From the IMG/VR virus record IMGVR_UViG_3300001263_000001: DNA of 39,054 bases. One strand, 5' to 3'. The notes below the pieces were generated by a model. It had not been told where the DNA came from. It searched no databases and was given only the letters and a program-made list of their open reading frames with translations. Below, piece by piece: positions 1 to 39,054 of this stretch. Source of the DNA: a virus. How positions within the stretch are numbered: position 1 is the first letter of the stretch; each line of letters opens with the position of its first letter. A program made the position numbers and the translations under genes.

Positions 1-47
1 GCCATAGCCATAGCCAGAGCCAGAGCCAGAGCCATCGCCAGAGCCAT
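1..47 (-). repeat. GCCATA/GCCAGA/GCCATC hexanucleotide tandem array. On the minus strand it encodes the (Ala-Met/Ala-Leu)n N-terminus of the RHH gene whose body lies at the window end (ATG at 47..45).
   Basis: Strict 6-nt periodicity over 1-47. Nt 1-37 are identical to nt 39018-39054. The reverse complement reads ATG GCT CTG GCG ATG GCT..., in frame with ORF 38867..39052 only if the 37-nt overlap is collapsed (47+151=198 nt). Confidence 0.8.
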
Positions 48-58
48 AGTTAAAAATT

Positions 59-448
59 TTATGCTTTATAGACATCCGCATCCTCAATAATTTTTATCGC
101 TCCTTTCGCACAAGGAATAATCTCTACTGGTTGTAGCCATATCGAATTCACTGGCTCGCATACCTTGCTATCGCTATGAGTGCCATGATTGGCAATTTCA
201 GAAAGAGAAATGCCATCATTTTTAGTTTTCCAATAATGCAAACGTCGTGCATTTTTAAGGATGATTTCGTCTCCTTCCTTTTCTGTTACTTCGCCAAAGT
301 GAACACCCGCTGAGTATGTGCGGATGATGCACTTTTTACCTATAAAATAATTATTTATTTTAGATGTGATTTGTGAGGTTTCCTCTTTATTGCCAGAGCT
401 TATGCCCGACAATGCAGATAAAAGTTTTATCATATCATCAATTTGCAT
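59..448 (-). CDS. conserved phage early protein of unknown function
   Basis: ORF track 59..493. Start moved to Met16 (MQIDDM) because AAAGGAAATGAT precedes that ATG. The motif IIRTYSAGVHFGEV...ARRLHYW...EIIPC resembles a widespread phage protein family of unknown function (recollection). Confidence 0.7.
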   Translation of the reverse strand: MQIDDMIKLLSALSGISSGNKEETSQITSKINNYFIGKKCIIRTYSAGVHFGEVTEKEGDEIILKNARRLHYWKTKNDGISLSEIANHGTHSDSKVCEPVNSIWLQPVEIIPCAKGAIKIIEDADVYKA

Positions 449-535
449 ATCATTTCCTTTTCTGTTTATGCCCTTAAATAAGTGACACATCAATTATTAA
501 AAGTCAAGTAATTTTATTAATTTTTAATAAAAAAA

Positions 536-563
536 TTTAAAGGCGTTTCGGGCAGAGTAACAA
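536..563 (-). promoter_or_regulatory. sigma70-like promoter for the 59..448 / RHH leftward transcript
   Basis: Read on the minus strand: TTGTTA (563..558), 16 nt, TTAAAT (541..536). It is built from two sequence modules (GCAGAGTAACAAAAA and AAATTTAAGGCGTTTCGGGCA) that recur in swapped order at 38794..38827. Confidence 0.45.
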
Positions 564-606
564 AAAATTAATCATTTAGTGTTTTGATGGTTGGGGCGAA
601 TCAGAT

Positions 607-942
607 ATGTTAATTATTAAATTAACAGCAAAGGCGAAAACAATGTGTGAATTTGGAAAATTTTTAAAAGAGCAAAGAGAATTAAAGGGACTATCAGCAC
701 GAGAATTTGCAAAGGTGGTAGGCGTATCTGCATCATATATTTGCCAGATAGAAGGTGGCAAGGCGACCAGCTTTCCTTCTGAAAAAGTTCTTGTAAAAAT
801 TAGTGATATTTTCCGAATGGATAAAGATATACTTTTGGCTATGACTGGGAAAGTTTCTAGTGATGTTCTTGATATTATTAAGAGTGACCCTGTAAGATTT
901 GCAGGCATGATCCGCAGCAAAGTCATGACAAAGGCAGGGTAA
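607..942 (+). CDS. XRE-family helix-turn-helix transcriptional regulator (Cro/CI-like, no peptidase domain)
   Basis: FGKFLKEQRELKGLSAREFAKVVGVSASYICQIEGGK is a canonical XRE HTH. An alternative start at 643 (MCEFGK) is preceded by AAAGGCGAAAACA. Confidence 0.8.
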   Translation: MLIIKLTAKAKTMCEFGKFLKEQRELKGLSAREFAKVVGVSASYICQIEGGKATSFPSEKVLVKISDIFRMDKDILLAMTGKVSSDVLDIIKSDPVRFAGMIRSKVMTKAG

Positions 943-946
943 ATTT

Positions 947-1762
947 ATGAGTTTTGAGTTGATGGCAAAAGCAATCAATGTGGATGGTCTTTCTACAACT
1001 GAGAAGTTTATTTTTCTCATGCTTTGCAATTATGCAGACGATGAGGGGCGTTGTTTTCCTAAAATAGATACTATTTCTAAAAAATGCGCCACAAGCCCTA
1101 GAACTGTAAATAGAGCTATAGCGTCTCTTATGGAAAGTGGGCATCTTGAAAAAGAAAATAGATTTAATAATGGGATGCAGACTTCAAATTTATATACAGT
1201 TAGGTTTCCAAAATCTGATCAAAAACACCAAGAAAACACGGTGCGACAAAATGACGTAGCGGTGCGACACAGTGTCAGGGTGGGGGTGACACAGTGTCAG
1301 GGTGGGGGTGACACAGTGGCGCACAAACCTATCAATGAACCTATCAATGAACCTATTAAAAAAAATAAAACAAAAAAAGGTTCTAAAAAAACAGTTTCTA
1401 ATTTTGAAATTCCTTTGGGGATAAATCCTTCTATCTGGGATGAGTTCGAGGAAATGAGAAATAAGAAAAAGAAAGAAATGACAGACAGCGTTAGAAACAG
1501 GATTGTTAATAAGCTGAAAAGTTTTAATGCTAACTCAGGTGACTGCCCAAATGCAGTTCTTGAAAGATCAATAATAAATTGCTGGACGGACGTTTACTCA
1601 CTTCAAGGCAATAATTACAAAAACAACAGAGGTACAAAAAATGGAAATAACAACACTCAAAGTAAAAAATCAGATTTGGAAAACTTTGTTGCAGGAATGC
1701 AATATAACAGAGCAGAAAGGCAGGCAGAGAATGGAGAGGATAAAATCGCAGATCCATTCTAA
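947..1762 (+). CDS. replication initiator (lambda O-like role) with an N-terminal winged-helix DNA-binding domain
   Basis: The N-terminus LSTTEKFIFLMLCNYADDEGRCFPKIDTISKKCATSPRTVNRAIASLMESGHLEKE matches the HTH_36/DnaD-like replication-protein pattern. The gene carries internal iterons plus an A-rich tract, and a lambda-P-like ORF follows it. Confidence 0.7.
   Translation: MSFELMAKAINVDGLSTTEKFIFLMLCNYADDEGRCFPKIDTISKKCATSPRTVNRAIASLMESGHLEKENRFNNGMQTSNLYTVRFPKSDQKHQENTVRQNDVAVRHSVRVGVTQCQGGGDTVAHKPINEPINEPIKKNKTKKGSKKTVSNFEIPLGINPSIWDEFEEMRNKKKKEMTDSVRNRIVNKLKSFNANSGDCPNAVLERSIINCWTDVYSLQGNNYKNNRGTKNGNNNTQSKKSDLENFVAGMQYNRAERQAENGEDKIADPF
1240..1380. repeat. origin-like iteron cluster inside the initiator gene
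   Basis: GGTGCGACA occurs at 1240 and 1261. A 22-bp unit GTG(C)GACACAGTGTCAGGGTGG occurs at 1262-1283 and 1284-1305, with a partial third copy at 1306-1320; each unit contains the palindrome GACACnGTGTC. CCTATCAATGAA occurs twice plus a partial copy (1328-1356). An A-rich tract spans 1357-1380. The cluster is locally GC-rich within an AT-rich genome. Confidence 0.6.
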
Positions 1763-2258
1763 GCCTATCTATTATTCATCTCAAAATAGTTTGATCGCTC
1801 TACGAGATGATATTGATGTGCAGCTTGCTACTGTACTCTTAGAAAGTTTAAGTGGTACTCAATTACCTGAATTAGAGCAAATTGACAAGATAATTTTCAA
1901 AATGCGCTTTGCAATGGCAAGTGAAAGACATTCTGAGCAAGAGTGGAAAATCATTAATAGTTTATACAGTGAAATTCTAAAAAATGTTGATATTCGTGAT
2001 TTGATGCAAGTCACAGAGGATAATCTTAATGGCAAGCACTCCGAGTTTATGCCTAAACCCACGCCACTTGCTAAAATGTGCCGTGCGGCTGAAAGAGATA
2101 GGATTGACGCAGTGTATAAACTTAAGGGATCCATAAAAAAATATAATGCTAATTTGGCACCACCGCCAAAGCCAAAAGTGAATCCGCAAAAAGCAGAGCA
2201 AGGGCGAAAGCTTTTAAAAAGTGTATTACAAGCATTTCCAAGCAGAAGGGGGAAATAA
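1731..2258 (+). CDS. lambda P-like replication protein (putative helicase loader)
   Basis: ORF track 1641..2258. The first ATG with an RBS (AAAGGCAGGCAGAGA) is at 1731, overlapping the end of the initiator gene. HSEFMPKPTPLAKMCRAAE resembles the lambda P segment NRPFLPSPGQFVAWCRE (recollection). Confidence 0.5.
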   Translation: MERIKSQIHSKPIYYSSQNSLIALRDDIDVQLATVLLESLSGTQLPELEQIDKIIFKMRFAMASERHSEQEWKIINSLYSEILKNVDIRDLMQVTEDNLNGKHSEFMPKPTPLAKMCRAAERDRIDAVYKLKGSIKKYNANLAPPPKPKVNPQKAEQGRKLLKSVLQAFPSRRGK

Positions 2259-2280
2259 GATGAATAAGATGAATAAGATG
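2254..2280 (+). repeat. AATAAGATG x3 tandem repeat at the start of a CDS (MNKMNKM)
   Basis: Three exact 9-nt units at 2254-2262, 2263-2271 and 2272-2280. Confidence 0.9.
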
Positions 2281-2607
2281 AAAAAGAAATTATTAGTTTT
2301 AATTCGCAAAGTCAGAATATTTTTTGGTGGCAAAAAATGGAAGGTTGGTGATTTTGTTAAAGGGAAAGAAGCCTTGGAAGCTTTGCAAGATGGTTGCATG
2401 ATAAGAAATTGTTATGCGCAAATATGTTTTTCTTATGAGAAAAATTTTGGTCAAACAAAGTCAGGTGACATTTATGAAGAATTTGATCTAGGGTGGTCAA
2501 GTAAATACAATAGAAAAGAAAAATATTTTCTTAATGACGAAGAAGGTTTTATTGTAAAAAAAAGTGTTTTTTGGATGCGATTACCAAAGAAGGGGGAAAT
2601 AAGATGA
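2260..2607 (+). CDS. hypothetical protein
   Basis: ORF track 2221..2607. The start is taken at ATG 2260, 1 nt after the upstream stop and behind GAAGGGGGAAATAAG. Confidence 0.6.
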   Translation: MNKMNKMKKKLLVLIRKVRIFFGGKKWKVGDFVKGKEALEALQDGCMIRNCYAQICFSYEKNFGQTKSGDIYEEFDLGWSSKYNRKEKYFLNDEEGFIVKKSVFWMRLPKKGEIR

Positions 2608-2617
2608 GAAACTTAAC

Positions 2618-2646
2618 TTGACTTTTACAAACGTACTTTGTAAAAT
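2618..2646 (+). promoter_or_regulatory. sigma70-like promoter with a palindromic operator in the spacer (twin of 38667..38695)
   Basis: TTGACT (2618-2623), 17 nt, TAAAAT (2641-2646). The spacer and -10 contain TTTTACAAA-CGTAC-TTTGTAAAA (2623-2645). Confidence 0.6.
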
Positions 2647-2671
2647 GGAATCACAACATAAGGGAATGAGT

Positions 2672-2962
2672 ATGAAGCAACACATTGTGGAAATTAAAAA
2701 AACATTAAATTTTGATGCCTTATATCTTACCAAGGTTTACGCTCAAAATAAGACAGAAGCAGAAAGTATTGCAGAAAAGCAATTTGAAAAGATTTTAGAA
2801 GACTGCGATATTGATAGTTCTCTTTTGACTGTCGAGTACGAAATTGAAACTTTGCATGAAAAGCACATGAACGATGATTCAAGATATGATCGTGTGGTGT
2901 GGGACGGAGGTCATAGATGCACTGAGACAAGGTCTGCTGAAGCCACGAAGCAAGGGAGTTAA
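2672..2962 (+). CDS. hypothetical protein
   Basis: ORF track 2618..2962, but the TTG at 2618 is the -35 box of the promoter. AAGGGA at 2660-2665 sits 6 nt before ATG 2672 (MKQHIVEIKK). ATG 2666 is an alternative. Confidence 0.6.
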   Translation: MKQHIVEIKKTLNFDALYLTKVYAQNKTEAESIAEKQFEKILEDCDIDSSLLTVEYEIETLHEKHMNDDSRYDRVVWDGGHRCTETRSAEATKQGS

Positions 2963-2963
2963 T

Positions 2964-3212
2964 ATGAAACGTTCAAGATATATTTGTTGGTATGCCAATA
3001 AAAATAAAGATTTTGGCATAAATATAAATGCAGACAGCCATGATGTGGCATCTGAAAAGTTTATGCAGCGTATGCAAGAAGAGGGACAGAACCCATGCGT
3101 GTCAGACGGACAAATCCGTACAGTTTGCGTGCAAGAATTTGGCGATAGTGAAGTCAAAAAGTTCAGAGTTGAAGCCAGTTTTGAAATTAATTTTGAGGCG
3201 TATGAGGTTTAG
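2964..3212 (+). CDS. hypothetical protein
   Basis: ORF track 2874..3212. ATG 2964 follows GGGAGTTAAT and lies 1 nt after the upstream stop. Confidence 0.65.
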   Translation: MKRSRYICWYANKNKDFGININADSHDVASEKFMQRMQEEGQNPCVSDGQIRTVCVQEFGDSEVKKFRVEASFEINFEAYEV

Positions 3213-3213
3213 C

Positions 3214-3519
3214 ATGACAAAAACGATTGAAGAGATGGTGAAAGAGCTTGATGGAGTGTTTGGTGTGTTTAAGCGCATGTTTAAGCGTCACAATGAAAAA
3301 CGACGTGATATTTTTGGGGACAAAGCAACATGCATGAGAAAAGCCCATAGTGGAATTGAAATTTTTATTTTTTCAAACCAAAGCAATTCTTGCGGTATTT
3401 CTTTTTATAAACACATGGACACGGATAATCAAAAAAGATTTTTTTCCTATGGTGAAAACATTGAAGAGGCTGTTAAGGTTGCCCACGATCATTTCATAGT
3501 CCAAGGCAACGAGCTATGA
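3214..3519 (+). CDS. hypothetical protein
   Basis: ORF track 3028..3519. ATG 3214 follows GAGGTTTAGC, 1 nt after the upstream stop. Confidence 0.65.
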   Translation: MTKTIEEMVKELDGVFGVFKRMFKRHNEKRRDIFGDKATCMRKAHSGIEIFIFSNQSNSCGISFYKHMDTDNQKRFFSYGENIEEAVKVAHDHFIVQGNEL

Positions 3520-3836
3520 ATGAGCTGCAAAAAACGCAATTTCGCATTGCTGAGAATGTACGGCAGCAGCGTACACTCAAAGGCTGGTCACAAAAAGAAC
3601 TTGCGAAAAGAATTGGCGTAAGTCAGGCACATGTATCAGATATCGAAAATATGCGCAGTGAGAGCCTTTCTCTCGACACGCTACATTCGCTAGCAAAAGT
3701 GTTTAACTTGCAGTTCTCGTGCATATTTAGCGCATCTGATGCGATGTTATACAGGGAAAATAAAAACTTGCATGAATGGAGCGATTTTTTACGTGAGCAA
3801 CTGGGTATAAGATTGAAAAAAAGAGAAGTGAAATGA
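3516..3836 (+). CDS. XRE-family helix-turn-helix regulator
   Basis: IAENVRQQRTLKGWSQKELAKRIGVSQAHVSDIENMR is an XRE HTH. ATGA overlap with the upstream stop. Confidence 0.8.
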   Translation: MNELQKTQFRIAENVRQQRTLKGWSQKELAKRIGVSQAHVSDIENMRSESLSLDTLHSLAKVFNLQFSCIFSASDAMLYRENKNLHEWSDFLREQLGIRLKKREVK

Positions 3837-4054
3837 ATGACACCCAAAAAGCTAATCGAGAAATAGGATTGCGACTGAAAAGAGAGCGCAAAAAAAAGGG
3901 CTTAACTTGTCAAAATGTCGCTGATACGTTGGGAACCACGCAGCAGACCGCAAACAATTATGAGCGAGCATCTGTATCGATTCCTGCATCATATGTAGAG
4001 CGTTTTTGCCGTGCTTACAAAATCACAATTGATAAAATTATGGGAGCGAAATAA
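3833..4054 (+). CDS. XRE-family helix-turn-helix regulator
   Basis: IGLRLKRERKKKGLTCQNVADTLGTTQQTANNYERA is an XRE HTH. ATGA overlap with the upstream gene. Confidence 0.8.
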   Translation: MNDTQKANREIGLRLKRERKKKGLTCQNVADTLGTTQQTANNYERASVSIPASYVERFCRAYKITIDKIMGAK

Positions 4055-4245
4055 TGGAAAAATGGGAAGTGGAAATTACTTTTAAAAATGGAAAGAAGCG
4101 CATTGTTTATGAAAGCGATTTCGATGATGCAAATAATTGGTATCAAGTGTATAGATGTCGGTCTTATGTGACTGATTATTGTTTCTTTGGTCTTGTCCCG
4201 ATTAATCGTTGGTATGACACAGCAACCTTACGCAAGGTGACATAA
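4054..4245 (+). CDS. hypothetical protein
   Basis: TAATG start/stop overlap with the upstream gene; sits in the co-oriented gene chain. Confidence 0.6.
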   Translation: MEKWEVEITFKNGKKRIVYESDFDDANNWYQVYRCRSYVTDYCFFGLVPINRWYDTATLRKVT

Positions 4246-4433
4246 TGTGTTATTATAACGAATATATCAACATCAATGAGAATTTTCTAAGAAAAATAAA
4301 GCAAGAAAAAGAAGATTGGGATGCTTTATATCACAAACACAAGTTAGAAGAATTTAAGAGACAATCTATTGGTTTATCTGGTCTTATTTATACCATTTCT
4401 AAAGTTTTATTTTTAATTAAAGCGCAGGGATAA
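4245..4433 (+). CDS. hypothetical protein
   Basis: TAATG overlap with the upstream gene. Confidence 0.55.
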   Translation: MCYYNEYININENFLRKIKQEKEDWDALYHKHKLEEFKRQSIGLSGLIYTISKVLFLIKAQG

Positions 4434-4436
4434 AAA

Positions 4437-4640
4437 ATGAATGAAACAATATTTAAACCATTATCGGCAGAAGAAATAATTAGATCCCATAGAAAAAAAA
4501 GAGAGTGCGACTATGTTGGGCAAACGGTAAGAATTAAAAGAAATTTTACACGTAAAGCATTGCAGCAAAAACGAATCAAAACTATGAAAATCAAAAAAGA
4601 ACAGCGCAATCTTAATAAATCCATAGGCGGTAAATGTTAA
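4437..4640 (+). CDS. hypothetical basic protein
   Basis: ATG preceded by GCAGGGATAAAAA. Lys/Arg-rich. Confidence 0.55.
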   Translation: MNETIFKPLSAEEIIRSHRKKRECDYVGQTVRIKRNFTRKALQQKRIKTMKIKKEQRNLNKSIGGKC

Positions 4641-4754
4641 GTTTTATTCTTATTTATGCGCCAATTTTAACTATTACAGCAATGTATATTCTGTTTTTAC
4701 GACTTTTATATATTGCTTTATTTAAAAAATTTTAAACAGTCATAAGGAGTTAAT

Positions 4755-4988
4755 ATGACAGAAGAACAAATAGAAGCCCTCACAGGCGTGATGAAGCTTT
4801 CTTTAAAAATGGGAAAAATTGAACAAGGTCCAGATGAAGAAATGATCTTAAATTCATTAAATGAAGTGGCACGTTGTGCGTCTATTTTAGAAGATGCTTT
4901 AGACCAAAAAGAAAATAATAGATTAATGATGATGTTAGGAGCACTGTATTTTGTGCATTATCAAATGAAAAAAGAAAAAAATGATTAA
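4755..4988 (+). CDS. hypothetical protein
   Basis: Strong RBS TAAGGAGTTAAT before the ATG. Preceded by a 114-nt intergenic gap. Confidence 0.65.
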   Translation: MTEEQIEALTGVMKLSLKMGKIEQGPDEEMILNSLNEVARCASILEDALDQKENNRLMMMLGALYFVHYQMKKEKND

Positions 4989-4995
4989 TTAATAT

Positions 4996-5397
4996 ATGGC
5001 AGGCACGTACAATAACCAAATTATACATGCCTGCCCTAAATGCATGACACAGCGTTGCGATAAAATAAATCACACGCTCGTACAATTTGATAGCAAGGGC
5101 GAATTTGAGCGATTTAAACGCCTCTCAAAGAGCAAACAAATATCAAAGCTGGTTCTTAAGCCAGTTTTTTCTTTATATGCGTATGAGCCTTATTTGTTTC
5201 GTGGTGGTCGAAAGTTTATAGGCAAGATGACACCCGATTACACGTATTACGATAAATCTATAAAAAAAAACGTTATTGAGGACTACAAGGGAGGCGCAAA
5301 ACCTACGCCTGAATTTGTGATAAGATGGAAAATATTACAAGCGAATCAGCCTAATATGGAATTTCGCATTACAAACGAAAAAGATGATTTTTTATGA
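4996..5397 (+). CDS. DUF1064-like protein (putative PD-(D/E)XK-type endonuclease)
   Basis: VQFDSKGEFERFKRLSKSKQISKLVLKPVFSL ... MTPDYTYYDK ... VIEDYKGG follows the DUF1064 pattern (FDSK.E......L......I..L..QP.F.L ... DF.Y ... ED.KG), from memory. Confidence 0.55.
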   Translation: MAGTYNNQIIHACPKCMTQRCDKINHTLVQFDSKGEFERFKRLSKSKQISKLVLKPVFSLYAYEPYLFRGGRKFIGKMTPDYTYYDKSIKKNVIEDYKGGAKPTPEFVIRWKILQANQPNMEFRITNEKDDFL

Positions 5398-5406
5398 AAG
5401 ATTTAA

Positions 5407-5742
5407 ATGAATACTGAAATAACCGCACTGCTAATTTTAATAATATTTTGCTTCATATGCCTCGCCGTATATGTTCATTACGCCATAAAACATATGAAAA
5501 ATGAAAACGATATTTACATGATGAATTTTGCTGCCGAGATTGATAGATCCTTTGATGAAGTCAGTAAAAGTCAAAAGAAATATATGGGGCAAATGACCCA
5601 AGATGCTATAAAATCAATGGAAAAAGACATAAGAAGTAGAGCAACGCAACCACTCAAGGGCGCAACAATAACTTTGCAAAACAATCGAAATCAAACAGAA
5701 AGCTTCACAATCACAAAAGCAGGATATACAGACAATGGATGA
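5407..5742 (+). CDS. membrane protein (single N-terminal TM)
   Basis: ITALLILIIFCFICLAVYVHYAI is a hydrophobic helix near the N-terminus. Confidence 0.6.
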   Translation: MNTEITALLILIIFCFICLAVYVHYAIKHMKNENDIYMMNFAAEIDRSFDEVSKSQKKYMGQMTQDAIKSMEKDIRSRATQPLKGATITLQNNRNQTESFTITKAGYTDNG

Positions 5743-5911
5743 AAAGACAAAAGTTGAAAGAAACCGTATTACAAGCAACCCCAGAACAGCCCAAAAGAGA
5801 GCCATCTCTAAGGTGAAAAGAGCAAAACTTTCACCAAAAGAGTTCGGTGAAATTATATGCACCCAACAGCATGAATACAAAAAAAAATATAAAAAAAAGA
5901 ATCGAAAGTGA
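5735..5911 (+). CDS. small basic protein (58 aa), not in the ORF track
   Basis: ATGGATGA overlap with the stop of 5407..5742. Translates MDEKTKVERNRITSNPRTAQKRAISKVKRAKLSPKEFGEIICTQQHEYKKKYKKKNRK. It is the last ORF before the terminator. Confidence 0.45.
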   Translation: MDEKTKVERNRITSNPRTAQKRAISKVKRAKLSPKEFGEIICTQQHEYKKKYKKKNRK

Positions 5912-5957
5912 AAAACCATGCTATGATAAATTGTTCATACGATCAGACCTCAACTTG

Positions 5958-5982
5958 ACCTGCTTTACGGCAGGTTTTTTTG
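5958..5982 (+). terminator. rho-independent terminator of the early-right operon
   Basis: ACCTGC-tttacg-GCAGGT followed by TTTTTTT. Confidence 0.7.
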
Positions 5983-5987
5983 TGCGT

Positions 5988-6013
5988 AAAAAAAAGGGGC
6001 TAAATTGCCCCTT
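5988..6013 (-). terminator. rho-independent terminator of the antisense cassette
   Basis: AAGGGGC-taaatt-GCCCCTT. On the minus strand the hairpin is followed by T8. It overlaps the stop codon of 6000..6413. Confidence 0.6.
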
Positions 6014-6413
6014 TCTCCTTTGCGTATTTCTCAATAATGTTTGCGTAAGTCTTGCTGGGCTTTGCTTTTCCATCCATCCAATAGGATATAGCTGCGTGGC
6101 TTATCTCCGTATCCTTTGCTATGCGGTAATTTGAAAAGCCTATGGCGTTCAATTTTTTTATCCATGCAATTGTGTTGAGTTTTGCTATGCCAAAATCAAC
6201 ATAAATATCCTCACAATCAATTCCTACTACAATGCTAGAAAAAACATCCTTGCCATCTGGCATAAGCTCTAGGATTGGTTGCGGCTTTGCATTGCGAAGG
6301 CTAATGTTTGCTGCTATAGATACAATCTGATCATCTTTGTACTTATTAAGTAATTTTTTAATATCCGCAACTGTGTACGAAACTTTCTCATTAATCTTTT
6401 TACCGCTTATCAT
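6000..6413 (-). CDS. DNA-binding protein with a C-terminal helix-turn-helix
   Basis: The C-terminus AIGFSNYRIAKDTEISHAAISYWMDGKAKPS is HTH-like. RBS AAAAAAGGAATTTAAATT before the ATG. Confidence 0.6.
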   Translation of the reverse strand: MISGKKINEKVSYTVADIKKLLNKYKDDQIVSIAANISLRNAKPQPILELMPDGKDVFSSIVVGIDCEDIYVDFGIAKLNTIAWIKKLNAIGFSNYRIAKDTEISHAAISYWMDGKAKPSKTYANIIEKYAKEKGAI

Positions 6414-6488
6414 AATTTAAATTCCTTTTTTGTGCTGTGTTTGGCATAATCGGCTTTATGTGTTCAATTGTAGTAACTTCTCCCATAT

Positions 6489-6698
6489 TCAGCCTTTTGT
6501 AATGATTTTTGTGACATTAGACATTATTGCTTGCAACGCCTTTGTATCTGTAATCTTATTGGTTTCTGCTACGCTTTTCATGTAAGAATGACACATAGCA
6601 GCAATGGCATACAGAGCGTCTTCACCCTGTATAGGGTTTGATCCTTGCACAAGTTCAAAATTCATGCCGCTCATTACAATTTTCATTTCTTTTTTCAT
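6489..6698 (-). CDS. hypothetical protein
   Basis: ATGA-type overlap with the upstream 6695..6964 gene. Confidence 0.55.
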   Translation of the reverse strand: MKKEMKIVMSGMNFELVQGSNPIQGEDALYAIAAMCHSYMKSVAETNKITDTKALQAIMSNVTKIITKG

Positions 6699-6964
6699 TT
6701 TGCCCCCAACAATTTTGTTATTTTAGCAACCAGACCTTCAACTTGCTCTTCTAACTCTTCTGCATTGCCCGTAATATTAACAGTGATGTTAAAGGTGATG
6801 TTAAAGGTGATGTTTGTAAGTGTGCCAGTATTGACTTGGTTGTTTTTGCTTTCGGCTCCACCTCCAGTGCTGTTTATAACAACAGAACCGCCTTTTGGTG
6901 GAACTATTATTTCTTCACCATATCCGTGAGGGCTCATTTCACGAAAATTTATCATATCGTGCAT
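6695..6964 (-). CDS. hypothetical protein with an NITF/NITV tetrapeptide tandem repeat
   Basis: TNITFNITFNITVNITGN is encoded by the 12-nt repeat GTGATGTTAAAG (6783-6818). It has the same leader/RBS as 6000..6413. Confidence 0.6.
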   Translation of the reverse strand: MHDMINFREMSPHGYGEEIIVPPKGGSVVINSTGGGAESKNNQVNTGTLTNITFNITFNITVNITGNAEELEEQVEGLVAKITKLLGAK

Positions 6965-7001
6965 TTTAAATTCCTTTTTTGTGTTGTTCGTAAGATCACC
7001 A

Positions 7002-7019
7002 TACTTAAATATTTAAGTA
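7002..7019. promoter_or_regulatory. perfect 18-bp palindrome in the divergent region between the antisense cassette and the late operon
   Basis: TACTTAAAT|ATTTAAGTA. Confidence 0.4.
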
Positions 7020-7121
7020 ACGTCAACATCGAATATCAAAAAAAATAATATAATTTTACTTTAATAAATAAAATGCTATTATTTATATAAATTATCTATC
7101 TTAAAAAAAATGGAATGAATT

Positions 7122-7604
7122 ATGGAAGTTTTAGGAGTTACAAAAACATCAAGAGATACAGCCATTGTGAAGTTGTCCGAAAGATACAGAAGCATTTTTC
7201 CAGTGCCAAGCTTAATCGAACTCAATAGCATATTCCCTGAGCACCTTATGGGGATGTATAGACATGCAAAGCAAGAGAACAAATTCTCTCTTTCCCAAAC
7301 ACATCCAAATTTTGCAGCAGACATGCAGGAAATAAATGCGCAGCTGGATGCAGACCAAGCAGAAGCAGAACAAATATATCTAAGAACGAAAGAAGAAGCA
7401 CGTCAAAGACACGCCGCCGCCGCAAAGCAAAAAATCGAATCAATACTGCCTAAAACAAGCGACCATTTTGAGCCAAAAATTATTAAGTTTGTCCCTGCGG
7501 ACGATAGTGAAAATAAATATGGATCTGTAGAAATTGATTATAATACGATCCTATTCGATGCAAGACCAACAGCAACAGAAGAGGAAGAAGAGAGGGAAAT
7601 TTAA
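7122..7604 (+). CDS. hypothetical acidic protein preceding terminase
   Basis: ORF ends in a TAATG overlap with TerS. Start uncertain because internal Met codons exist. Confidence 0.5.
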   Translation: MEVLGVTKTSRDTAIVKLSERYRSIFPVPSLIELNSIFPEHLMGMYRHAKQENKFSLSQTHPNFAADMQEINAQLDADQAEAEQIYLRTKEEARQRHAAAAKQKIESILPKTSDHFEPKIIKFVPADDSENKYGSVEIDYNTILFDARPTATEEEEEREI

Positions 7605-8014
7605 TGACTAAGCTTACGGCTAAGCAAGATTTATTTTGCCGTGAATTTATTATTGATTTGAACGCAACGCAAGCAGCAGTAAGGGCAGGATATAGTGAGA
7701 GAACTGCCCGAATTACTGCAAGCAGACTGCTATCAAATGTTAACATTGCGAGTCGTATCAATGAGTTAAAGGAAAAAAGAGAGAAAAAAGTAGGAATTGA
7801 TGCGCAATGGGTTTTAGAACGTGCAGTAGAATTGCATAATATTTGCGTTAAAGAAAAAGAGTATAATGCTGCAAATAAATCACTGGAAATTGTAGGGAAG
7901 CACATCAGCGTGAATGCATTTGATAATAAGGTGACACTTGCAGGAGATCCAAATAAACCACTTATAACTCGTGTGGAGCGTGTCATTGTCGACCCTAAAA
8001 ATTCAGACTCCTAG
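7604..8014 (+). CDS. terS: terminase small subunit
   Basis: LTAKQDLFCREFIIDLNATQAAVRAGYSERTARITASRLLSNVNI is the Terminase_2-type signature. Confidence 0.9.
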   Translation: MTKLTAKQDLFCREFIIDLNATQAAVRAGYSERTARITASRLLSNVNIASRINELKEKREKKVGIDAQWVLERAVELHNICVKEKEYNAANKSLEIVGKHISVNAFDNKVTLAGDPNKPLITRVERVIVDPKNSDS

Positions 8015-9212
8015 ATGGTTTATTCCATTTCTTGACCATTATACCTTTAAAGGTATTTATGGAGGGCGTGGCTCTGGTAAATCGCACGCCGTTGCAGAAT
8101 ATATAATAGACAAATGCCTTGAAAAAAAAACAGATGTGGTATGTTTGCGAGAAGTGCAGAAATCTCTTAATTATTCCGTAAAGAAGCTTTTAGAGAGTAA
8201 GATTGAAAAGTTTGGGGTTCAAGATTATTTTGACATTCAATACGATAAAATAAAATGCAAAAATGGCGGCGTTATTATTTTTAATGGTCTTGCCAGTCAT
8301 TCAGCCGATTCGATAAAATCTTTAGAAGGGTTTGATATATTCTGGTTTGAAGAAGCGCAAAGTTGTTCTCAGAGATCTATGGAACTTTTATTGCCTACAT
8401 TGCGCAAAGATGATGGCGAGATTATTTTCACATGGAACCCTCATTTAGATACCGACCCTGTTGATGTTTTATTTAGACCGCAGGATGGAAAGGGATTGCC
8501 AAATTCTATTGTTTCTCGTGTAAATTATACAGATAACCCGTGGTTTCCTGATATTCTAAAAGACCAAATGGAATATATGCGTGGGCGTGATCCTGATAAG
8601 TATGCTCACATATGGCTTGGCGAGTACATGAAAAACAGTGAAGCCAGAATATTTAAAAATTGGACTATAGACGAATTTGAAGCACCGCCCGATGCAGTGC
8701 ATAGATTAGGGGCGGATTGGGGCTTTTCTATTGATCCAACTGTCCTGGTGCGTTGTCACATTATAGGGCGAAAGTTATATATCGATTATGAGGCATACCG
8801 CATAGGGTGTGAGATCACTGATACGCCTGATTTATTCATGGAGATCCCCGATGCTGAAAAATGGCCTATGACCGCAGACAGCGCACGCCCTGAAACAATA
8901 AGTCATTTGCGTAAAAATGGTTTCCCTAAAATAAGTTCAGCGGTTAAGGGGAAGAAGTCTGTTGAAGAGGGGATTGCATGGCTTCAATCTTTTGATATCG
9001 TTGTGCATCCAAGGTGTAAAAATACAATTGATGAGCTTATGGCGTATTCTTATAAAGTGGACGATATGACTGGCAAGGTGCTGCCTATTATTCAAGACAA
9101 AGATAACCATGTCATGGATGCGCTGCGATATGCGTGTGAAGGTGTGCGCCGTGCTGCAAACGTAAAAAAGAAACCCAAAATTGTGCCCTTGCCAAATGTT
9201 AATAAATGGTAG
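7971..9212 (+). CDS. terL: terminase large subunit (PBSX/Terminase_3-like)
   Basis: Walker A in IYGGRGSGKSHAVAEYII. WFEEAQ is a Walker B-like motif. The C-terminal nuclease part includes DWGFSIDPT and DNHVMDALRYA. GTG start at 7971 overlaps terS; the exact start is uncertain. Confidence 0.95.
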   Translation: MWSVSLSTLKIQTPRWFIPFLDHYTFKGIYGGRGSGKSHAVAEYIIDKCLEKKTDVVCLREVQKSLNYSVKKLLESKIEKFGVQDYFDIQYDKIKCKNGGVIIFNGLASHSADSIKSLEGFDIFWFEEAQSCSQRSMELLLPTLRKDDGEIIFTWNPHLDTDPVDVLFRPQDGKGLPNSIVSRVNYTDNPWFPDILKDQMEYMRGRDPDKYAHIWLGEYMKNSEARIFKNWTIDEFEAPPDAVHRLGADWGFSIDPTVLVRCHIIGRKLYIDYEAYRIGCEITDTPDLFMEIPDAEKWPMTADSARPETISHLRKNGFPKISSAVKGKKSVEEGIAWLQSFDIVVHPRCKNTIDELMAYSYKVDDMTGKVLPIIQDKDNHVMDALRYACEGVRRAANVKKKPKIVPLPNVNKW

Positions 9213-9247
9213 TATAATGTTATTTATGATAAATATAGTTGGATAAT

Positions 9248-11254
9248 ATGTCAAAAGATCGTGCAAATATACATGATAAAGCGGTGCGGGATTTTGACCG
9301 AATACAGGCGGCTATGCAAGATGAGCGTCAGCAATGCTTAGAGGATCGCAGATTTTACTCTATTTCAGGTGCGCAGTGGGAGGGTGACTTAGGGGATCAG
9401 TTCGAGAATAGACCCAAGTTCGAAGTCAATAAAATTCATTTATCAGTCATAAGAATTATTAATGAATATTTAACCAATCGCATCACAGTAGATTATGTGT
9501 CAAAAGATGGTGACAAAGATGATTTGTCGGGCGTGTGCGATGGGCTCTATCGAGCGGATGAGCAAGATAGCAATTCAAATGAGGCTTATGATAACGCATT
9601 TGAGGAGGCTGTGGGCGGTGGGTTTGGTGCGTACAGGTTTACAGCATTAGAAGAAAATGAAGAAGATGAAGAAGACGAAAGGCAGCGAATATCAATAGAG
9701 CCAATATATGATGCCGATTCTTGTGTGTTCTTTGATTTAGCCGCAAAAAGGCAAGATAAGAGAGATGCAAAATATTGTTTTGTGATTTCTTCTATGACGC
9801 GTCAAGATTTCGAAGAAGAATATCCTGAAGCGTCTCCAGTAAGTGTCTCAAAGGCTGTAGATGATAGCGTCTTTGATTGGGGCACAGATGATGTTGTTTT
9901 TATTGCTGAATATTATGTTGTTGAAATGCAAAAAGAAACAATCCACATTTATAAAGATTTAAGTGGATCAGAGCTCAGATACACAGAAAAAGAACTTGAA
10001 AAAGAACTTGAAACACTGCAGGCAACAAATGCATCATTTGTCAGAAGTAAGAAGGTAAATCGCAAGAAAGTGCGTAAGTATATTTTAAATGGAATGGAGA
10101 TCTTAGAGGACTGCGGTTACATTGCAGGCAAGCACATTCCTATAGTACCTGTCTATGGGAAAAGATGGTATATTGATAATGTAGAGCGTTGCATGGGACA
10201 TGTGAGGCTGTCTAAAGGTGCGCAACGTTTGAAGAACATGCAACTCTCAAAGCTTGCAGAAATTAGTGCATTGTCGTCTGTTGAAAAACCTATTTTTACG
10301 CCTGAGCAAATTGCAGGTCACCAAAATATGTGGTCTGAAGACAATATAAAAAATTATCCGTATATGCTAATCAATCCAATGACTGATTCAGACGGGAATG
10401 AAGTTCCTGCTGGCGTTCTTGGTTATACGAAACCCCCACAAATACCGCCTGCAATGGCTGCGTTACTTCAAGTCACAGAACAAGACATGCAAGATATGCT
10501 TGGCAAGCAAGAAGCAGGAGAGGAATTAAATTCCAATGTTTCTGGCAATGCTATAGAGCTTGTGCAAAATCGTTTAGATATGCAGTCGTATATTTACATG
10601 GATAATATGGCAAAAGCGATCAAACGTGGTGGCGAAATATGGCTATCAATGGCAAAAGAACTCTATGTGGAGAGTGGCAGAAAGATGAAGACTGTCGATC
10701 ATCAAGGCAAAACTTCACCTGTTATTCTTGCTCAATTGGATCAAGATGAAGAAACGGGCGACATTGTTTACAGAAATGATTTAACAAAAGCGAACTTTAA
10801 TGTTTCCGTTAATGTCGGTCCGTCCTCAACAAGCAGAAAGCAAGCAACAATAAGATCTCTTATGGCTATGATGCAGATCACAACAGACCCACAAACCATG
10901 CAAGTTCTGGGCGGTATGGCTATGATGAACATGGAGGGTGAGGGCATCGAAGATGTGCGTGATTATTTCCGTGAAAAAATGCTTAATCTTGGCGTTGTGA
11001 AGCCAACCAAAGAAGAAGCGCAACAAATGCAAGAGGCTATGCAGAATAAAAAGCCTGACGCAAATGAGGAATTATTGAAATCCGCTGCTGCAAAAGAGCA
11101 AGCTCTGGCGCAAAAGGCGAGTGCTGACACTCAATTAAGTACTGAGAAGGCAGCAGAAACGAGAGCCAAAACAGCTGAGATCTATGCTGGCATAGATCAG
11201 GCTGATAGAAATTTTGGCTTAGAATTATCAAAGGCAACCGCACAGCCTAATTAA
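9248..11254 (+). CDS. portal protein (P22-type, with a C-terminal helical barrel)
   Basis: Size and position directly after TerL. The Ala/Gln/Glu-rich C-terminal helix (EEAQQMQEAMQNKK...AAKEQALAQKASAD) resembles the P22 portal barrel. First ATG at 9248 (the ORF track starts at TTG 9239). Confidence 0.9.
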   Translation: MSKDRANIHDKAVRDFDRIQAAMQDERQQCLEDRRFYSISGAQWEGDLGDQFENRPKFEVNKIHLSVIRIINEYLTNRITVDYVSKDGDKDDLSGVCDGLYRADEQDSNSNEAYDNAFEEAVGGGFGAYRFTALEENEEDEEDERQRISIEPIYDADSCVFFDLAAKRQDKRDAKYCFVISSMTRQDFEEEYPEASPVSVSKAVDDSVFDWGTDDVVFIAEYYVVEMQKETIHIYKDLSGSELRYTEKELEKELETLQATNASFVRSKKVNRKKVRKYILNGMEILEDCGYIAGKHIPIVPVYGKRWYIDNVERCMGHVRLSKGAQRLKNMQLSKLAEISALSSVEKPIFTPEQIAGHQNMWSEDNIKNYPYMLINPMTDSDGNEVPAGVLGYTKPPQIPPAMAALLQVTEQDMQDMLGKQEAGEELNSNVSGNAIELVQNRLDMQSYIYMDNMAKAIKRGGEIWLSMAKELYVESGRKMKTVDHQGKTSPVILAQLDQDEETGDIVYRNDLTKANFNVSVNVGPSSTSRKQATIRSLMAMMQITTDPQTMQVLGGMAMMNMEGEGIEDVRDYFREKMLNLGVVKPTKEEAQQMQEAMQNKKPDANEELLKSAAAKEQALAQKASADTQLSTEKAAETRAKTAEIYAGIDQADRNFGLELSKATAQPN

Positions 11255-11276
11255 TGAGCGAGTAGAAGGCAACTAA

Positions 11277-12122
11277 ATGACTGATAACGAAACGGTAGAA
11301 AAACCAGAAGAACAAGAACAGCAGATTGAGAATAATCCTGAAGATCAAATTGAGGAAACTCAAGGCGATAGTCATGATGACGAGCAAGAAGAAGTTGTTG
11401 TATCTTTTGGTGAGGATTCACCACCTCAAGAAGATAGCACTCCAACGCCTGACTGGGTGAAGGAGGTTAGAAAAGAAAATAGGGAGAAGGCAAAGCGCAT
11501 CAAGGAACTTGAGGCAAAGATTGCAGAAAAAAAGGAAGCGGAAGCACCTCAAAAGTTGCGAGATAAGCCAAAATTAGCAGATCATGAATATGATGATGCT
11601 GTTTATGAGAGTGATCTTGAGAAATGGTATCAGGAAAAAGCCGTTTATGAAAAGAAATCTGCAGAAGTTGAAAAACAAAAGCAGACAGAACTTCAAAAAT
11701 GGCAACAGAAGCAAGAAGCATATCGAGAAAAGAAATCAAAAGTTCCTTTTCGAGATTATGACGAGGTTGAAGATGATGTGAAAAGCACACTGTCCGACAC
11801 GCAGCAGGCAATGCTTGTGAAGCTTGCAGACGATCCTACCACTATTGTTTATGCGCTTGGTAAAAATTCTGAAAAGCTTAAAGAGCTATCTTTGATTAAC
11901 GACCATGCCGAATTTATTTATAAACTTGCTAAATTAGAGGGGCAGTTAAAAGTGACCACAAGGAAACCTAAAACCGCACCTGAGAAGCTTGTCAAGTCAT
12001 CGGGTGGCGCATCGTTTTCAGTAGATAAGACGCTTGAAAAATTAGAGCAAGAAGCCGATAAAACTGGAGATCGTTCTCAAATTTTGGCTTATAAAAGAAA
12101 ACTTAAAAGAGAGAAAGGTTAG
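11277..12122 (+). CDS. scaffolding protein
   Basis: Highly charged, coiled-coil-like. Lies between portal and coat, as P22 gp8 does. Confidence 0.7.
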   Translation: MTDNETVEKPEEQEQQIENNPEDQIEETQGDSHDDEQEEVVVSFGEDSPPQEDSTPTPDWVKEVRKENREKAKRIKELEAKIAEKKEAEAPQKLRDKPKLADHEYDDAVYESDLEKWYQEKAVYEKKSAEVEKQKQTELQKWQQKQEAYREKKSKVPFRDYDEVEDDVKSTLSDTQQAMLVKLADDPTTIVYALGKNSEKLKELSLINDHAEFIYKLAKLEGQLKVTTRKPKTAPEKLVKSSGGASFSVDKTLEKLEQEADKTGDRSQILAYKRKLKREKG

Positions 12123-12124
12123 AT

Positions 12125-13270
12125 ATGTCTAACGCATTTTCAAAAGAAGAAAAAGTAGCTTTTGATGAAATCTTAGAGGGGTTTCACGATCAGCTAGTTT
12201 TGTCCAGTTTGGTTAATAAATTTAACACTGGCATGACAGATATGGAGCGTTCTTCTGATACAATTTGGAGACCGCAACCATATATTGCACAGTCCTACGA
12301 TGGATCTGACGCAACGAGTAACTTTAATGATAGCACACAGCTTTCAGTTCCTGCGACTATTGGTTATCAAAAACACTCGACTGCTTTGCTTACAGCCAAA
12401 CAATTACGTGACATGCTGCAAGAAAAAAGATTGGGTCAAGCTGCTGCGCAAAAATTAGCTTCTGATATTAATAAATCCGTGACGGATGTTATTTCTAATC
12501 AAGGCACTGTTGTCGTGGCACGCTCCGCTGCTGCATCTGGTTTTGATGACGTTTCTGAGTGTGACGCAACATTAAACGAGTTGGGAGTGGATTATGCCAA
12601 TCGTTGTCTTGGTCTTTCAAGTCGTGATTATAATGGCATGGCAAGCAACCTTGCTGCACGTCAAACAATCAATGAAATGCCAACCGCAGCATATCGCCGT
12701 GCATATGTCGGAGAGGTTTCAGGCTTCGAGACATATAAAATGGACTATGCTAATCGTTTAACTGCTGCTGCTGGTACAACTGTTACTATTAACGGTGCAA
12801 ATCAGTATTACACGCCAAGGGCTACAAGCACAGCTTCTGGCCCTGGTGAAGTCTCGAATGTGGATATTAGAATTATTGAAGTCCTTACAGGAAGCGGTGG
12901 CTCGGGAACTGTTAAAATTTCCCCTCCTATTATTTCAGGTGGCGGAAGCACAGACGCAGAAGAGCAATATAAAAATGTTTCTGCTACGCCTGCGGATGGT
13001 GCAGCGATTACATTTTTGAATATTGCTACTGCTTCAGTCAATCCGTTTTGGACTAAAGACAGCATAGAATTGCTTCCTGCAAGTTTGGGAATGCATGATA
13101 AATCTTCAGATCAGATTATTCGTGCAAGAACAGATCAAGGAATTGAAGTTGTTATGCAGCGTGACTTTGATATTAATACACAACAAACTAAATATCGTTG
13201 GGATGTTTTGTATGGTGTTGTTAATTTGCAGCCTCAGATGTCTGGTTTGATGCTTTTTTCCCAAACATAA
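12125..13270 (+). CDS. major capsid (coat) protein, P22 gp5 family
   Basis: AFDEILEGF, MERSSDTIWRPQ and FWTKDSIELL parallel P22 coat AVDEIIETI, MQRSSNTIWMPV and FWADDAIRIV (recollection). Confidence 0.9.
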   Translation: MSNAFSKEEKVAFDEILEGFHDQLVLSSLVNKFNTGMTDMERSSDTIWRPQPYIAQSYDGSDATSNFNDSTQLSVPATIGYQKHSTALLTAKQLRDMLQEKRLGQAAAQKLASDINKSVTDVISNQGTVVVARSAAASGFDDVSECDATLNELGVDYANRCLGLSSRDYNGMASNLAARQTINEMPTAAYRRAYVGEVSGFETYKMDYANRLTAAAGTTVTINGANQYYTPRATSTASGPGEVSNVDIRIIEVLTGSGGSGTVKISPPIISGGGSTDAEEQYKNVSATPADGAAITFLNIATASVNPFWTKDSIELLPASLGMHDKSSDQIIRARTDQGIEVVMQRDFDINTQQTKYRWDVLYGVVNLQPQMSGLMLFSQT

Positions 13271-13281
13271 CTTTTAAGTAG

Positions 13282-13306
13282 GGGGTATTCGTACCCTTTA
13301 TTTTGA
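13282..13306 (+). terminator. hairpin with a UUCG loop and a T-rich tail after the coat gene
   Basis: GGGTA-TTCG-TACCC followed by TTTATTTT. Confidence 0.5.
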
Positions 13307-13325
13307 AATTATGAAAGGTTTTGAA

Positions 13326-13604
13326 ATGACAGTAATGCTTTATAAACCAAACGGTTCACATAAAATTCATGGCGGCATGTTTGATTATATTATCGTTGAT
13401 GATAGTGAAGTTGACACTGCCCTATCTGACGGATGGTTTAGAACAACAACAGAAGCAAAAGAAAGCGTTGAAGGTGACGTTTCTGACGCACCACCAAGCC
13501 GCAAAGAATTAGAGCAGAAGGCAAATCAATTAAAAATTAACTTTGCGCCGAATATAAGCGATAATAAGCTTTTTGAGCGTATCAATAAAGCCTTACAGAG
13601 GTAA
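13326..13604 (+). CDS. hypothetical protein with a C-terminal HeH/SAP-like motif
   Basis: ORF track 13311..13604. AAAGG lies 8 nt before ATG 13326. The C-terminus is SRKELEQKANQLKINFAPNISDNKLFERI. Confidence 0.6.
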   Translation: MTVMLYKPNGSHKIHGGMFDYIIVDDSEVDTALSDGWFRTTTEAKESVEGDVSDAPPSRKELEQKANQLKINFAPNISDNKLFERINKALQR

Positions 13605-13605
13605 T

Positions 13606-14091
13606 ATGGGTTATACTAAAAGACAATTTATTGACATGGCTTTGGAGGAAATTGGTGTTGCTTCTTATGAATTTGATATTTCCCCTGAGGAACTTCAAAG
13701 CGCATTAAAAAAACTTGATGCTATGATGGCAACATGGAACGCCAGGGGGATAAGGTGTGGTTATCCAATCCCCTCCAGTCCTGAAAATTCTACTTTAACA
13801 GAAGAAACAAACGTTATTGACGCTGCGAATGAGGCGATATATCTAAATTTGGCGGTACGTATTGCGCCTTCTTTTGGTAAAATGGCGATGCGTGACACAA
13901 AAACGAACGCAAAGGCAAGCTATAAGTCTTTAATGAATGTATGTTCTGAAACGCAAGAAATGCAATTCCCCAGAACTTTGCCAAGAGGGCAGGGAAATAA
14001 AAACTTTGGAAACCGAAATTTTAATAAATTTTTTGTTGAAACTGACCCTATTACAGTTGGGCGTGACGCAATACTAAATCTAAAAGGATGA
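13606..14091 (+). CDS. head-to-tail adaptor, P22 gp4-like
   Basis: FIDMALEEIGVASYEFDISPEELQSALKKLDAMMATWNARGI parallels P22 gp4 [39 protein letters not shown] (recollection). ATG 13606 follows AGAGGTAAT. Confidence 0.85.
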   Translation: MGYTKRQFIDMALEEIGVASYEFDISPEELQSALKKLDAMMATWNARGIRCGYPIPSSPENSTLTEETNVIDAANEAIYLNLAVRIAPSFGKMAMRDTKTNAKASYKSLMNVCSETQEMQFPRTLPRGQGNKNFGNRNFNKFFVETDPITVGRDAILNLKG

Positions 14092-14094
14092 TAA

Positions 14095-14559
14095 ATGACA
14101 GACATTAATAGGCTGACAGCTGTTGACAGTTTAAGTGGTGGCGATAATTTCCCTTTGTATGACCAGTCTAACGGTGATGCGAGAAGAACTTCACTTACAA
14201 CCTTGACCTCTTACCTCCAAAATGAATTATCATTTGGTGCGTTTATTCCGCAGCTTACCACACAATATTTTGCACCAAGTGCAACAGGATTTACGGCAAC
14301 AATCACGGATGGACCTGATAGTGTACATTTGATTTTAACGCCTGTCGGAGATTATGCCACTGGTGCAATTGTTTTACCGCCTGCTTTGAGTGCAAAAGAT
14401 AAGCAGATAATTCTTGTGAATTGCACAAGATCTATTACGGCGTTGACTATTACGAGCGTGGGCGGCACTGTGACAGGTGCGCCAACCACAATCAGCGCAC
14501 AAGGTTATTTTAGGTTAAAATATGATGCTGTAACTTCTACATGGTATAGAGCTGGCTAA
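14095..14559 (+). CDS. hypothetical virion protein (inserted between the gp4-like and gp10-like genes)
   Basis: RBS AAAGGATGATAA. The N-terminal motif LTAVDSLSGGDNFPLYDQSNGDARRTSLTTLTSYL resembles tail-fibre N-termini. Confidence 0.6.
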   Translation: MTDINRLTAVDSLSGGDNFPLYDQSNGDARRTSLTTLTSYLQNELSFGAFIPQLTTQYFAPSATGFTATITDGPDSVHLILTPVGDYATGAIVLPPALSAKDKQIILVNCTRSITALTITSVGGTVTGAPTTISAQGYFRLKYDAVTSTWYRAG

Positions 14560-15962
14560 TGCAAATACCTATTTTGAGTGGCATATATACAGATAATAAA
14601 GCAGATTACAGGACTTCTTATCCAAGAAACATGGTGCCAGTTCCAAAAGAGCAAGGCATATCACAAGGATATTTAAAGCCTTCAGAGGGCATAAAAACCT
14701 TTATCGAGACGGATGGAATTGATCGTGGTGGCATAGTATGGAATGATCTGATGTATAGGGTCATGGGAAGTAATTTATATATTATTTTTAAAGATGGAAC
14801 GTCACAGTTAATAGGAAATGTTGAAAATGATGAAAAGCCTGTAAGATTTGATTATTCATTTGATATTCTTGCCATTTGCTCCAATCAATCTGTTTACCAC
14901 TATGACGGGGTTTCTTTGACAAAAGTCACAGATCCTGACTTAGGAGATGCAAATGATCTTTTGTGGGTTGACGGTTATTTTATGACCACTGACGGAGATA
15001 ATCTTGTTGTATCTGATTTAAATGACCCCACTTCTATAAATCCTTTAAAATATGGTTCCTCTGAAATAGATCCTGACCCTGTCGTTGCAATAAGAAAAGT
15101 GCAAGGTGAAGTATATGCAATAAATAGACACACTATAGAGGTCTTTAATAATATCGGGGGTGCTTTATTTCCTTTTCAGCGTGTCGAGGGGGGCGTCATC
15201 TCTCGTGGCGCAATAGGTCGTGACGCTGTTGTTGTTTATGACGATGCACTGGCATTTGTTGGCGGTGGTCGCAATGAAAGCATAGCCGTATGGGTTGGCA
15301 TAAATGGAAGCTCTCAAAAGGTAAGCACAAGGGAGATAGAACAAGAACTTCAATCCTACACAGAAGACGAATTAAAGTCTATAATCCTAGAAACAAGACG
15401 CTCTGAGGGGCACTTTTTTTTATACATTCACCTGCCTGATAAGACATTTGTTTTTGATGCAGCAGCAACAAACGTTTTAAATAAGCCAGTGTGGTTTGTT
15501 TTGACCTCGGGCGTTGCAGAAAAAGGAAAATATAATGCAAGATTTATGCTATACGCTTATGGCAATTATTATTGTGGGCACCCTTCTAAAAATTATATAG
15601 GCAAAATGACCAATGAGACACAAGAGCAATATGGGGAAAAAGTGACCTGGTCTTTTGGGACGCAAATGATTTATAATGAGGGAAAAGGTGCAATCGTCAA
15701 TAGTCTTGAACTTGTCGCACTATCTGGCAGATCGGTTCTTTCTGATAATCCTCAAATTTCCACGCAATATTCTCTTGATGGAATTACCTATTCACAGCCT
15801 AAATATATAAGCTCTGGTAAGATTGGACAACGCTTAAAGCGGCTTGTTTGGCGCAGGCAAGGCAAAATGAATAATGTTCGCACTCAAATTTTTTCAGGTG
15901 ACAGTGACAGTTTTTTAAGTTTCTCTAGGCTAGAGGCGAATTTGGAGCCTTTAGCATGGTGA
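14559..15962 (+). CDS. tail hub / packaged-DNA stabilisation protein, P22 gp10-like
   Basis: REIEQELQSYTEDELKSIILETRRSEGHFFLYIHLPDKTFVFDAAAT parallels P22 gp10 ASIEKIIRSYTAEEMATGVMETLRFDSHELLIIHLPRHVLVYDASSS (recollection). Similar length (467 vs about 472 aa). Confidence 0.85.
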   Translation: MQIPILSGIYTDNKADYRTSYPRNMVPVPKEQGISQGYLKPSEGIKTFIETDGIDRGGIVWNDLMYRVMGSNLYIIFKDGTSQLIGNVENDEKPVRFDYSFDILAICSNQSVYHYDGVSLTKVTDPDLGDANDLLWVDGYFMTTDGDNLVVSDLNDPTSINPLKYGSSEIDPDPVVAIRKVQGEVYAINRHTIEVFNNIGGALFPFQRVEGGVISRGAIGRDAVVVYDDALAFVGGGRNESIAVWVGINGSSQKVSTREIEQELQSYTEDELKSIILETRRSEGHFFLYIHLPDKTFVFDAAATNVLNKPVWFVLTSGVAEKGKYNARFMLYAYGNYYCGHPSKNYIGKMTNETQEQYGEKVTWSFGTQMIYNEGKGAIVNSLELVALSGRSVLSDNPQISTQYSLDGITYSQPKYISSGKIGQRLKRLVWRRQGKMNNVRTQIFSGDSDSFLSFSRLEANLEPLAW

Positions 15963-17377
15963 TATTATCTCCAGTCAAACCCACACGGCAGGAACTTGCC
16001 AGAATATTTCCTGACCCAAGAATGTTACGTGCTGTTGAAGGTATTTTTAACGCTGTTCCTTCCGAATTAAACAATCAGCAAGAATTAATTGATGAGATTT
16101 ATTTTCAATCTATATCAAATACATCATCAATAAATTCTATTCGGCATCAAGTAAGTACAATCCAATCTTTTGAAAACGCTATCACAGTTAAAGACGTTTC
16201 TGATTTTGGAAAGATAGAAAGCAATCTTGTTACTCCAGATCCGACAAAGCTATATAGAATGGACGGCTTTGTTAATGTCGGATCTGTTTCTATTGTAGCG
16301 CCCGAAATGGGGATTTCTTGCGCTGCTCCTCGAGGAGGGCGTAATATTTCAGGGCTGTATAGCAATGAAGAGAATCACGTCATGTTTGTGTCGCCCCAAG
16401 GTGGATACTCTGGTGATGTCATTCTGAACGGTATAACAATCTATCAAGGGGGTGATGGTTCTAAAATATTTGATCTTAATAATGATGGAAATTCTGGGTC
16501 TTTGGATGTAAGCAATGTAAATTTCGGATCATTTTCGGCGTTTGGAAAAACAACTTTAGGCGAACTAAGTAATTATAGACAAATGCTTATGAATAGGTGT
16601 GCTTTTTTGTTTTTGAAGGATGGGCTTGTTTTCAATGGCACATGGGAAGGTATGGCAATTCTTGATTCTGTTGCTATTGTTTTCCCTGCTTTGGCGACGC
16701 TTTTGGCAGAAGGGACAACTTTTACAGTAGGCAATATTAGATCAAACATAAATTTTATCTCTGTAGCCAGCAACTCTGTTTTTCTTGATTTTTCAGAGTC
16801 TAATATTATTAATAACGGCGGCGCATCACTTACAAACGTTCGCTCTGGTGCAGATGATGCGGTTCCTAATTTGCCTGGGTCGAGTGTGAAGGCACGATAC
16901 AAGAATTGTGATGGCATACGTAACACATATGTTGGTGGTGAATGGGTTATATTTGAGGCAGCAGATGAAGTGGAAACAGTGATTGCAAGTGCCAACACGC
17001 CTGTAAAGCTTGAGGGAGTAACGACTTATTCAGATCTTAATCATTTTAGCAATACCACTGACAATGCTTTTGTTTATGATGGCACGCAAACAATAGAGGT
17101 CGAATGTTTTGGGGTTCTGAATATTGAGGGCGGAAATGGTGACACATTTGATGTGTGGTTTAGAAAATGGGACGATGCGTTATCTTCTTATACTGACAAA
17201 TATAAATCATCAGGCACTTTGGACGGAAGCGGTAAATCTTCTAATACTTGTATAAGGGCTTTTGCAAGTTTGAAAAATAATGATAGAATTGAGGTATGGG
17301 TTCAAAACACTAAAGATAGTTCAAATTTAACTGCAAAAGCACAATCAAGTGTTCAAGTAAAGGAAAGATCATCATGA
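15956..17377 (+). CDS. tail protein of unknown function (occupies the needle/gp26 slot)
   Basis: ATGGTGA overlap with the gp10-like gene. Beta-rich, Asn/Ser/Gly-rich sequence. No recognisable gp26 coiled coil. Confidence 0.55.
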   Translation: MVILSPVKPTRQELARIFPDPRMLRAVEGIFNAVPSELNNQQELIDEIYFQSISNTSSINSIRHQVSTIQSFENAITVKDVSDFGKIESNLVTPDPTKLYRMDGFVNVGSVSIVAPEMGISCAAPRGGRNISGLYSNEENHVMFVSPQGGYSGDVILNGITIYQGGDGSKIFDLNNDGNSGSLDVSNVNFGSFSAFGKTTLGELSNYRQMLMNRCAFLFLKDGLVFNGTWEGMAILDSVAIVFPALATLLAEGTTFTVGNIRSNINFISVASNSVFLDFSESNIINNGGASLTNVRSGADDAVPNLPGSSVKARYKNCDGIRNTYVGGEWVIFEAADEVETVIASANTPVKLEGVTTYSDLNHFSNTTDNAFVYDGTQTIEVECFGVLNIEGGNGDTFDVWFRKWDDALSSYTDKYKSSGTLDGSGKSSNTCIRAFASLKNNDRIEVWVQNTKDSSNLTAKAQSSVQVKERSS

Positions 17378-17706
17378 CTATTGCGACAAAAGTGCTTGTG
17401 GATAGTAAATATATGGAGGCTTCTCAACAGGATCAAGTGACCCCAACCGTTCAAACATTTATAGATACATTTTCTGTTACCAATATTTCTACTGCAACTG
17501 CTAATTTTTCTGTTAACATTACCGCAATAAATGACACCGTAGATAATAAAAATAAAATAATAGATCAAAAATCAGTGCGTTCAGGGGAAACTATTATTGT
17601 GAGCGAAGTCATAGGAAACGTTTTAGAGACAGGAAATAAGTTGAGCACAATTGCAAGCTCTGGATCCGCTCTTGTTATGCGCATTTGCGGAAGGGAAATA
17701 ACATGA
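17374..17706 (+). CDS. hypothetical protein
   Basis: ATGA overlap with the upstream gene. Confidence 0.55.
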   Translation: MTIATKVLVDSKYMEASQQDQVTPTVQTFIDTFSVTNISTATANFSVNITAINDTVDNKNKIIDQKSVRSGETIIVSEVIGNVLETGNKLSTIASSGSALVMRICGREIT

Positions 17707-18557
17707 CGAATGATATTGATACGATTGATTTATCTGCTCTCAAGTGCAAGCCTGTTGATGTGCCAAGCCTTGAAAAAGAAATGCTGAAAATGCCACAAGC
17801 TGATTGCCCTGTTGTGCATCATTTTGGGAATGGGATTTATATGCGTGAAGTGCGTCTTTCAAAAGGTCTTATATGCATAGGGCACAAACAGAAAAAAGAG
17901 CACTTAAATGTTATGCTTACAGGGCGTGTAATGATGCTTGATAGTGATGGCAATCTAAATGAGGTCAAGGCACCTTTTATCAAAAACAGTCCAGCAGGGC
18001 GCAAGGTGGGCTTTGTTTTAGAGGACACTGTTTGGTTAAACATTTATTCAACAAATGAAACAGACATAGAAACTTTAGAAAACACTTATCTTGATAAAAG
18101 CATAGGGTTCAAAGAAAATGAGAAAATATTATTTAATGCGCAATATGCATTAAGACAATGTGACCGAGATGATTTTGATTTATTTTGCAAAGAGTATTCT
18201 TTAACAAAAGAGCAAATACAAAAAGAGACAGAAATGACAGCGGATCTTGTGGATATGCCATTAGAGTGGCGGTCTTGCTATTCATTGCGTCAATCGCCCA
18301 TATCAGGAAAAGGGATATTCGGTTCAAAGCCTTTTGAAAAAGAAGAAATTATTGCACCTGCTAGAATTGGAAATGGTCGCACAGATATAGGGAGATATAC
18401 AAATCATTCCCATGAGCCAAATTGTATTTTCAAAAAAATCAATAATGATGTATATTTAGTTGCGAATAGAAATATTAATGGTTGCGCCGCTGGTACGCAT
18501 GGGGAAGAATTGACGGTAAGTTATCGTCAAGTTATGGAGTTGAAATGTCAGGAATAG
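17703..18557 (+). CDS. cupin-like / SET-domain fusion protein
   Basis: C-terminal SET signatures: SPISGKGIFGSKPFEKEEII, GRYTNHSHEPNC (NHSxxPN motif) and GEELTVSY. The N-terminal half, CPVVHHFGNGIYMREVRL...IGHKQKKEH, is His-rich and cupin-like. ATG 17703 lies behind GGAAGGGAAATAAC and has an ATGA overlap. Confidence 0.75.
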   Translation: MTNDIDTIDLSALKCKPVDVPSLEKEMLKMPQADCPVVHHFGNGIYMREVRLSKGLICIGHKQKKEHLNVMLTGRVMMLDSDGNLNEVKAPFIKNSPAGRKVGFVLEDTVWLNIYSTNETDIETLENTYLDKSIGFKENEKILFNAQYALRQCDRDDFDLFCKEYSLTKEQIQKETEMTADLVDMPLEWRSCYSLRQSPISGKGIFGSKPFEKEEIIAPARIGNGRTDIGRYTNHSHEPNCIFKKINNDVYLVANRNINGCAAGTHGEELTVSYRQVMELKCQE

Positions 18558-19156
18558 CAACGGCAGTCATTGGTTCCTCAGTAGGCAGTGGGCTTCTTTC
18601 TGCTAGCGCAGCAGACAAGGCAGGAGATGCACAAGTTGCTGCGTCAAGATCCACCCTTGAAGAACAAGCACGACAATTTGATGAGATGAAAGAATTGATG
18701 AAACCTTATATCGATATAGGGACGGATTCTTTGGGTGCTCAAGCTGATTTGTTGGGCATTGGTGATGGATCGCAGCAGGAAGCCATAGATCAATTTTCAC
18801 AATCCCCATTGTTCCAATCTTTAACGCAGCAAGGTGAGGACGCAATTTTGCAAAATGCAGCGGCTACGGGCGGATTAAGAGGGGGCAATACTCAAGGAGC
18901 TTTGGCACAATTTAGACCTGCAATGCTTAATCAAATCCTGCAACAACAATTTAGTAATCTTGGCAATCTTACCGCATACGGTCAGGCTTCAGCAGCAGGG
19001 CAAGGGGCAGCAGGACAAAATTACGCAAATGCAGTGGGGAATATCAATTCTCAAATTGGCGATGCGCAAGCGCAAGAGATTGCAGGTCGTACACAGGCAT
19101 ATGGTGGGATTTTGAATGGATTAACAAAGGCATTTGGTCAAACAGGAGGCTTTTAA
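18545..19156 (+). CDS. Gly/Ala/Gln-rich internal virion (ejection-type) protein
   Basis: ORF track 18482..19156. ATG 18545 follows GGAGTTGAA. The low-complexity composition and position are like P22 gp7. Confidence 0.55.
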   Translation: MSGIATAVIGSSVGSGLLSASAADKAGDAQVAASRSTLEEQARQFDEMKELMKPYIDIGTDSLGAQADLLGIGDGSQQEAIDQFSQSPLFQSLTQQGEDAILQNAAATGGLRGGNTQGALAQFRPAMLNQILQQQFSNLGNLTAYGQASAAGQGAAGQNYANAVGNINSQIGDAQAQEIAGRTQAYGGILNGLTKAFGQTGGF

Positions 19157-20907
19157 TGTTTAACTATTTAGATGCTATAAAAATGCCAGATATGACACAA
19201 TCCGCTTTTGAGGGTTATAAAATCGGCGAAGTTATGCGAGCGAATGAGGCTGCAAAAGAAGCCAAGATAAGAGAGCAAGAGCAACAAGAGCAAACTCAAT
19301 TAATGATTCAAGACTTCATTAGTAAACCAAACAAAACCCCTCAAGATTATTCTGATATGATGCTTAAGGTGCCAAGCCTTGCAGATAATTTCAAAAAATC
19401 TTATGACGTTATGGATCAGGGGCGTAAAGAAGCCATGCAAAGAAAGACTCTAAACGTATTTGCAGCTTTGCAAAATGGGGACATTGATACAGCGAATAAA
19501 TTATTAGACGATCAAATAACAGCAGCGCAAAATTCAGGTGATGAGCGTTCGTTAAATGGCGCAAATCTTCTTAAAAAAACATTGGAAATCAATCCTGAAG
19601 CTGCAAAATCAACGTCTGGTTTGTTTTTATCTTATGCCCTGGGCGGTGAAAAGATGGCGGAGGTCATGGGGCAGTTCGGCAAAGAAGGTCGGGCAAAAGA
19701 AATGCAACCTTTTGAGACTGCTCTGATGCGTAAAGATATTGCTCTCAAGGCAGAGGAAGCAGGCGTTAAAAGGGCAACTGTCAATAAAATATTGGCAGAA
19801 ACCAAAGATATTGGCGTTAAAACACAAAAAACTTTACTAGATTTAGAAATAGCTCGCAATAATCCGAACGGAATACAACAGAAGGATATTGTCAAAGCTG
19901 AAAGTGAGTTAAGAAAAGAGGCGACAAGCGTTTTGCAGAAAAATAGAGATGTAAGAAAATCTCGGGATCAAATGTTGTCTATTTTGGGGAACGTTGGGGA
20001 AAATGGGGCAGAACTTGGCGCAGCGGATGCCGCCGCAGTTGTCACATTCTTCAAGACGATAGATCCCAATTCTACAGTAACGGCAACAGAAGGCGGAATT
20101 ATTCAGGGGGCTGAAGGTTTGCAAGGTCAACTAGCAGCGATTTGGAATAAAGCAGTAAATCAAGGGTCGTTTACCGATGAGGCTAGAAAAGCATTAATCA
20201 ACACGTCACAGCGGATTTACGCACCTGTTCAAAAAGAGGCGCAATCTATACAATCCAAGTATACTGATATTGCAAATAGATCTGGGCTAAATCCTGAAAA
20301 TATTTTTATTACTGATTATGATGAGCCTGAAAAACAACAGGACAATGAAAGTTTCACTTTTGATCCGAATAGTTCGTACTCGGAAAGAACGCAAAGATTA
20401 TTATTTGAAAGAAATCAAAAAAAAAAGCCCGTGAATAATCAATCGTCTGCTGCAAGCTCTAAGTATTATGAAAGGTTGGCTATGGCGGAGTCTGGAAACA
20501 ATCCAAATGCTAAAGCAAAGACAAGCAGCGCAAGCGGATTATTCCAGTTTATAGATAGTACTTGGCGTAATATGGTTGACAAATATGGTGATAGTACAGG
20601 AATAACATTAGCAGACAAAAACGATCCGCAAGCACAAAAGAAAATGGTTGAATTATTTACTCAAGATAATGCAGACTTTTTGAAAAAAAAGGGCATTAAT
20701 CCTAGTGATGGTGATTTATATATTGCCCATTTTTTAGGGGCACCTAAAGCTGAAAAGATGATTAAAATGAAAAACAGCAATAAAATAGCAGCTTCAGTCT
20801 TCAACAAAGAGGCTAAGGCAAATCGCCCTATATTCTTTGAAAGAAACGGTAAGGCTCGGACAATGTCTAAAGTTTATGATGTTTTAACATCAAAGGTTGA
20901 AGCATGA
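19156..20907 (+). CDS. internal virion protein with a C-terminal lytic transglycosylase (SLT) domain
   Basis: YYERLAMAESGNNPNAKAKTSSASGLFQFIDSTWRNM carries the SLT catalytic E-S ... GLxQ motif. Confidence 0.85.
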   Translation: MFNYLDAIKMPDMTQSAFEGYKIGEVMRANEAAKEAKIREQEQQEQTQLMIQDFISKPNKTPQDYSDMMLKVPSLADNFKKSYDVMDQGRKEAMQRKTLNVFAALQNGDIDTANKLLDDQITAAQNSGDERSLNGANLLKKTLEINPEAAKSTSGLFLSYALGGEKMAEVMGQFGKEGRAKEMQPFETALMRKDIALKAEEAGVKRATVNKILAETKDIGVKTQKTLLDLEIARNNPNGIQQKDIVKAESELRKEATSVLQKNRDVRKSRDQMLSILGNVGENGAELGAADAAAVVTFFKTIDPNSTVTATEGGIIQGAEGLQGQLAAIWNKAVNQGSFTDEARKALINTSQRIYAPVQKEAQSIQSKYTDIANRSGLNPENIFITDYDEPEKQQDNESFTFDPNSSYSERTQRLLFERNQKKKPVNNQSSAASSKYYERLAMAESGNNPNAKAKTSSASGLFQFIDSTWRNMVDKYGDSTGITLADKNDPQAQKKMVELFTQDNADFLKKKGINPSDGDLYIAHFLGAPKAEKMIKMKNSNKIAASVFNKEAKANRPIFFERNGKARTMSKVYDVLTSKVEA

Positions 20908-23156
20908 CACCAGAAGAAATACAAGCACTTGAAAATGATTTGATTGTTGCTGATGAGGCTGGTGACACAGAAACTCTTAATGCAATCTTAGACATTCTAG
21001 AGGATATAGATCAGACCATGGAAAAGCCACCTGCCCCACCTTCTGACAAAGGTTTTTTTGGTGAATTGGCAAGTGGTGCGGTTGATGTCTATGAGGGGGC
21101 AAAAGAAGCATTTACAGGTGAGGAAAGAAGCACTCCAGAGATTGAGGCATTGCCTGATATTTCTGATATGCCCGTAACTGAAGGATTTAGTGAAATTTTA
21201 AAAGGTCTTGGTCTTGGCGCATCAACATTATTCGCTGATAAAGAAGAAACAAGAAAAATATTAGAAAGCAATATTGAAGGCTTAACAGTCCGTGAGGATG
21301 AAAAAGGGAATTATATTTATAAAAACCCGATAGATGGGAAAGAGTACGCTTACAAGCCTGGATTCCGAGCTTCTGATATTCCTAAGACTATTGCTAGCGT
21401 TTTAGCCTTTACGCCTGCTGGGCGTGGTGCATCTTTGGCAGGGCGTGCAGGGTTGGCAGGGGCTACACAAACGGCTATTGAAGGCGGTCAGGCTGCAATG
21501 GGTGGTGAGTTCAATCCTGAGCAAGTTCCATTGGCAGGGGCTATGCAATTCGGGGGGGACATTGCAGGACGTGCCATAACCGCAGTCGCACCAAAATCTG
21601 CACTGGCAGGAAAAGTTATTGATGATTCAACGCCTGATTTGCCTATGTCAGATCTCGTTTCCAAAGCATCGGGCAGTGACGGATTGTTTACTGGTGGTGC
21701 AAAGCGTATTGTTCAAGAGCAAGTGAAGCCAGACCAGAATATTGTGGAAGCAGCAAAAAGATTAGGAATAGAGGAGTTTTTGCAGCCAGATCATGTCAGT
21801 ACAAATCAAGCTTTTAAAGAATTATCTGCTGGGGTGAGATCGTTCCCCGGGATGCAATCGAGACAATTAGAACGAGAAGGTCTTGAAAAGGTTGCAGAAA
21901 GGGCAGATAATTTAATTGAAGAAATTGGCGGAATGCAAGATTTAAGCCAAATGAATAATAATATTCGTGACGCTTTGACAGAAACGCAAGAAAGTCTTTT
22001 GCAGAAATCAGATAAATTATATAGCGAAGTGAATAAGTCTATACCACCCAAAACGCCAGCGGCTGCAAATAATTTATTGAGTTTTTTAAATAAAAAAGCA
22101 GACGAATTGGGCGGTGTTGAATTTCTTTCAGGGCAAGAAAAAAGCCTTTTAAATTCTATGACACCGACAAAAGCGAAAGACGGAAAAGAAATATTCCCGA
22201 CATATGCCAGATTAGATGGTGTAAGAAAAAGCTTAACATCGGCAAGGGTTAAAAAAGAAGGAATATTTAAAGATGCGGAAAGTGGTATTTTAAAAAAGCT
22301 TGAGCAAGAATTATTGAAAGATCAAAAGATAATAGCAGAGAATGCAGGGGTCGGAAAAGTATTTGAAGAGGCTCGGAAAACAGTTGCTATTCGTAAAGGC
22401 GTAGAAGATGATTTAACGGCTTTATTTGGAAAAAATTTAGAAAAATCTATTGTTTCCAAGCTATCTACAGGCGTAAAAAAATTATCAACAGGTGATGTGA
22501 CTGGTTTATCTAAAATTCTTAGATCTGCCCCCGAAGCAAAGCGGCAAGAAATTGTTGCCAGTGGATTAAATGCTGCTTTTGGAAAAACTGCAAAGCGTGG
22601 TGATCTAAATTTTTCTTCTTATGCCAAGTGGTACGAAGGATTAAATAAAAACAAACAGGCAAAGTCTTTAATCTTTTCAAATCTGCCAAAAGAGGCGCAA
22701 AAAAGCTTAGATGATCTATACAAAGTCTCTAAAGGTATATCAACATCATCAAAAGAGGTTATTACTACGGGGCGTATCGGATCAGTTCGAGACGAATTTG
22801 CTAATGCTGATAGCTTAATTGGAAAAATATATTCAGTGGGGCGTAACATCGGTCAGGCAGCGGCAGCAGAGGGAGCGGCTTCAGCTGTCGGAATACCTGG
22901 GGCTGGTCTTGTGGGTTATATGGCTGCATCTTTAAAAGGCGGAAAAACGGATGCCATAAAAGCAGCGGATAAGCTTTTAACATCGCCTGTATTTATAGAA
23001 AATGCCAAAAAAGGCACACCAGAAGCCGCACAAAAAATTGCAAATTCTGCACCCTTTAAACAATTTCTTAATAAACTATCTCAGAATCAAAGAATTTCGG
23101 ATCCTGTTCAATTTATAACAAATGCCTTTCAAGCATCAAAAAACCAAAGCGAATAA
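20904..23156 (+). CDS. large internal virion / ejection protein
   Basis: 750 aa, Ala/Gly/Lys-rich, with an ATGA overlap. Position is like P22 gp20/gp16. Confidence 0.6.
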   Translation: MTPEEIQALENDLIVADEAGDTETLNAILDILEDIDQTMEKPPAPPSDKGFFGELASGAVDVYEGAKEAFTGEERSTPEIEALPDISDMPVTEGFSEILKGLGLGASTLFADKEETRKILESNIEGLTVREDEKGNYIYKNPIDGKEYAYKPGFRASDIPKTIASVLAFTPAGRGASLAGRAGLAGATQTAIEGGQAAMGGEFNPEQVPLAGAMQFGGDIAGRAITAVAPKSALAGKVIDDSTPDLPMSDLVSKASGSDGLFTGGAKRIVQEQVKPDQNIVEAAKRLGIEEFLQPDHVSTNQAFKELSAGVRSFPGMQSRQLEREGLEKVAERADNLIEEIGGMQDLSQMNNNIRDALTETQESLLQKSDKLYSEVNKSIPPKTPAAANNLLSFLNKKADELGGVEFLSGQEKSLLNSMTPTKAKDGKEIFPTYARLDGVRKSLTSARVKKEGIFKDAESGILKKLEQELLKDQKIIAENAGVGKVFEEARKTVAIRKGVEDDLTALFGKNLEKSIVSKLSTGVKKLSTGDVTGLSKILRSAPEAKRQEIVASGLNAAFGKTAKRGDLNFSSYAKWYEGLNKNKQAKSLIFSNLPKEAQKSLDDLYKVSKGISTSSKEVITTGRIGSVRDEFANADSLIGKIYSVGRNIGQAAAAEGAASAVGIPGAGLVGYMAASLKGGKTDAIKAADKLLTSPVFIENAKKGTPEAAQKIANSAPFKQFLNKLSQNQRISDPVQFITNAFQASKNQSE

Positions 23157-23159
23157 ACC

Positions 23160-25337
23160 ATGACAGCACTTTTAATAAACAACCCGTACACCTCGTTTAA
23201 TGATCTTGATGGAAAACCATTGCAAGATGGCAAAATATACATCGGCACAGAGGGTCTTAATCCAGTTGTAAATCCCATTAATGTTTATGCGGATAAGGAA
23301 CTGCAAATCCCCTTGCAGCAGCCCATAAGAACTCTTAGCGGTTATCCAGTATCGGGTAACTCTCCTGTGCGAATGTTTCTCAATAATATTGATTATTATT
23401 CTATTTCTATTTTTGATAAAAATGATCGTTTTATTTATTCTTCTTTAAGGGTTGATGCCAACCGCCCTTCAACTGAATCGACTGTAAATGTTAAAGACTA
23501 TGGCGCAGCAGGGGATAATGTCACGGACGATCAAATCGCAATTCAAAATGCAGTGTCATATGCATATAATAATAACAAATATCTTTTTTGGGATTATGGG
23601 ACATATGTTGTTAATTCATCAATTGATAATTTTCATGATGTAGTTCATGTTGGAAATGGAATATTAAATAGAAATGGAAATTTATATTATATTTCTCCTC
23701 AAAGCATAAGCAATATAAACACATTATTTGTCTCAAAGACTGGGAATGACACAAACGATGGGATGTCCACTACAGGATCTCTCTTAACGCTTCAAAGGGC
23801 TGCTGATTTATTAGAAAGCAAAGGAGATTTTTTACAGGGATCATGGGTAATATCTGTTAGTGACGGAACCTATGACCGCATCCGCTTTGATGATGATGGG
23901 GTTAAATATGCAAATCCTATTGTTTTGCAGGGTACGCCTCGTAATGTTTCCTCTGGTGAAGTGTGGCTTGCAATGGGCGCACCAACTGGCGGCACAGATG
24001 AAGAACCTGGTGTTATTTCTGGGACTTTTTCAGAAGGTGAAACAATTTCTGGCAGCGTAAGCGGCTTTACTGGATCAGCCACATTTGACGGCGTTGCATT
24101 TATAAAGGCGACTATCACAAGTGGAACGCCACAAATTAACGATGTTGTAACTGGGGCAACGTCTGGGGCATCTGGTAAAGTATTGGCATTATCTCCTATT
24201 CCAACTGTTATTATCAAAGAAGGATTGACGCAATCAGCCGTGGGTGTCAGAGCCGCAAATTCAACAGACATTACAATTAAGGATATTTTAATCCAAGATT
24301 TTAATGGCACAAAATCCTCTTCTGGTGTGAATGTTTCAAATAAGTGCAATTTAAAATTAGAAAACGCTCACTTTATTGATTGTTATATCGGGGCAAGCAA
24401 TCAAAACTATGGAATTATTGATATTAAGGGTGGTGTGTTTTATGATTGTGGTTACTTAAATAGTGCAGACGCAGGTGGTTATGCTATTCGAGGTCTATTT
24501 CACTGCAAATATTCTGTTGGTACCCAAAATGCAGGTGATATGGAAAATGCTCCAATCATACAAGGTTGCTACATCGGTGTGTTTGGTCAAGAATATTGCA
24601 CTGGACACGTAGATTATACGTACATTAGAAATAATGTTATCGGCTCAAGATTGTCTATTGGTTGCCGTGTGAATTATGATGGCTCGAGGCTTTATGACAA
24701 TGCGACCAATGCATGGGCTTCTGATAATTCTATAATCTCTCCATCGTCTAATACAATTGTCGGTAAGGGAGTAAATCAACACAGTGTATCAAACTACATT
24801 TCAGGTGCATCATGTTCTATATCAACTAATTCTGGGCTAGATGGATTTTCTCCTGCCTTATTTCCTGAAGAACGTACTGTAATGGCAAGGTATGACCCAG
24901 TTACTATTAATACGATCGCTGGAACGGCAATTTACGAGCTTCCTACTATTGCGCCATATCTAGGTGAGGTTTATGGAAGTTCTATTCCTGCTCAATATTT
25001 TAAAATAGAAATTTATGGATCTTTAAGCGGAACAAATGATGTGAAGCGTATAACGCATAGATTTGGCGGTACAAACATTGGGCAAATATCATTTTTGAGT
25101 TCTGAAACAGGAAAATTTTACGCACAAGCTGTTGTAATTTTAGGCAGTGGGGGCGTGGGGCAATATGGGCACATCCAAGGATCACACCACTTAGGCAGCA
25201 CAGCAAGACATTCTTCAAATGCGTCCGCAATCAATTTGAATACAACCGATGCGACTTATCGTTTAGAGGTACAAGTTGATAATGTTTCTGATAGTGTTAC
25301 AGTTGACTCTTATATTGTGAAAGCCTGTGGATTTTAG
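23160..25337 (+). CDS. tailspike with a pectate-lyase-like right-handed beta-helix
   Basis: VNVKDYGAAGDNVTDDQIAIQNAVSYAY is the Pectate_lyase_3/tailspike signature. It is the last gene of the virion module. Confidence 0.8.
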   Translation: MTALLINNPYTSFNDLDGKPLQDGKIYIGTEGLNPVVNPINVYADKELQIPLQQPIRTLSGYPVSGNSPVRMFLNNIDYYSISIFDKNDRFIYSSLRVDANRPSTESTVNVKDYGAAGDNVTDDQIAIQNAVSYAYNNNKYLFWDYGTYVVNSSIDNFHDVVHVGNGILNRNGNLYYISPQSISNINTLFVSKTGNDTNDGMSTTGSLLTLQRAADLLESKGDFLQGSWVISVSDGTYDRIRFDDDGVKYANPIVLQGTPRNVSSGEVWLAMGAPTGGTDEEPGVISGTFSEGETISGSVSGFTGSATFDGVAFIKATITSGTPQINDVVTGATSGASGKVLALSPIPTVIIKEGLTQSAVGVRAANSTDITIKDILIQDFNGTKSSSGVNVSNKCNLKLENAHFIDCYIGASNQNYGIIDIKGGVFYDCGYLNSADAGGYAIRGLFHCKYSVGTQNAGDMENAPIIQGCYIGVFGQEYCTGHVDYTYIRNNVIGSRLSIGCRVNYDGSRLYDNATNAWASDNSIISPSSNTIVGKGVNQHSVSNYISGASCSISTNSGLDGFSPALFPEERTVMARYDPVTINTIAGTAIYELPTIAPYLGEVYGSSIPAQYFKIEIYGSLSGTNDVKRITHRFGGTNIGQISFLSSETGKFYAQAVVILGSGGVGQYGHIQGSHHLGSTARHSSNASAINLNTTDATYRLEVQVDNVSDSVTVDSYIVKACGF

Positions 25338-25346
25338 TAGCGATAA

Positions 25347-25715
25347 ATGACACCTGAGGAATTTTCTTTAAAAGAGCGTGATGTTATAGCTCGTGAAAAG
25401 CAAGCGGATCAAGACGAGCGCAAAAATGACATTGCGGAAGAAGCATCAAAACGGAACCGCAACGCCATGATTGCAACTGCGTTTATAGGTCTATTTGGTG
25501 CTTTGTATATAAAATATGACAAAGATAAAGATGTTTCTCTAATTGAACGGCGAATCATTGCGTTGACAAAAGTGATCAAGGATAATGATTGTAATAAAGA
25601 AGTCAGTGAATGGCGGCGGTCTTATGAGGGCGGTATGTGTAGTAAAATGCTAGATTACCATCGTAAGTCGTGGGCTGAATTACATCGCCAAGGCAAGATT
25701 TCAGAATCAAAGTAA
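25347..25715 (+). CDS. single-TM protein, holin candidate
   Basis: One central TM, AMIATAFIGLFGALYI, with charged flanks. Lies directly upstream of the endolysin. Confidence 0.45.
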   Translation: MTPEEFSLKERDVIAREKQADQDERKNDIAEEASKRNRNAMIATAFIGLFGALYIKYDKDKDVSLIERRIIALTKVIKDNDCNKEVSEWRRSYEGGMCSKMLDYHRKSWAELHRQGKISESK

Positions 25716-25734
25716 AATGTGTTAGAGTAATTGC

Positions 25735-25809
25735 ATGAGATTATTATCTTTTATTATAGCATTAGGATTGTGCGCCTTGTTTGTATTAATTTTTAACGGT
25801 GTTTTATGA
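25735..25809 (+). CDS. 24-aa hydrophobic micro-protein translationally coupled to the endolysin (not in the ORF track)
   Basis: MRLLSFIIALGLCALFVLIFNGVL. Its TGA overlaps the endolysin ATG (TTATGA). Confidence 0.4.
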   Translation: MRLLSFIIALGLCALFVLIFNGVL

Positions 25810-26912
25810 AAATAACGACTGAAATGTATAATAATTATGCAGGTTTTCTTGGCGTAGAAGTTGCGGCTTTGAAGGCAGTTGTTGAAGTTGAAGCGTTGGG
25901 CGAGGGATTTGATCCTATCACTGGTGATTTAATTATTCGTTGGGAAGGGCACAAATTCAGAAAGTTCCTGTCTGGTGAAGAATTAAAGCGTGCTGAGAAA
26001 GAAGGATTGGCACATCGTTATTCTGATAGGCACAAATACCCACAGCCTAGAAGTATGCACAAAAGACATTTGCTTTTGAGACAGGCAATGAAGATTAATG
26101 AGACTGCGGCTCTCATGTCTATTTCTATGGGCATAGGGCAGGTCATGGGGTTTCATTATAAAACACTTGGCTTTTCTTCTGTGCAAGAAATGTTTTCCGT
26201 CAATTCTGAAGATATTGATGGTCAAATGCGGACAATGGTCGCTTACATTGATTCTTTTCGTCTTAAAGACGAGCTTGCAAATTTAGATTGGGCAGGCTTT
26301 GCAAGGGGCTATAATGGATCTAATTACAAAGTAAACCGATATGACGAAAAATTAGAAAATGCATATAGAAAGCATTTAGGGGAAGGCACAGTAAACCGTG
26401 GCATCGTGATTAAAATGGGTGCCAGTGGAAATGAGGTGCGATGCCTACAAAGAAAATTAAAAGAACTCGGTTATCCTGTTAATGTAGATGGCGATTTTGG
26501 CACAAAAACAAAAAACGTTGTAAAGCTATTTCAAGCGGATCACAGATTAAAAGCTGACGGTATAGTTGGCGATAAAACCTATGACTTGCTGAAAAACACC
26601 ATTCCTGACCCTATTTGTGAGACAGAAGAACTGGAAAAGCTTAAAAAAACATCATGCACCACCAAAATGGCAGATAAAATGCGCAAAGTTGGTGCTGGTG
26701 TATTGGGCACAGGAGCCGTCCTAGAGGGCGCATCTTTGGCGGATGATATATCTGCTGTAAATTCTATTATGTCCAGTGTCCGATCGTTTTTAACGCTATC
26801 AGGAAGTAGCACAATATTACTTATTCTTGGATTAGGTGTTTTGTTGTACTTTTTGGGTAATAAATTTGTATCAAGCGATTTAAAAGAAAAGATCTTTGGG
26901 CGTAAATTATGA
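25806..26912 (+). CDS. endolysin: N-acetylmuramidase (DUF3380-type) + PG_binding_1 + C-terminal TM segment
   Basis: YAGFLGVEVAALKAVVEVEALGEGFD...IRWEGHKFRK and YNGSNYKVNRYDEKL match the DUF3380 muramidase pattern. GASGNEVRCLQRKLKELGYPVNVDGDFGTKTKNVVKLFQ is a PG-binding repeat. STILLILGLGVLLYFLG is a TM near the C-terminus. Confidence 0.9.
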   Translation: MKITTEMYNNYAGFLGVEVAALKAVVEVEALGEGFDPITGDLIIRWEGHKFRKFLSGEELKRAEKEGLAHRYSDRHKYPQPRSMHKRHLLLRQAMKINETAALMSISMGIGQVMGFHYKTLGFSSVQEMFSVNSEDIDGQMRTMVAYIDSFRLKDELANLDWAGFARGYNGSNYKVNRYDEKLENAYRKHLGEGTVNRGIVIKMGASGNEVRCLQRKLKELGYPVNVDGDFGTKTKNVVKLFQADHRLKADGIVGDKTYDLLKNTIPDPICETEELEKLKKTSCTTKMADKMRKVGAGVLGTGAVLEGASLADDISAVNSIMSSVRSFLTLSGSSTILLILGLGVLLYFLGNKFVSSDLKEKIFGRKL

Positions 26913-27157
26913 ATATTTTTTTTGGCGCATATCAAAAGATTATAGAAATAGCGTTGTTAATTGGCGGTCTTATTGGTCTGTATATATGGATCAGGAAAGA
27001 CGCTTACGACGAAGGACAGGAAGCTTTAGAAAGGCAGGCATATGAAGATTATTTTCAACAATCAGACAAAATCAGGAAATTTAAGGAAAGTGTTAGGACT
27101 TTGTCTGATGATGATGTTGATCGGATGTTCAGGGAAAAAAATTGGAATTTCAAATAA
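26909..27157 (+). CDS. i-spanin (Rz-like)
   Basis: N-terminal TM IIEIALLIGGLIGLYIWI plus a charged periplasmic part. ATGA overlap with the endolysin. Confidence 0.65.
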   Translation: MNIFFGAYQKIIEIALLIGGLIGLYIWIRKDAYDEGQEALERQAYEDYFQQSDKIRKFKESVRTLSDDDVDRMFREKNWNFK

Positions 27158-27503
27158 AGAAGCATCATGCTTATTGCTGCATGATATGAGCTATCCGCAT
27201 CACGCTGTTAGTTTTGATGATAATAATGTTTTAAAATACATTGATTTAGAAGATGTGATTATTACAGATCAACGTGTTTGGAAAAAGGCTCAGGAGTACA
27301 AAAGAACTTTAGTTGATGTTGAGACAGATTATATATGGAAAAAAACTCCGAGTGCTGAGGCTGAAAAAAAAGCTATTGAACTCAGGCAAGAGAAAATTGA
27401 AATATTGCTAGATCAATTTAAAAAGTGGCAACGCATCATTCCGCTCCACAGGCGGCAAATATTAACGGCTAATTTGGTTTATGAGGAAATTTGTAAGGAC
27501 TAA
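27042..27503 (+). CDS. o-spanin (Rz1-like lipoprotein), overlapped architecture
   Basis: Signal peptide with the lipobox LMMMLIGC|SG. Starts inside the i-spanin gene in another frame. RBS AAGGCAGGCAT. Confidence 0.7.
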   Translation: MKIIFNNQTKSGNLRKVLGLCLMMMLIGCSGKKIGISNKEASCLLLHDMSYPHHAVSFDDNNVLKYIDLEDVIITDQRVWKKAQEYKRTLVDVETDYIWKKTPSAEAEKKAIELRQEKIEILLDQFKKWQRIIPLHRRQILTANLVYEEICKD

Positions 27504-27762
27504 ATCAAAAAATACCCCCTTCAATCCATGCCCGCGTGGAACGCAAGCCTTTGGTGCAGATTGAAAGAGGCGTTGTGCTAAATCGTTTAATCAAGAACAT
27601 TTACATGTAATTTGCAGCTTTTTAGTGCAACAAATAAAGACTTGAGCTAGCAATTACTTGGACTTGCAAGGTTCAGACACGGTTATCCATGCCCCAAGAT
27701 GATAAAAGATTACCACAAAATATAGAAATATAAAATAAAAAAGCCGCCCCATAAAGATGAAC

Positions 27763-27817
27763 TAGAAATTCGCACTTTCTATTTTATCTTTATAAAATAG
27801 AAATTGGTACTTTCTAT
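27763..27817. repeat. two copies of a 19-bp inverted-repeat element
   Basis: TAGAAA-ttcgcac-TTTCTA (27763-27781) and (A)TAGAAA-ttggtac-TTTCTA(T) (27797-27817). Consensus TAGAAATT(C/G)G(C/T)ACTTTCTATTT. Confidence 0.7.
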
Positions 27818-27902
27818 TTATAGGAACAGCTTTTTTTATAAATAAAAACAGGTATATGAATATATCATTAGTGATATAGTACATCTTAACACAAAATATT
27901 AA

Positions 27903-28709
27903 TTAGTCAACTTTGTTTATAATTTCTATTAATTTGTCTGCAAATTTTTCATAAGCAGCATCAGTATTATCGGCTTCAGAAGATCGGGAAGCTTCTGCAG
28001 CAGCTTTAACGGAAAGGCAAGCATAATCAGCAGGAGTAGGGCATGAAACAGAAAAGGGATAACTGGCTTGAGCTTCAGCAGCTTCAGCAGCACTTGCAGC
28101 AGAACAGCAAATAAAAGAAATGCTACGACAGGCATGAAAATCAGCATCAGAAGGAATCCAAGTGTCAGCTTGATAAGCAGCGGCACTGCCAGCACTACGA
28201 GCAAAACAAAAAGCCTTATTAGCTGTTAAAGCAGCAAAACTATCTTTTTCATAGCCCGCCTCCCTTAAAATCTCTAAAGCACCTTGTGACCATGATAACG
28301 CCTTTATAGCATCATAACATATTTTCCCTCCGTATATGATTTTTGGTTGCAAATAATCCGAAAGCAGCCATTTTAAAAAATCCCAAATGACATTTGAGTA
28401 ATTCCTTCCGTTTCTAAGTCCATTTGCAATTTCAAATGAAGACATAAATTTTAACGGAAATTCTTTTGCCTTATCATTTGGCAGGTTTTTAAAAATAAGA
28501 TCTCCAAGTCCTGCAAGTGCAATTGGTATTCCAAGCCTTGTTTCATATTCAATATTATCTTTAAAGTTTAGAAGGTGTCCGATTGCCCAGACCTTGCCAT
28601 TTTCCCAATCCTGTCCCTGACCTTTTACAAAATTATTAGCGTCATAATGCGCTTGTAATTCTGCAAGAACTTGATCTTTTAATTTTCGTTCGCCGTGATA
28701 TGCTTTCAT
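27903..28709 (-). CDS. hypothetical protein with a C-terminal Ala-rich helical repeat region
   Basis: 268 aa. The N-half (HGERKLKDQVLAELQAHYDANNFVKGQGQDWENGKVWAIGH...) resembles an uncharacterised bacterial family. The C-half contains SAGSAAAYQA, CCSAASAAEAAEAQAS and SVKAAAEASRSS. Its start lies 1 nt after the RHH stop. Confidence 0.7.
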   Translation of the reverse strand: MKAYHGERKLKDQVLAELQAHYDANNFVKGQGQDWENGKVWAIGHLLNFKDNIEYETRLGIPIALAGLGDLIFKNLPNDKAKEFPLKFMSSFEIANGLRNGRNYSNVIWDFLKWLLSDYLQPKIIYGGKICYDAIKALSWSQGALEILREAGYEKDSFAALTANKAFCFARSAGSAAAYQADTWIPSDADFHACRSISFICCSAASAAEAAEAQASYPFSVSCPTPADYACLSVKAAAEASRSSEADNTDAAYEKFADKLIEIINKVD

Positions 28710-28710
28710 T

Positions 28711-28860
28711 TTATTCCCCTATTTCTTCTTCATGTTTTTTTTCTTGTAATATTTTAAGTATTTCAGCGGAGCGAGAACGCTTGTTTTCTTTTCGCCTTGT
28801 GTCCAGCCAATCAATAAGATCAGGTTCTTTTTTCACATAAATATTAATACTACATGTCAT
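28711..28860 (-). CDS. ribbon-helix-helix (Arc/CopG-like) protein, 49 aa, not in the ORF track
   Basis: MTCSINIYVKKEPDLIDWLDTRRKENKRSRSAEILKILQEKKHEEEIGE has a strand-helix-helix pattern. ATGA overlap with the upstream gene. Alignable with the RHH at 38867..39004. Confidence 0.6.
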   Translation of the reverse strand: MTCSINIYVKKEPDLIDWLDTRRKENKRSRSAEILKILQEKKHEEEIGE

Positions 28861-29168
28861 TTTCTAAGCCTCTTTTTTGTATTTGAAAAATTTACGCCCC
28901 TAAGGTCTGCATTTGTGAAGTCTGTGTTGTAAATATTAGATCCTTCAAAGTTTGCATCTTTAAGATATGCGTCACTAAAGCACACACCTTCAAGGTCAAA
29001 TCCAGACATATCCGCCCCCCCCAAATCTGCCCCTGTGAAGTCTATTCCATCATCAATGGCATTTGATATGGCTCGCCCAAGCTTGACTGAGTATGGTGTA
29101 CTTTCGTCTCCTAATATTGTCGTTGTGTAAATAACGTTGTGATCTCTGTCTATAATTGAAAATTCCAT
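28857..29168 (-). CDS. pentapeptide-repeat protein
   Basis: ADLGG ADMSG FDLEG VCFSD AYLKD ANFEG SNIYN TDFTN ADLRG VNFSN. Start moved to Met13 (MEFSII) behind ACAGGAGCGATAAA. Confidence 0.85.
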   Translation of the reverse strand: MEFSIIDRDHNVIYTTTILGDESTPYSVKLGRAISNAIDDGIDFTGADLGGADMSGFDLEGVCFSDAYLKDANFEGSNIYNTDFTNADLRGVNFSNTKKRLRK

Positions 29169-29187
29169 TTTATCGCTCCTGTTGTGT

Positions 29188-30021
29188 TTATAAAATTTTA
29201 CCATGAGGTAATAAGTTCTTAAAATCTTCTAAATCAATAGCGTACAGTAAAGTGTTGATAATTTTTAATTCAAGATCTTTGCCTAGAACACCATGTCCAC
29301 TTTTTTCATTTTCATATGTGTAAAAATTATAATTAAGATTTGTGGGATTGTTTTTAAGATGATTATAGTACGGTAAAAAATGATTTTTATAATGAAATTC
29401 ATCATATATATTTTGCGTGACAACTAAATTGAAACTACCGTCCCAGTCATAGCAATTCATTCTTTCTTTGTATGTTTTGTAAATTAAATCTTTATCATCA
29501 CTAGAAAAAAGATCTTCACGCATTTTATTATAATGTTTTTGATAATATTTACTTGCATCAGTTTGTATATTTCCGCAGTAAACTGTTGAATTTTTTAAAT
29601 ATGTGCCCATTTTTATTGCAGGAATACCACCGCCACTTGTGCCATAAATTAACACGTCTGAAGTGTTCACATTTAATCCCAAAAATACTTCTTTAAAAAG
29701 TTCAGCAAGGATTTCCGCATAATGTTTTTCTTTGGTTCCAACAAACCAAGCCAAACGCAAGTCTTCAGAAAGAAATAATGAAGGATCAAATAATGAAATA
29801 ACATTGGCTTCGATGCCATCTGAAAAATTTGATCTTTGGAAAGATGGAATTGTTTTCTTTGTATCTCTTGAGTGCGCTCCAGGGGTGAATATAACCCATT
29901 TTTCATCCCCTTTGTAATCCAAGTACATGGGGAATAAAACTCCTTTGTAAGAAAGAAAAAAGCTACTTTTCCCCACTTTCAAAGCATCTTTAAAATTAAA
30001 AAATATTGAATCGCTTATCAT
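29188..30021 (-). CDS. alpha/beta-hydrolase fold protein (esterase/acyltransferase-like)
   Basis: Nucleophile elbow LIYGTSGGGIPA (GxSxG) and a late His in EKSGHGVL. No signal peptide. RBS ACGGAGATTTTAT. Confidence 0.7.
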   Translation of the reverse strand: MISDSIFFNFKDALKVGKSSFFLSYKGVLFPMYLDYKGDEKWVIFTPGAHSRDTKKTIPSFQRSNFSDGIEANVISLFDPSLFLSEDLRLAWFVGTKEKHYAEILAELFKEVFLGLNVNTSDVLIYGTSGGGIPAIKMGTYLKNSTVYCGNIQTDASKYYQKHYNKMREDLFSSDDKDLIYKTYKERMNCYDWDGSFNLVVTQNIYDEFHYKNHFLPYYNHLKNNPTNLNYNFYTYENEKSGHGVLGKDLELKIINTLLYAIDLEDFKNLLPHGKIL

Positions 30022-30059
30022 ATAAAATCTCCGTTATGTTTTTCGTAAATTGACCTTAC

Positions 30060-30085
30060 AACATAAAAAAACATATGTAAACATA
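30060..30085. promoter_or_regulatory. three AACATA boxes phased at exactly 10 bp (plus an inverted copy at 30035-30040)
   Basis: AACATA at 30060, 30070 and 30080. TATGTT at 30035. They lie in the divergent intergenic region. Confidence 0.35.
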
Positions 30086-30177
30086 AATTATTTATTTCTG
30101 TTTACTTTTTATTAACCATCATTTGGTATCTTTGTTTTATCGGCACACGACACGCCGACAACACAAAAGGAAACAAT

Positions 30178-30342
30178 ATGAAAACACTTATATGGTTAAT
30201 ACCTATCTTGCTTTTTACCGCCTGTGCGCCACGCCCTATAGATGTGCAATATGCCATTGTAGATAATCCGTGCGCTAAGTTTAACAATATCGGAGATTAT
30301 GATCTCTGCATGTATGATTTTTACAAGGGAGCGTCATTATGA
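30178..30342 (+). CDS. small lipoprotein (54 aa), not in the ORF track
   Basis: MKTLIWLIPILLFTAC|APRP has a signal peptide plus a lipobox-like FTAC. RBS AAAGGAAACAAT. ATGA overlap with the next gene. Confidence 0.6.
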   Translation: MKTLIWLIPILLFTACAPRPIDVQYAIVDNPCAKFNNIGDYDLCMYDFYKGASL

Positions 30343-31004
30343 ATTTTCTTGATAAATTAAGCCTCGCAGCGATTGGAATTACAATATGCGCCGTTACGTA
30401 TGATGATGTAGTAAAAGACATGTCAGATACATTTAAAGAACTATTCGAAGCCAACGCATCGGAATTTGAAAATATTTCTTTAAGGGTAAAGCCAAAACAT
30501 AGTGTTCACATTTGTGAGCATGATGATATTCACCATGAGAATTGTGTTGATACACTTGAAATAGCGTTGGGTGTTTTAAAGGAAAAGCCTAAATTGCCTT
30601 TAGGATACATTCCAAGTCAAAAGCAAATAAATTGCCTCGCACAAAACATTTACCAAGAATCAGGAATTGAGCCATTTATTGGAAAGATTGCTGTTTCTTA
30701 TGGCACTATTGAGCGTGTGAAGGATAAGAGGTTTCCTGATAGCTTGTGTGGTGTCGTATGGCAAAAAAATCAAATGTCATGGACAAAGAGTAAGAAAAAA
30801 AGAAATAAACCTACGCCGCCTTTGTATCGCACCATTGCCAAAGATGTTCTTCAAGGCAAGTACGCCCCACCGTCAGAATGTCCTGCAACAAATTGGTACA
30901 ATCCAATTGATACGAGGGGCAGTTTTAATGAAATGCAATTTGTCAAAGGTAAGACAGTTTGCACTTACACAATTTCACGCCACACTTACATAGCCTACAA
31001 ATAA
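30339..31004 (+). CDS. SleB-like cell-wall hydrolase with an N-terminal signal/anchor
   Basis: NCLAQNIYQESGIEPFIGKIAVSYGTIERVKDKRFPDSLCGVVWQKNQMSW follows the Hydrolase_2 (SleB) pattern LA..IY.EARGEP..G..AV..V..NR......FP....GVV.Q..QFS. Confidence 0.7.
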   Translation: MNFLDKLSLAAIGITICAVTYDDVVKDMSDTFKELFEANASEFENISLRVKPKHSVHICEHDDIHHENCVDTLEIALGVLKEKPKLPLGYIPSQKQINCLAQNIYQESGIEPFIGKIAVSYGTIERVKDKRFPDSLCGVVWQKNQMSWTKSKKKRNKPTPPLYRTIAKDVLQGKYAPPSECPATNWYNPIDTRGSFNEMQFVKGKTVCTYTISRHTYIAYK

Positions 31005-31014
31005 GGAACACAAC

Positions 31015-31104
31015 ATGAAAAACATTATCTTTAAATCATTTATAGTATTAACATTCGCAGCCATTCCAGTAGCGCAACACTTAACCAATGTGGGGATTAT
31101 ATGA
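31015..31104 (+). CDS. 29-aa signal-peptide-like micro-protein
   Basis: MKNIIFKSFIVLTFAAIPVAQHLTNVGII. Strong RBS TAAGGAACACAAC. Its TGA overlaps the next ATG. Confidence 0.4.
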   Translation: MKNIIFKSFIVLTFAAIPVAQHLTNVGII

Positions 31105-31232
31105 AATACAATATGAAATGGGAAGTGATCCACTTTATAATTATACGGTGGGGGTATGTGTATCAAGCGCATAACTACCGTAAGTTAGAGGCTGCAAACT
31201 GCAACGGAGATCATATAAGGGTAGTCTTATGA
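31101..31232 (+). CDS. 43-aa hypothetical protein
   Basis: ATGA overlaps at both ends (31101-31104 and 31229-31232). Confidence 0.4.
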   Translation: MKYNMKWEVIHFIIIRWGYVYQAHNYRKLEAANCNGDHIRVVL

Positions 31233-31390
31233 GTGATAATAAAAAGGATTTTTTGGATTTTGTACGCACCAGAGAGACTGATTGTCCTGTTTGCTACCTC
31301 CCCTTAAAGACACACAGTGAAGAAGAGCTTGAAGCGTGCGGATTTATTCTACACACATTCAACTCTGCTAACGGTAAAGAAGACGCATAA
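31229..31390 (+). CDS. 53-aa hypothetical protein with a CxxC
   Basis: MSDNKKDFLDFVRTRETDCPVCYLPL... ATGA overlap upstream. A strong terminator follows immediately. Confidence 0.45.
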   Translation: MSDNKKDFLDFVRTRETDCPVCYLPLKTHSEEELEACGFILHTFNSANGKEDA

Positions 31391-31392
31391 AT

Positions 31393-31428
31393 AAAAAACC
31401 CTGTCAAAAAACTTTGACAGGGCATTTT
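31393..31428. terminator. bidirectional rho-independent terminator between convergent operons
   Basis: CCCTGTCAAA-aaac-TTTGACAGGG, a 10-bp stem with an A-run upstream and a T-run downstream. Confidence 0.8.
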
Positions 31429-31506
31429 CAATACAGGAAGTTAAAAATTATTTCAAAAAAACTATAAAAAAATAAGAGCTAATATATTATTAGTTTCTTT
31501 TCATAA

Positions 31507-32052
31507 TTAAGTCAATTCTTTTTCTTTCTCGGCTAGTTCCTTTATTCGTTCCAAGGCTTTTTCATTGCTTTCAAAAAACCAAGTCATGTGAACGGGGATA
31601 TCAGAAGAATTATTTACTATCTTTAGAGCCGCAACAGGTGTATCTAATGAATTCTCTAATTCTTCCCCCTCTTTTCCTGCTAACGCCACGATCCATCCAG
31701 CCCAGCAATGGGCTGTACCACATTTAGTATGCCAACTTAACATTTCAAGATTTTCTCCGTCTTGGACTGCTTCTAAGACCTTTTGATGAATATTCTCTAT
31801 TTTTATAGAGGGCACTTTTTTAGTAACTTTTCTGCAATCAATACAATCTCTGCAATCACTGCAATAACTGCAATAACTGCAATCACTGCAATCAATACAA
31901 TCACTGCAATTTCTGCAATCTCTGCAATATTCAAGGCTTTTTAAAGCTTTTTCAGCTTTTTCTTTTGATCCAAAGAAGTTTACATAGCAACGGTTATTGT
32001 TGCTATCAACAATACATTCACCGTCCTGATCGTCTTTCCATTCGTAATTCAT
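31507..32052 (-). CDS. Cys-every-third-residue repeat protein with a conserved C-terminal WHTxCGTAHCxAGW domain
   Basis: CRDCRNCSDCIDCSDCSYCSYCSDCRDCIDC has 11 Cys at residues 43-73, period 3. The C-terminus, LEMLSWHTKCGTAHCWAGWIVALAG, resembles an uncharacterised family that I recall being fused to pentapeptide repeats. RBS AGGAGG. Confidence 0.75.
   Translation of the reverse strand: MNYEWKDDQDGECIVDSNNNRCYVNFFGSKEKAEKALKSLEYCRDCRNCSDCIDCSDCSYCSYCSDCRDCIDCRKVTKKVPSIKIENIHQKVLEAVQDGENLEMLSWHTKCGTAHCWAGWIVALAGKEGEELENSLDTPVAALKIVNNSSDIPVHMTWFFESNEKALERIKELAEKEKELT
31834..31926 (-). repeat. 9-nt periodic DNA repeat (TGCAGnGAT-like) encoding the (Cys-x-x)11 tract
   Basis: On the + strand, ...ctgcaatcactgcaataactgcaataactgcaatcactgcaatcaatacaatcactgcaatttctgcaatctctgcaata. 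Confidence 0.85.
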
Positions 32053-32090
32053 GCGTTATCCTCCTGGTTAATTGGATTAATAAAAAATTC

Positions 32091-32174
32091 TCATGCATCA
32101 CCTTTGTCTGTAGGTGCTGTGTTATCACACGACACTAACAACAGAGTAGTGAGTATTAGTAAATATTTCTTCAT
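32091..32174 (-). CDS. 27-aa lipoprotein, not in the ORF track
   Basis: MKKYLLILTTLLLVSC|DNTAPTDKGDA has the canonical lipobox LVSC. Same 18-nt leader AAAGGATAAATAATATGA as the gene at 32435. Confidence 0.5.
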   Translation of the reverse strand: MKKYLLILTTLLLVSCDNTAPTDKGDA

Positions 32175-32195
32175 ATTATTTATCCTTTATTTAGT

Positions 32196-32435
32196 TTATC
32201 TTATACTACTAGATATAAAAATTAATAGAAATAAGATAAAACCAACTTTATGGAACTCTACATCGTTACTTAAACTTTTAAGAGAAGCATCGTTATCTAT
32301 AACATACTGAACACTATCAGTTTTATGCGACCACGACTCTTTTAGACGCTTTTCAGCAAGAGTTTTTAGTGTTTTGCATTGGATATGTAGGTATAATCCG
32401 TATAAACACATAAATACAAACCCTAGTATTATCAT
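32196..32435 (-). CDS. membrane protein (TM at both ends)
   Basis: IILGFVFMCLYGLYL and VGFILFLLIFISSSI. Leader AAAGGATAAATAAT. Confidence 0.6.
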   Translation of the reverse strand: MIILGFVFMCLYGLYLHIQCKTLKTLAEKRLKESWSHKTDSVQYVIDNDASLKSLSNDVEFHKVGFILFLLIFISSSIR

Positions 32436-32448
32436 ATTATTTATCCTT

Positions 32449-32835
32449 TCATCTCATTTCTATGTCTTGTTCTACAAGTTCCTTTATTCGTTCTGCATCA
32501 TAAATAACTGTCAGGAGTTCTCCTTTGTTAGATGTTCTGGCGGAACGACCAACATGTATAAGCTGAATGGTTATTTCTGGATGATTATCAATCAATTCTG
32601 GTAAAGATCTAATAACGTCCAAGGAATGAGTTTTAAGGAAAATCTTACCCGTGTCGGTCAAACTTGCAAAATGTTCCAGTTCATTTAAAACCTCACTGTA
32701 ATGTAAGTTCCTCGTTTCATAAAACGCATAGTTGAATATATGATTATCGTCTATGAATGGTTCCAGTAAATGGTTTTCTTTTCCAACCACAATGTTTAAA
32801 TCGGCTATGTTTTTAACGTCTATCATATCGTTCAT
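32449..32835 (-). CDS. hypothetical protein
   Basis: ATGA overlap with the upstream gene. KIFLKTHSLDVI weakly recalls the C-terminal motif of AAA_15/21 ATPases, but no Walker A is present. Confidence 0.6.
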   Translation of the reverse strand: MNDMIDVKNIADLNIVVGKENHLLEPFIDDNHIFNYAFYETRNLHYSEVLNELEHFASLTDTGKIFLKTHSLDVIRSLPELIDNHPEITIQLIHVGRSARTSNKGELLTVIYDAERIKELVEQDIEMR

Positions 32836-33218
32836 GGCTTACTGCCTAGAATTGCGTTTCCTACTTTAATTATGCGCCCATGAGGATCACTTTTCCTGCC
32901 TTTTCTTTGAAAAACAAGGCATTTCCAAAAACATCCATCAGTTGATGATTTTGGCAGATTTACACCTTCTAAGACATCTCCCTCAATAGAAAAATATCTT
33001 CCATCATGTGGGCAATGATGTCCATTTTTTCTGTGGGTTCCATCCTGCATACTTTTAAATTCTTCGCCACAAAGCCCCAAATTGCACTGCGTATCTTTTG
33101 CGCCTGATGTTTCGCTGTCAAAATATTCAATCCTATCTTTATTATTTGCTTTTTTAACCAGTGCTTTGAGTGTTTTTTTATACGACACTTTTGATTGATT
33201 TAATTTTCTATCACCCAT
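32832..33218 (-). CDS. Cys/His-rich hypothetical protein
   Basis: CNLGLCGEE...HRKNGHHCPHDG...GCFWKC. RBS GGGGTGAATT. Confidence 0.6.
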   Translation of the reverse strand: MGDRKLNQSKVSYKKTLKALVKKANNKDRIEYFDSETSGAKDTQCNLGLCGEEFKSMQDGTHRKNGHHCPHDGRYFSIEGDVLEGVNLPKSSTDGCFWKCLVFQRKGRKSDPHGRIIKVGNAILGSKP

Positions 33219-33321
33219 AATTCACCCCATTCATAGCAGCATCAACATTGATGTCATACCCAATCAAAGCCAAGCATATTGCAATAAATGCAAGCAATGC
33301 AGCCCATTGACAGACTTTGTG

Positions 33322-33468
33322 TCAGTCAAACTTTTTGAAATAATCAGGGGCTTCATAGTTGCCGTAAAGCTTTGTATCTTGACGCATAATACCTCTCTTT
33401 AATTTCTGTAAATCCTGCTTGATTAATAACGATCTTACGTCTATAATAATTTTACTTTCTACTTTCAT
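33322..33468 (-). CDS. 48-aa hypothetical protein
   Basis: ORF track 33322..33519. The upstream ATG lies inside a 9-bp-stem hairpin, so the start is moved to MKVESK behind AAAGGAAATGTAAAA. Confidence 0.5.
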   Translation of the reverse strand: MKVESKIIIDVRSLLIKQDLQKLKRGIMRQDTKLYGNYEAPDYFKKFD

Positions 33469-33509
33469 TTTTACATTTCCTTTGTTGTGAAAGTTTTTCG
33501 TGTCGTGCG

Positions 33510-33536
33510 CCCTCCCCATTCGTTACGTGGGGAGGG
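33510..33536 (+). other. strong GC hairpin; the terminator-like T-run is on the + strand only
   Basis: CCCTCCCCA-ttcgttacg-TGGGGAGGG followed by TTTTTATTTAT. It sits between two minus-strand genes. Confidence 0.5.
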
Positions 33537-33543
33537 TTTTTAT

Positions 33544-33870
33544 TTATATGCTAGCGTAAAAGTCTTCTTCTTGCTCCCGTCTTGCTTTTTTATCGCTGTA
33601 ACTCTCTTCCTCCAACCTTTCTAGATACTCATTCGGGCAATCTGGCATACGCTCATCCAGCATCTTTAAAATAGGCAATGCGACTGATAAGGCAGTTTCC
33701 TCACCAAATGTTTTTAATGCCGATATATCTAAATATTCAAGGAAATCGGTAAGTGCGTCAATTTCTGAGCATGTTACATAATCGGATGGATTTACTAAAT
33801 CATGAATCTTTTTTAAAGTTTCTTCATGTTGTTTTATTTTATAAATTGCAGTTTCTAGTTTCATATTCAA
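33544..33870 (-). CDS. hypothetical acidic protein
   Basis: Strong RBS TAGGAGTTGAAT. First gene of the minus-strand unit. Confidence 0.65.
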   Translation of the reverse strand: MNMKLETAIYKIKQHEETLKKIHDLVNPSDYVTCSEIDALTDFLEYLDISALKTFGEETALSVALPILKMLDERMPDCPNEYLERLEEESYSDKKARREQEEDFYASI

Positions 33871-33888
33871 CTCCTATGTTGTGCAAGT

Positions 33889-33917
33889 ATATTGCCTGAT
33901 TTTTTTATCCCTGTCAA
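33889..33917 (-). promoter_or_regulatory. candidate promoter of the 33870->31507 unit
   Basis: TTGACA (33917..33912), 17 nt, CAATAT (33894..33889), read on the minus strand. Confidence 0.4.
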
Positions 33918-33924
33918 CACTTAT

Positions 33925-33978
33925 CTATTAAAAAACTATTAAAAAACTATTGATAGTTTCAACCTATTGATATATAGT
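33925..33978 (+). promoter_or_regulatory. tandem repeats plus a promoter for the DUF262 unit
   Basis: CTATTAAAAAA x2 (33925-33946) and CTATTGATA x2 (33947-33955, 33964-33972). TTGATA (33950-33955), 17 nt, TATAGT (33973-33978). Confidence 0.55.
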
Positions 33979-34000
33979 GATTTTATCGAAAGGATGGAAT

Positions 34001-34399
34001 ATGGATATAAATATAACACAAGAAAAGCTGTCAATCGGTCAGCTTTACAACGAATACAAGCAAGGTGATATTATTCTATCTCCAGAATATCAAAGGGACT
34101 TTGTTTGGTCGCAAAAAATGAAGGATAAGCTTGTAGAAAGCTTTATTTTGGGCATCCCAATTCATGATATTGTTTTTGCTCAATTTTCCAATAGGGAAAA
34201 AGGCTATAGAGACGTTTTAGATGGTAAGCATCGCCTTAAGGCATTGTTTGAGCATTTGGATAATATGCAAAAGCAGGGACGAGGATTTGTTGACTTTAAG
34301 CGTAAAGGCTTAGCTATAACGGAAGTTATAGATCCAACAGAAGCGCAAGTTTTAGAAATATATAATAGGTTAAATTATGGGGGCGTAGCGCACAAATGA
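34001..34399 (+). CDS. stand-alone DUF262 (ParB/Srx-fold, GmrSD N-terminal-like) protein
   Basis: ILSPEYQRDFVWSQKMKDKLVESFILGIPIHDIVF...VLDGKHRLKAL is the DUF262 signature (PxxQRxxVW...DGQQR). ATG 34001 lies behind AAAGGATGGAAT. Confidence 0.75.
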   Translation: MDINITQEKLSIGQLYNEYKQGDIILSPEYQRDFVWSQKMKDKLVESFILGIPIHDIVFAQFSNREKGYRDVLDGKHRLKALFEHLDNMQKQGRGFVDFKRKGLAITEVIDPTEAQVLEIYNRLNYGGVAHK

Positions 34400-34599
34400 A
34401 GAAATGGAAAGATTTTTTTAATACATTTGGAACACTCGAAGACTTTGCAGTAATCTCAGGTTTTTCTGCACCAACAATCTGGCGGTGGTCAATGCAGAAT
34501 AGAGTTCCAGCAAATAAGCACAACCAGATGATTGATCTGGCTAAGGGCAACGCCGTCAAGTTAAACCACGCAATTATAAAGAAAATGGAGAAGAAATAA
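34396..34599 (+). CDS. Cro/YdaS-like small HTH protein
   Basis: LEDFAVISGFSAPTIWRWSMQNRVPANKHNQMIDLAKG follows the YdaS/Cro pattern (...VSQW...R.VPA...). ATGA overlap. Confidence 0.6.
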   Translation: MKKWKDFFNTFGTLEDFAVISGFSAPTIWRWSMQNRVPANKHNQMIDLAKGNAVKLNHAIIKKMEKK

Positions 34600-34760
34600 T
34601 GGATGAATTAGAGCAATTAAAAAAGTTTTTAGATATTGAGCTTGAAAAACATAGTAAATGGGCGGGCGAAGTTCCTGAATGGGTCATAAAAAGAAATGAG
34701 GTTATAAAAAAAATAAAAAGAAAAGTAATATGTTTGCAGCAAAAAATGGAGAAGAAATGA
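34599..34760 (+). CDS. 53-aa hypothetical protein, not in the ORF track
   Basis: TAATG overlap upstream and ATGA overlap downstream. MDELEQLKKFLDIELEKHSKW... Confidence 0.45.
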   Translation: MDELEQLKKFLDIELEKHSKWAGEVPEWVIKRNEVIKKIKRKVICLQQKMEKK

Positions 34761-34873
34761 TTAAGCTTCTCAAAGCCCTATTTACACGGCGCGACATCGA
34801 GCATGAATATCAACATGCATATGATGTGCGCGTAGACTTACTTAAAAAGATTGACACATTCATTCCGACATAA
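34757..34873 (+). CDS. 38-aa hypothetical protein, not in the ORF track
   Basis: ATGA overlap. MIKLLKALFTRRDIEHEYQHAYDVRVDLLKKIDTFIPT. Confidence 0.35.
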   Translation: MIKLLKALFTRRDIEHEYQHAYDVRVDLLKKIDTFIPT

Positions 34874-34935
34874 TAAAAATATTTTGTTTTGTTATTTTTT
34901 TAATGAGTGATGTTTTTAATATAAAGCAAAACAAC

Positions 34936-34970
34936 AAAAAGCCCCACCGTAAAAAGTGGGGCTTATTTTT
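34936..34970. terminator. bidirectional rho-independent terminator
   Basis: GCCCCAC-cgtaaaaa-GTGGGGC, with an A-run upstream and TTATTTTTATTT downstream. Lies between convergent units. Confidence 0.8.
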
Positions 34971-34993
34971 ATTTATATGGGTAAGGCATTTTT

Positions 34994-35605
34994 TTATCCA
35001 TTTTTTTTCCTTTCAAAAAAATGTTTCAAGCCTTCTTGATGGTTGGGCGATAAAGGGTCTTGCTTCCAAGTGCCATCACCAGACCTCATTAAAATTAAGC
35101 CATTATCAAAAAACATTCTTTCATAGTCTTGAGAGGTTTCAGGTACAACTTGCACCAATTTTACCTTATCCACGCCATACCCTGCCATGTGACCGCCTTT
35201 GGCATTCAAGGCTTCTCTCTTTGCATCAACCCTTGCAAAAGCTTCCTCAATTTCTTTTATCTCGGAATGTGTTATCTGTGGTGCTTCTATACCGTGATTG
35301 CTTGTAAAGGTGTCGATATGTTTCTCTACTTCACTATTAGGGATTATATGATCCTCCTCATTGTCTAATCGCAAATATTTTTTGAGATCATCTGCATTTA
35401 TGTATGTGCCTTTTACTTCTGACGGTGGGGTGTCTTCGGCATCAATAACAATGACTTTTTTAAGATCGTCTAAATAAAAGTAGCACGGTGATAAAGCAGT
35501 TTGAATTTTTGCTTTATCCGCACTTAAACCAATAACTTTAAATATACCGCCATTAGGTTTTGATATATCTCTTACCCAATCACCGACTTTAATTTCTTCA
35601 CTCAT
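34994..35605 (-). CDS. hypothetical protein
   Basis: 203 aa. RBS AAAAAGGAGAAGGCA. Last gene of the early-left operon. Confidence 0.7.
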   Translation of the reverse strand: MSEEIKVGDWVRDISKPNGGIFKVIGLSADKAKIQTALSPCYFYLDDLKKVIVIDAEDTPPSEVKGTYINADDLKKYLRLDNEEDHIIPNSEVEKHIDTFTSNHGIEAPQITHSEIKEIEEAFARVDAKREALNAKGGHMAGYGVDKVKLVQVVPETSQDYERMFFDNGLILMRSGDGTWKQDPLSPNHQEGLKHFFERKKNG

Positions 35606-35771
35606 TGCCTTCTCCTTTTTGTTTTTCTAGCATTTCTATGATGTATTCGTTTTGTATGTAAACAGCACCGATAAGCACGTTATTCAAAGTATTCACATCT
35701 TTGTCTTTTCTGAATTTATCTATCGCTTCCTGAACTGACTGCTTTACTTCCAAGTATGATTTCTTCTTCAT
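35598..35771 (-). CDS. 57-aa hypothetical protein, not in the ORF track
   Basis: MKKKSYLEVKQSVQEAIDKF... RBS AAGGAATGTT. ATGAGTGA overlap with the next gene. Confidence 0.5.
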   Translation of the reverse strand: MKKKSYLEVKQSVQEAIDKFRKDKDVNTLNNVLIGAVYIQNEYIIEMLEKQKGEGNE

Positions 35772-36057
35772 AACATTCCTTACATTTCCAGTTTTCTGTT
35801 TTTACTTTACCCATGCGCATTGTGTGCTGTGCATGGGTGGCTGGTTGACCGCATTTGCATATTTTAGGCGGCTGGTGCGGTATAAAGCGTGAAAAGTAAT
35901 AACTCTTCACCTTTTGTTTATTCTCTTCTAGCTGTGCATCTGTGAGGTCTCTATAGACTTCTTGCAGTTGACTGCATTTATGCTTTTGAAGGATTATCTT
36001 GTATTTCTTCGATGACTGTTTTTTGATAAGCGAAACCTCCCTTTTCAACATTTTCAT
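35716..36057 (-). CDS. zinc-ribbon-like small protein; start uncertain
   Basis: KICKCGQPATHAQHTMRMGKVKTENWKCKEC (CxC...CxxC). It is the only ORF covering 35772-35977. No convincing RBS. It overlaps both neighbours. Confidence 0.4.
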   Translation of the reverse strand: MKMLKREVSLIKKQSSKKYKIILQKHKCSQLQEVYRDLTDAQLEENKQKVKSYYFSRFIPHQPPKICKCGQPATHAQHTMRMGKVKTENWKCKECYEEEIILGSKAVSSGSDR

Positions 36058-36763
36058 AATTGATAAAAAAGCAAGGGTCTGATAACCCATAAGGGTTGAT
36101 TTCAAGAAACAATGCTTTTTCACTATATGGATGAAAAAAACAATCAAATACAAAATCTTTCATTTCAATGCATGGAAGTATTTTTTCGTATAGATCATTA
36201 ATTTCTTTAACAGTTTCCTTAATGCAATCCTCAGGAAAACCTTTTATTTTTGTTCCCTCATATTGGGAAATTGCAATCAATTTTCTGTCCTTAACAAAAC
36301 AACGAAACTCTTTTTGATCTAAGTAGTGATCCCATTCCGCAAAATATAAAAATATCTTTTCTTCTGATAGTTGAAGTAAGTGTATGTCGTCAAAAGCTCT
36401 CATGCTAGAACTAAGGCTTTCAAAAACCTCTTCTTCTGAGAAGCATTTTATTGTTGCATCTTTTGGACTTCTTCTGTTTAGTCTTACAAATTTAGCTCTT
36501 CCCGTTGCGAAGGCAGGCTTAATCAGTTCTAAAAATTGTTTTTTAGACTGCTCACATACATTTCCGTCTGCCATATTTAAAAAAAACTGTGAGTATTCGG
36601 TAATGTCAAACTTGTAGCAAAAAGAAGGCACTTTATGTTTTAATAACCCTTCTGACCAGTTGTTAATCAGGAATTTAAATTCGTATTTATGTCGTTCTTT
36701 CATTTCTCTAGGCGTGGGCATTTTCGAAAAATCTGGTATAGGTATTGTTTTTAATTCAGTCAT
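35978..36763 (-). CDS. CDC123/D123-family ATP-grasp protein (eukaryote-like)
   Basis: KFVRLNRRSPKDA, EFRCFVKDRKLIAISQ, DFVFDCFF and FLEINPYGLSDPCFF parallel human CDC123 FPKLNWSAPRDA, EFRCFVKENKLIGISQ, DFVFDIY and LIDFNPFGEVTDSLLF (recollection). Start moved to Met28 (36763), 15 nt after the SSB stop. Confidence 0.85.
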   Translation of the reverse strand: MTELKTIPIPDFSKMPTPREMKERHKYEFKFLINNWSEGLLKHKVPSFCYKFDITEYSQFFLNMADGNVCEQSKKQFLELIKPAFATGRAKFVRLNRRSPKDATIKCFSEEEVFESLSSSMRAFDDIHLLQLSEEKIFLYFAEWDHYLDQKEFRCFVKDRKLIAISQYEGTKIKGFPEDCIKETVKEINDLYEKILPCIEMKDFVFDCFFHPYSEKALFLEINPYGLSDPCFFINYENVEKGGFAYQKTVIEEIQDNPSKA

Positions 36764-36777
36764 GTTAAAACTTTCAA

Positions 36778-37143
36778 TTATTGTGGATAGATCGGTGCTT
36801 GTGGGTCGTGCGGATTGTAGTGCTGTGATTGTGGATTTTTCCATGGGTTATCGAAGTCATAAGAAGAAACATCTATGAAAATATCCTCAACCCCTCGACC
36901 GTCTTTTAACGGTCTAATTGTGCCATTAACGGTGATTTTCATGCCTGATTTCAGGTTATCCATGATGTATTGGTTTCCAAACGCCGCAATGCATTTAAGC
37001 CAAACTGTTTTCTTTTCACGATTGCCGTTTACAGTTTTGTACTGATTGTCTGCAACTGTAAACGCTGCTTTTTCCTTGCCGTCTTTGGTGAATGAAACAG
37101 GGTCATCTTTGACCCTGCCTGTAACTGATACGCTATTGACCAT
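36778..37143 (-). CDS. ssb: single-stranded DNA-binding protein (OB fold), atypical C-terminus
   Basis: VSVTGRVKDDPVSFTKDGKEKAAFTVADN...REKKTVWLKCIAAFGNQYIMDNLKSGMKITVNGTI follows the SSB OB-fold pattern. TAATG overlap with the exonuclease gene. The C-terminus PHDPQAPIYPQ lacks the usual acidic tip. Confidence 0.8.
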   Translation of the reverse strand: MVNSVSVTGRVKDDPVSFTKDGKEKAAFTVADNQYKTVNGNREKKTVWLKCIAAFGNQYIMDNLKSGMKITVNGTIRPLKDGRGVEDIFIDVSSYDFDNPWKNPQSQHYNPHDPQAPIYPQ

Positions 37144-37910
37144 TATTTTTCCTCTGTCTGTAGGTTTTCTTTGCGTGACTTGCACAATTGCACTGGTGAT
37201 TGGATATGTGTAGATGCACTTAAATCCATTATTTTATTTTTACTCAAAAGTTCCATACTTTTAATTGGTTTTTCAATTTCAAAGCCACGATTTTTTAAAA
37301 TCTGTATTCCATTTTCAATAAGATAATTAAATTCGTGTAACTGCTCTTTTAAGAGGTTGATAAACTTTTCATCTCTGTAAGTTCTAACTAAAGATGGTGG
37401 TAAATCTGGGTGATAAGAAAACCAGTCAACCCATTCAAGATCTGCCGTAAGCATTTGCCCTTGCACCTGTTGGAAATATTTTTTATCAATCTTTCCGTCA
37501 TCTTGCATAAACACATTTTTTACATGTCTTGCGTATTGGGGGCATTTAATTTCAGCTGCTCCGACAAGGTTTTTTCCCTCGTAAATCCTTACATCTGGCG
37601 ATGCGCCATAGGTAATTTGGTCATCTGTAAAAAAACCACCACTTTTAATTTCGGTGTCTGTCAAAAGCTCATAAGTCTTTATTGCGGTTTCTTCGTTATC
37701 CTTCCCCCATTGCATAGCAAAAGTGTCAAACTCTTGTGTAATAGGTCGCCCCATATATATTTCAGCGACACACTCATAAGCGTAATCTTGCGCTTGTGTG
37801 CTGGGATTGCCAGATAATGTAATTATTCTATTAAATGCGCTTGCTGTTGGTATTCCAGCCCTTGCCATATACCAATCATCGGTATTTTGCTCTACATCCC
37901 AAAACTTCAT
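37143..37910 (-). CDS. YqaJ-like (lambda-Exo-type) recombination exonuclease
   Basis: EQNTDDWYMARAGIPTASAFNRI, YGASPDV and AAEIKCP are YqaJ PD-(D/E)XK motifs. Confidence 0.85.
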   Translation of the reverse strand: MKFWDVEQNTDDWYMARAGIPTASAFNRIITLSGNPSTQAQDYAYECVAEIYMGRPITQEFDTFAMQWGKDNEETAIKTYELLTDTEIKSGGFFTDDQITYGASPDVRIYEGKNLVGAAEIKCPQYARHVKNVFMQDDGKIDKKYFQQVQGQMLTADLEWVDWFSYHPDLPPSLVRTYRDEKFINLLKEQLHEFNYLIENGIQILKNRGFEIEKPIKSMELLSKNKIMDLSASTHIQSPVQLCKSRKENLQTEEK

Positions 37911-38632
37911 AATGATTTACCCACTTTTGATAAAAGTAATCTATGAGCTTCTTGAAATTTAGATAGCTTCACATTTAGCATACTATCAACGCCGCAAAAT
38001 TGCATAAACTTTTCTCTATCTGTTTTTGTGTTAATAACAAGTTTTTCAAGCAATTCAGCTTGCTCTTGTGAAATAACCTGACTTTGATATATTTCTGAAC
38101 CCTCTGTTGTTTCAGTGATGTCTAAAGCGTTTATAAAGTTGGTACGCTTGCCAAAGCTTGCCGTGGACTTTGCCGCTTGCATAGGGCTTTTCAGGGCGTT
38201 TGTGCTATCCATAGGAGTAACAAAATCAAAAACTTCACTGTGTCCGCCTATGTGACGCAAAACAGATGAAACAACCATTTTCCCGTCTAATTGTTTTGTT
38301 TTGTGTGAAAAAGTAAACCCATACTTTTCTAAAATTGGGTTTATATGCTCGTGCAAATCTTCATATTTGGAATATCGGGAAGTTATATTGCCAGCTTTGT
38401 TTTTTATAGCTCCCTTTTGAATTATCATTGGGAGGTCTTTTTTAAGAGCAAAAAAGGATTGGTTATATTCCAGTTCCGCTTGCTTATCCATCATCTTAAT
38501 CTGGACTTCTAGCAAACGCTCCATTTTGCTGACATCTACGTCTTTATCTTTTGCAGCTGTTGCAATAACATTAATCATGTCTTGCGCTACTGATGTGCTT
38601 TTTTCATCATCTTTGATAGTTAAATCACTCAT
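37907..38632 (-). CDS. erf: ERF-family single-strand annealing protein
   Basis: KNKAGNITSRYSKYEDLHEHINPILEKYGF parallels P22 Erf KNQYNSFGKYKYRSCEDILEGVKPLLKG, and AAKSTASFGKRTNFINALDI parallels GATSSYARKYCLNGLFGI (recollection). Start moved to MSDLTIKD behind GAAAGGCAGAAA. Confidence 0.75.
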   Translation of the reverse strand: MSDLTIKDDEKSTSVAQDMINVIATAAKDKDVDVSKMERLLEVQIKMMDKQAELEYNQSFFALKKDLPMIIQKGAIKNKAGNITSRYSKYEDLHEHINPILEKYGFTFSHKTKQLDGKMVVSSVLRHIGGHSEVFDFVTPMDSTNALKSPMQAAKSTASFGKRTNFINALDITETTEGSEIYQSQVISQEQAELLEKLVINTKTDREKFMQFCGVDSMLNVKLSKFQEAHRLLLSKVGKSL

Positions 38633-38666
38633 TTTCTGCCTTTCAAGTGCCGTTGTTCGCTCGGCT

Positions 38667-38695
38667 ATTTTACAAACATGCTTTGTAAAATGCAA
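38667..38695 (-). promoter_or_regulatory. sigma70-like promoter of the early-left (erf) operon with a palindromic operator in the spacer
   Basis: Minus strand: TTGCAT (38695..38690), 17 nt, TAAAAT (38672..38667). It contains TTTTACAAA-N5-TTTGTAAAA (38668-38690). About 30 nt upstream of the erf ATG. Confidence 0.65.
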
Positions 38696-38735
38696 GCCTT
38701 ATTTTTATTATTTTTGCAGAAAATGAAAAAAATTA

Positions 38736-38793
38736 GGTAGGCAAAAGGTAGACGAAAGGTAGACGAAACGGTAGAGCAAACGGTAGACGAAAT
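38736..38793. repeat. five tandem 11-12-bp direct repeats, GGTAGACGAAA(C)
   Basis: GGTAGGCAAAA, GGTAGACGAAA, GGTAGACGAAAC, GGTAGAGCAAAC, GGTAGACGAAAT. They lie upstream of the erf promoter and downstream of the RHH terminator. Confidence 0.85.
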
Positions 38794-38827
38794 GCAGAGT
38801 AACAAAAATTTAAAGGCGTTTCGGGCA
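38794..38827. repeat. second copy of the two modules that form the promoter region at 534..569 (order swapped)
   Basis: GCAGAGTAACAAAAA (38794-38808; also at 553-567) and AAATTTAAAGGCGTTTCGGGCA (38806-38827; also at 534-554 with a 1-nt indel). Confidence 0.8.
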
Positions 38828-38828
38828 A

Positions 38829-38860
38829 TAAAAAAACCCTAGTAATTAAGTTTACTAGGG
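38829..38860 (-). terminator. rho-independent terminator after the RHH gene
   Basis: CCCTAGTAA-ttaagt-TTACTAGGG, a 9-bp stem followed on the minus strand by T7. Confidence 0.75.
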
Positions 38861-38866
38861 TTGTGT

Positions 38867-39052
38867 TTATTTGCTTTCATTCATTAATTTTTCTATTAAT
38901 TCAATAATGAAAACTGACTGAGATTTTCTTCCTCTGTTCGCTTCAAGATACTCAAAATATTTTATATCTTTTTCAGGGAAATATATTTGAAGTCGCTTAA
39001 CCATCGCCAGAGCCATAGCCATAGCCATAGCCAGAGCCAGAGCCAGAGCCAT
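38867..39052 (-). CDS. ribbon-helix-helix (Arc/Mnt/CopG-like) protein with an N-terminal (Ala-Met/Ala-Leu)n repeat; the gene continues across the window junction to ATG 47
   Basis: VKRLQIYFPEKDIKYFEYLEANRGRKSQSVFIIELIEKLMNESK has an RHH pattern. The upstream residues MALALALAMAMAMALAM are encoded by the hexamer array. The core alone could start at ATG 39004. Confidence 0.7.
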   Translation of the reverse strand: MALALALAMAMAMALAMVKRLQIYFPEKDIKYFEYLEANRGRKSQSVFIIELIEKLMNESK

Positions 39053-39054
39053 CG
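39005..39054 (-). repeat. hexanucleotide array (GCCAGA/GCCATA/GCCATC), right-hand copy
   Basis: The same array as 1-47; 39018-39054 is identical to 1-37. Confidence 0.85.

Follow-up and report, generated by a model that had tools for sequence, protein, structure and literature searches.

A cupin–SET fusion protein encoded next to the ejection genes of a P22-like podovirus

The window analysed here, a 39,054-nt stretch of viral DNA (IMG/VR record IMGVR_UViG_3300001263_000001), contained a late gene of a P22-like podovirus whose product had two domains, an N-terminal cupin and a C-terminal SET domain, connected by an acidic helical linker (Table 1). An ORF check of the window placed the ATG of this gene at position 17703 and its TAG codon at positions 18555–18557. 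The gene was joined to the ORF on its 5' side (17374–17706) by an ATGA overlap, a translational coupling that the initial annotation had proposed and that was evident in the sequence, and its end overlapped by 13 nt with the next gene, whose ATG was located at 18545. The same annotation had placed the gene directly upstream of the ejection proteins, and this position was borne out by the match of its 3' neighbour to Pfam P22_gp7. The fusion protein matched phrog_34170, a family of unknown function, over its full length (8e-79). It had 264 homologues, and the best 120 of these 264 spanned 88–100% of the query. No nucleotide similarity of the DNA to known phages was detected by megablast. The GC and GC3 values of the fusion gene matched those of the neighbouring genes, and a recent horizontal acquisition was unsupported.

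Table 1. Positions of the fusion gene, its domains and motifs, and the surrounding genes in the window.
Feature	Coordinates	Strand	Basis
P22 gp10-like tail hub (Hc3), start of the conserved module	14559..15962	+	phrog_578, 2e-102
110-aa ORF, ATGA-coupled, 5' of the fusion gene	17374..17706	+	ORF, sequence
Cupin–linker–SET fusion gene	17703..18557	+	ORF and sequence; 284 aa, TAG stop
Cupin (double-stranded β-helix), residues ~20–121	17760..18065	+	AF2, Foldseek, phrog_12032 and phrog_24280 matches
Cupin motif-1-like segment G55-x5-H61-x-Q63-x3-H67-x6-G74	17865..17924	+	conservation in the 150 closest clusters
Acidic helical linker, residues 122–192	18066..18278	+	AF2 helices, pI 4.4
Mini-SET domain, residues 193–284	18279..18554	+	Pfam SET, profile alignment to MLL1, Foldseek
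N-SET motif SPISGKGIFG, residues 198–207	18294..18323	+	conservation in homologue alignment
RYTNHSHEPNC, NHxxxPN SAM-binding/pseudoknot motif, residues 231–241	18393..18425	+	conservation
GEELTVSY with catalytic Tyr274, residues 267–274	18501..18524	+	conservation
P22 gp7/T7 gp14-class small ejection protein	18545..19156	+	Pfam P22_gp7, 5e-18; phrog_598 'DNA ejection'
Second ejection protein, C-terminal lytic transglycosylase	19156..20907	+	phrog_4067, residues 428–582
Third large protein, ejection-protein position	20904..23156	+	phrog_6704, 1e-113; weak transglycosylase match
Tail fibre/tailspike region, apart from the cupin gene	23160–25337		example within the window

The neighbouring genes followed an arrangement that was also found in related loci. 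At the position equivalent to the tail hub, the loci L015 and L017 carried a match to Pfam Phage_stabilise. The ORF coupled to the 5' end of the fusion gene gave no family match, NCBIfam included, and ORFs of ~106–114 aa were located at the equivalent position in P26218, RSK1, VvAW1, L015, and L017, to which its product was weakly similar (35% identity to the L015 ORF). The third large protein downstream may also have an ejection role, as its position suggests.

The C-terminal ~100 residues of the protein formed a SET domain with intact SAM-binding and catalytic motifs, as the initial annotation had claimed, and the three motifs quoted there were all present. The Pfam SET family (PF00856) was matched over residues 178–274 with 27.3 bits (E 4.9e-6), above the gathering cut-off of 22.4. 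The family profile matched the MLL1 SET domain in the PDB with an E value of 4.8e-7, and vSET with 6.5e-4. The AlphaFold (AF2) model of the 284-aa protein had a pLDDT of 91.2 and a pTM of 0.85, with pLDDT values of 87–98 over residues 191–280 in the SET half. In Foldseek searches, the model matched the SET domain of MLL4 (PDB code 4z4p), a Catovirus SET, and a Marseillevirus SET; for the last, the r.m.s.d. was 1.0 Å and the target TM-score 0.76. The SET fold was recovered by profile and structure searches alike, and, judged by the Pfam score, the MLL1 profile match, and the predicted fold, the three motifs are far beyond chance.

These motifs were strongly conserved. In an alignment of 37 homologues with 40–52% identity, residues Ser198, Ile200, Gly204, and Phe206 of the N-SET motif, residues Asn234, His235, and Asn240 of the NHxxxPN motif, and residues Gly267, Glu269, Thr271, and Tyr274 at the catalytic tyrosine were invariant, as was the GxG motif formed by Gly202 and Gly204. 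Across 103 SET-bearing cluster representatives (clustered at 50% identity), Gly204 was kept in 96, Asn234 in 93, His235 in 94, and Tyr274 in 93; the Asn234–His235 pair and Tyr274 occurred together in 89. The NH and Tyr motifs were lost in about nine of the 103 SET-bearing clusters, and the SET domain was absent altogether from 47 of the 150 closest clusters. With the domain decayed in some members and missing from many relatives, methylation would be dispensable for the core function of the family. From the minimal SET fold and the conserved catalytic motifs, the domain is predicted to be a SAM-dependent protein-lysine methyltransferase.

Among solved structures, the best sequence matches of the domain were SET domains of the MLL/KMT2 type, to which the N-SET and C-SET blocks aligned, including the catalytic Tyr. 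Compared with MLL1 in the profile alignment, the SET-I insert was nearly gone, as ~9 residues separated the N-SET block from the C-SET block where MLL1 has ~44, and the post-SET domain was lacking. Also unlike MLL, the fusion SET contained a 6-residue 'GCxGGxxG' insertion before GEE(L/I)T.Y. The SET-I region is variable and hence not strictly family-defining, although its near absence is still unusual. The domain resembled PBCV-1 vSET/A612L (PDB codes 1n3j and 3kmt) and the SET proteins of giant viruses, with a core of ~100–120 aa and neither pre-SET nor post-SET Zn clusters, and it shared with these minimal viral SETs the GxG, NHxxxPN, and ELxxxY motifs. Its N-SET/SET-I region had ~25 fewer residues than that of vSET. 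Unlike the viral SETs, the domain was joined to a cupin by an acidic helical linker and was encoded by a bacteriophage, inside a virion/ejection gene module. As the host has no histones, the substrate must differ from that of the minimal viral SETs.

The SET-I region normally walls the substrate groove, and with this region nearly absent, activity is not to be assumed. The domain could be a catalytically dead structural module that serves for protein binding only, a reading with which the almost missing SET-I and the members in which a SET-shaped domain remains but the NH or Tyr motifs are gone are consistent. Such a pseudoenzyme is nevertheless quite unlikely, since the checked SAM-binding and catalytic residues were intact in the window and in those 89 of 103 clusters, a conservation that would be difficult to account for if the domain were inactive. 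SET proteins of very small size are also known. The vSET protein, an active enzyme, has 119 aa, and the predicted Marseillevirus SET that matched the model has 100 aa.

The N-terminal half of the protein was a cupin, a fold that the initial annotation had suggested and that was supported by a Foldseek fold match and a His-rich motif 1. The strands of the cupin covered residues 37–116 in the AF2 model, and Foldseek aligned this half with the cupins 2fqp, 2i45, 3fjs, and 3lag at a probability of 1.0 and target TM-scores of 0.6–0.69; the targets were bacterial cupins of 95–110 aa, such as 2fqp, 2i45, and 3fjs. The homologue P0126 scored 26.3 bits on Pfam Cupin_2, just under the gathering score of 27.2. 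The stand-alone cupins of RSK1, phiAp1, VvAW1, and BPP-1 (Bbp23) were homologous to the cupin half. Within the 150 closest clusters, His61 was found in 129, His67 in 117, and Gly74 in all 150, while position 63 was always His (76) or Gln (74). Residues His39, Arg48, Asn69, and Lys101 were also conserved in these clusters.

When the segment was compared with the canonical cupin motif 1, G(X)5HXH(X)3-4E(X)6G, residue His67 stood in place of the Glu. In the region of motif 2, for which the canonical form is G(X)5PXG(X)2H(X)3N and the family consensus was PGRKxGY, no His was present at the fourth-ligand position of P97-A-G99-R-K-V102. Residues His61, His63, and His67 were not conserved in the stand-alone relatives and were wholly missing in the BPP-1 lineage (GALIKVSTVLIF). 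A putative metal site was strongly conserved in the closer relatives but, given the BPP-1 lineage, was rejected as a universal feature of the family.

The cupin might itself be a metal-dependent enzyme, such as a hydroxylase or demethylase, which would make the fusion a bifunctional writer/eraser or a two-step modifier. The near-canonical spacing of G-x5-H61-x-[H/Q]63-x3-H67-x6-G74, the conservation of His39, Arg48, Asn69, and Lys101, and the genuine AspH-family 2OG-type cupin that fills the equivalent slot in Limnohabitans phage DC33 are in line with this. The reading is nonetheless unlikely. The HxD/E...H triad was absent from the sequence, as H61-x-Q/H63 provided no carboxylate and no distal His followed W111-x-N113, and both the missing motif-2 His and the loss of the His cluster in stand-alone relatives argue against catalysis. 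Homology to AspH/2OG-type cupins was rejected at an hhalign probability of 0.2 against the AspH-type phage cupin, and in Pfam the fusion protein matched no JmjC, Cupin_8, or AspH family. The 50 Foldseek PDB matches listed included no JmjC or 2OG oxygenase; almost all were small classical cupins or bicupins, and the others were the MLL4 SET and a handful of folds unrelated to either. The connection to JmjC-type hydroxylases and demethylases that had been raised with the cupin assignment was abandoned on these grounds.

The two domains were separated by a linker that was helical in the AF2 model (residues 122–129, 134–150, 152–164, 169–177, and 187–192). In the alignment of 37 homologues, Asp181 of the linker was invariant and Asp157 nearly so.

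A search of IMG/VR with the same alignment found relatives of the fusion protein in at least 547 loci, and in each of the 80 loci examined the fusion was contained in a single ORF; among uncultured phages, cupin–SET fusions are common. In 75 of the 80 loci, a gp7-like gene was identified; in 74 of these 75 it was located directly 3' of the fusion gene, and the overlap was typically -3 or -12 nt. The cupin alone constituted a larger family of 3,325 clusters, labelled "short tail fibre". The stand-alone cupin gene likewise adjoined a gp7-class gene in the P22-like RSK1, VvAW1, and Vibrio 1.211.B and 1.067.O, and in the phiKMV-like phiAp1, SnaP-R1, and VAC_51. In BPP-1, ctQRb9, and H4/4, the pair was relocated beside the portal gene, yet it was intact; the 3' product began with MS[G/W/F] and continued with a hydrophobic segment rich in Gly/Ala. 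The cupin gene forms a fixed pair with the gp7/T7-gp14-class gene, always as its immediate 5' neighbour and usually overlapping it, and the conserved core of the family is the cupin rather than the SET domain. Both features had been missed in the initial annotation.

This pairing bears on the database labels, which describe the protein as a short tail fibre or adhesin. What speaks for such a role is annotation only, namely the names 'short tail fiber protein' (phrog_12032) and 'tail fiber adhesin' (phrog_24280) and the RefSeq labels of RSK1, phiAp1, BPP-1, and VvAW1. No experimental basis was found for the label, and the R8W paper only modelled the protein. A fibre or adhesin is highly improbable, since the protein was a compact single-domain cupin of 100 aa with a His-rich pocket, not a fibrous one, and was fused in the window to a predicted SAM enzyme of an intracellular type. 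Its gene was paired with an ejection gene, while the fibre/tailspike genes were located elsewhere, as in the window and in phiAp1 (gp47), and in BPP-1 and H4/4 it preceded the portal gene. The label should give way to one that names the cupin as a partner of the small ejection protein, the role that the gene pairing suggests.

The slot between the tail needle/nozzle gene and the gp7/gp14-class gene is occupied in P22 by gp14 (head assembly) and in T7 by gp13 (internal virion protein A), which are similar in size to the stand-alone cupins (138–151 aa). Homology of the cupin to P22 gp14 and T7 gp13 was rejected, with hhalign probabilities of 0.05 and 0.4, respectively, and a BLASTP E value of 0.59, and neither of the two proteins has an enzyme domain, unlike the fusion. 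The cupin of BPP-1 Bbp23 and of the phrog_12032/phrog_24280 family was, by contrast, homologous to that of the fusion (hhalign 98.7%). The Bbp23-type gene, like the fusion gene, was located 5' of a gene for a small MS-G/A-rich protein. These cupins differed from the fusion in that they had no SET domain. In BPP-1 and ctQRb9, the His cluster was lost and the partner was a separate GNAT acetyltransferase, whose gene was coupled to the cupin gene. In DC33, the equivalent slot contained the AspH-family oxygenase together with a GNAT.

By its gene order, the cupin would bind or chaperone the small ejection protein or its assembly site, and would take the role that the non-homologous P22 gp14 and T7 gp13 have in the equivalent slot. 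Proteins of the T7 gp14 class are insoluble in water and require a solubilising partner (review PMC8954989). The cupin would thereby place the methyltransferase beside the ejection or internal virion proteins during their assembly, and the SET domain would methylate lysines of these or of co-assembling virion proteins, before or during packaging. We tentatively favour, at a little below even confidence, a cupin that acts as an ejection-protein partner or adaptor and brings a predicted lysine methyltransferase into the assembly of the ejection proteins. As to the target, methylation of the phage's own proteins is preferred, and co-packaging with host targets is nearly as likely. The gp7-like protein contained only 2.5% Lys, and it was rejected as a conserved substrate, since none of its lysines reached 60% conservation across 79 sequences; the partner that would come to mind first is therefore not an obvious substrate.

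The lack of a conserved Lys in gp7 is also consistent with a packaged effector. The cupin would then anchor the fusion in the capsid, the protein would be ejected with the gp7-, gp20-, and gp16-class proteins, and the SET domain would methylate a host protein. By analogy with T4 Alt and P1 DarB, nucleoid-associated, defence, or transcription/translation proteins would be its targets at the very start of infection. T4 Alt, an ADP-ribosyltransferase, and P1 DarB are packaged modifying enzymes, late or virion-encoded and delivered with the DNA; their folds and chemistries differ from those of the cupin–SET protein, for which packaging is only proposed. A late-expressed enzyme could act early in infection only if packaged, and the ejection modules of close relatives contained enzymatic cargo, such as the DarB-like antirestriction giant protein of VvAW1 and the N6-adenine methylase giant protein of Vibrio 1.211.B, and in L017 an ORF that extended over at least 2,651 aa. 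The second ejection protein in the window itself contained a transglycosylase. An accessory arms-race function would suit a SET domain that is present in some relatives, absent from others, and decayed in still others, and the annotation of T7 gp13, from the equivalent slot, is that of an internal virion protein.

For P22 gp14, which also occupies the slot, the annotation is in contrast that of an assembly protein and not of a virion component, and the literature places no homologue in virions by proteomics. A β-barrel and a knotted SET domain would also need to be unfolded and refolded through the tail channel, whereas known podovirus ejection proteins are mostly helical and the cargo proteins of crassviruses are predicted to be mostly helical. 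We regard the packaged effector as possible but doubtful. A similar standing, well short of probable, is given to the wider proposal that the cupin–SET protein is co-packaged, injected, and host-methylating, and that the slot is a hot spot for protein-modifying enzymes (SET, GNAT, and AspH-type oxygenase) attached through a common cupin adaptor.

The packaged-effector reading resembles the known case of the large SET effectors Legionella RomA/LegAS4 and Chlamydia NUE, in that a SET methyltransferase made by the parasite would be put into the host cell. Those effectors leave the pathogen by type III/IV secretion and act on eukaryotic histones, whereas the fusion protein, if delivered at all, would enter a bacterium by way of a phage tail. 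To our knowledge, no phage-encoded protein-lysine methyltransferase has been reported, and a search of the full-text literature found nothing on phage SET proteins, virion methylation, or the proteomics of phages that bear homologues; a 'SET domain' match in a paper on crassviruses had no bearing on the question. If injection is true, the protein would be the first protein-lysine methyltransferase to be delivered by a phage, the equivalent in a bacterial virus of the SET effectors of intracellular pathogens, and would represent a new class of effectors that act in early host takeover or against defence. If the ejection proteins are instead modified, as in the preferred reading of a cupin adaptor, a post-translational layer would be added to the still poorly understood assembly of the ejectosome. 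In either case, an abundant group of aquatic podoviruses carries a predicted SET enzyme as part of the virion/ejection gene module, within a cupin family of thousands of clusters. The cupin–SET fusion was also present in two cultured phages, Rhodoferax phage P26218 and Pseudoalteromonas phage PH1, which make experiments possible now.

The genome was circularly closed and complete (~39,017 bp, 37.4% GC), with a 37-bp exact terminal direct repeat (window 1–37 = 39018–39054), and by its gene order the virus is a P22-like podovirus. A search of 50,697 phage records found no nucleotide-level relative; IMG/VR contig 3300001269_000025 (L018) carried a copy of the cupin-SET gene with 99% identity. The ATG of the gene overlapped the preceding stop codon as ATGA, and the gp7-like ejection protein gene began 13 nt inside its 3' end. 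Both the translational coupling and the position directly upstream of the ejection proteins, as read in the initial annotation, were thus borne out. The GC and GC3 of the gene were like those of the neighbouring genes. The ORF in the tail needle position had no match in Pfam or NCBIfam, and its equivalents varied greatly among relatives.

Coordinates of the cupin-SET gene, its neighbours and the corresponding slots in other phages
Feature	Coordinates	Strand	Remark
Large terminase	7971–9212		
Portal	9239–11254		
Scaffold	11277–12122		
Coat	12125–13270		
gp4-like adaptor	13573–14091		
gp10-like hub	14559–15962		
473-aa ORF	15956–17377	+	P22 tail needle (gp26) position; sole match phrog_16509 (unknown function)
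110-aa ORF	17374–17706	+	ATGA-coupled to cupin-SET gene
Cupin-SET fusion gene	17703–18557	+	ATG 17703, TAG 18555–18557; 284 aa
P22_gp7-family ejection protein gene	18545–19156	+	directly after cupin-SET gene
583-aa protein			downstream of gp7-like gene; transglycosylase at C-terminal end
750-aa protein, then tailspike-like protein, then endolysin			downstream of 583-aa protein gene
Bbp24 (GNAT N-acetyltransferase), Bbp23 (cupin), Bbp22 (small gp7-like)	L010 (BPP-1) 6501–7828		between terminase and portal genes
GNAT, cupin homologue, small gp7-like	L098 (ctQRb9, MW202722) 5197–6505		between terminase and portal genes
Oxygenase and GNAT slot	L099 (Limnohabitans phage DC33, PQ492659) 4327–5731		

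The C-terminal half of the fusion protein was recovered as the SET domain originally proposed, with the quoted motifs present at residues 198–207, 231–241, and 267–274. The score of the Pfam SET match was 27.3 bits (gathering cut-off, 22.4), and a profile of the 37-sequence family matched the SET domain of MLL1 (E = 4.8e-7) and PBCV-1 vSET (6.5e-4). The AlphaFold2 model of the fusion protein (pLDDT 91.2, pTM 0.85) resembled the MLL4 SET domain and giant-virus SET proteins in a structure search, and the Marseillevirus SET was superposed on it with an rmsd of 1.0 Å over 91 columns. By profile, motifs, and predicted fold, the protein is assigned to the SET superfamily. Residues S198, I200, G204, F206, R226, T227, G230, R231, N234, H235, N240, G267, E269, T271, and Y274 were invariant in the 37 homologues (40–52% identity). 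N234–H235 and Y274 were retained in 89 of the 103 SET-bearing cluster representatives (50% identity), and it is quite improbable that the SET domain is a pseudoenzyme. Position 243, the equivalent of the SET7/9 Phe/Tyr switch, was mostly F, M, L, or I. In characterised SET domains, the switch residue bears on the multiplicity of methylation; by this analogy, the rarity of Tyr (7/103) hints at multiple methylation.

The family profile aligned with MLL1 in two blocks (residues 184–212 and 222–276), separated by ~9 residues where MLL1 has ~44; SET-I is therefore almost lacking. The viral mini-SETs were nearest in size, whereas the fusion protein has its own SET-I almost deleted. The pre-SET and post-SET Cys clusters were absent. 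The linker upstream of the SET domain (residues 122–192) was acidic and helical, with a pI of 4.4, and may take over as the wall of the substrate groove that is otherwise lacking. A 6-residue insertion, 'GCxGGxxG', preceded GEE(L/I)T.Y (window 18483–18509, residues 261–269). Its Cys261 was at least 90% conserved in the alignment of the 37 homologues and present in 57 of the 103 cluster representatives, and 19 of the 37 family members had a Cys among their last 9 residues (in the window, KCQE). The insertion and the C-terminal Cys may stand in for a post-SET element.

The N-terminal half had been read as a cupin barrel, and almost all of the 50 PDB matches listed by Foldseek were classical cupins. 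The best of these were single-domain proteins of 95–120 aa (2fqp, 3d82, 3fjs, and 2i45; target TM-score 0.6–0.69), and the lower-ranked ones were larger bicupins, such as oxalate decarboxylase. The domain is accordingly placed in the cupin superfamily by predicted fold. A near-canonical motif 1 was present (G55-x5-H61-x-Q63-x3-H67-x6-G74). In the 150 closest clusters of an exhaustive search, R48 and K101 were retained without exception, position 63 was always H or Q, and H39, H61, and H67 were retained in 142, 129, and 117 clusters, respectively. This conservation makes a metal or ligand pocket plausible in this branch.

A tentative JmjC kinship of the cupin had also been suggested and was not upheld. 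Neither the HxD/E...H triad nor the motif-2 His was found in the cupin sequence, comparison by hhalign with a bona fide AspH-family phage cupin gave a probability of 0.2, and no JmjC or 2OG oxygenase was among the Foldseek matches listed. In addition, the His cluster was relaxed in stand-alone cupin relatives and wholly lost in the BPP-1 lineage. The cupin domain is neither a JmjC nor an AspH enzyme. The missing triad and motif-2 His and the hhalign result also make it improbable that the protein is a bifunctional enzyme with a catalytic cupin.

The fusion had 264 homologues at E ≤ 1e-3, the best 120 of which covered 88–100% of the query. Relatives were encoded at at least 547 IMG/VR loci, and cupin and SET were in a single ORF at all 80 loci examined. 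The family corresponds to phrog_34170 (unknown function); one viral homologue is labelled 'SET domain containing protein' in UniProt, and one GenBank contig names the gene after its similarity to vSET. The cupin-SET feature is real, abundant, and conserved, and its predicted activity and putative target can be tested in two cultured phages that carry the fusion, P26218 of Rhodoferax and PH1 of Pseudoalteromonas. The family defined by the cupin alone was larger, with 3,325 clusters at E ≤ 1e-3 and 1,108 at E ≤ 1e-10, and SET was present in 103 and absent in 47 of the 150 closest cupin representatives. Because SET is absent or decayed in some representatives of this larger family, the cupin is the core and SET a frequent, usually catalytic-looking, dispensable addition. 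About nine short representatives (218–263 aa; P0190, P0138, P0185, P0151, P0137, P0231, P0256, P0244, and P0221) kept behind the cupin a SET-shaped domain without N234–H235 and the catalytic Tyr, which looks like a decayed domain or pseudoenzyme. Representative P0126 (264 aa) was a tandem cupin-cupin without SET. P0153 (545 aa) had an extra N-terminal region of ~270 aa ahead of the cupin-SET; by eye this region resembles a glycosyltransferase, and the protein may be a gene-calling fusion.

The gp7-like gene was found at 75 of the 80 IMG/VR loci and directly followed the fusion gene at 74 of these, typically with an overlap of 4 or 13 nt. The common module, running from the gp10-like hub through needle-position ORF(s), a ~110-aa ORF, the cupin with or without SET, and the gp7-like gene to the larger ejection proteins, was present in P26218, RSK1, VvAW1, Vibrio phages 1.211.B and 1.067.O, and metagenomic contigs L015 and L017. 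In PH1 and Dickeya phage Amaethon, the cupin-to-gp7-like pair was kept in a different surrounding order. In the phiKMV-like phiAp1, SnaP-R1, and VAC_51, a stand-alone cupin was flanked by tail tubular protein B on one side and the first internal virion protein on the other. Relocation of the cupin next to the portal gene was seen in BPP-1, ctQRb9, and Alteromonas H4/4, where it was still directly followed by a gene for a small protein with an MS[G/F] start and a Gly/Ala-rich hydrophobic stretch, resembling the N-termini of the window gp7-like protein (MSGIATAVIGSSVGSG) and T7 gp14 (MCWAAAIPIAISGA). Scored with gp7 HMMs built for this analysis, the downstream proteins gave E values of 3e-18 (474-aa protein of L017), 2e-13 (Amaethon), 3e-6 (H4/4 gp31), 9e-5 (DES1), and, marginally, 6e-3 (Bbp22). 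That the gene pair survives being moved speaks for a direct functional tie between cupin and small ejection protein. The cupin family also bears 'short tail fibre / adhesin' labels, for which no experimental basis was found; neither the fold nor the gene linkage agrees with them, and a tail fibre is most improbable. The 110-aa ORF of the window had no family match. ORFs of similar size occupied its position in P26218, RSK1, VvAW1, L015, and L017, and it shared 35% identity and a ...SGREIT terminal motif with that of L015. This ORF may belong to the module as its third conserved gene.

In the model that we propose, the gp7/gp14-class ejection protein would have the cupin as its adaptor or chaperone, and the mini-SET would be an active lysine methyltransferase that the cupin brings into the pathway by which ejection proteins are assembled. 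T7 gp14 is insoluble in water and depends on a partner for its solubility (PMC8954989). The same slot holds gp14 ('head assembly protein') in P22 and gp13 ('internal virion protein') in T7, neither of which is homologous to the cupin. The gp7-like proteins had a Lys content of only 2.5%, and none of their lysines was conserved; this leaves as candidate targets the larger ejection proteins, which are rich in Lys, a different virion protein, or, following co-ejection, proteins of the host. Modification of phage proteins at assembly time is given somewhat under an even chance, and a packaged effector whose SET domain would act on host proteins is considered somewhat less likely. A mini-SET joined to a putative cupin adaptor, at a fixed place within the ejection module, is an uncharacterised combination.

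Modifying enzymes have repeatedly been recruited to the cupin/ejection neighbourhood. Both BPP-1 and its distant relative ctQRb9 had a gene for a GNAT acetyltransferase translationally coupled to the cupin gene, and these cupins have lost the His cluster. In DC33, an Asp/Asn beta-hydroxylase-family 2OG oxygenase (PF05118, 52.6 bits) and a GNAT preceded the Bbp22-like gene. The DC33 record carries the taxonomy line Inoviridae and annotates all genes as 'hypothetical protein'; the taxonomic assignment looks wrong, since the genome is 39 kb and its gene order here is BPP-1-like, with the Bbp22-like gene followed by an ORF of ~570 aa at the place of the portal gene. Enzymatic cargo of the ejection module is exemplified by giant proteins of cupin-bearing relatives: VvAW1 gp01 (L008 7995–12324) is annotated as DarB-like antirestriction and that of Vibrio phage 1.211.B (L007 8145–12447) as an N6-adenine methylase, and the ORF of L017 (12678–18855) encoded at least 2,651 aa. 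Among 79 gp7-like proteins from SET-bearing phages (window 18545–19156 and L018–L097), a nearly invariant N-terminal Met-Ser (Met 75/79, Ser 74/79) was followed by a Gly/Ala-rich hydrophobic segment; as a speculation, this Ser could be a target of BPP-1-type phage GNATs. According to the annotation of P22 gp7, its first 20 residues are removed by the host OpdA protease.

Follow-up and report, generated by a model that had tools for sequence, protein, structure and literature searches.

A CDC123/D123-family ATP-grasp gene in a putative early operon of a lambdoid phage

The window, by which we mean the whole 39,054-nt stretch of viral DNA analyzed here, is a complete circular lambdoid phage of roughly 39 kb with a P22-like structural module, and it carries a gene that is, with hardly any room for doubt, a compact single-domain member of the CDC123/D123 (R2K.1) family of ATP-grasp proteins. 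The sequence of this gene and its surroundings lead us to propose, tentatively, that its product is an ATP-dependent enzyme, probably a ligase, that is made early and serves takeover or counter-defence by modifying a conserved component of the host. What is new is the phage setting of the CDC123 family; the family assignment itself was already known, and for the wider R2K clade a role in the conflict between phage and host has been predicted before.

35978..36763, minus strand: CDC123/D123-family (R2K.1) ATP-grasp gene, 261 aa, defined by its ORF, translation, Pfam match, homologue profile, AF2 model and residue conservation

The ORF extends from an ATG at 36763 to a TAA stop at 35980-35978. 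A preliminary description of this DNA had placed it at exactly these coordinates without naming a strand; it lies on the minus strand. The identical sequence on a second contig, where genes were called independently, also yields this 261-aa product. A 288-aa reading from the ATG at 36844 was rejected because it overlaps ssb, and because both the homologue alignment and the gene callers favor 261 aa.

Family membership and predicted active site

The 261-aa protein matches Pfam D123 (PF07065) with 63.4 bits (E=2.5e-17), far above the curated cut-off of 24 bits; its R2K_2 score of 20.3 bits stays under the cut-off of that family (26.2 bits), and R2K_3 gives no match. When ten further members of the group were scanned against Pfam, D123 was the sole family above threshold. 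A profile built from 32 homologues recovers human CDC123 (8phd, E=1.4e-24) and S. pombe Cdc123 (E=5e-15). The AF2 model of the protein (pLDDT 92.7, pTM 0.85) leads to the same family: in a Foldseek search of the PDB the ten best matches are all Cdc123 (E 2e-14 to 1.5e-11, TM 0.56-0.69), followed by D-Ala-D-Ala ligases as the next fold class at E about 1e-5, and in a viral structure library giant-virus Cdc123 proteins match best, with phage ATP-grasps appearing only from rank 17. Sequence profile, predicted fold and catalytic residues (see below) all bear out the membership in the CDC123 family claimed in the preliminary description. The curated models of PHROGs v4, PADLOC-DB 2.0 and NCBIfam 20 give no match to the protein; the group has no model of its own in these collections, so its genes are annotated as hypothetical proteins.

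The four motif blocks on which the original claim was based (KFVRLNRRSPKDA, EFRCFVKDRKLIAISQ, DFVFDCFF and FLEINPYGLSDPCFF) are all found in the translation. Their human counterparts, as quoted there, agree with the HMMER alignment to PDB 8phd (VFPKLNWSAPRDA, EFRCFVKENKLIGISQ, DFVFDIY and LIDFNPFG; the tail EVTDSLLF falls outside the aligned stretch). A correspondence "nearly residue for residue" exists within the motif blocks, but not overall, where identity to Cdc123 structures is 19-24%.

Eukaryotic CDC123 (human PDB 8PHD and 8PHV; S. pombe 4ZGN, 4ZGO, 4ZGP and 4ZGQ) has in common with the phage protein the Pfam family PF07065, the two-domain ATP-grasp fold over almost the full length, and the blocks LNxxxPxD, EFRCFVK, DFVFD and NPF/YG. 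[quoted passage not shown] The phage protein differs in lacking the low-complexity inserts and the C-terminal extension, so that its 261 aa compare with 356 residues in the crystallized human construct (including about 20 extra ones by our numbering).

The predicted catalytic set comprises R94, K101, R154, D207 and E221-x-N223. The ATP-grasp positions of human CDC123 are K104, R111, D233 and D246xN248 (PMC4431377), and the alignment pairs them with R94, K101, D207 and E221xN223. R94 and K101 are separated by 7 residues, as are human K104 and R111, which is the basic pair of the CDC123-type "R2K" arrangement in the RAGNYA domain. The other expected elements are in place as well: an acidic residue in strand 4 (D207) and, within the kinase-like domain, an arginine in the first strand (R154) and the D/E-x-N motif in the last (E221-I-N223). 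The ATP pocket of human CDC123 is lined by A109 and R111 (PMC12860950), with which S99 and K101 align. Conservation among 173 relatives is almost complete: R or K occupies position 94 in 172, K101 is kept as lysine in 172, and R154, D207, E221 and N223 are each conserved in 172. Every ATP-grasp catalytic position is present and near-invariant. For mammalian CDC123, ATP binding and ATPase activity have been demonstrated (PMC12860950). The phage protein is predicted to bind ATP as well, and on the evidence of these residues it is apparently an active CDC123 relative.

Beyond the shared positions, R98, R122, Y168 and S228-D229-P230-C231 are invariant or nearly so among the 173 relatives but absent from eukaryotic CDC123, where human and yeast proteins have S, F, R and other residues instead. 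Judging from the alignment, these group-specific residues appear to cluster around the ATP site, and their invariance argues for a retained substrate pocket. "Eukaryote-like", the term used at first for this protein, is misleading: the protein sits in a sizeable prokaryotic and phage radiation with invariant residues of its own and is not a recent import from a eukaryote.

Part of this radiation has been described from the bacterial side. The survey by Burroughs, Zhang & Aravind 2015 (PMC4431377), in its accessible part, reports bacterial CDC123/R2K.1 proteins either linked to T6SS polymorphic toxins with SUKH immunity genes or as Legionella-type effectors, just as the preliminary description had summarized; the phage links given there are assigned to sister families of R2K.1 only. 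In its R2K.1 alignment, the Zavarzinella formosa protein gi 521962559, labelled bacterial, belongs to the same subfamily as the window protein. It is 100% identical to the homologues of locus L016 and of the IMG/VR provirus L009, and scores 207 bits with the phage-group profile. The bacterial R2K.1 sequences aligned there also share with the phage group the motifs F-x-R/K-L-x-S-R-S-P-K-D, S-E/M-R-x-x-D-D and E-I/L-N-P-Y/F-G-x-S/T-D-P-C. Unlike in the R2K.1 contexts published in this portion of the survey, the window gene resides in a phage early operon, and its relatives lie beside recombination, integrase and anti-restriction genes. In our literature search we came across no experimental work on a CDC123-family copy from a phage or a bacterium.

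Other ATP-grasp groups are more distant or differ in setting. R2K.2 (DUF4343) and R2K.3 proteins of caudate and jumbo phages and of bacteria belong to the same R2K clade, are phage-borne and are predicted to modify host proteins; R2K.3 has ExGD in the final strand, whereas the window protein has ExN (E221-I-N223-P). The model of an ATP-grasp protein from Agrobacterium phage Atu_ph07 matches the fold with E=4e-6, far weaker than Cdc123 at about 1e-14. Giant-virus (NCLDV) Cdc123 proteins (Clandestinovirus, Tupanvirus, Medusavirus, Lausannevirus and others) match closely in fold (E 1e-14 to 1e-11, TM up to 0.70) at 16-22% identity, but their carriers infect eukaryotes, which possess eIF2, and the window is a bacteriophage. 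The classical ATP-grasp ligases (D-Ala-D-Ala ligase, RimK, LysX/ArgX) have the ATP-grasp core and the Mg/ATP-binding residues in common with the phage protein and are distant fold matches (E about 1e-5, TM 0.3-0.4); they carry a glycine-rich loop and a linker lysine, both of which the R2K clade lacks. Their chemistry, that of a carboxylate-amine ligase working through an acyl-phosphate, is the one we propose for the phage protein.

The putative early operon and its phage

In what appears to be a translationally coupled operon, erf-exo-ssb-D123, the D123 gene comes fourth. The features of this unit, and a second promoter related to it, are as follows.

37907..38632, minus strand: Erf-like single-strand annealing protein, first gene of the operon (PHROG 155, E=1.7e-23)
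37143..37910, minus strand: YqaJ-type recombination exonuclease (Pfam YqaJ E=2.7e-22, PHROG 149); start overlaps the erf stop (ATGA)
36778..37143, minus strand: single-strand DNA-binding protein, 121 aa (Pfam SSB, PHROG 44, gene call); start overlaps the exo stop (TAATG)
35598..35771, minus strand: 57-aa ORF downstream of the D123 gene in the same transcription unit (ORF list and gene call)
34994..35605, minus strand: 203-aa ORF, last gene of the operon (ORF list and gene call)
38667..38695, minus strand: putative sigma-70-like promoter of the operon, with -35 TTGCAT (38695-38690), a 17-nt spacer and -10 TAAAAT (38672-38667)
2618..2646, plus strand: second putative promoter of the same architecture (TTGACT, 17 nt, TAAAAT), with an exact copy of the palindrome at 2624-2644
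34939..34964, either strand: bidirectional intrinsic-terminator-like hairpin (10-pair stem, 6 GC pairs, T-run on both strands)

The D123 start codon follows the ssb stop after 14 nt, and an uncalled gap of 206 nt (35772-35977) separates the gene from the 57-aa ORF. The 57-aa ORF has no match in Pfam, PHROGs or NCBIfam, and the 203-aa ORF none in Pfam, PHROGs, PADLOC or NCBIfam. The co-transcription with erf, exo and ssb that had been postulated is supported by the sequence, since the junctions overlap or measure 14 nt and a single sigma-70-like promoter lies upstream. Within the operon no convincing terminator precedes the hairpin at 34964-34939, which would end both the erf-to-orf203 operon on the minus strand and a convergent cassette on the plus strand. 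A hairpin inside the D123 gene (36088-36075) was discarded as a chance structure: its 5-bp stem falls within the codons for the conserved NPYGLSDPCFF motif. Judging from the position of the promoter, erf likely starts at ATG 38632 and not at TTG 38695.

The spacer of the operon promoter contains a palindromic operator candidate, TTTACAAA-N5-TTTGTAAA (38669-38689), an inverted repeat of 10+10 nt with 100% complementarity. Its exact repetition in the spacer of the second promoter suggests one regulator for both units, and the proposal of operator control, made earlier for this operon, thereby gains support. We infer promoter and operator function at 38667..38695 from this arrangement. A sigma-70-type promoter with a repressor-type palindrome means that D123 should be expressed along with the recombination proteins at an early stage of lytic growth.

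The G+C of the window is low (37.4%), and a search of the window for host clues found no tRNA genes. Relatives of the portal protein (62-66% identical) come from metagenomes, one of them a Burkholderiales MAG, and the exonuclease search returned distant phages only. According to Pfam, PHROGs and PADLOC, no recognized anti-defence gene lies beside D123 in the window. Neither SUKH nor toxin domains occur among its neighbors there (erf, exo, ssb and the small ORFs), so the region does not have the make-up of a polymorphic-toxin locus.

Relatives and their neighborhoods

The D123 group is absent from the 50,697 deposited phage genomes that were searched: a megablast with the region returned no match, and tblastn against the same records yielded nothing with either the window protein (E<=1) or homologue P0013 (E<=1e-3). 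Relatives do occur in 7 IMG/VR viral contigs, in prophage-like regions of Bradyrhizobium, Rhizobium and Roseovarius, and in a phage-like early region of a Paraglaciecola MAG contig; a metagenome scan added few long loci and returned many duplicates of loci already found. The G+C content of the loci ranges from 37% to 65%, a span that argues for a universally conserved target.

Clustering of all ORFs around 22 loci identified no conserved partner or substrate gene. The only recurring neighbors are generic early-region genes: RecT lies upstream in 6 loci, and 7 have an integrase downstream. The ten longest family members contain no domain fusions, and DUF3310-D123 in L023 is the only fusion seen. 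A specific functional link between D123 and recombination was considered and dropped because several relatives are located on the operon opposite ssb/rad52 or kilobases away from recT. Counter-defence genes are found near some of the relatives: Lar in L001, L022, L023 and L028, DNA methylases in L001, L006, L023 and L026, and the Thoeris inhibitor Tad6 (E=5.5e-39) directly upstream of the relative in L014. Neighbors of these three kinds accompany fewer than half of the distinct loci, and the evidence they provide is guilt by association, drawn from regions whose gene content is in any case dense and mosaic.

Possible activities and their meaning

Without a dedicated partner or substrate gene, and with relatives among anti-restriction and anti-Thoeris genes, the family points to a stand-alone effector of takeover or counter-defence. 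An early takeover role, as put forward in the preliminary description, is a reasonable inference, and the counter-defence genes next to homologues strengthen it. In the mechanism we propose, ATP-Mg would be bound through R94, K101, D207 and E221xN223. Like other ATP-grasp ligases, the enzyme would spend ATP by way of an acyl-phosphate intermediate and so join an amino acid or short peptide to a substrate. This substrate would be conserved across very different bacteria and would most likely be a host protein, and its modification would redirect the cell or disable a defence. Ligase activity has never been shown for any CDC123-family protein, eukaryotic CDC123 being an ATP-binding assembly chaperone and ATPase (PMC8844851, PMC12860950).

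In its boldest form, which we regard as unlikely on present evidence, this proposal takes an entire clade of the CDC123 family to be phage-borne and would make it the first ATP-grasp effector of counter-defence or takeover, made early and attaching an amino acid or peptide covalently to a host protein that is universally conserved. EF-Tu, IF2, SelB and EF-G are bacterial paralogues of eIF2-gamma, the eukaryotic client of CDC123, and if the protein tags a host protein covalently, our most pointed guess at the target would be a translational GTPase such as EF-Tu.

The substrate of a ligase could also be small. It is doubtful, though not far-fetched, that the enzyme joins an amino acid to a metabolite or nucleotide-derived molecule and so inactivates a defence signal, rebuilds a depleted metabolite or makes a modified precursor. 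Most characterized ATP-grasp enzymes use small molecules, the D-Ala-D-Ala ligases are the next-best fold matches, and there is no co-conserved protein partner; the neighbors include the Thoeris inhibitor in L014 and, in L024, an ADP-ribosylglycohydrolase and a metallophosphatase. However, the R2K clade lacks the usual loop motif for small substrates, its discoverers predicted protein substrates (PMC4431377), and the window has no linked biosynthetic or nucleotide-metabolism gene.

Alternatively, the protein may ligate nothing and act as an assembly factor in the manner of Cdc123, clamping domain III of a translational GTPase (EF-Tu, IF2, SelB or EF-G); ATP binding and hydrolysis would then remodel or sequester the GTPase, with the result that translation is redirected or an EF-Tu-linked defence blocked. 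In favor of this, no other fold is as near as that of Cdc123, whose alignment of 253-289 columns spans almost the entire protein and takes in the N-terminal domain. Cdc123 binds domain III of eIF2-gamma, with an ATPase but not a ligase activity shown (PMC8844851, PMC12860950), and a wide host range would suit a universally conserved target. We nevertheless think this quite unlikely, as the extra invariant pocket residues R98, R122, Y168 and C231, lost in eukaryotic CDC123, better fit a retained chemical step. Furthermore, bacteria have no eIF2, so eIF2 assembly through domain III of eIF2-gamma cannot apply to the phage protein.

A toxin-like or exclusion module that aids the lysogen through abortive infection, superinfection exclusion or interbacterial conflict, reminiscent of the R2K.1 genes in polymorphic-toxin loci, is very unlikely. 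Bacterial R2K.1 genes do occur in T6SS polymorphic-toxin loci with SUKH immunity genes (PMC4431377), and one such locus is L021 of Methylobacter, where the relative is preceded by a WHH nuclease and two SUKH genes. Further hints are a SUKH gene 2.7 kb downstream in L027, a Panacea/SocA antitoxin-domain gene downstream in L016 and a Fic gene in L029. In the window, by contrast, the D123 gene has no promoter of its own and lies inside a lytic-type early operon behind a repressible promoter, with no adjacent immunity-like gene and no PADLOC match. L021 is also the most distant relative found (24% identity), so the toxin-locus type looks like a different branch.

Finally, a Legionella-like lysogenic-conversion effector, delivered by an amoeba-dwelling bacterium and acting on eukaryotic eIF2 machinery, would accord with the existence of Legionella and giant-virus CDC123 homologues and with the low G+C of the window, but is highly improbable, given a protein limited to a minimal core of 261 aa, whereas the Legionella proteins in the 2015 alignment extend far beyond theirs at both the N- and the C-terminus, a phage-group profile score of 67 bits for the Legionella protein against 207 for the Zavarzinella member, relatives in phages of free-living soil and aquatic bacteria, and a position in a lytic early operon.

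We thus return to the tentative reading of an early enzyme that would modify a conserved component of the host, probably as a ligase. CDC123, an essential protein of eukaryotes, resembles a ligase in fold and residues, but what it does biochemically has been disputed since 2015; the family is thought to derive from bacterial conflict systems. The phage protein, with its compact 261 aa, intact active site and extra invariant pocket residues, offers a simple test object for the ancestral activity. In metagenomic phages and in prophages the group turns up repeatedly, with anti-restriction and anti-Thoeris genes for neighbors, yet it is absent from the deposited phage genomes searched. Genetic work is possible because some cultured strains carry a homologue: Bradyrhizobium diversitatis CNPSo 4019, where it lies next to Tad6, Rhizobium sp. 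CFBP 8762 and Zavarzinella formosa DSM 19928. If these conflict enzymes do tag a host protein covalently, they would show the ancestral chemistry behind a domesticated eukaryotic eIF2 assembly factor.

The phage genome and its early operon

The window is an entire contig whose two ends share 37 exact bases within a (GCCATA/GCCAGA)n hexamer repeat; the genome, of about 39.0 kb, is therefore circular and complete. It encodes tailed-phage proteins (large terminase, P22-like portal, major head protein, Hc3 head-closure protein, tailspike, and endolysin). Its early region is of the lambdoid type and encodes an HTH regulator as well as an O-like replication initiator; no integrase was found among the ORFs scanned. 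The D123 gene lies in the early recombination operon, as the preliminary description had claimed; the ORF and its family are confirmed, and on the minus strand the operon order is promoter, erf, yqaJ-type exo, ssb, D123, a gap without a called gene, orf57, orf203, terminator:

38695-38667, minus: erf-operon promoter, sigma-70-like (TTGCAT, 17 nt, TAAAAT)
37907-38632, minus: erf
37143-37910, minus: yqaJ-type exo
36778-37143, minus: ssb
35978-36763, minus: D123 gene, from ORF and translation (ATG 36763, TAA stop 35980-35978, 261 aa)
34964-34939: strong bidirectional terminator after orf203, common to a convergent plus-strand cassette
2618-2646, plus: second promoter, sigma-70-like (TTGACT/TAAAAT, 17-nt spacer)

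The erf/exo (ATGA) and exo/ssb (TAATG) junctions overlap, and 14 nt separate the ssb stop from the D123 ATG. An independent gene call on a second public contig yields an identical 261-aa product. A 288-aa reading from ATG 36844 was rejected; it overlaps the upstream ssb and is supported neither by gene callers nor by the homologue alignment. At 32.1%, the G+C content of the D123 gene is the lowest of the operon (genome, 37.4%), which fits an accessory gene.

The spacer of the erf-operon promoter holds a perfect palindrome, TTTACAAA-N5-TTTGTAAA, whose one further exact copy in the genome lies inside the 17-nt spacer of the second promoter. Since the two copies occupy the same position in two promoters, there is good sequence-based evidence for a shared repressor-type operator, and one repressor appears to control both the erf-exo-ssb-D123 operon and the plus-strand unit from ATG 2653. 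Of the 'operator-controlled early promoter' proposed previously, the operator is thus supported, as a duplicated spacer palindrome, whereas we infer the early timing.

Other features of the genome lie around the operon and beyond it. Just upstream of the erf-operon promoter (38741-38798), GGTAGACGAAA occurs three times exactly, or four times with a degenerate copy, at 11-nt spacing (0.36 matches expected by chance), in what looks like iterons or a regulator-binding array. An ORF across the genome junction (1-49, 38867-39054, minus) would, if translated, encode about ten Ala-Leu/Ala-Met dipeptide repeats and a 45-aa ribbon-helix-helix-like domain, after which a terminator follows (38862-38835); the hexamer repeat at the junction may be translated or may be a slippage-prone leader. 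The plus-strand cassette (33977-34873) converges on the early operon, with the bidirectional terminator (34939-34964) in common. Its first gene encodes a fragment-sized, 140-aa DUF262/GmrSD_N protein similar to the N-terminal part of two defence proteins, NsnA and PD-T4-2_A (PADLOC E=2.5e-22); this could be either a moron or a defence gene that has been truncated. After the D123 stop, 206 nt (35772-35977, minus) have no called gene; a possible 64-aa ORF (35716-35910, minus, GTG 35910) with a CxC...CxxC zinc-ribbon-like pattern overlaps the next gene and gave no family match. A 115-aa pentapeptide-repeat protein (28857-29204, minus; Pfam E=2.4e-15) is encoded in the late/early junction region; DNA mimicry is frequent among such proteins.

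Family, fold, and nucleotide site

A profile search recovers the D123 family with a significant score: the protein matches Pfam D123 (PF07065) at E=2.5e-17 and 63.4 bits (curated cut-off, 24). The sister model R2K_2 scores 20.3 bits, under its 26.2 cut-off, and the Pfam scan gave no R2K_3 match. Among 5.8 billion proteins searched, 35 relatives were found, all 35 with PF07065, and 32 of them formed an alignment (A1) that served as the source of a profile and as AlphaFold2 input. Run against all PDB sequences, the A1 profile matches human CDC123 (E=1.4e-24) and S. pombe Cdc123 (E=5e-15). The AlphaFold2 model (mean pLDDT 92.7, pTM 0.85) has Cdc123 as all of its best ten PDB fold matches (E 2e-14 to 1.5e-11, TM 0.56-0.69, over 212-289 aligned columns); the next matches, D-Ala-D-Ala ligases and further ATP-grasp enzymes, reach only E about 1e-5. 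In a viral structure library, giant-virus Cdc123 proteins lead the matches, and the first phage ATP-grasp protein is at rank 17. The Pfam score, the profile matches, and the fold matches make membership in the CDC123/D123 family secure, bearing out the identity first claimed. The four motif blocks quoted in that claim are all found in the 261-aa translation, and the human strings quoted beside them agree with the real sequence in every part that the HMMER alignment to PDB 8phd covers. The match to CDC123 is 'nearly residue for residue' in these motifs but not across the whole protein, because overall identity to Cdc123 structures is only 19-24%.

Two basic residues, located in and after strand 2 of RAGNYA, define the R2K clade, and K104, D233, and D246xN248 are given as the catalytic positions of human CDC123 (Burroughs, Zhang & Aravind 2015; PMC4431377). 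R94, D207, and E221xN223 of the D123 protein align with these positions and K101 aligns with human R111; the two basic residues (R94 and K101) are 7 apart in both proteins. Conservation was read from 173 aligned family members; they came from the 5.8-billion-protein search and from 1.84 billion cluster representatives searched with a profile, where 232 clusters passed E<=1e-30 and 2455 passed E<=1e-10. Position 94 is R or K in 172/173 relatives, K101, D207, E221, N223, and R154 are each kept in 172/173, and E152 and D126 in 173/173. In the alignment, S99 and K101 are the counterparts of human A109 and R111, two residues of the ATP-pocket lining (PMC12860950). The R98-S99-P100-K101-D102 loop, invariant in the phage/bacterial group, is thereby assigned to the nucleotide site. 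R98, R122, and Y168 are (near-)invariant in the group but differ in human/yeast CDC123 (S, F, and R, respectively), as does S228-D229-P230-C231 after NPYG. Together, these residues may form a retained substrate pocket.

Genomic settings of the relatives

Gene surroundings were readable for about two dozen distinct homologue loci; where annotation was possible, most carried features of phages or prophages. Seven of the loci are IMG/VR viral contigs (28-62 kb) and several others are metagenomic contigs with phage genes (31-65 kb); further homologues reside in genomes of Bradyrhizobium, Rhizobium, Roseovarius, Parvularculaceae, Microvirga, an actinobacterium, and Zavarzinella, and on a Paraglaciecola MAG contig. 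When all neighbouring ORFs were clustered, no conserved partner gene emerged. RecT recurs on the upstream side (6 loci) and a tyrosine integrase at 1-2 kb on the downstream side (7 loci), and no other neighbour recurs; temperate phages classically have their leftward early region arranged in this way. In loci L022 and L026 the homologue instead starts a rightward early operon, with a Cro-like HTH gene just upstream (L022) or directly before it (L026).

Counter-defence genes recur near the homologues. Lar restriction-alleviation proteins are encoded at L001, L022, L023, and L028, and DNA methylases at L001, L006, L023, and L026. In Bradyrhizobium diversitatis CNPSo 4019 (L014), the homologue (7998-8786) lies directly downstream of the gene for the type I Thoeris inhibitor Tad6 (7567-7965, E=5.5e-39), a pair in a cultured strain convenient for genetics. 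Conflict-type genes also adjoin homologues elsewhere: a DUF6527 ('BubE') gene immediately upstream (L027, 5750-6004), a Fic/DOC gene 1.4 kb downstream (L029, 7170-7967), a Panacea/SocA antitoxin-domain gene downstream (L016, 9220-9765), and an ADP-ribosylglycohydrolase and a metallophosphatase on either side (L024, 6464-7318 and 8780-9568).

No additional domain was found in the ten longest family members, and the sole domain fusion seen in the family is a 326-aa DUF3310-D123 protein (L023, 8001-8981), whose gene adjoins a TnpB/IS605 OrfB gene, Lar, and the DNA methylase. The G+C content of the loci ranges from 37% to 65%. The simplest reading is that such an enzyme, standing alone and keeping its pocket unchanged across phages of widely differing bacteria, would act on something universally conserved.

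Known R2K proteins and possible activities

Of the three R2K families, CDC123/R2K.1 spans eukaryotes, giant viruses, and some bacteria, and R2K.2 (DUF4343) spans bacteria and 'a few bacteriophages'; phage-host conflict roles were proposed for R2K.2 and R2K.3, and bacterial R2K.1 proteins were placed in T6SS polymorphic-toxin loci with SUKH immunity genes or among Legionella-type effectors (PMC4431377). A later survey reports R2K ligases in some jumbo phages (PMC7824862). The 2015 supplementary R2K.1 alignment (PMC4431377) includes Zfor_521962559, which is 100% identical to homologues in Zavarzinella formosa (L016) and in an IMG/VR provirus (L009). Against the phage-group profile it scores 207 bits; myxobacterial members reach 130 and 93, the human fragment 89.5, Legionella 67, and the remaining bacterial members 53-68. 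Thus, the subfamily was already filed, correctly, under CDC123 in 2015, but as 'bacterial'. Within 8 kb of the Zavarzinella homologue we found a Cro/CI-type HTH gene and the Panacea/SocA-domain gene and no structural phage genes; the viral status of the locus rests on IMG/VR.

Our analysis establishes family, fold, conserved ATP/Mg residues, operon position, and the phage context of the relatives. As to function, we tentatively favour, at slightly less than even odds, an early ATP-dependent ligase. The D123 protein would be made early in infection and bind ATP-Mg, as its family and residues suggest, and could consume ATP to form an acyl-phosphate, as ATP-grasp ligases do; an amino acid or peptide would then be attached to a substrate that is conserved and probably a protein of the host, for takeover or counter-defence. 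A small-molecule ligase is an unlikely but serious alternative. The ligase model is weak in one respect: to our knowledge, ligation has never been demonstrated for any CDC123-family protein.

It is doubtful that the phage protein is a non-ligase that binds a translational GTPase in an ATP-dependent, Cdc123-like manner. Eukaryotic CDC123 is an ATP-binding chaperone for eIF2-gamma domain III and, as known since late 2025, an ATPase (PMC8844851, PMC12860950); real chemistry by the phage/bacterial group is favoured because pocket residues lost in eukaryotic CDC123 are conserved there. A toxin or exclusion module is improbable. Methylobacter marinus A45 (L021, 4990-8549) genuinely shows the polymorphic-toxin context described in 2015, with the homologue after a WHH/colicin-DNase toxin gene and two SUKH (SMI1/KNR4) genes; this homologue, the most distant relative (24% identity), is clearly distinct from the phage group. 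A eukaryote-directed effector is very hard to credit.

The factual parts of the preliminary description are supported, and its functional part, read from sequence, is a reasonable proposal. Full-text literature searches found no experimental work on phage or bacterial CDC123 homologues and no ATP-grasp protein among described anti-defence proteins. The CDC123/D123 family itself was already known; new is its presence in phage early operons and counter-defence neighbourhoods, a setting not previously pointed out for CDC123. Specialists who predict conflict roles for R2K enzymes are unlikely to be surprised, and the interest is moderate. The D123 protein has no PHROG, PADLOC, or NCBIfam model, and tblastn against 50,697 deposited phage genomes gave no match even at E<=1; the group exposes a gap in phage annotation resources. 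The protein also offers a clean, tractable handle on the ancestral activity of CDC123.
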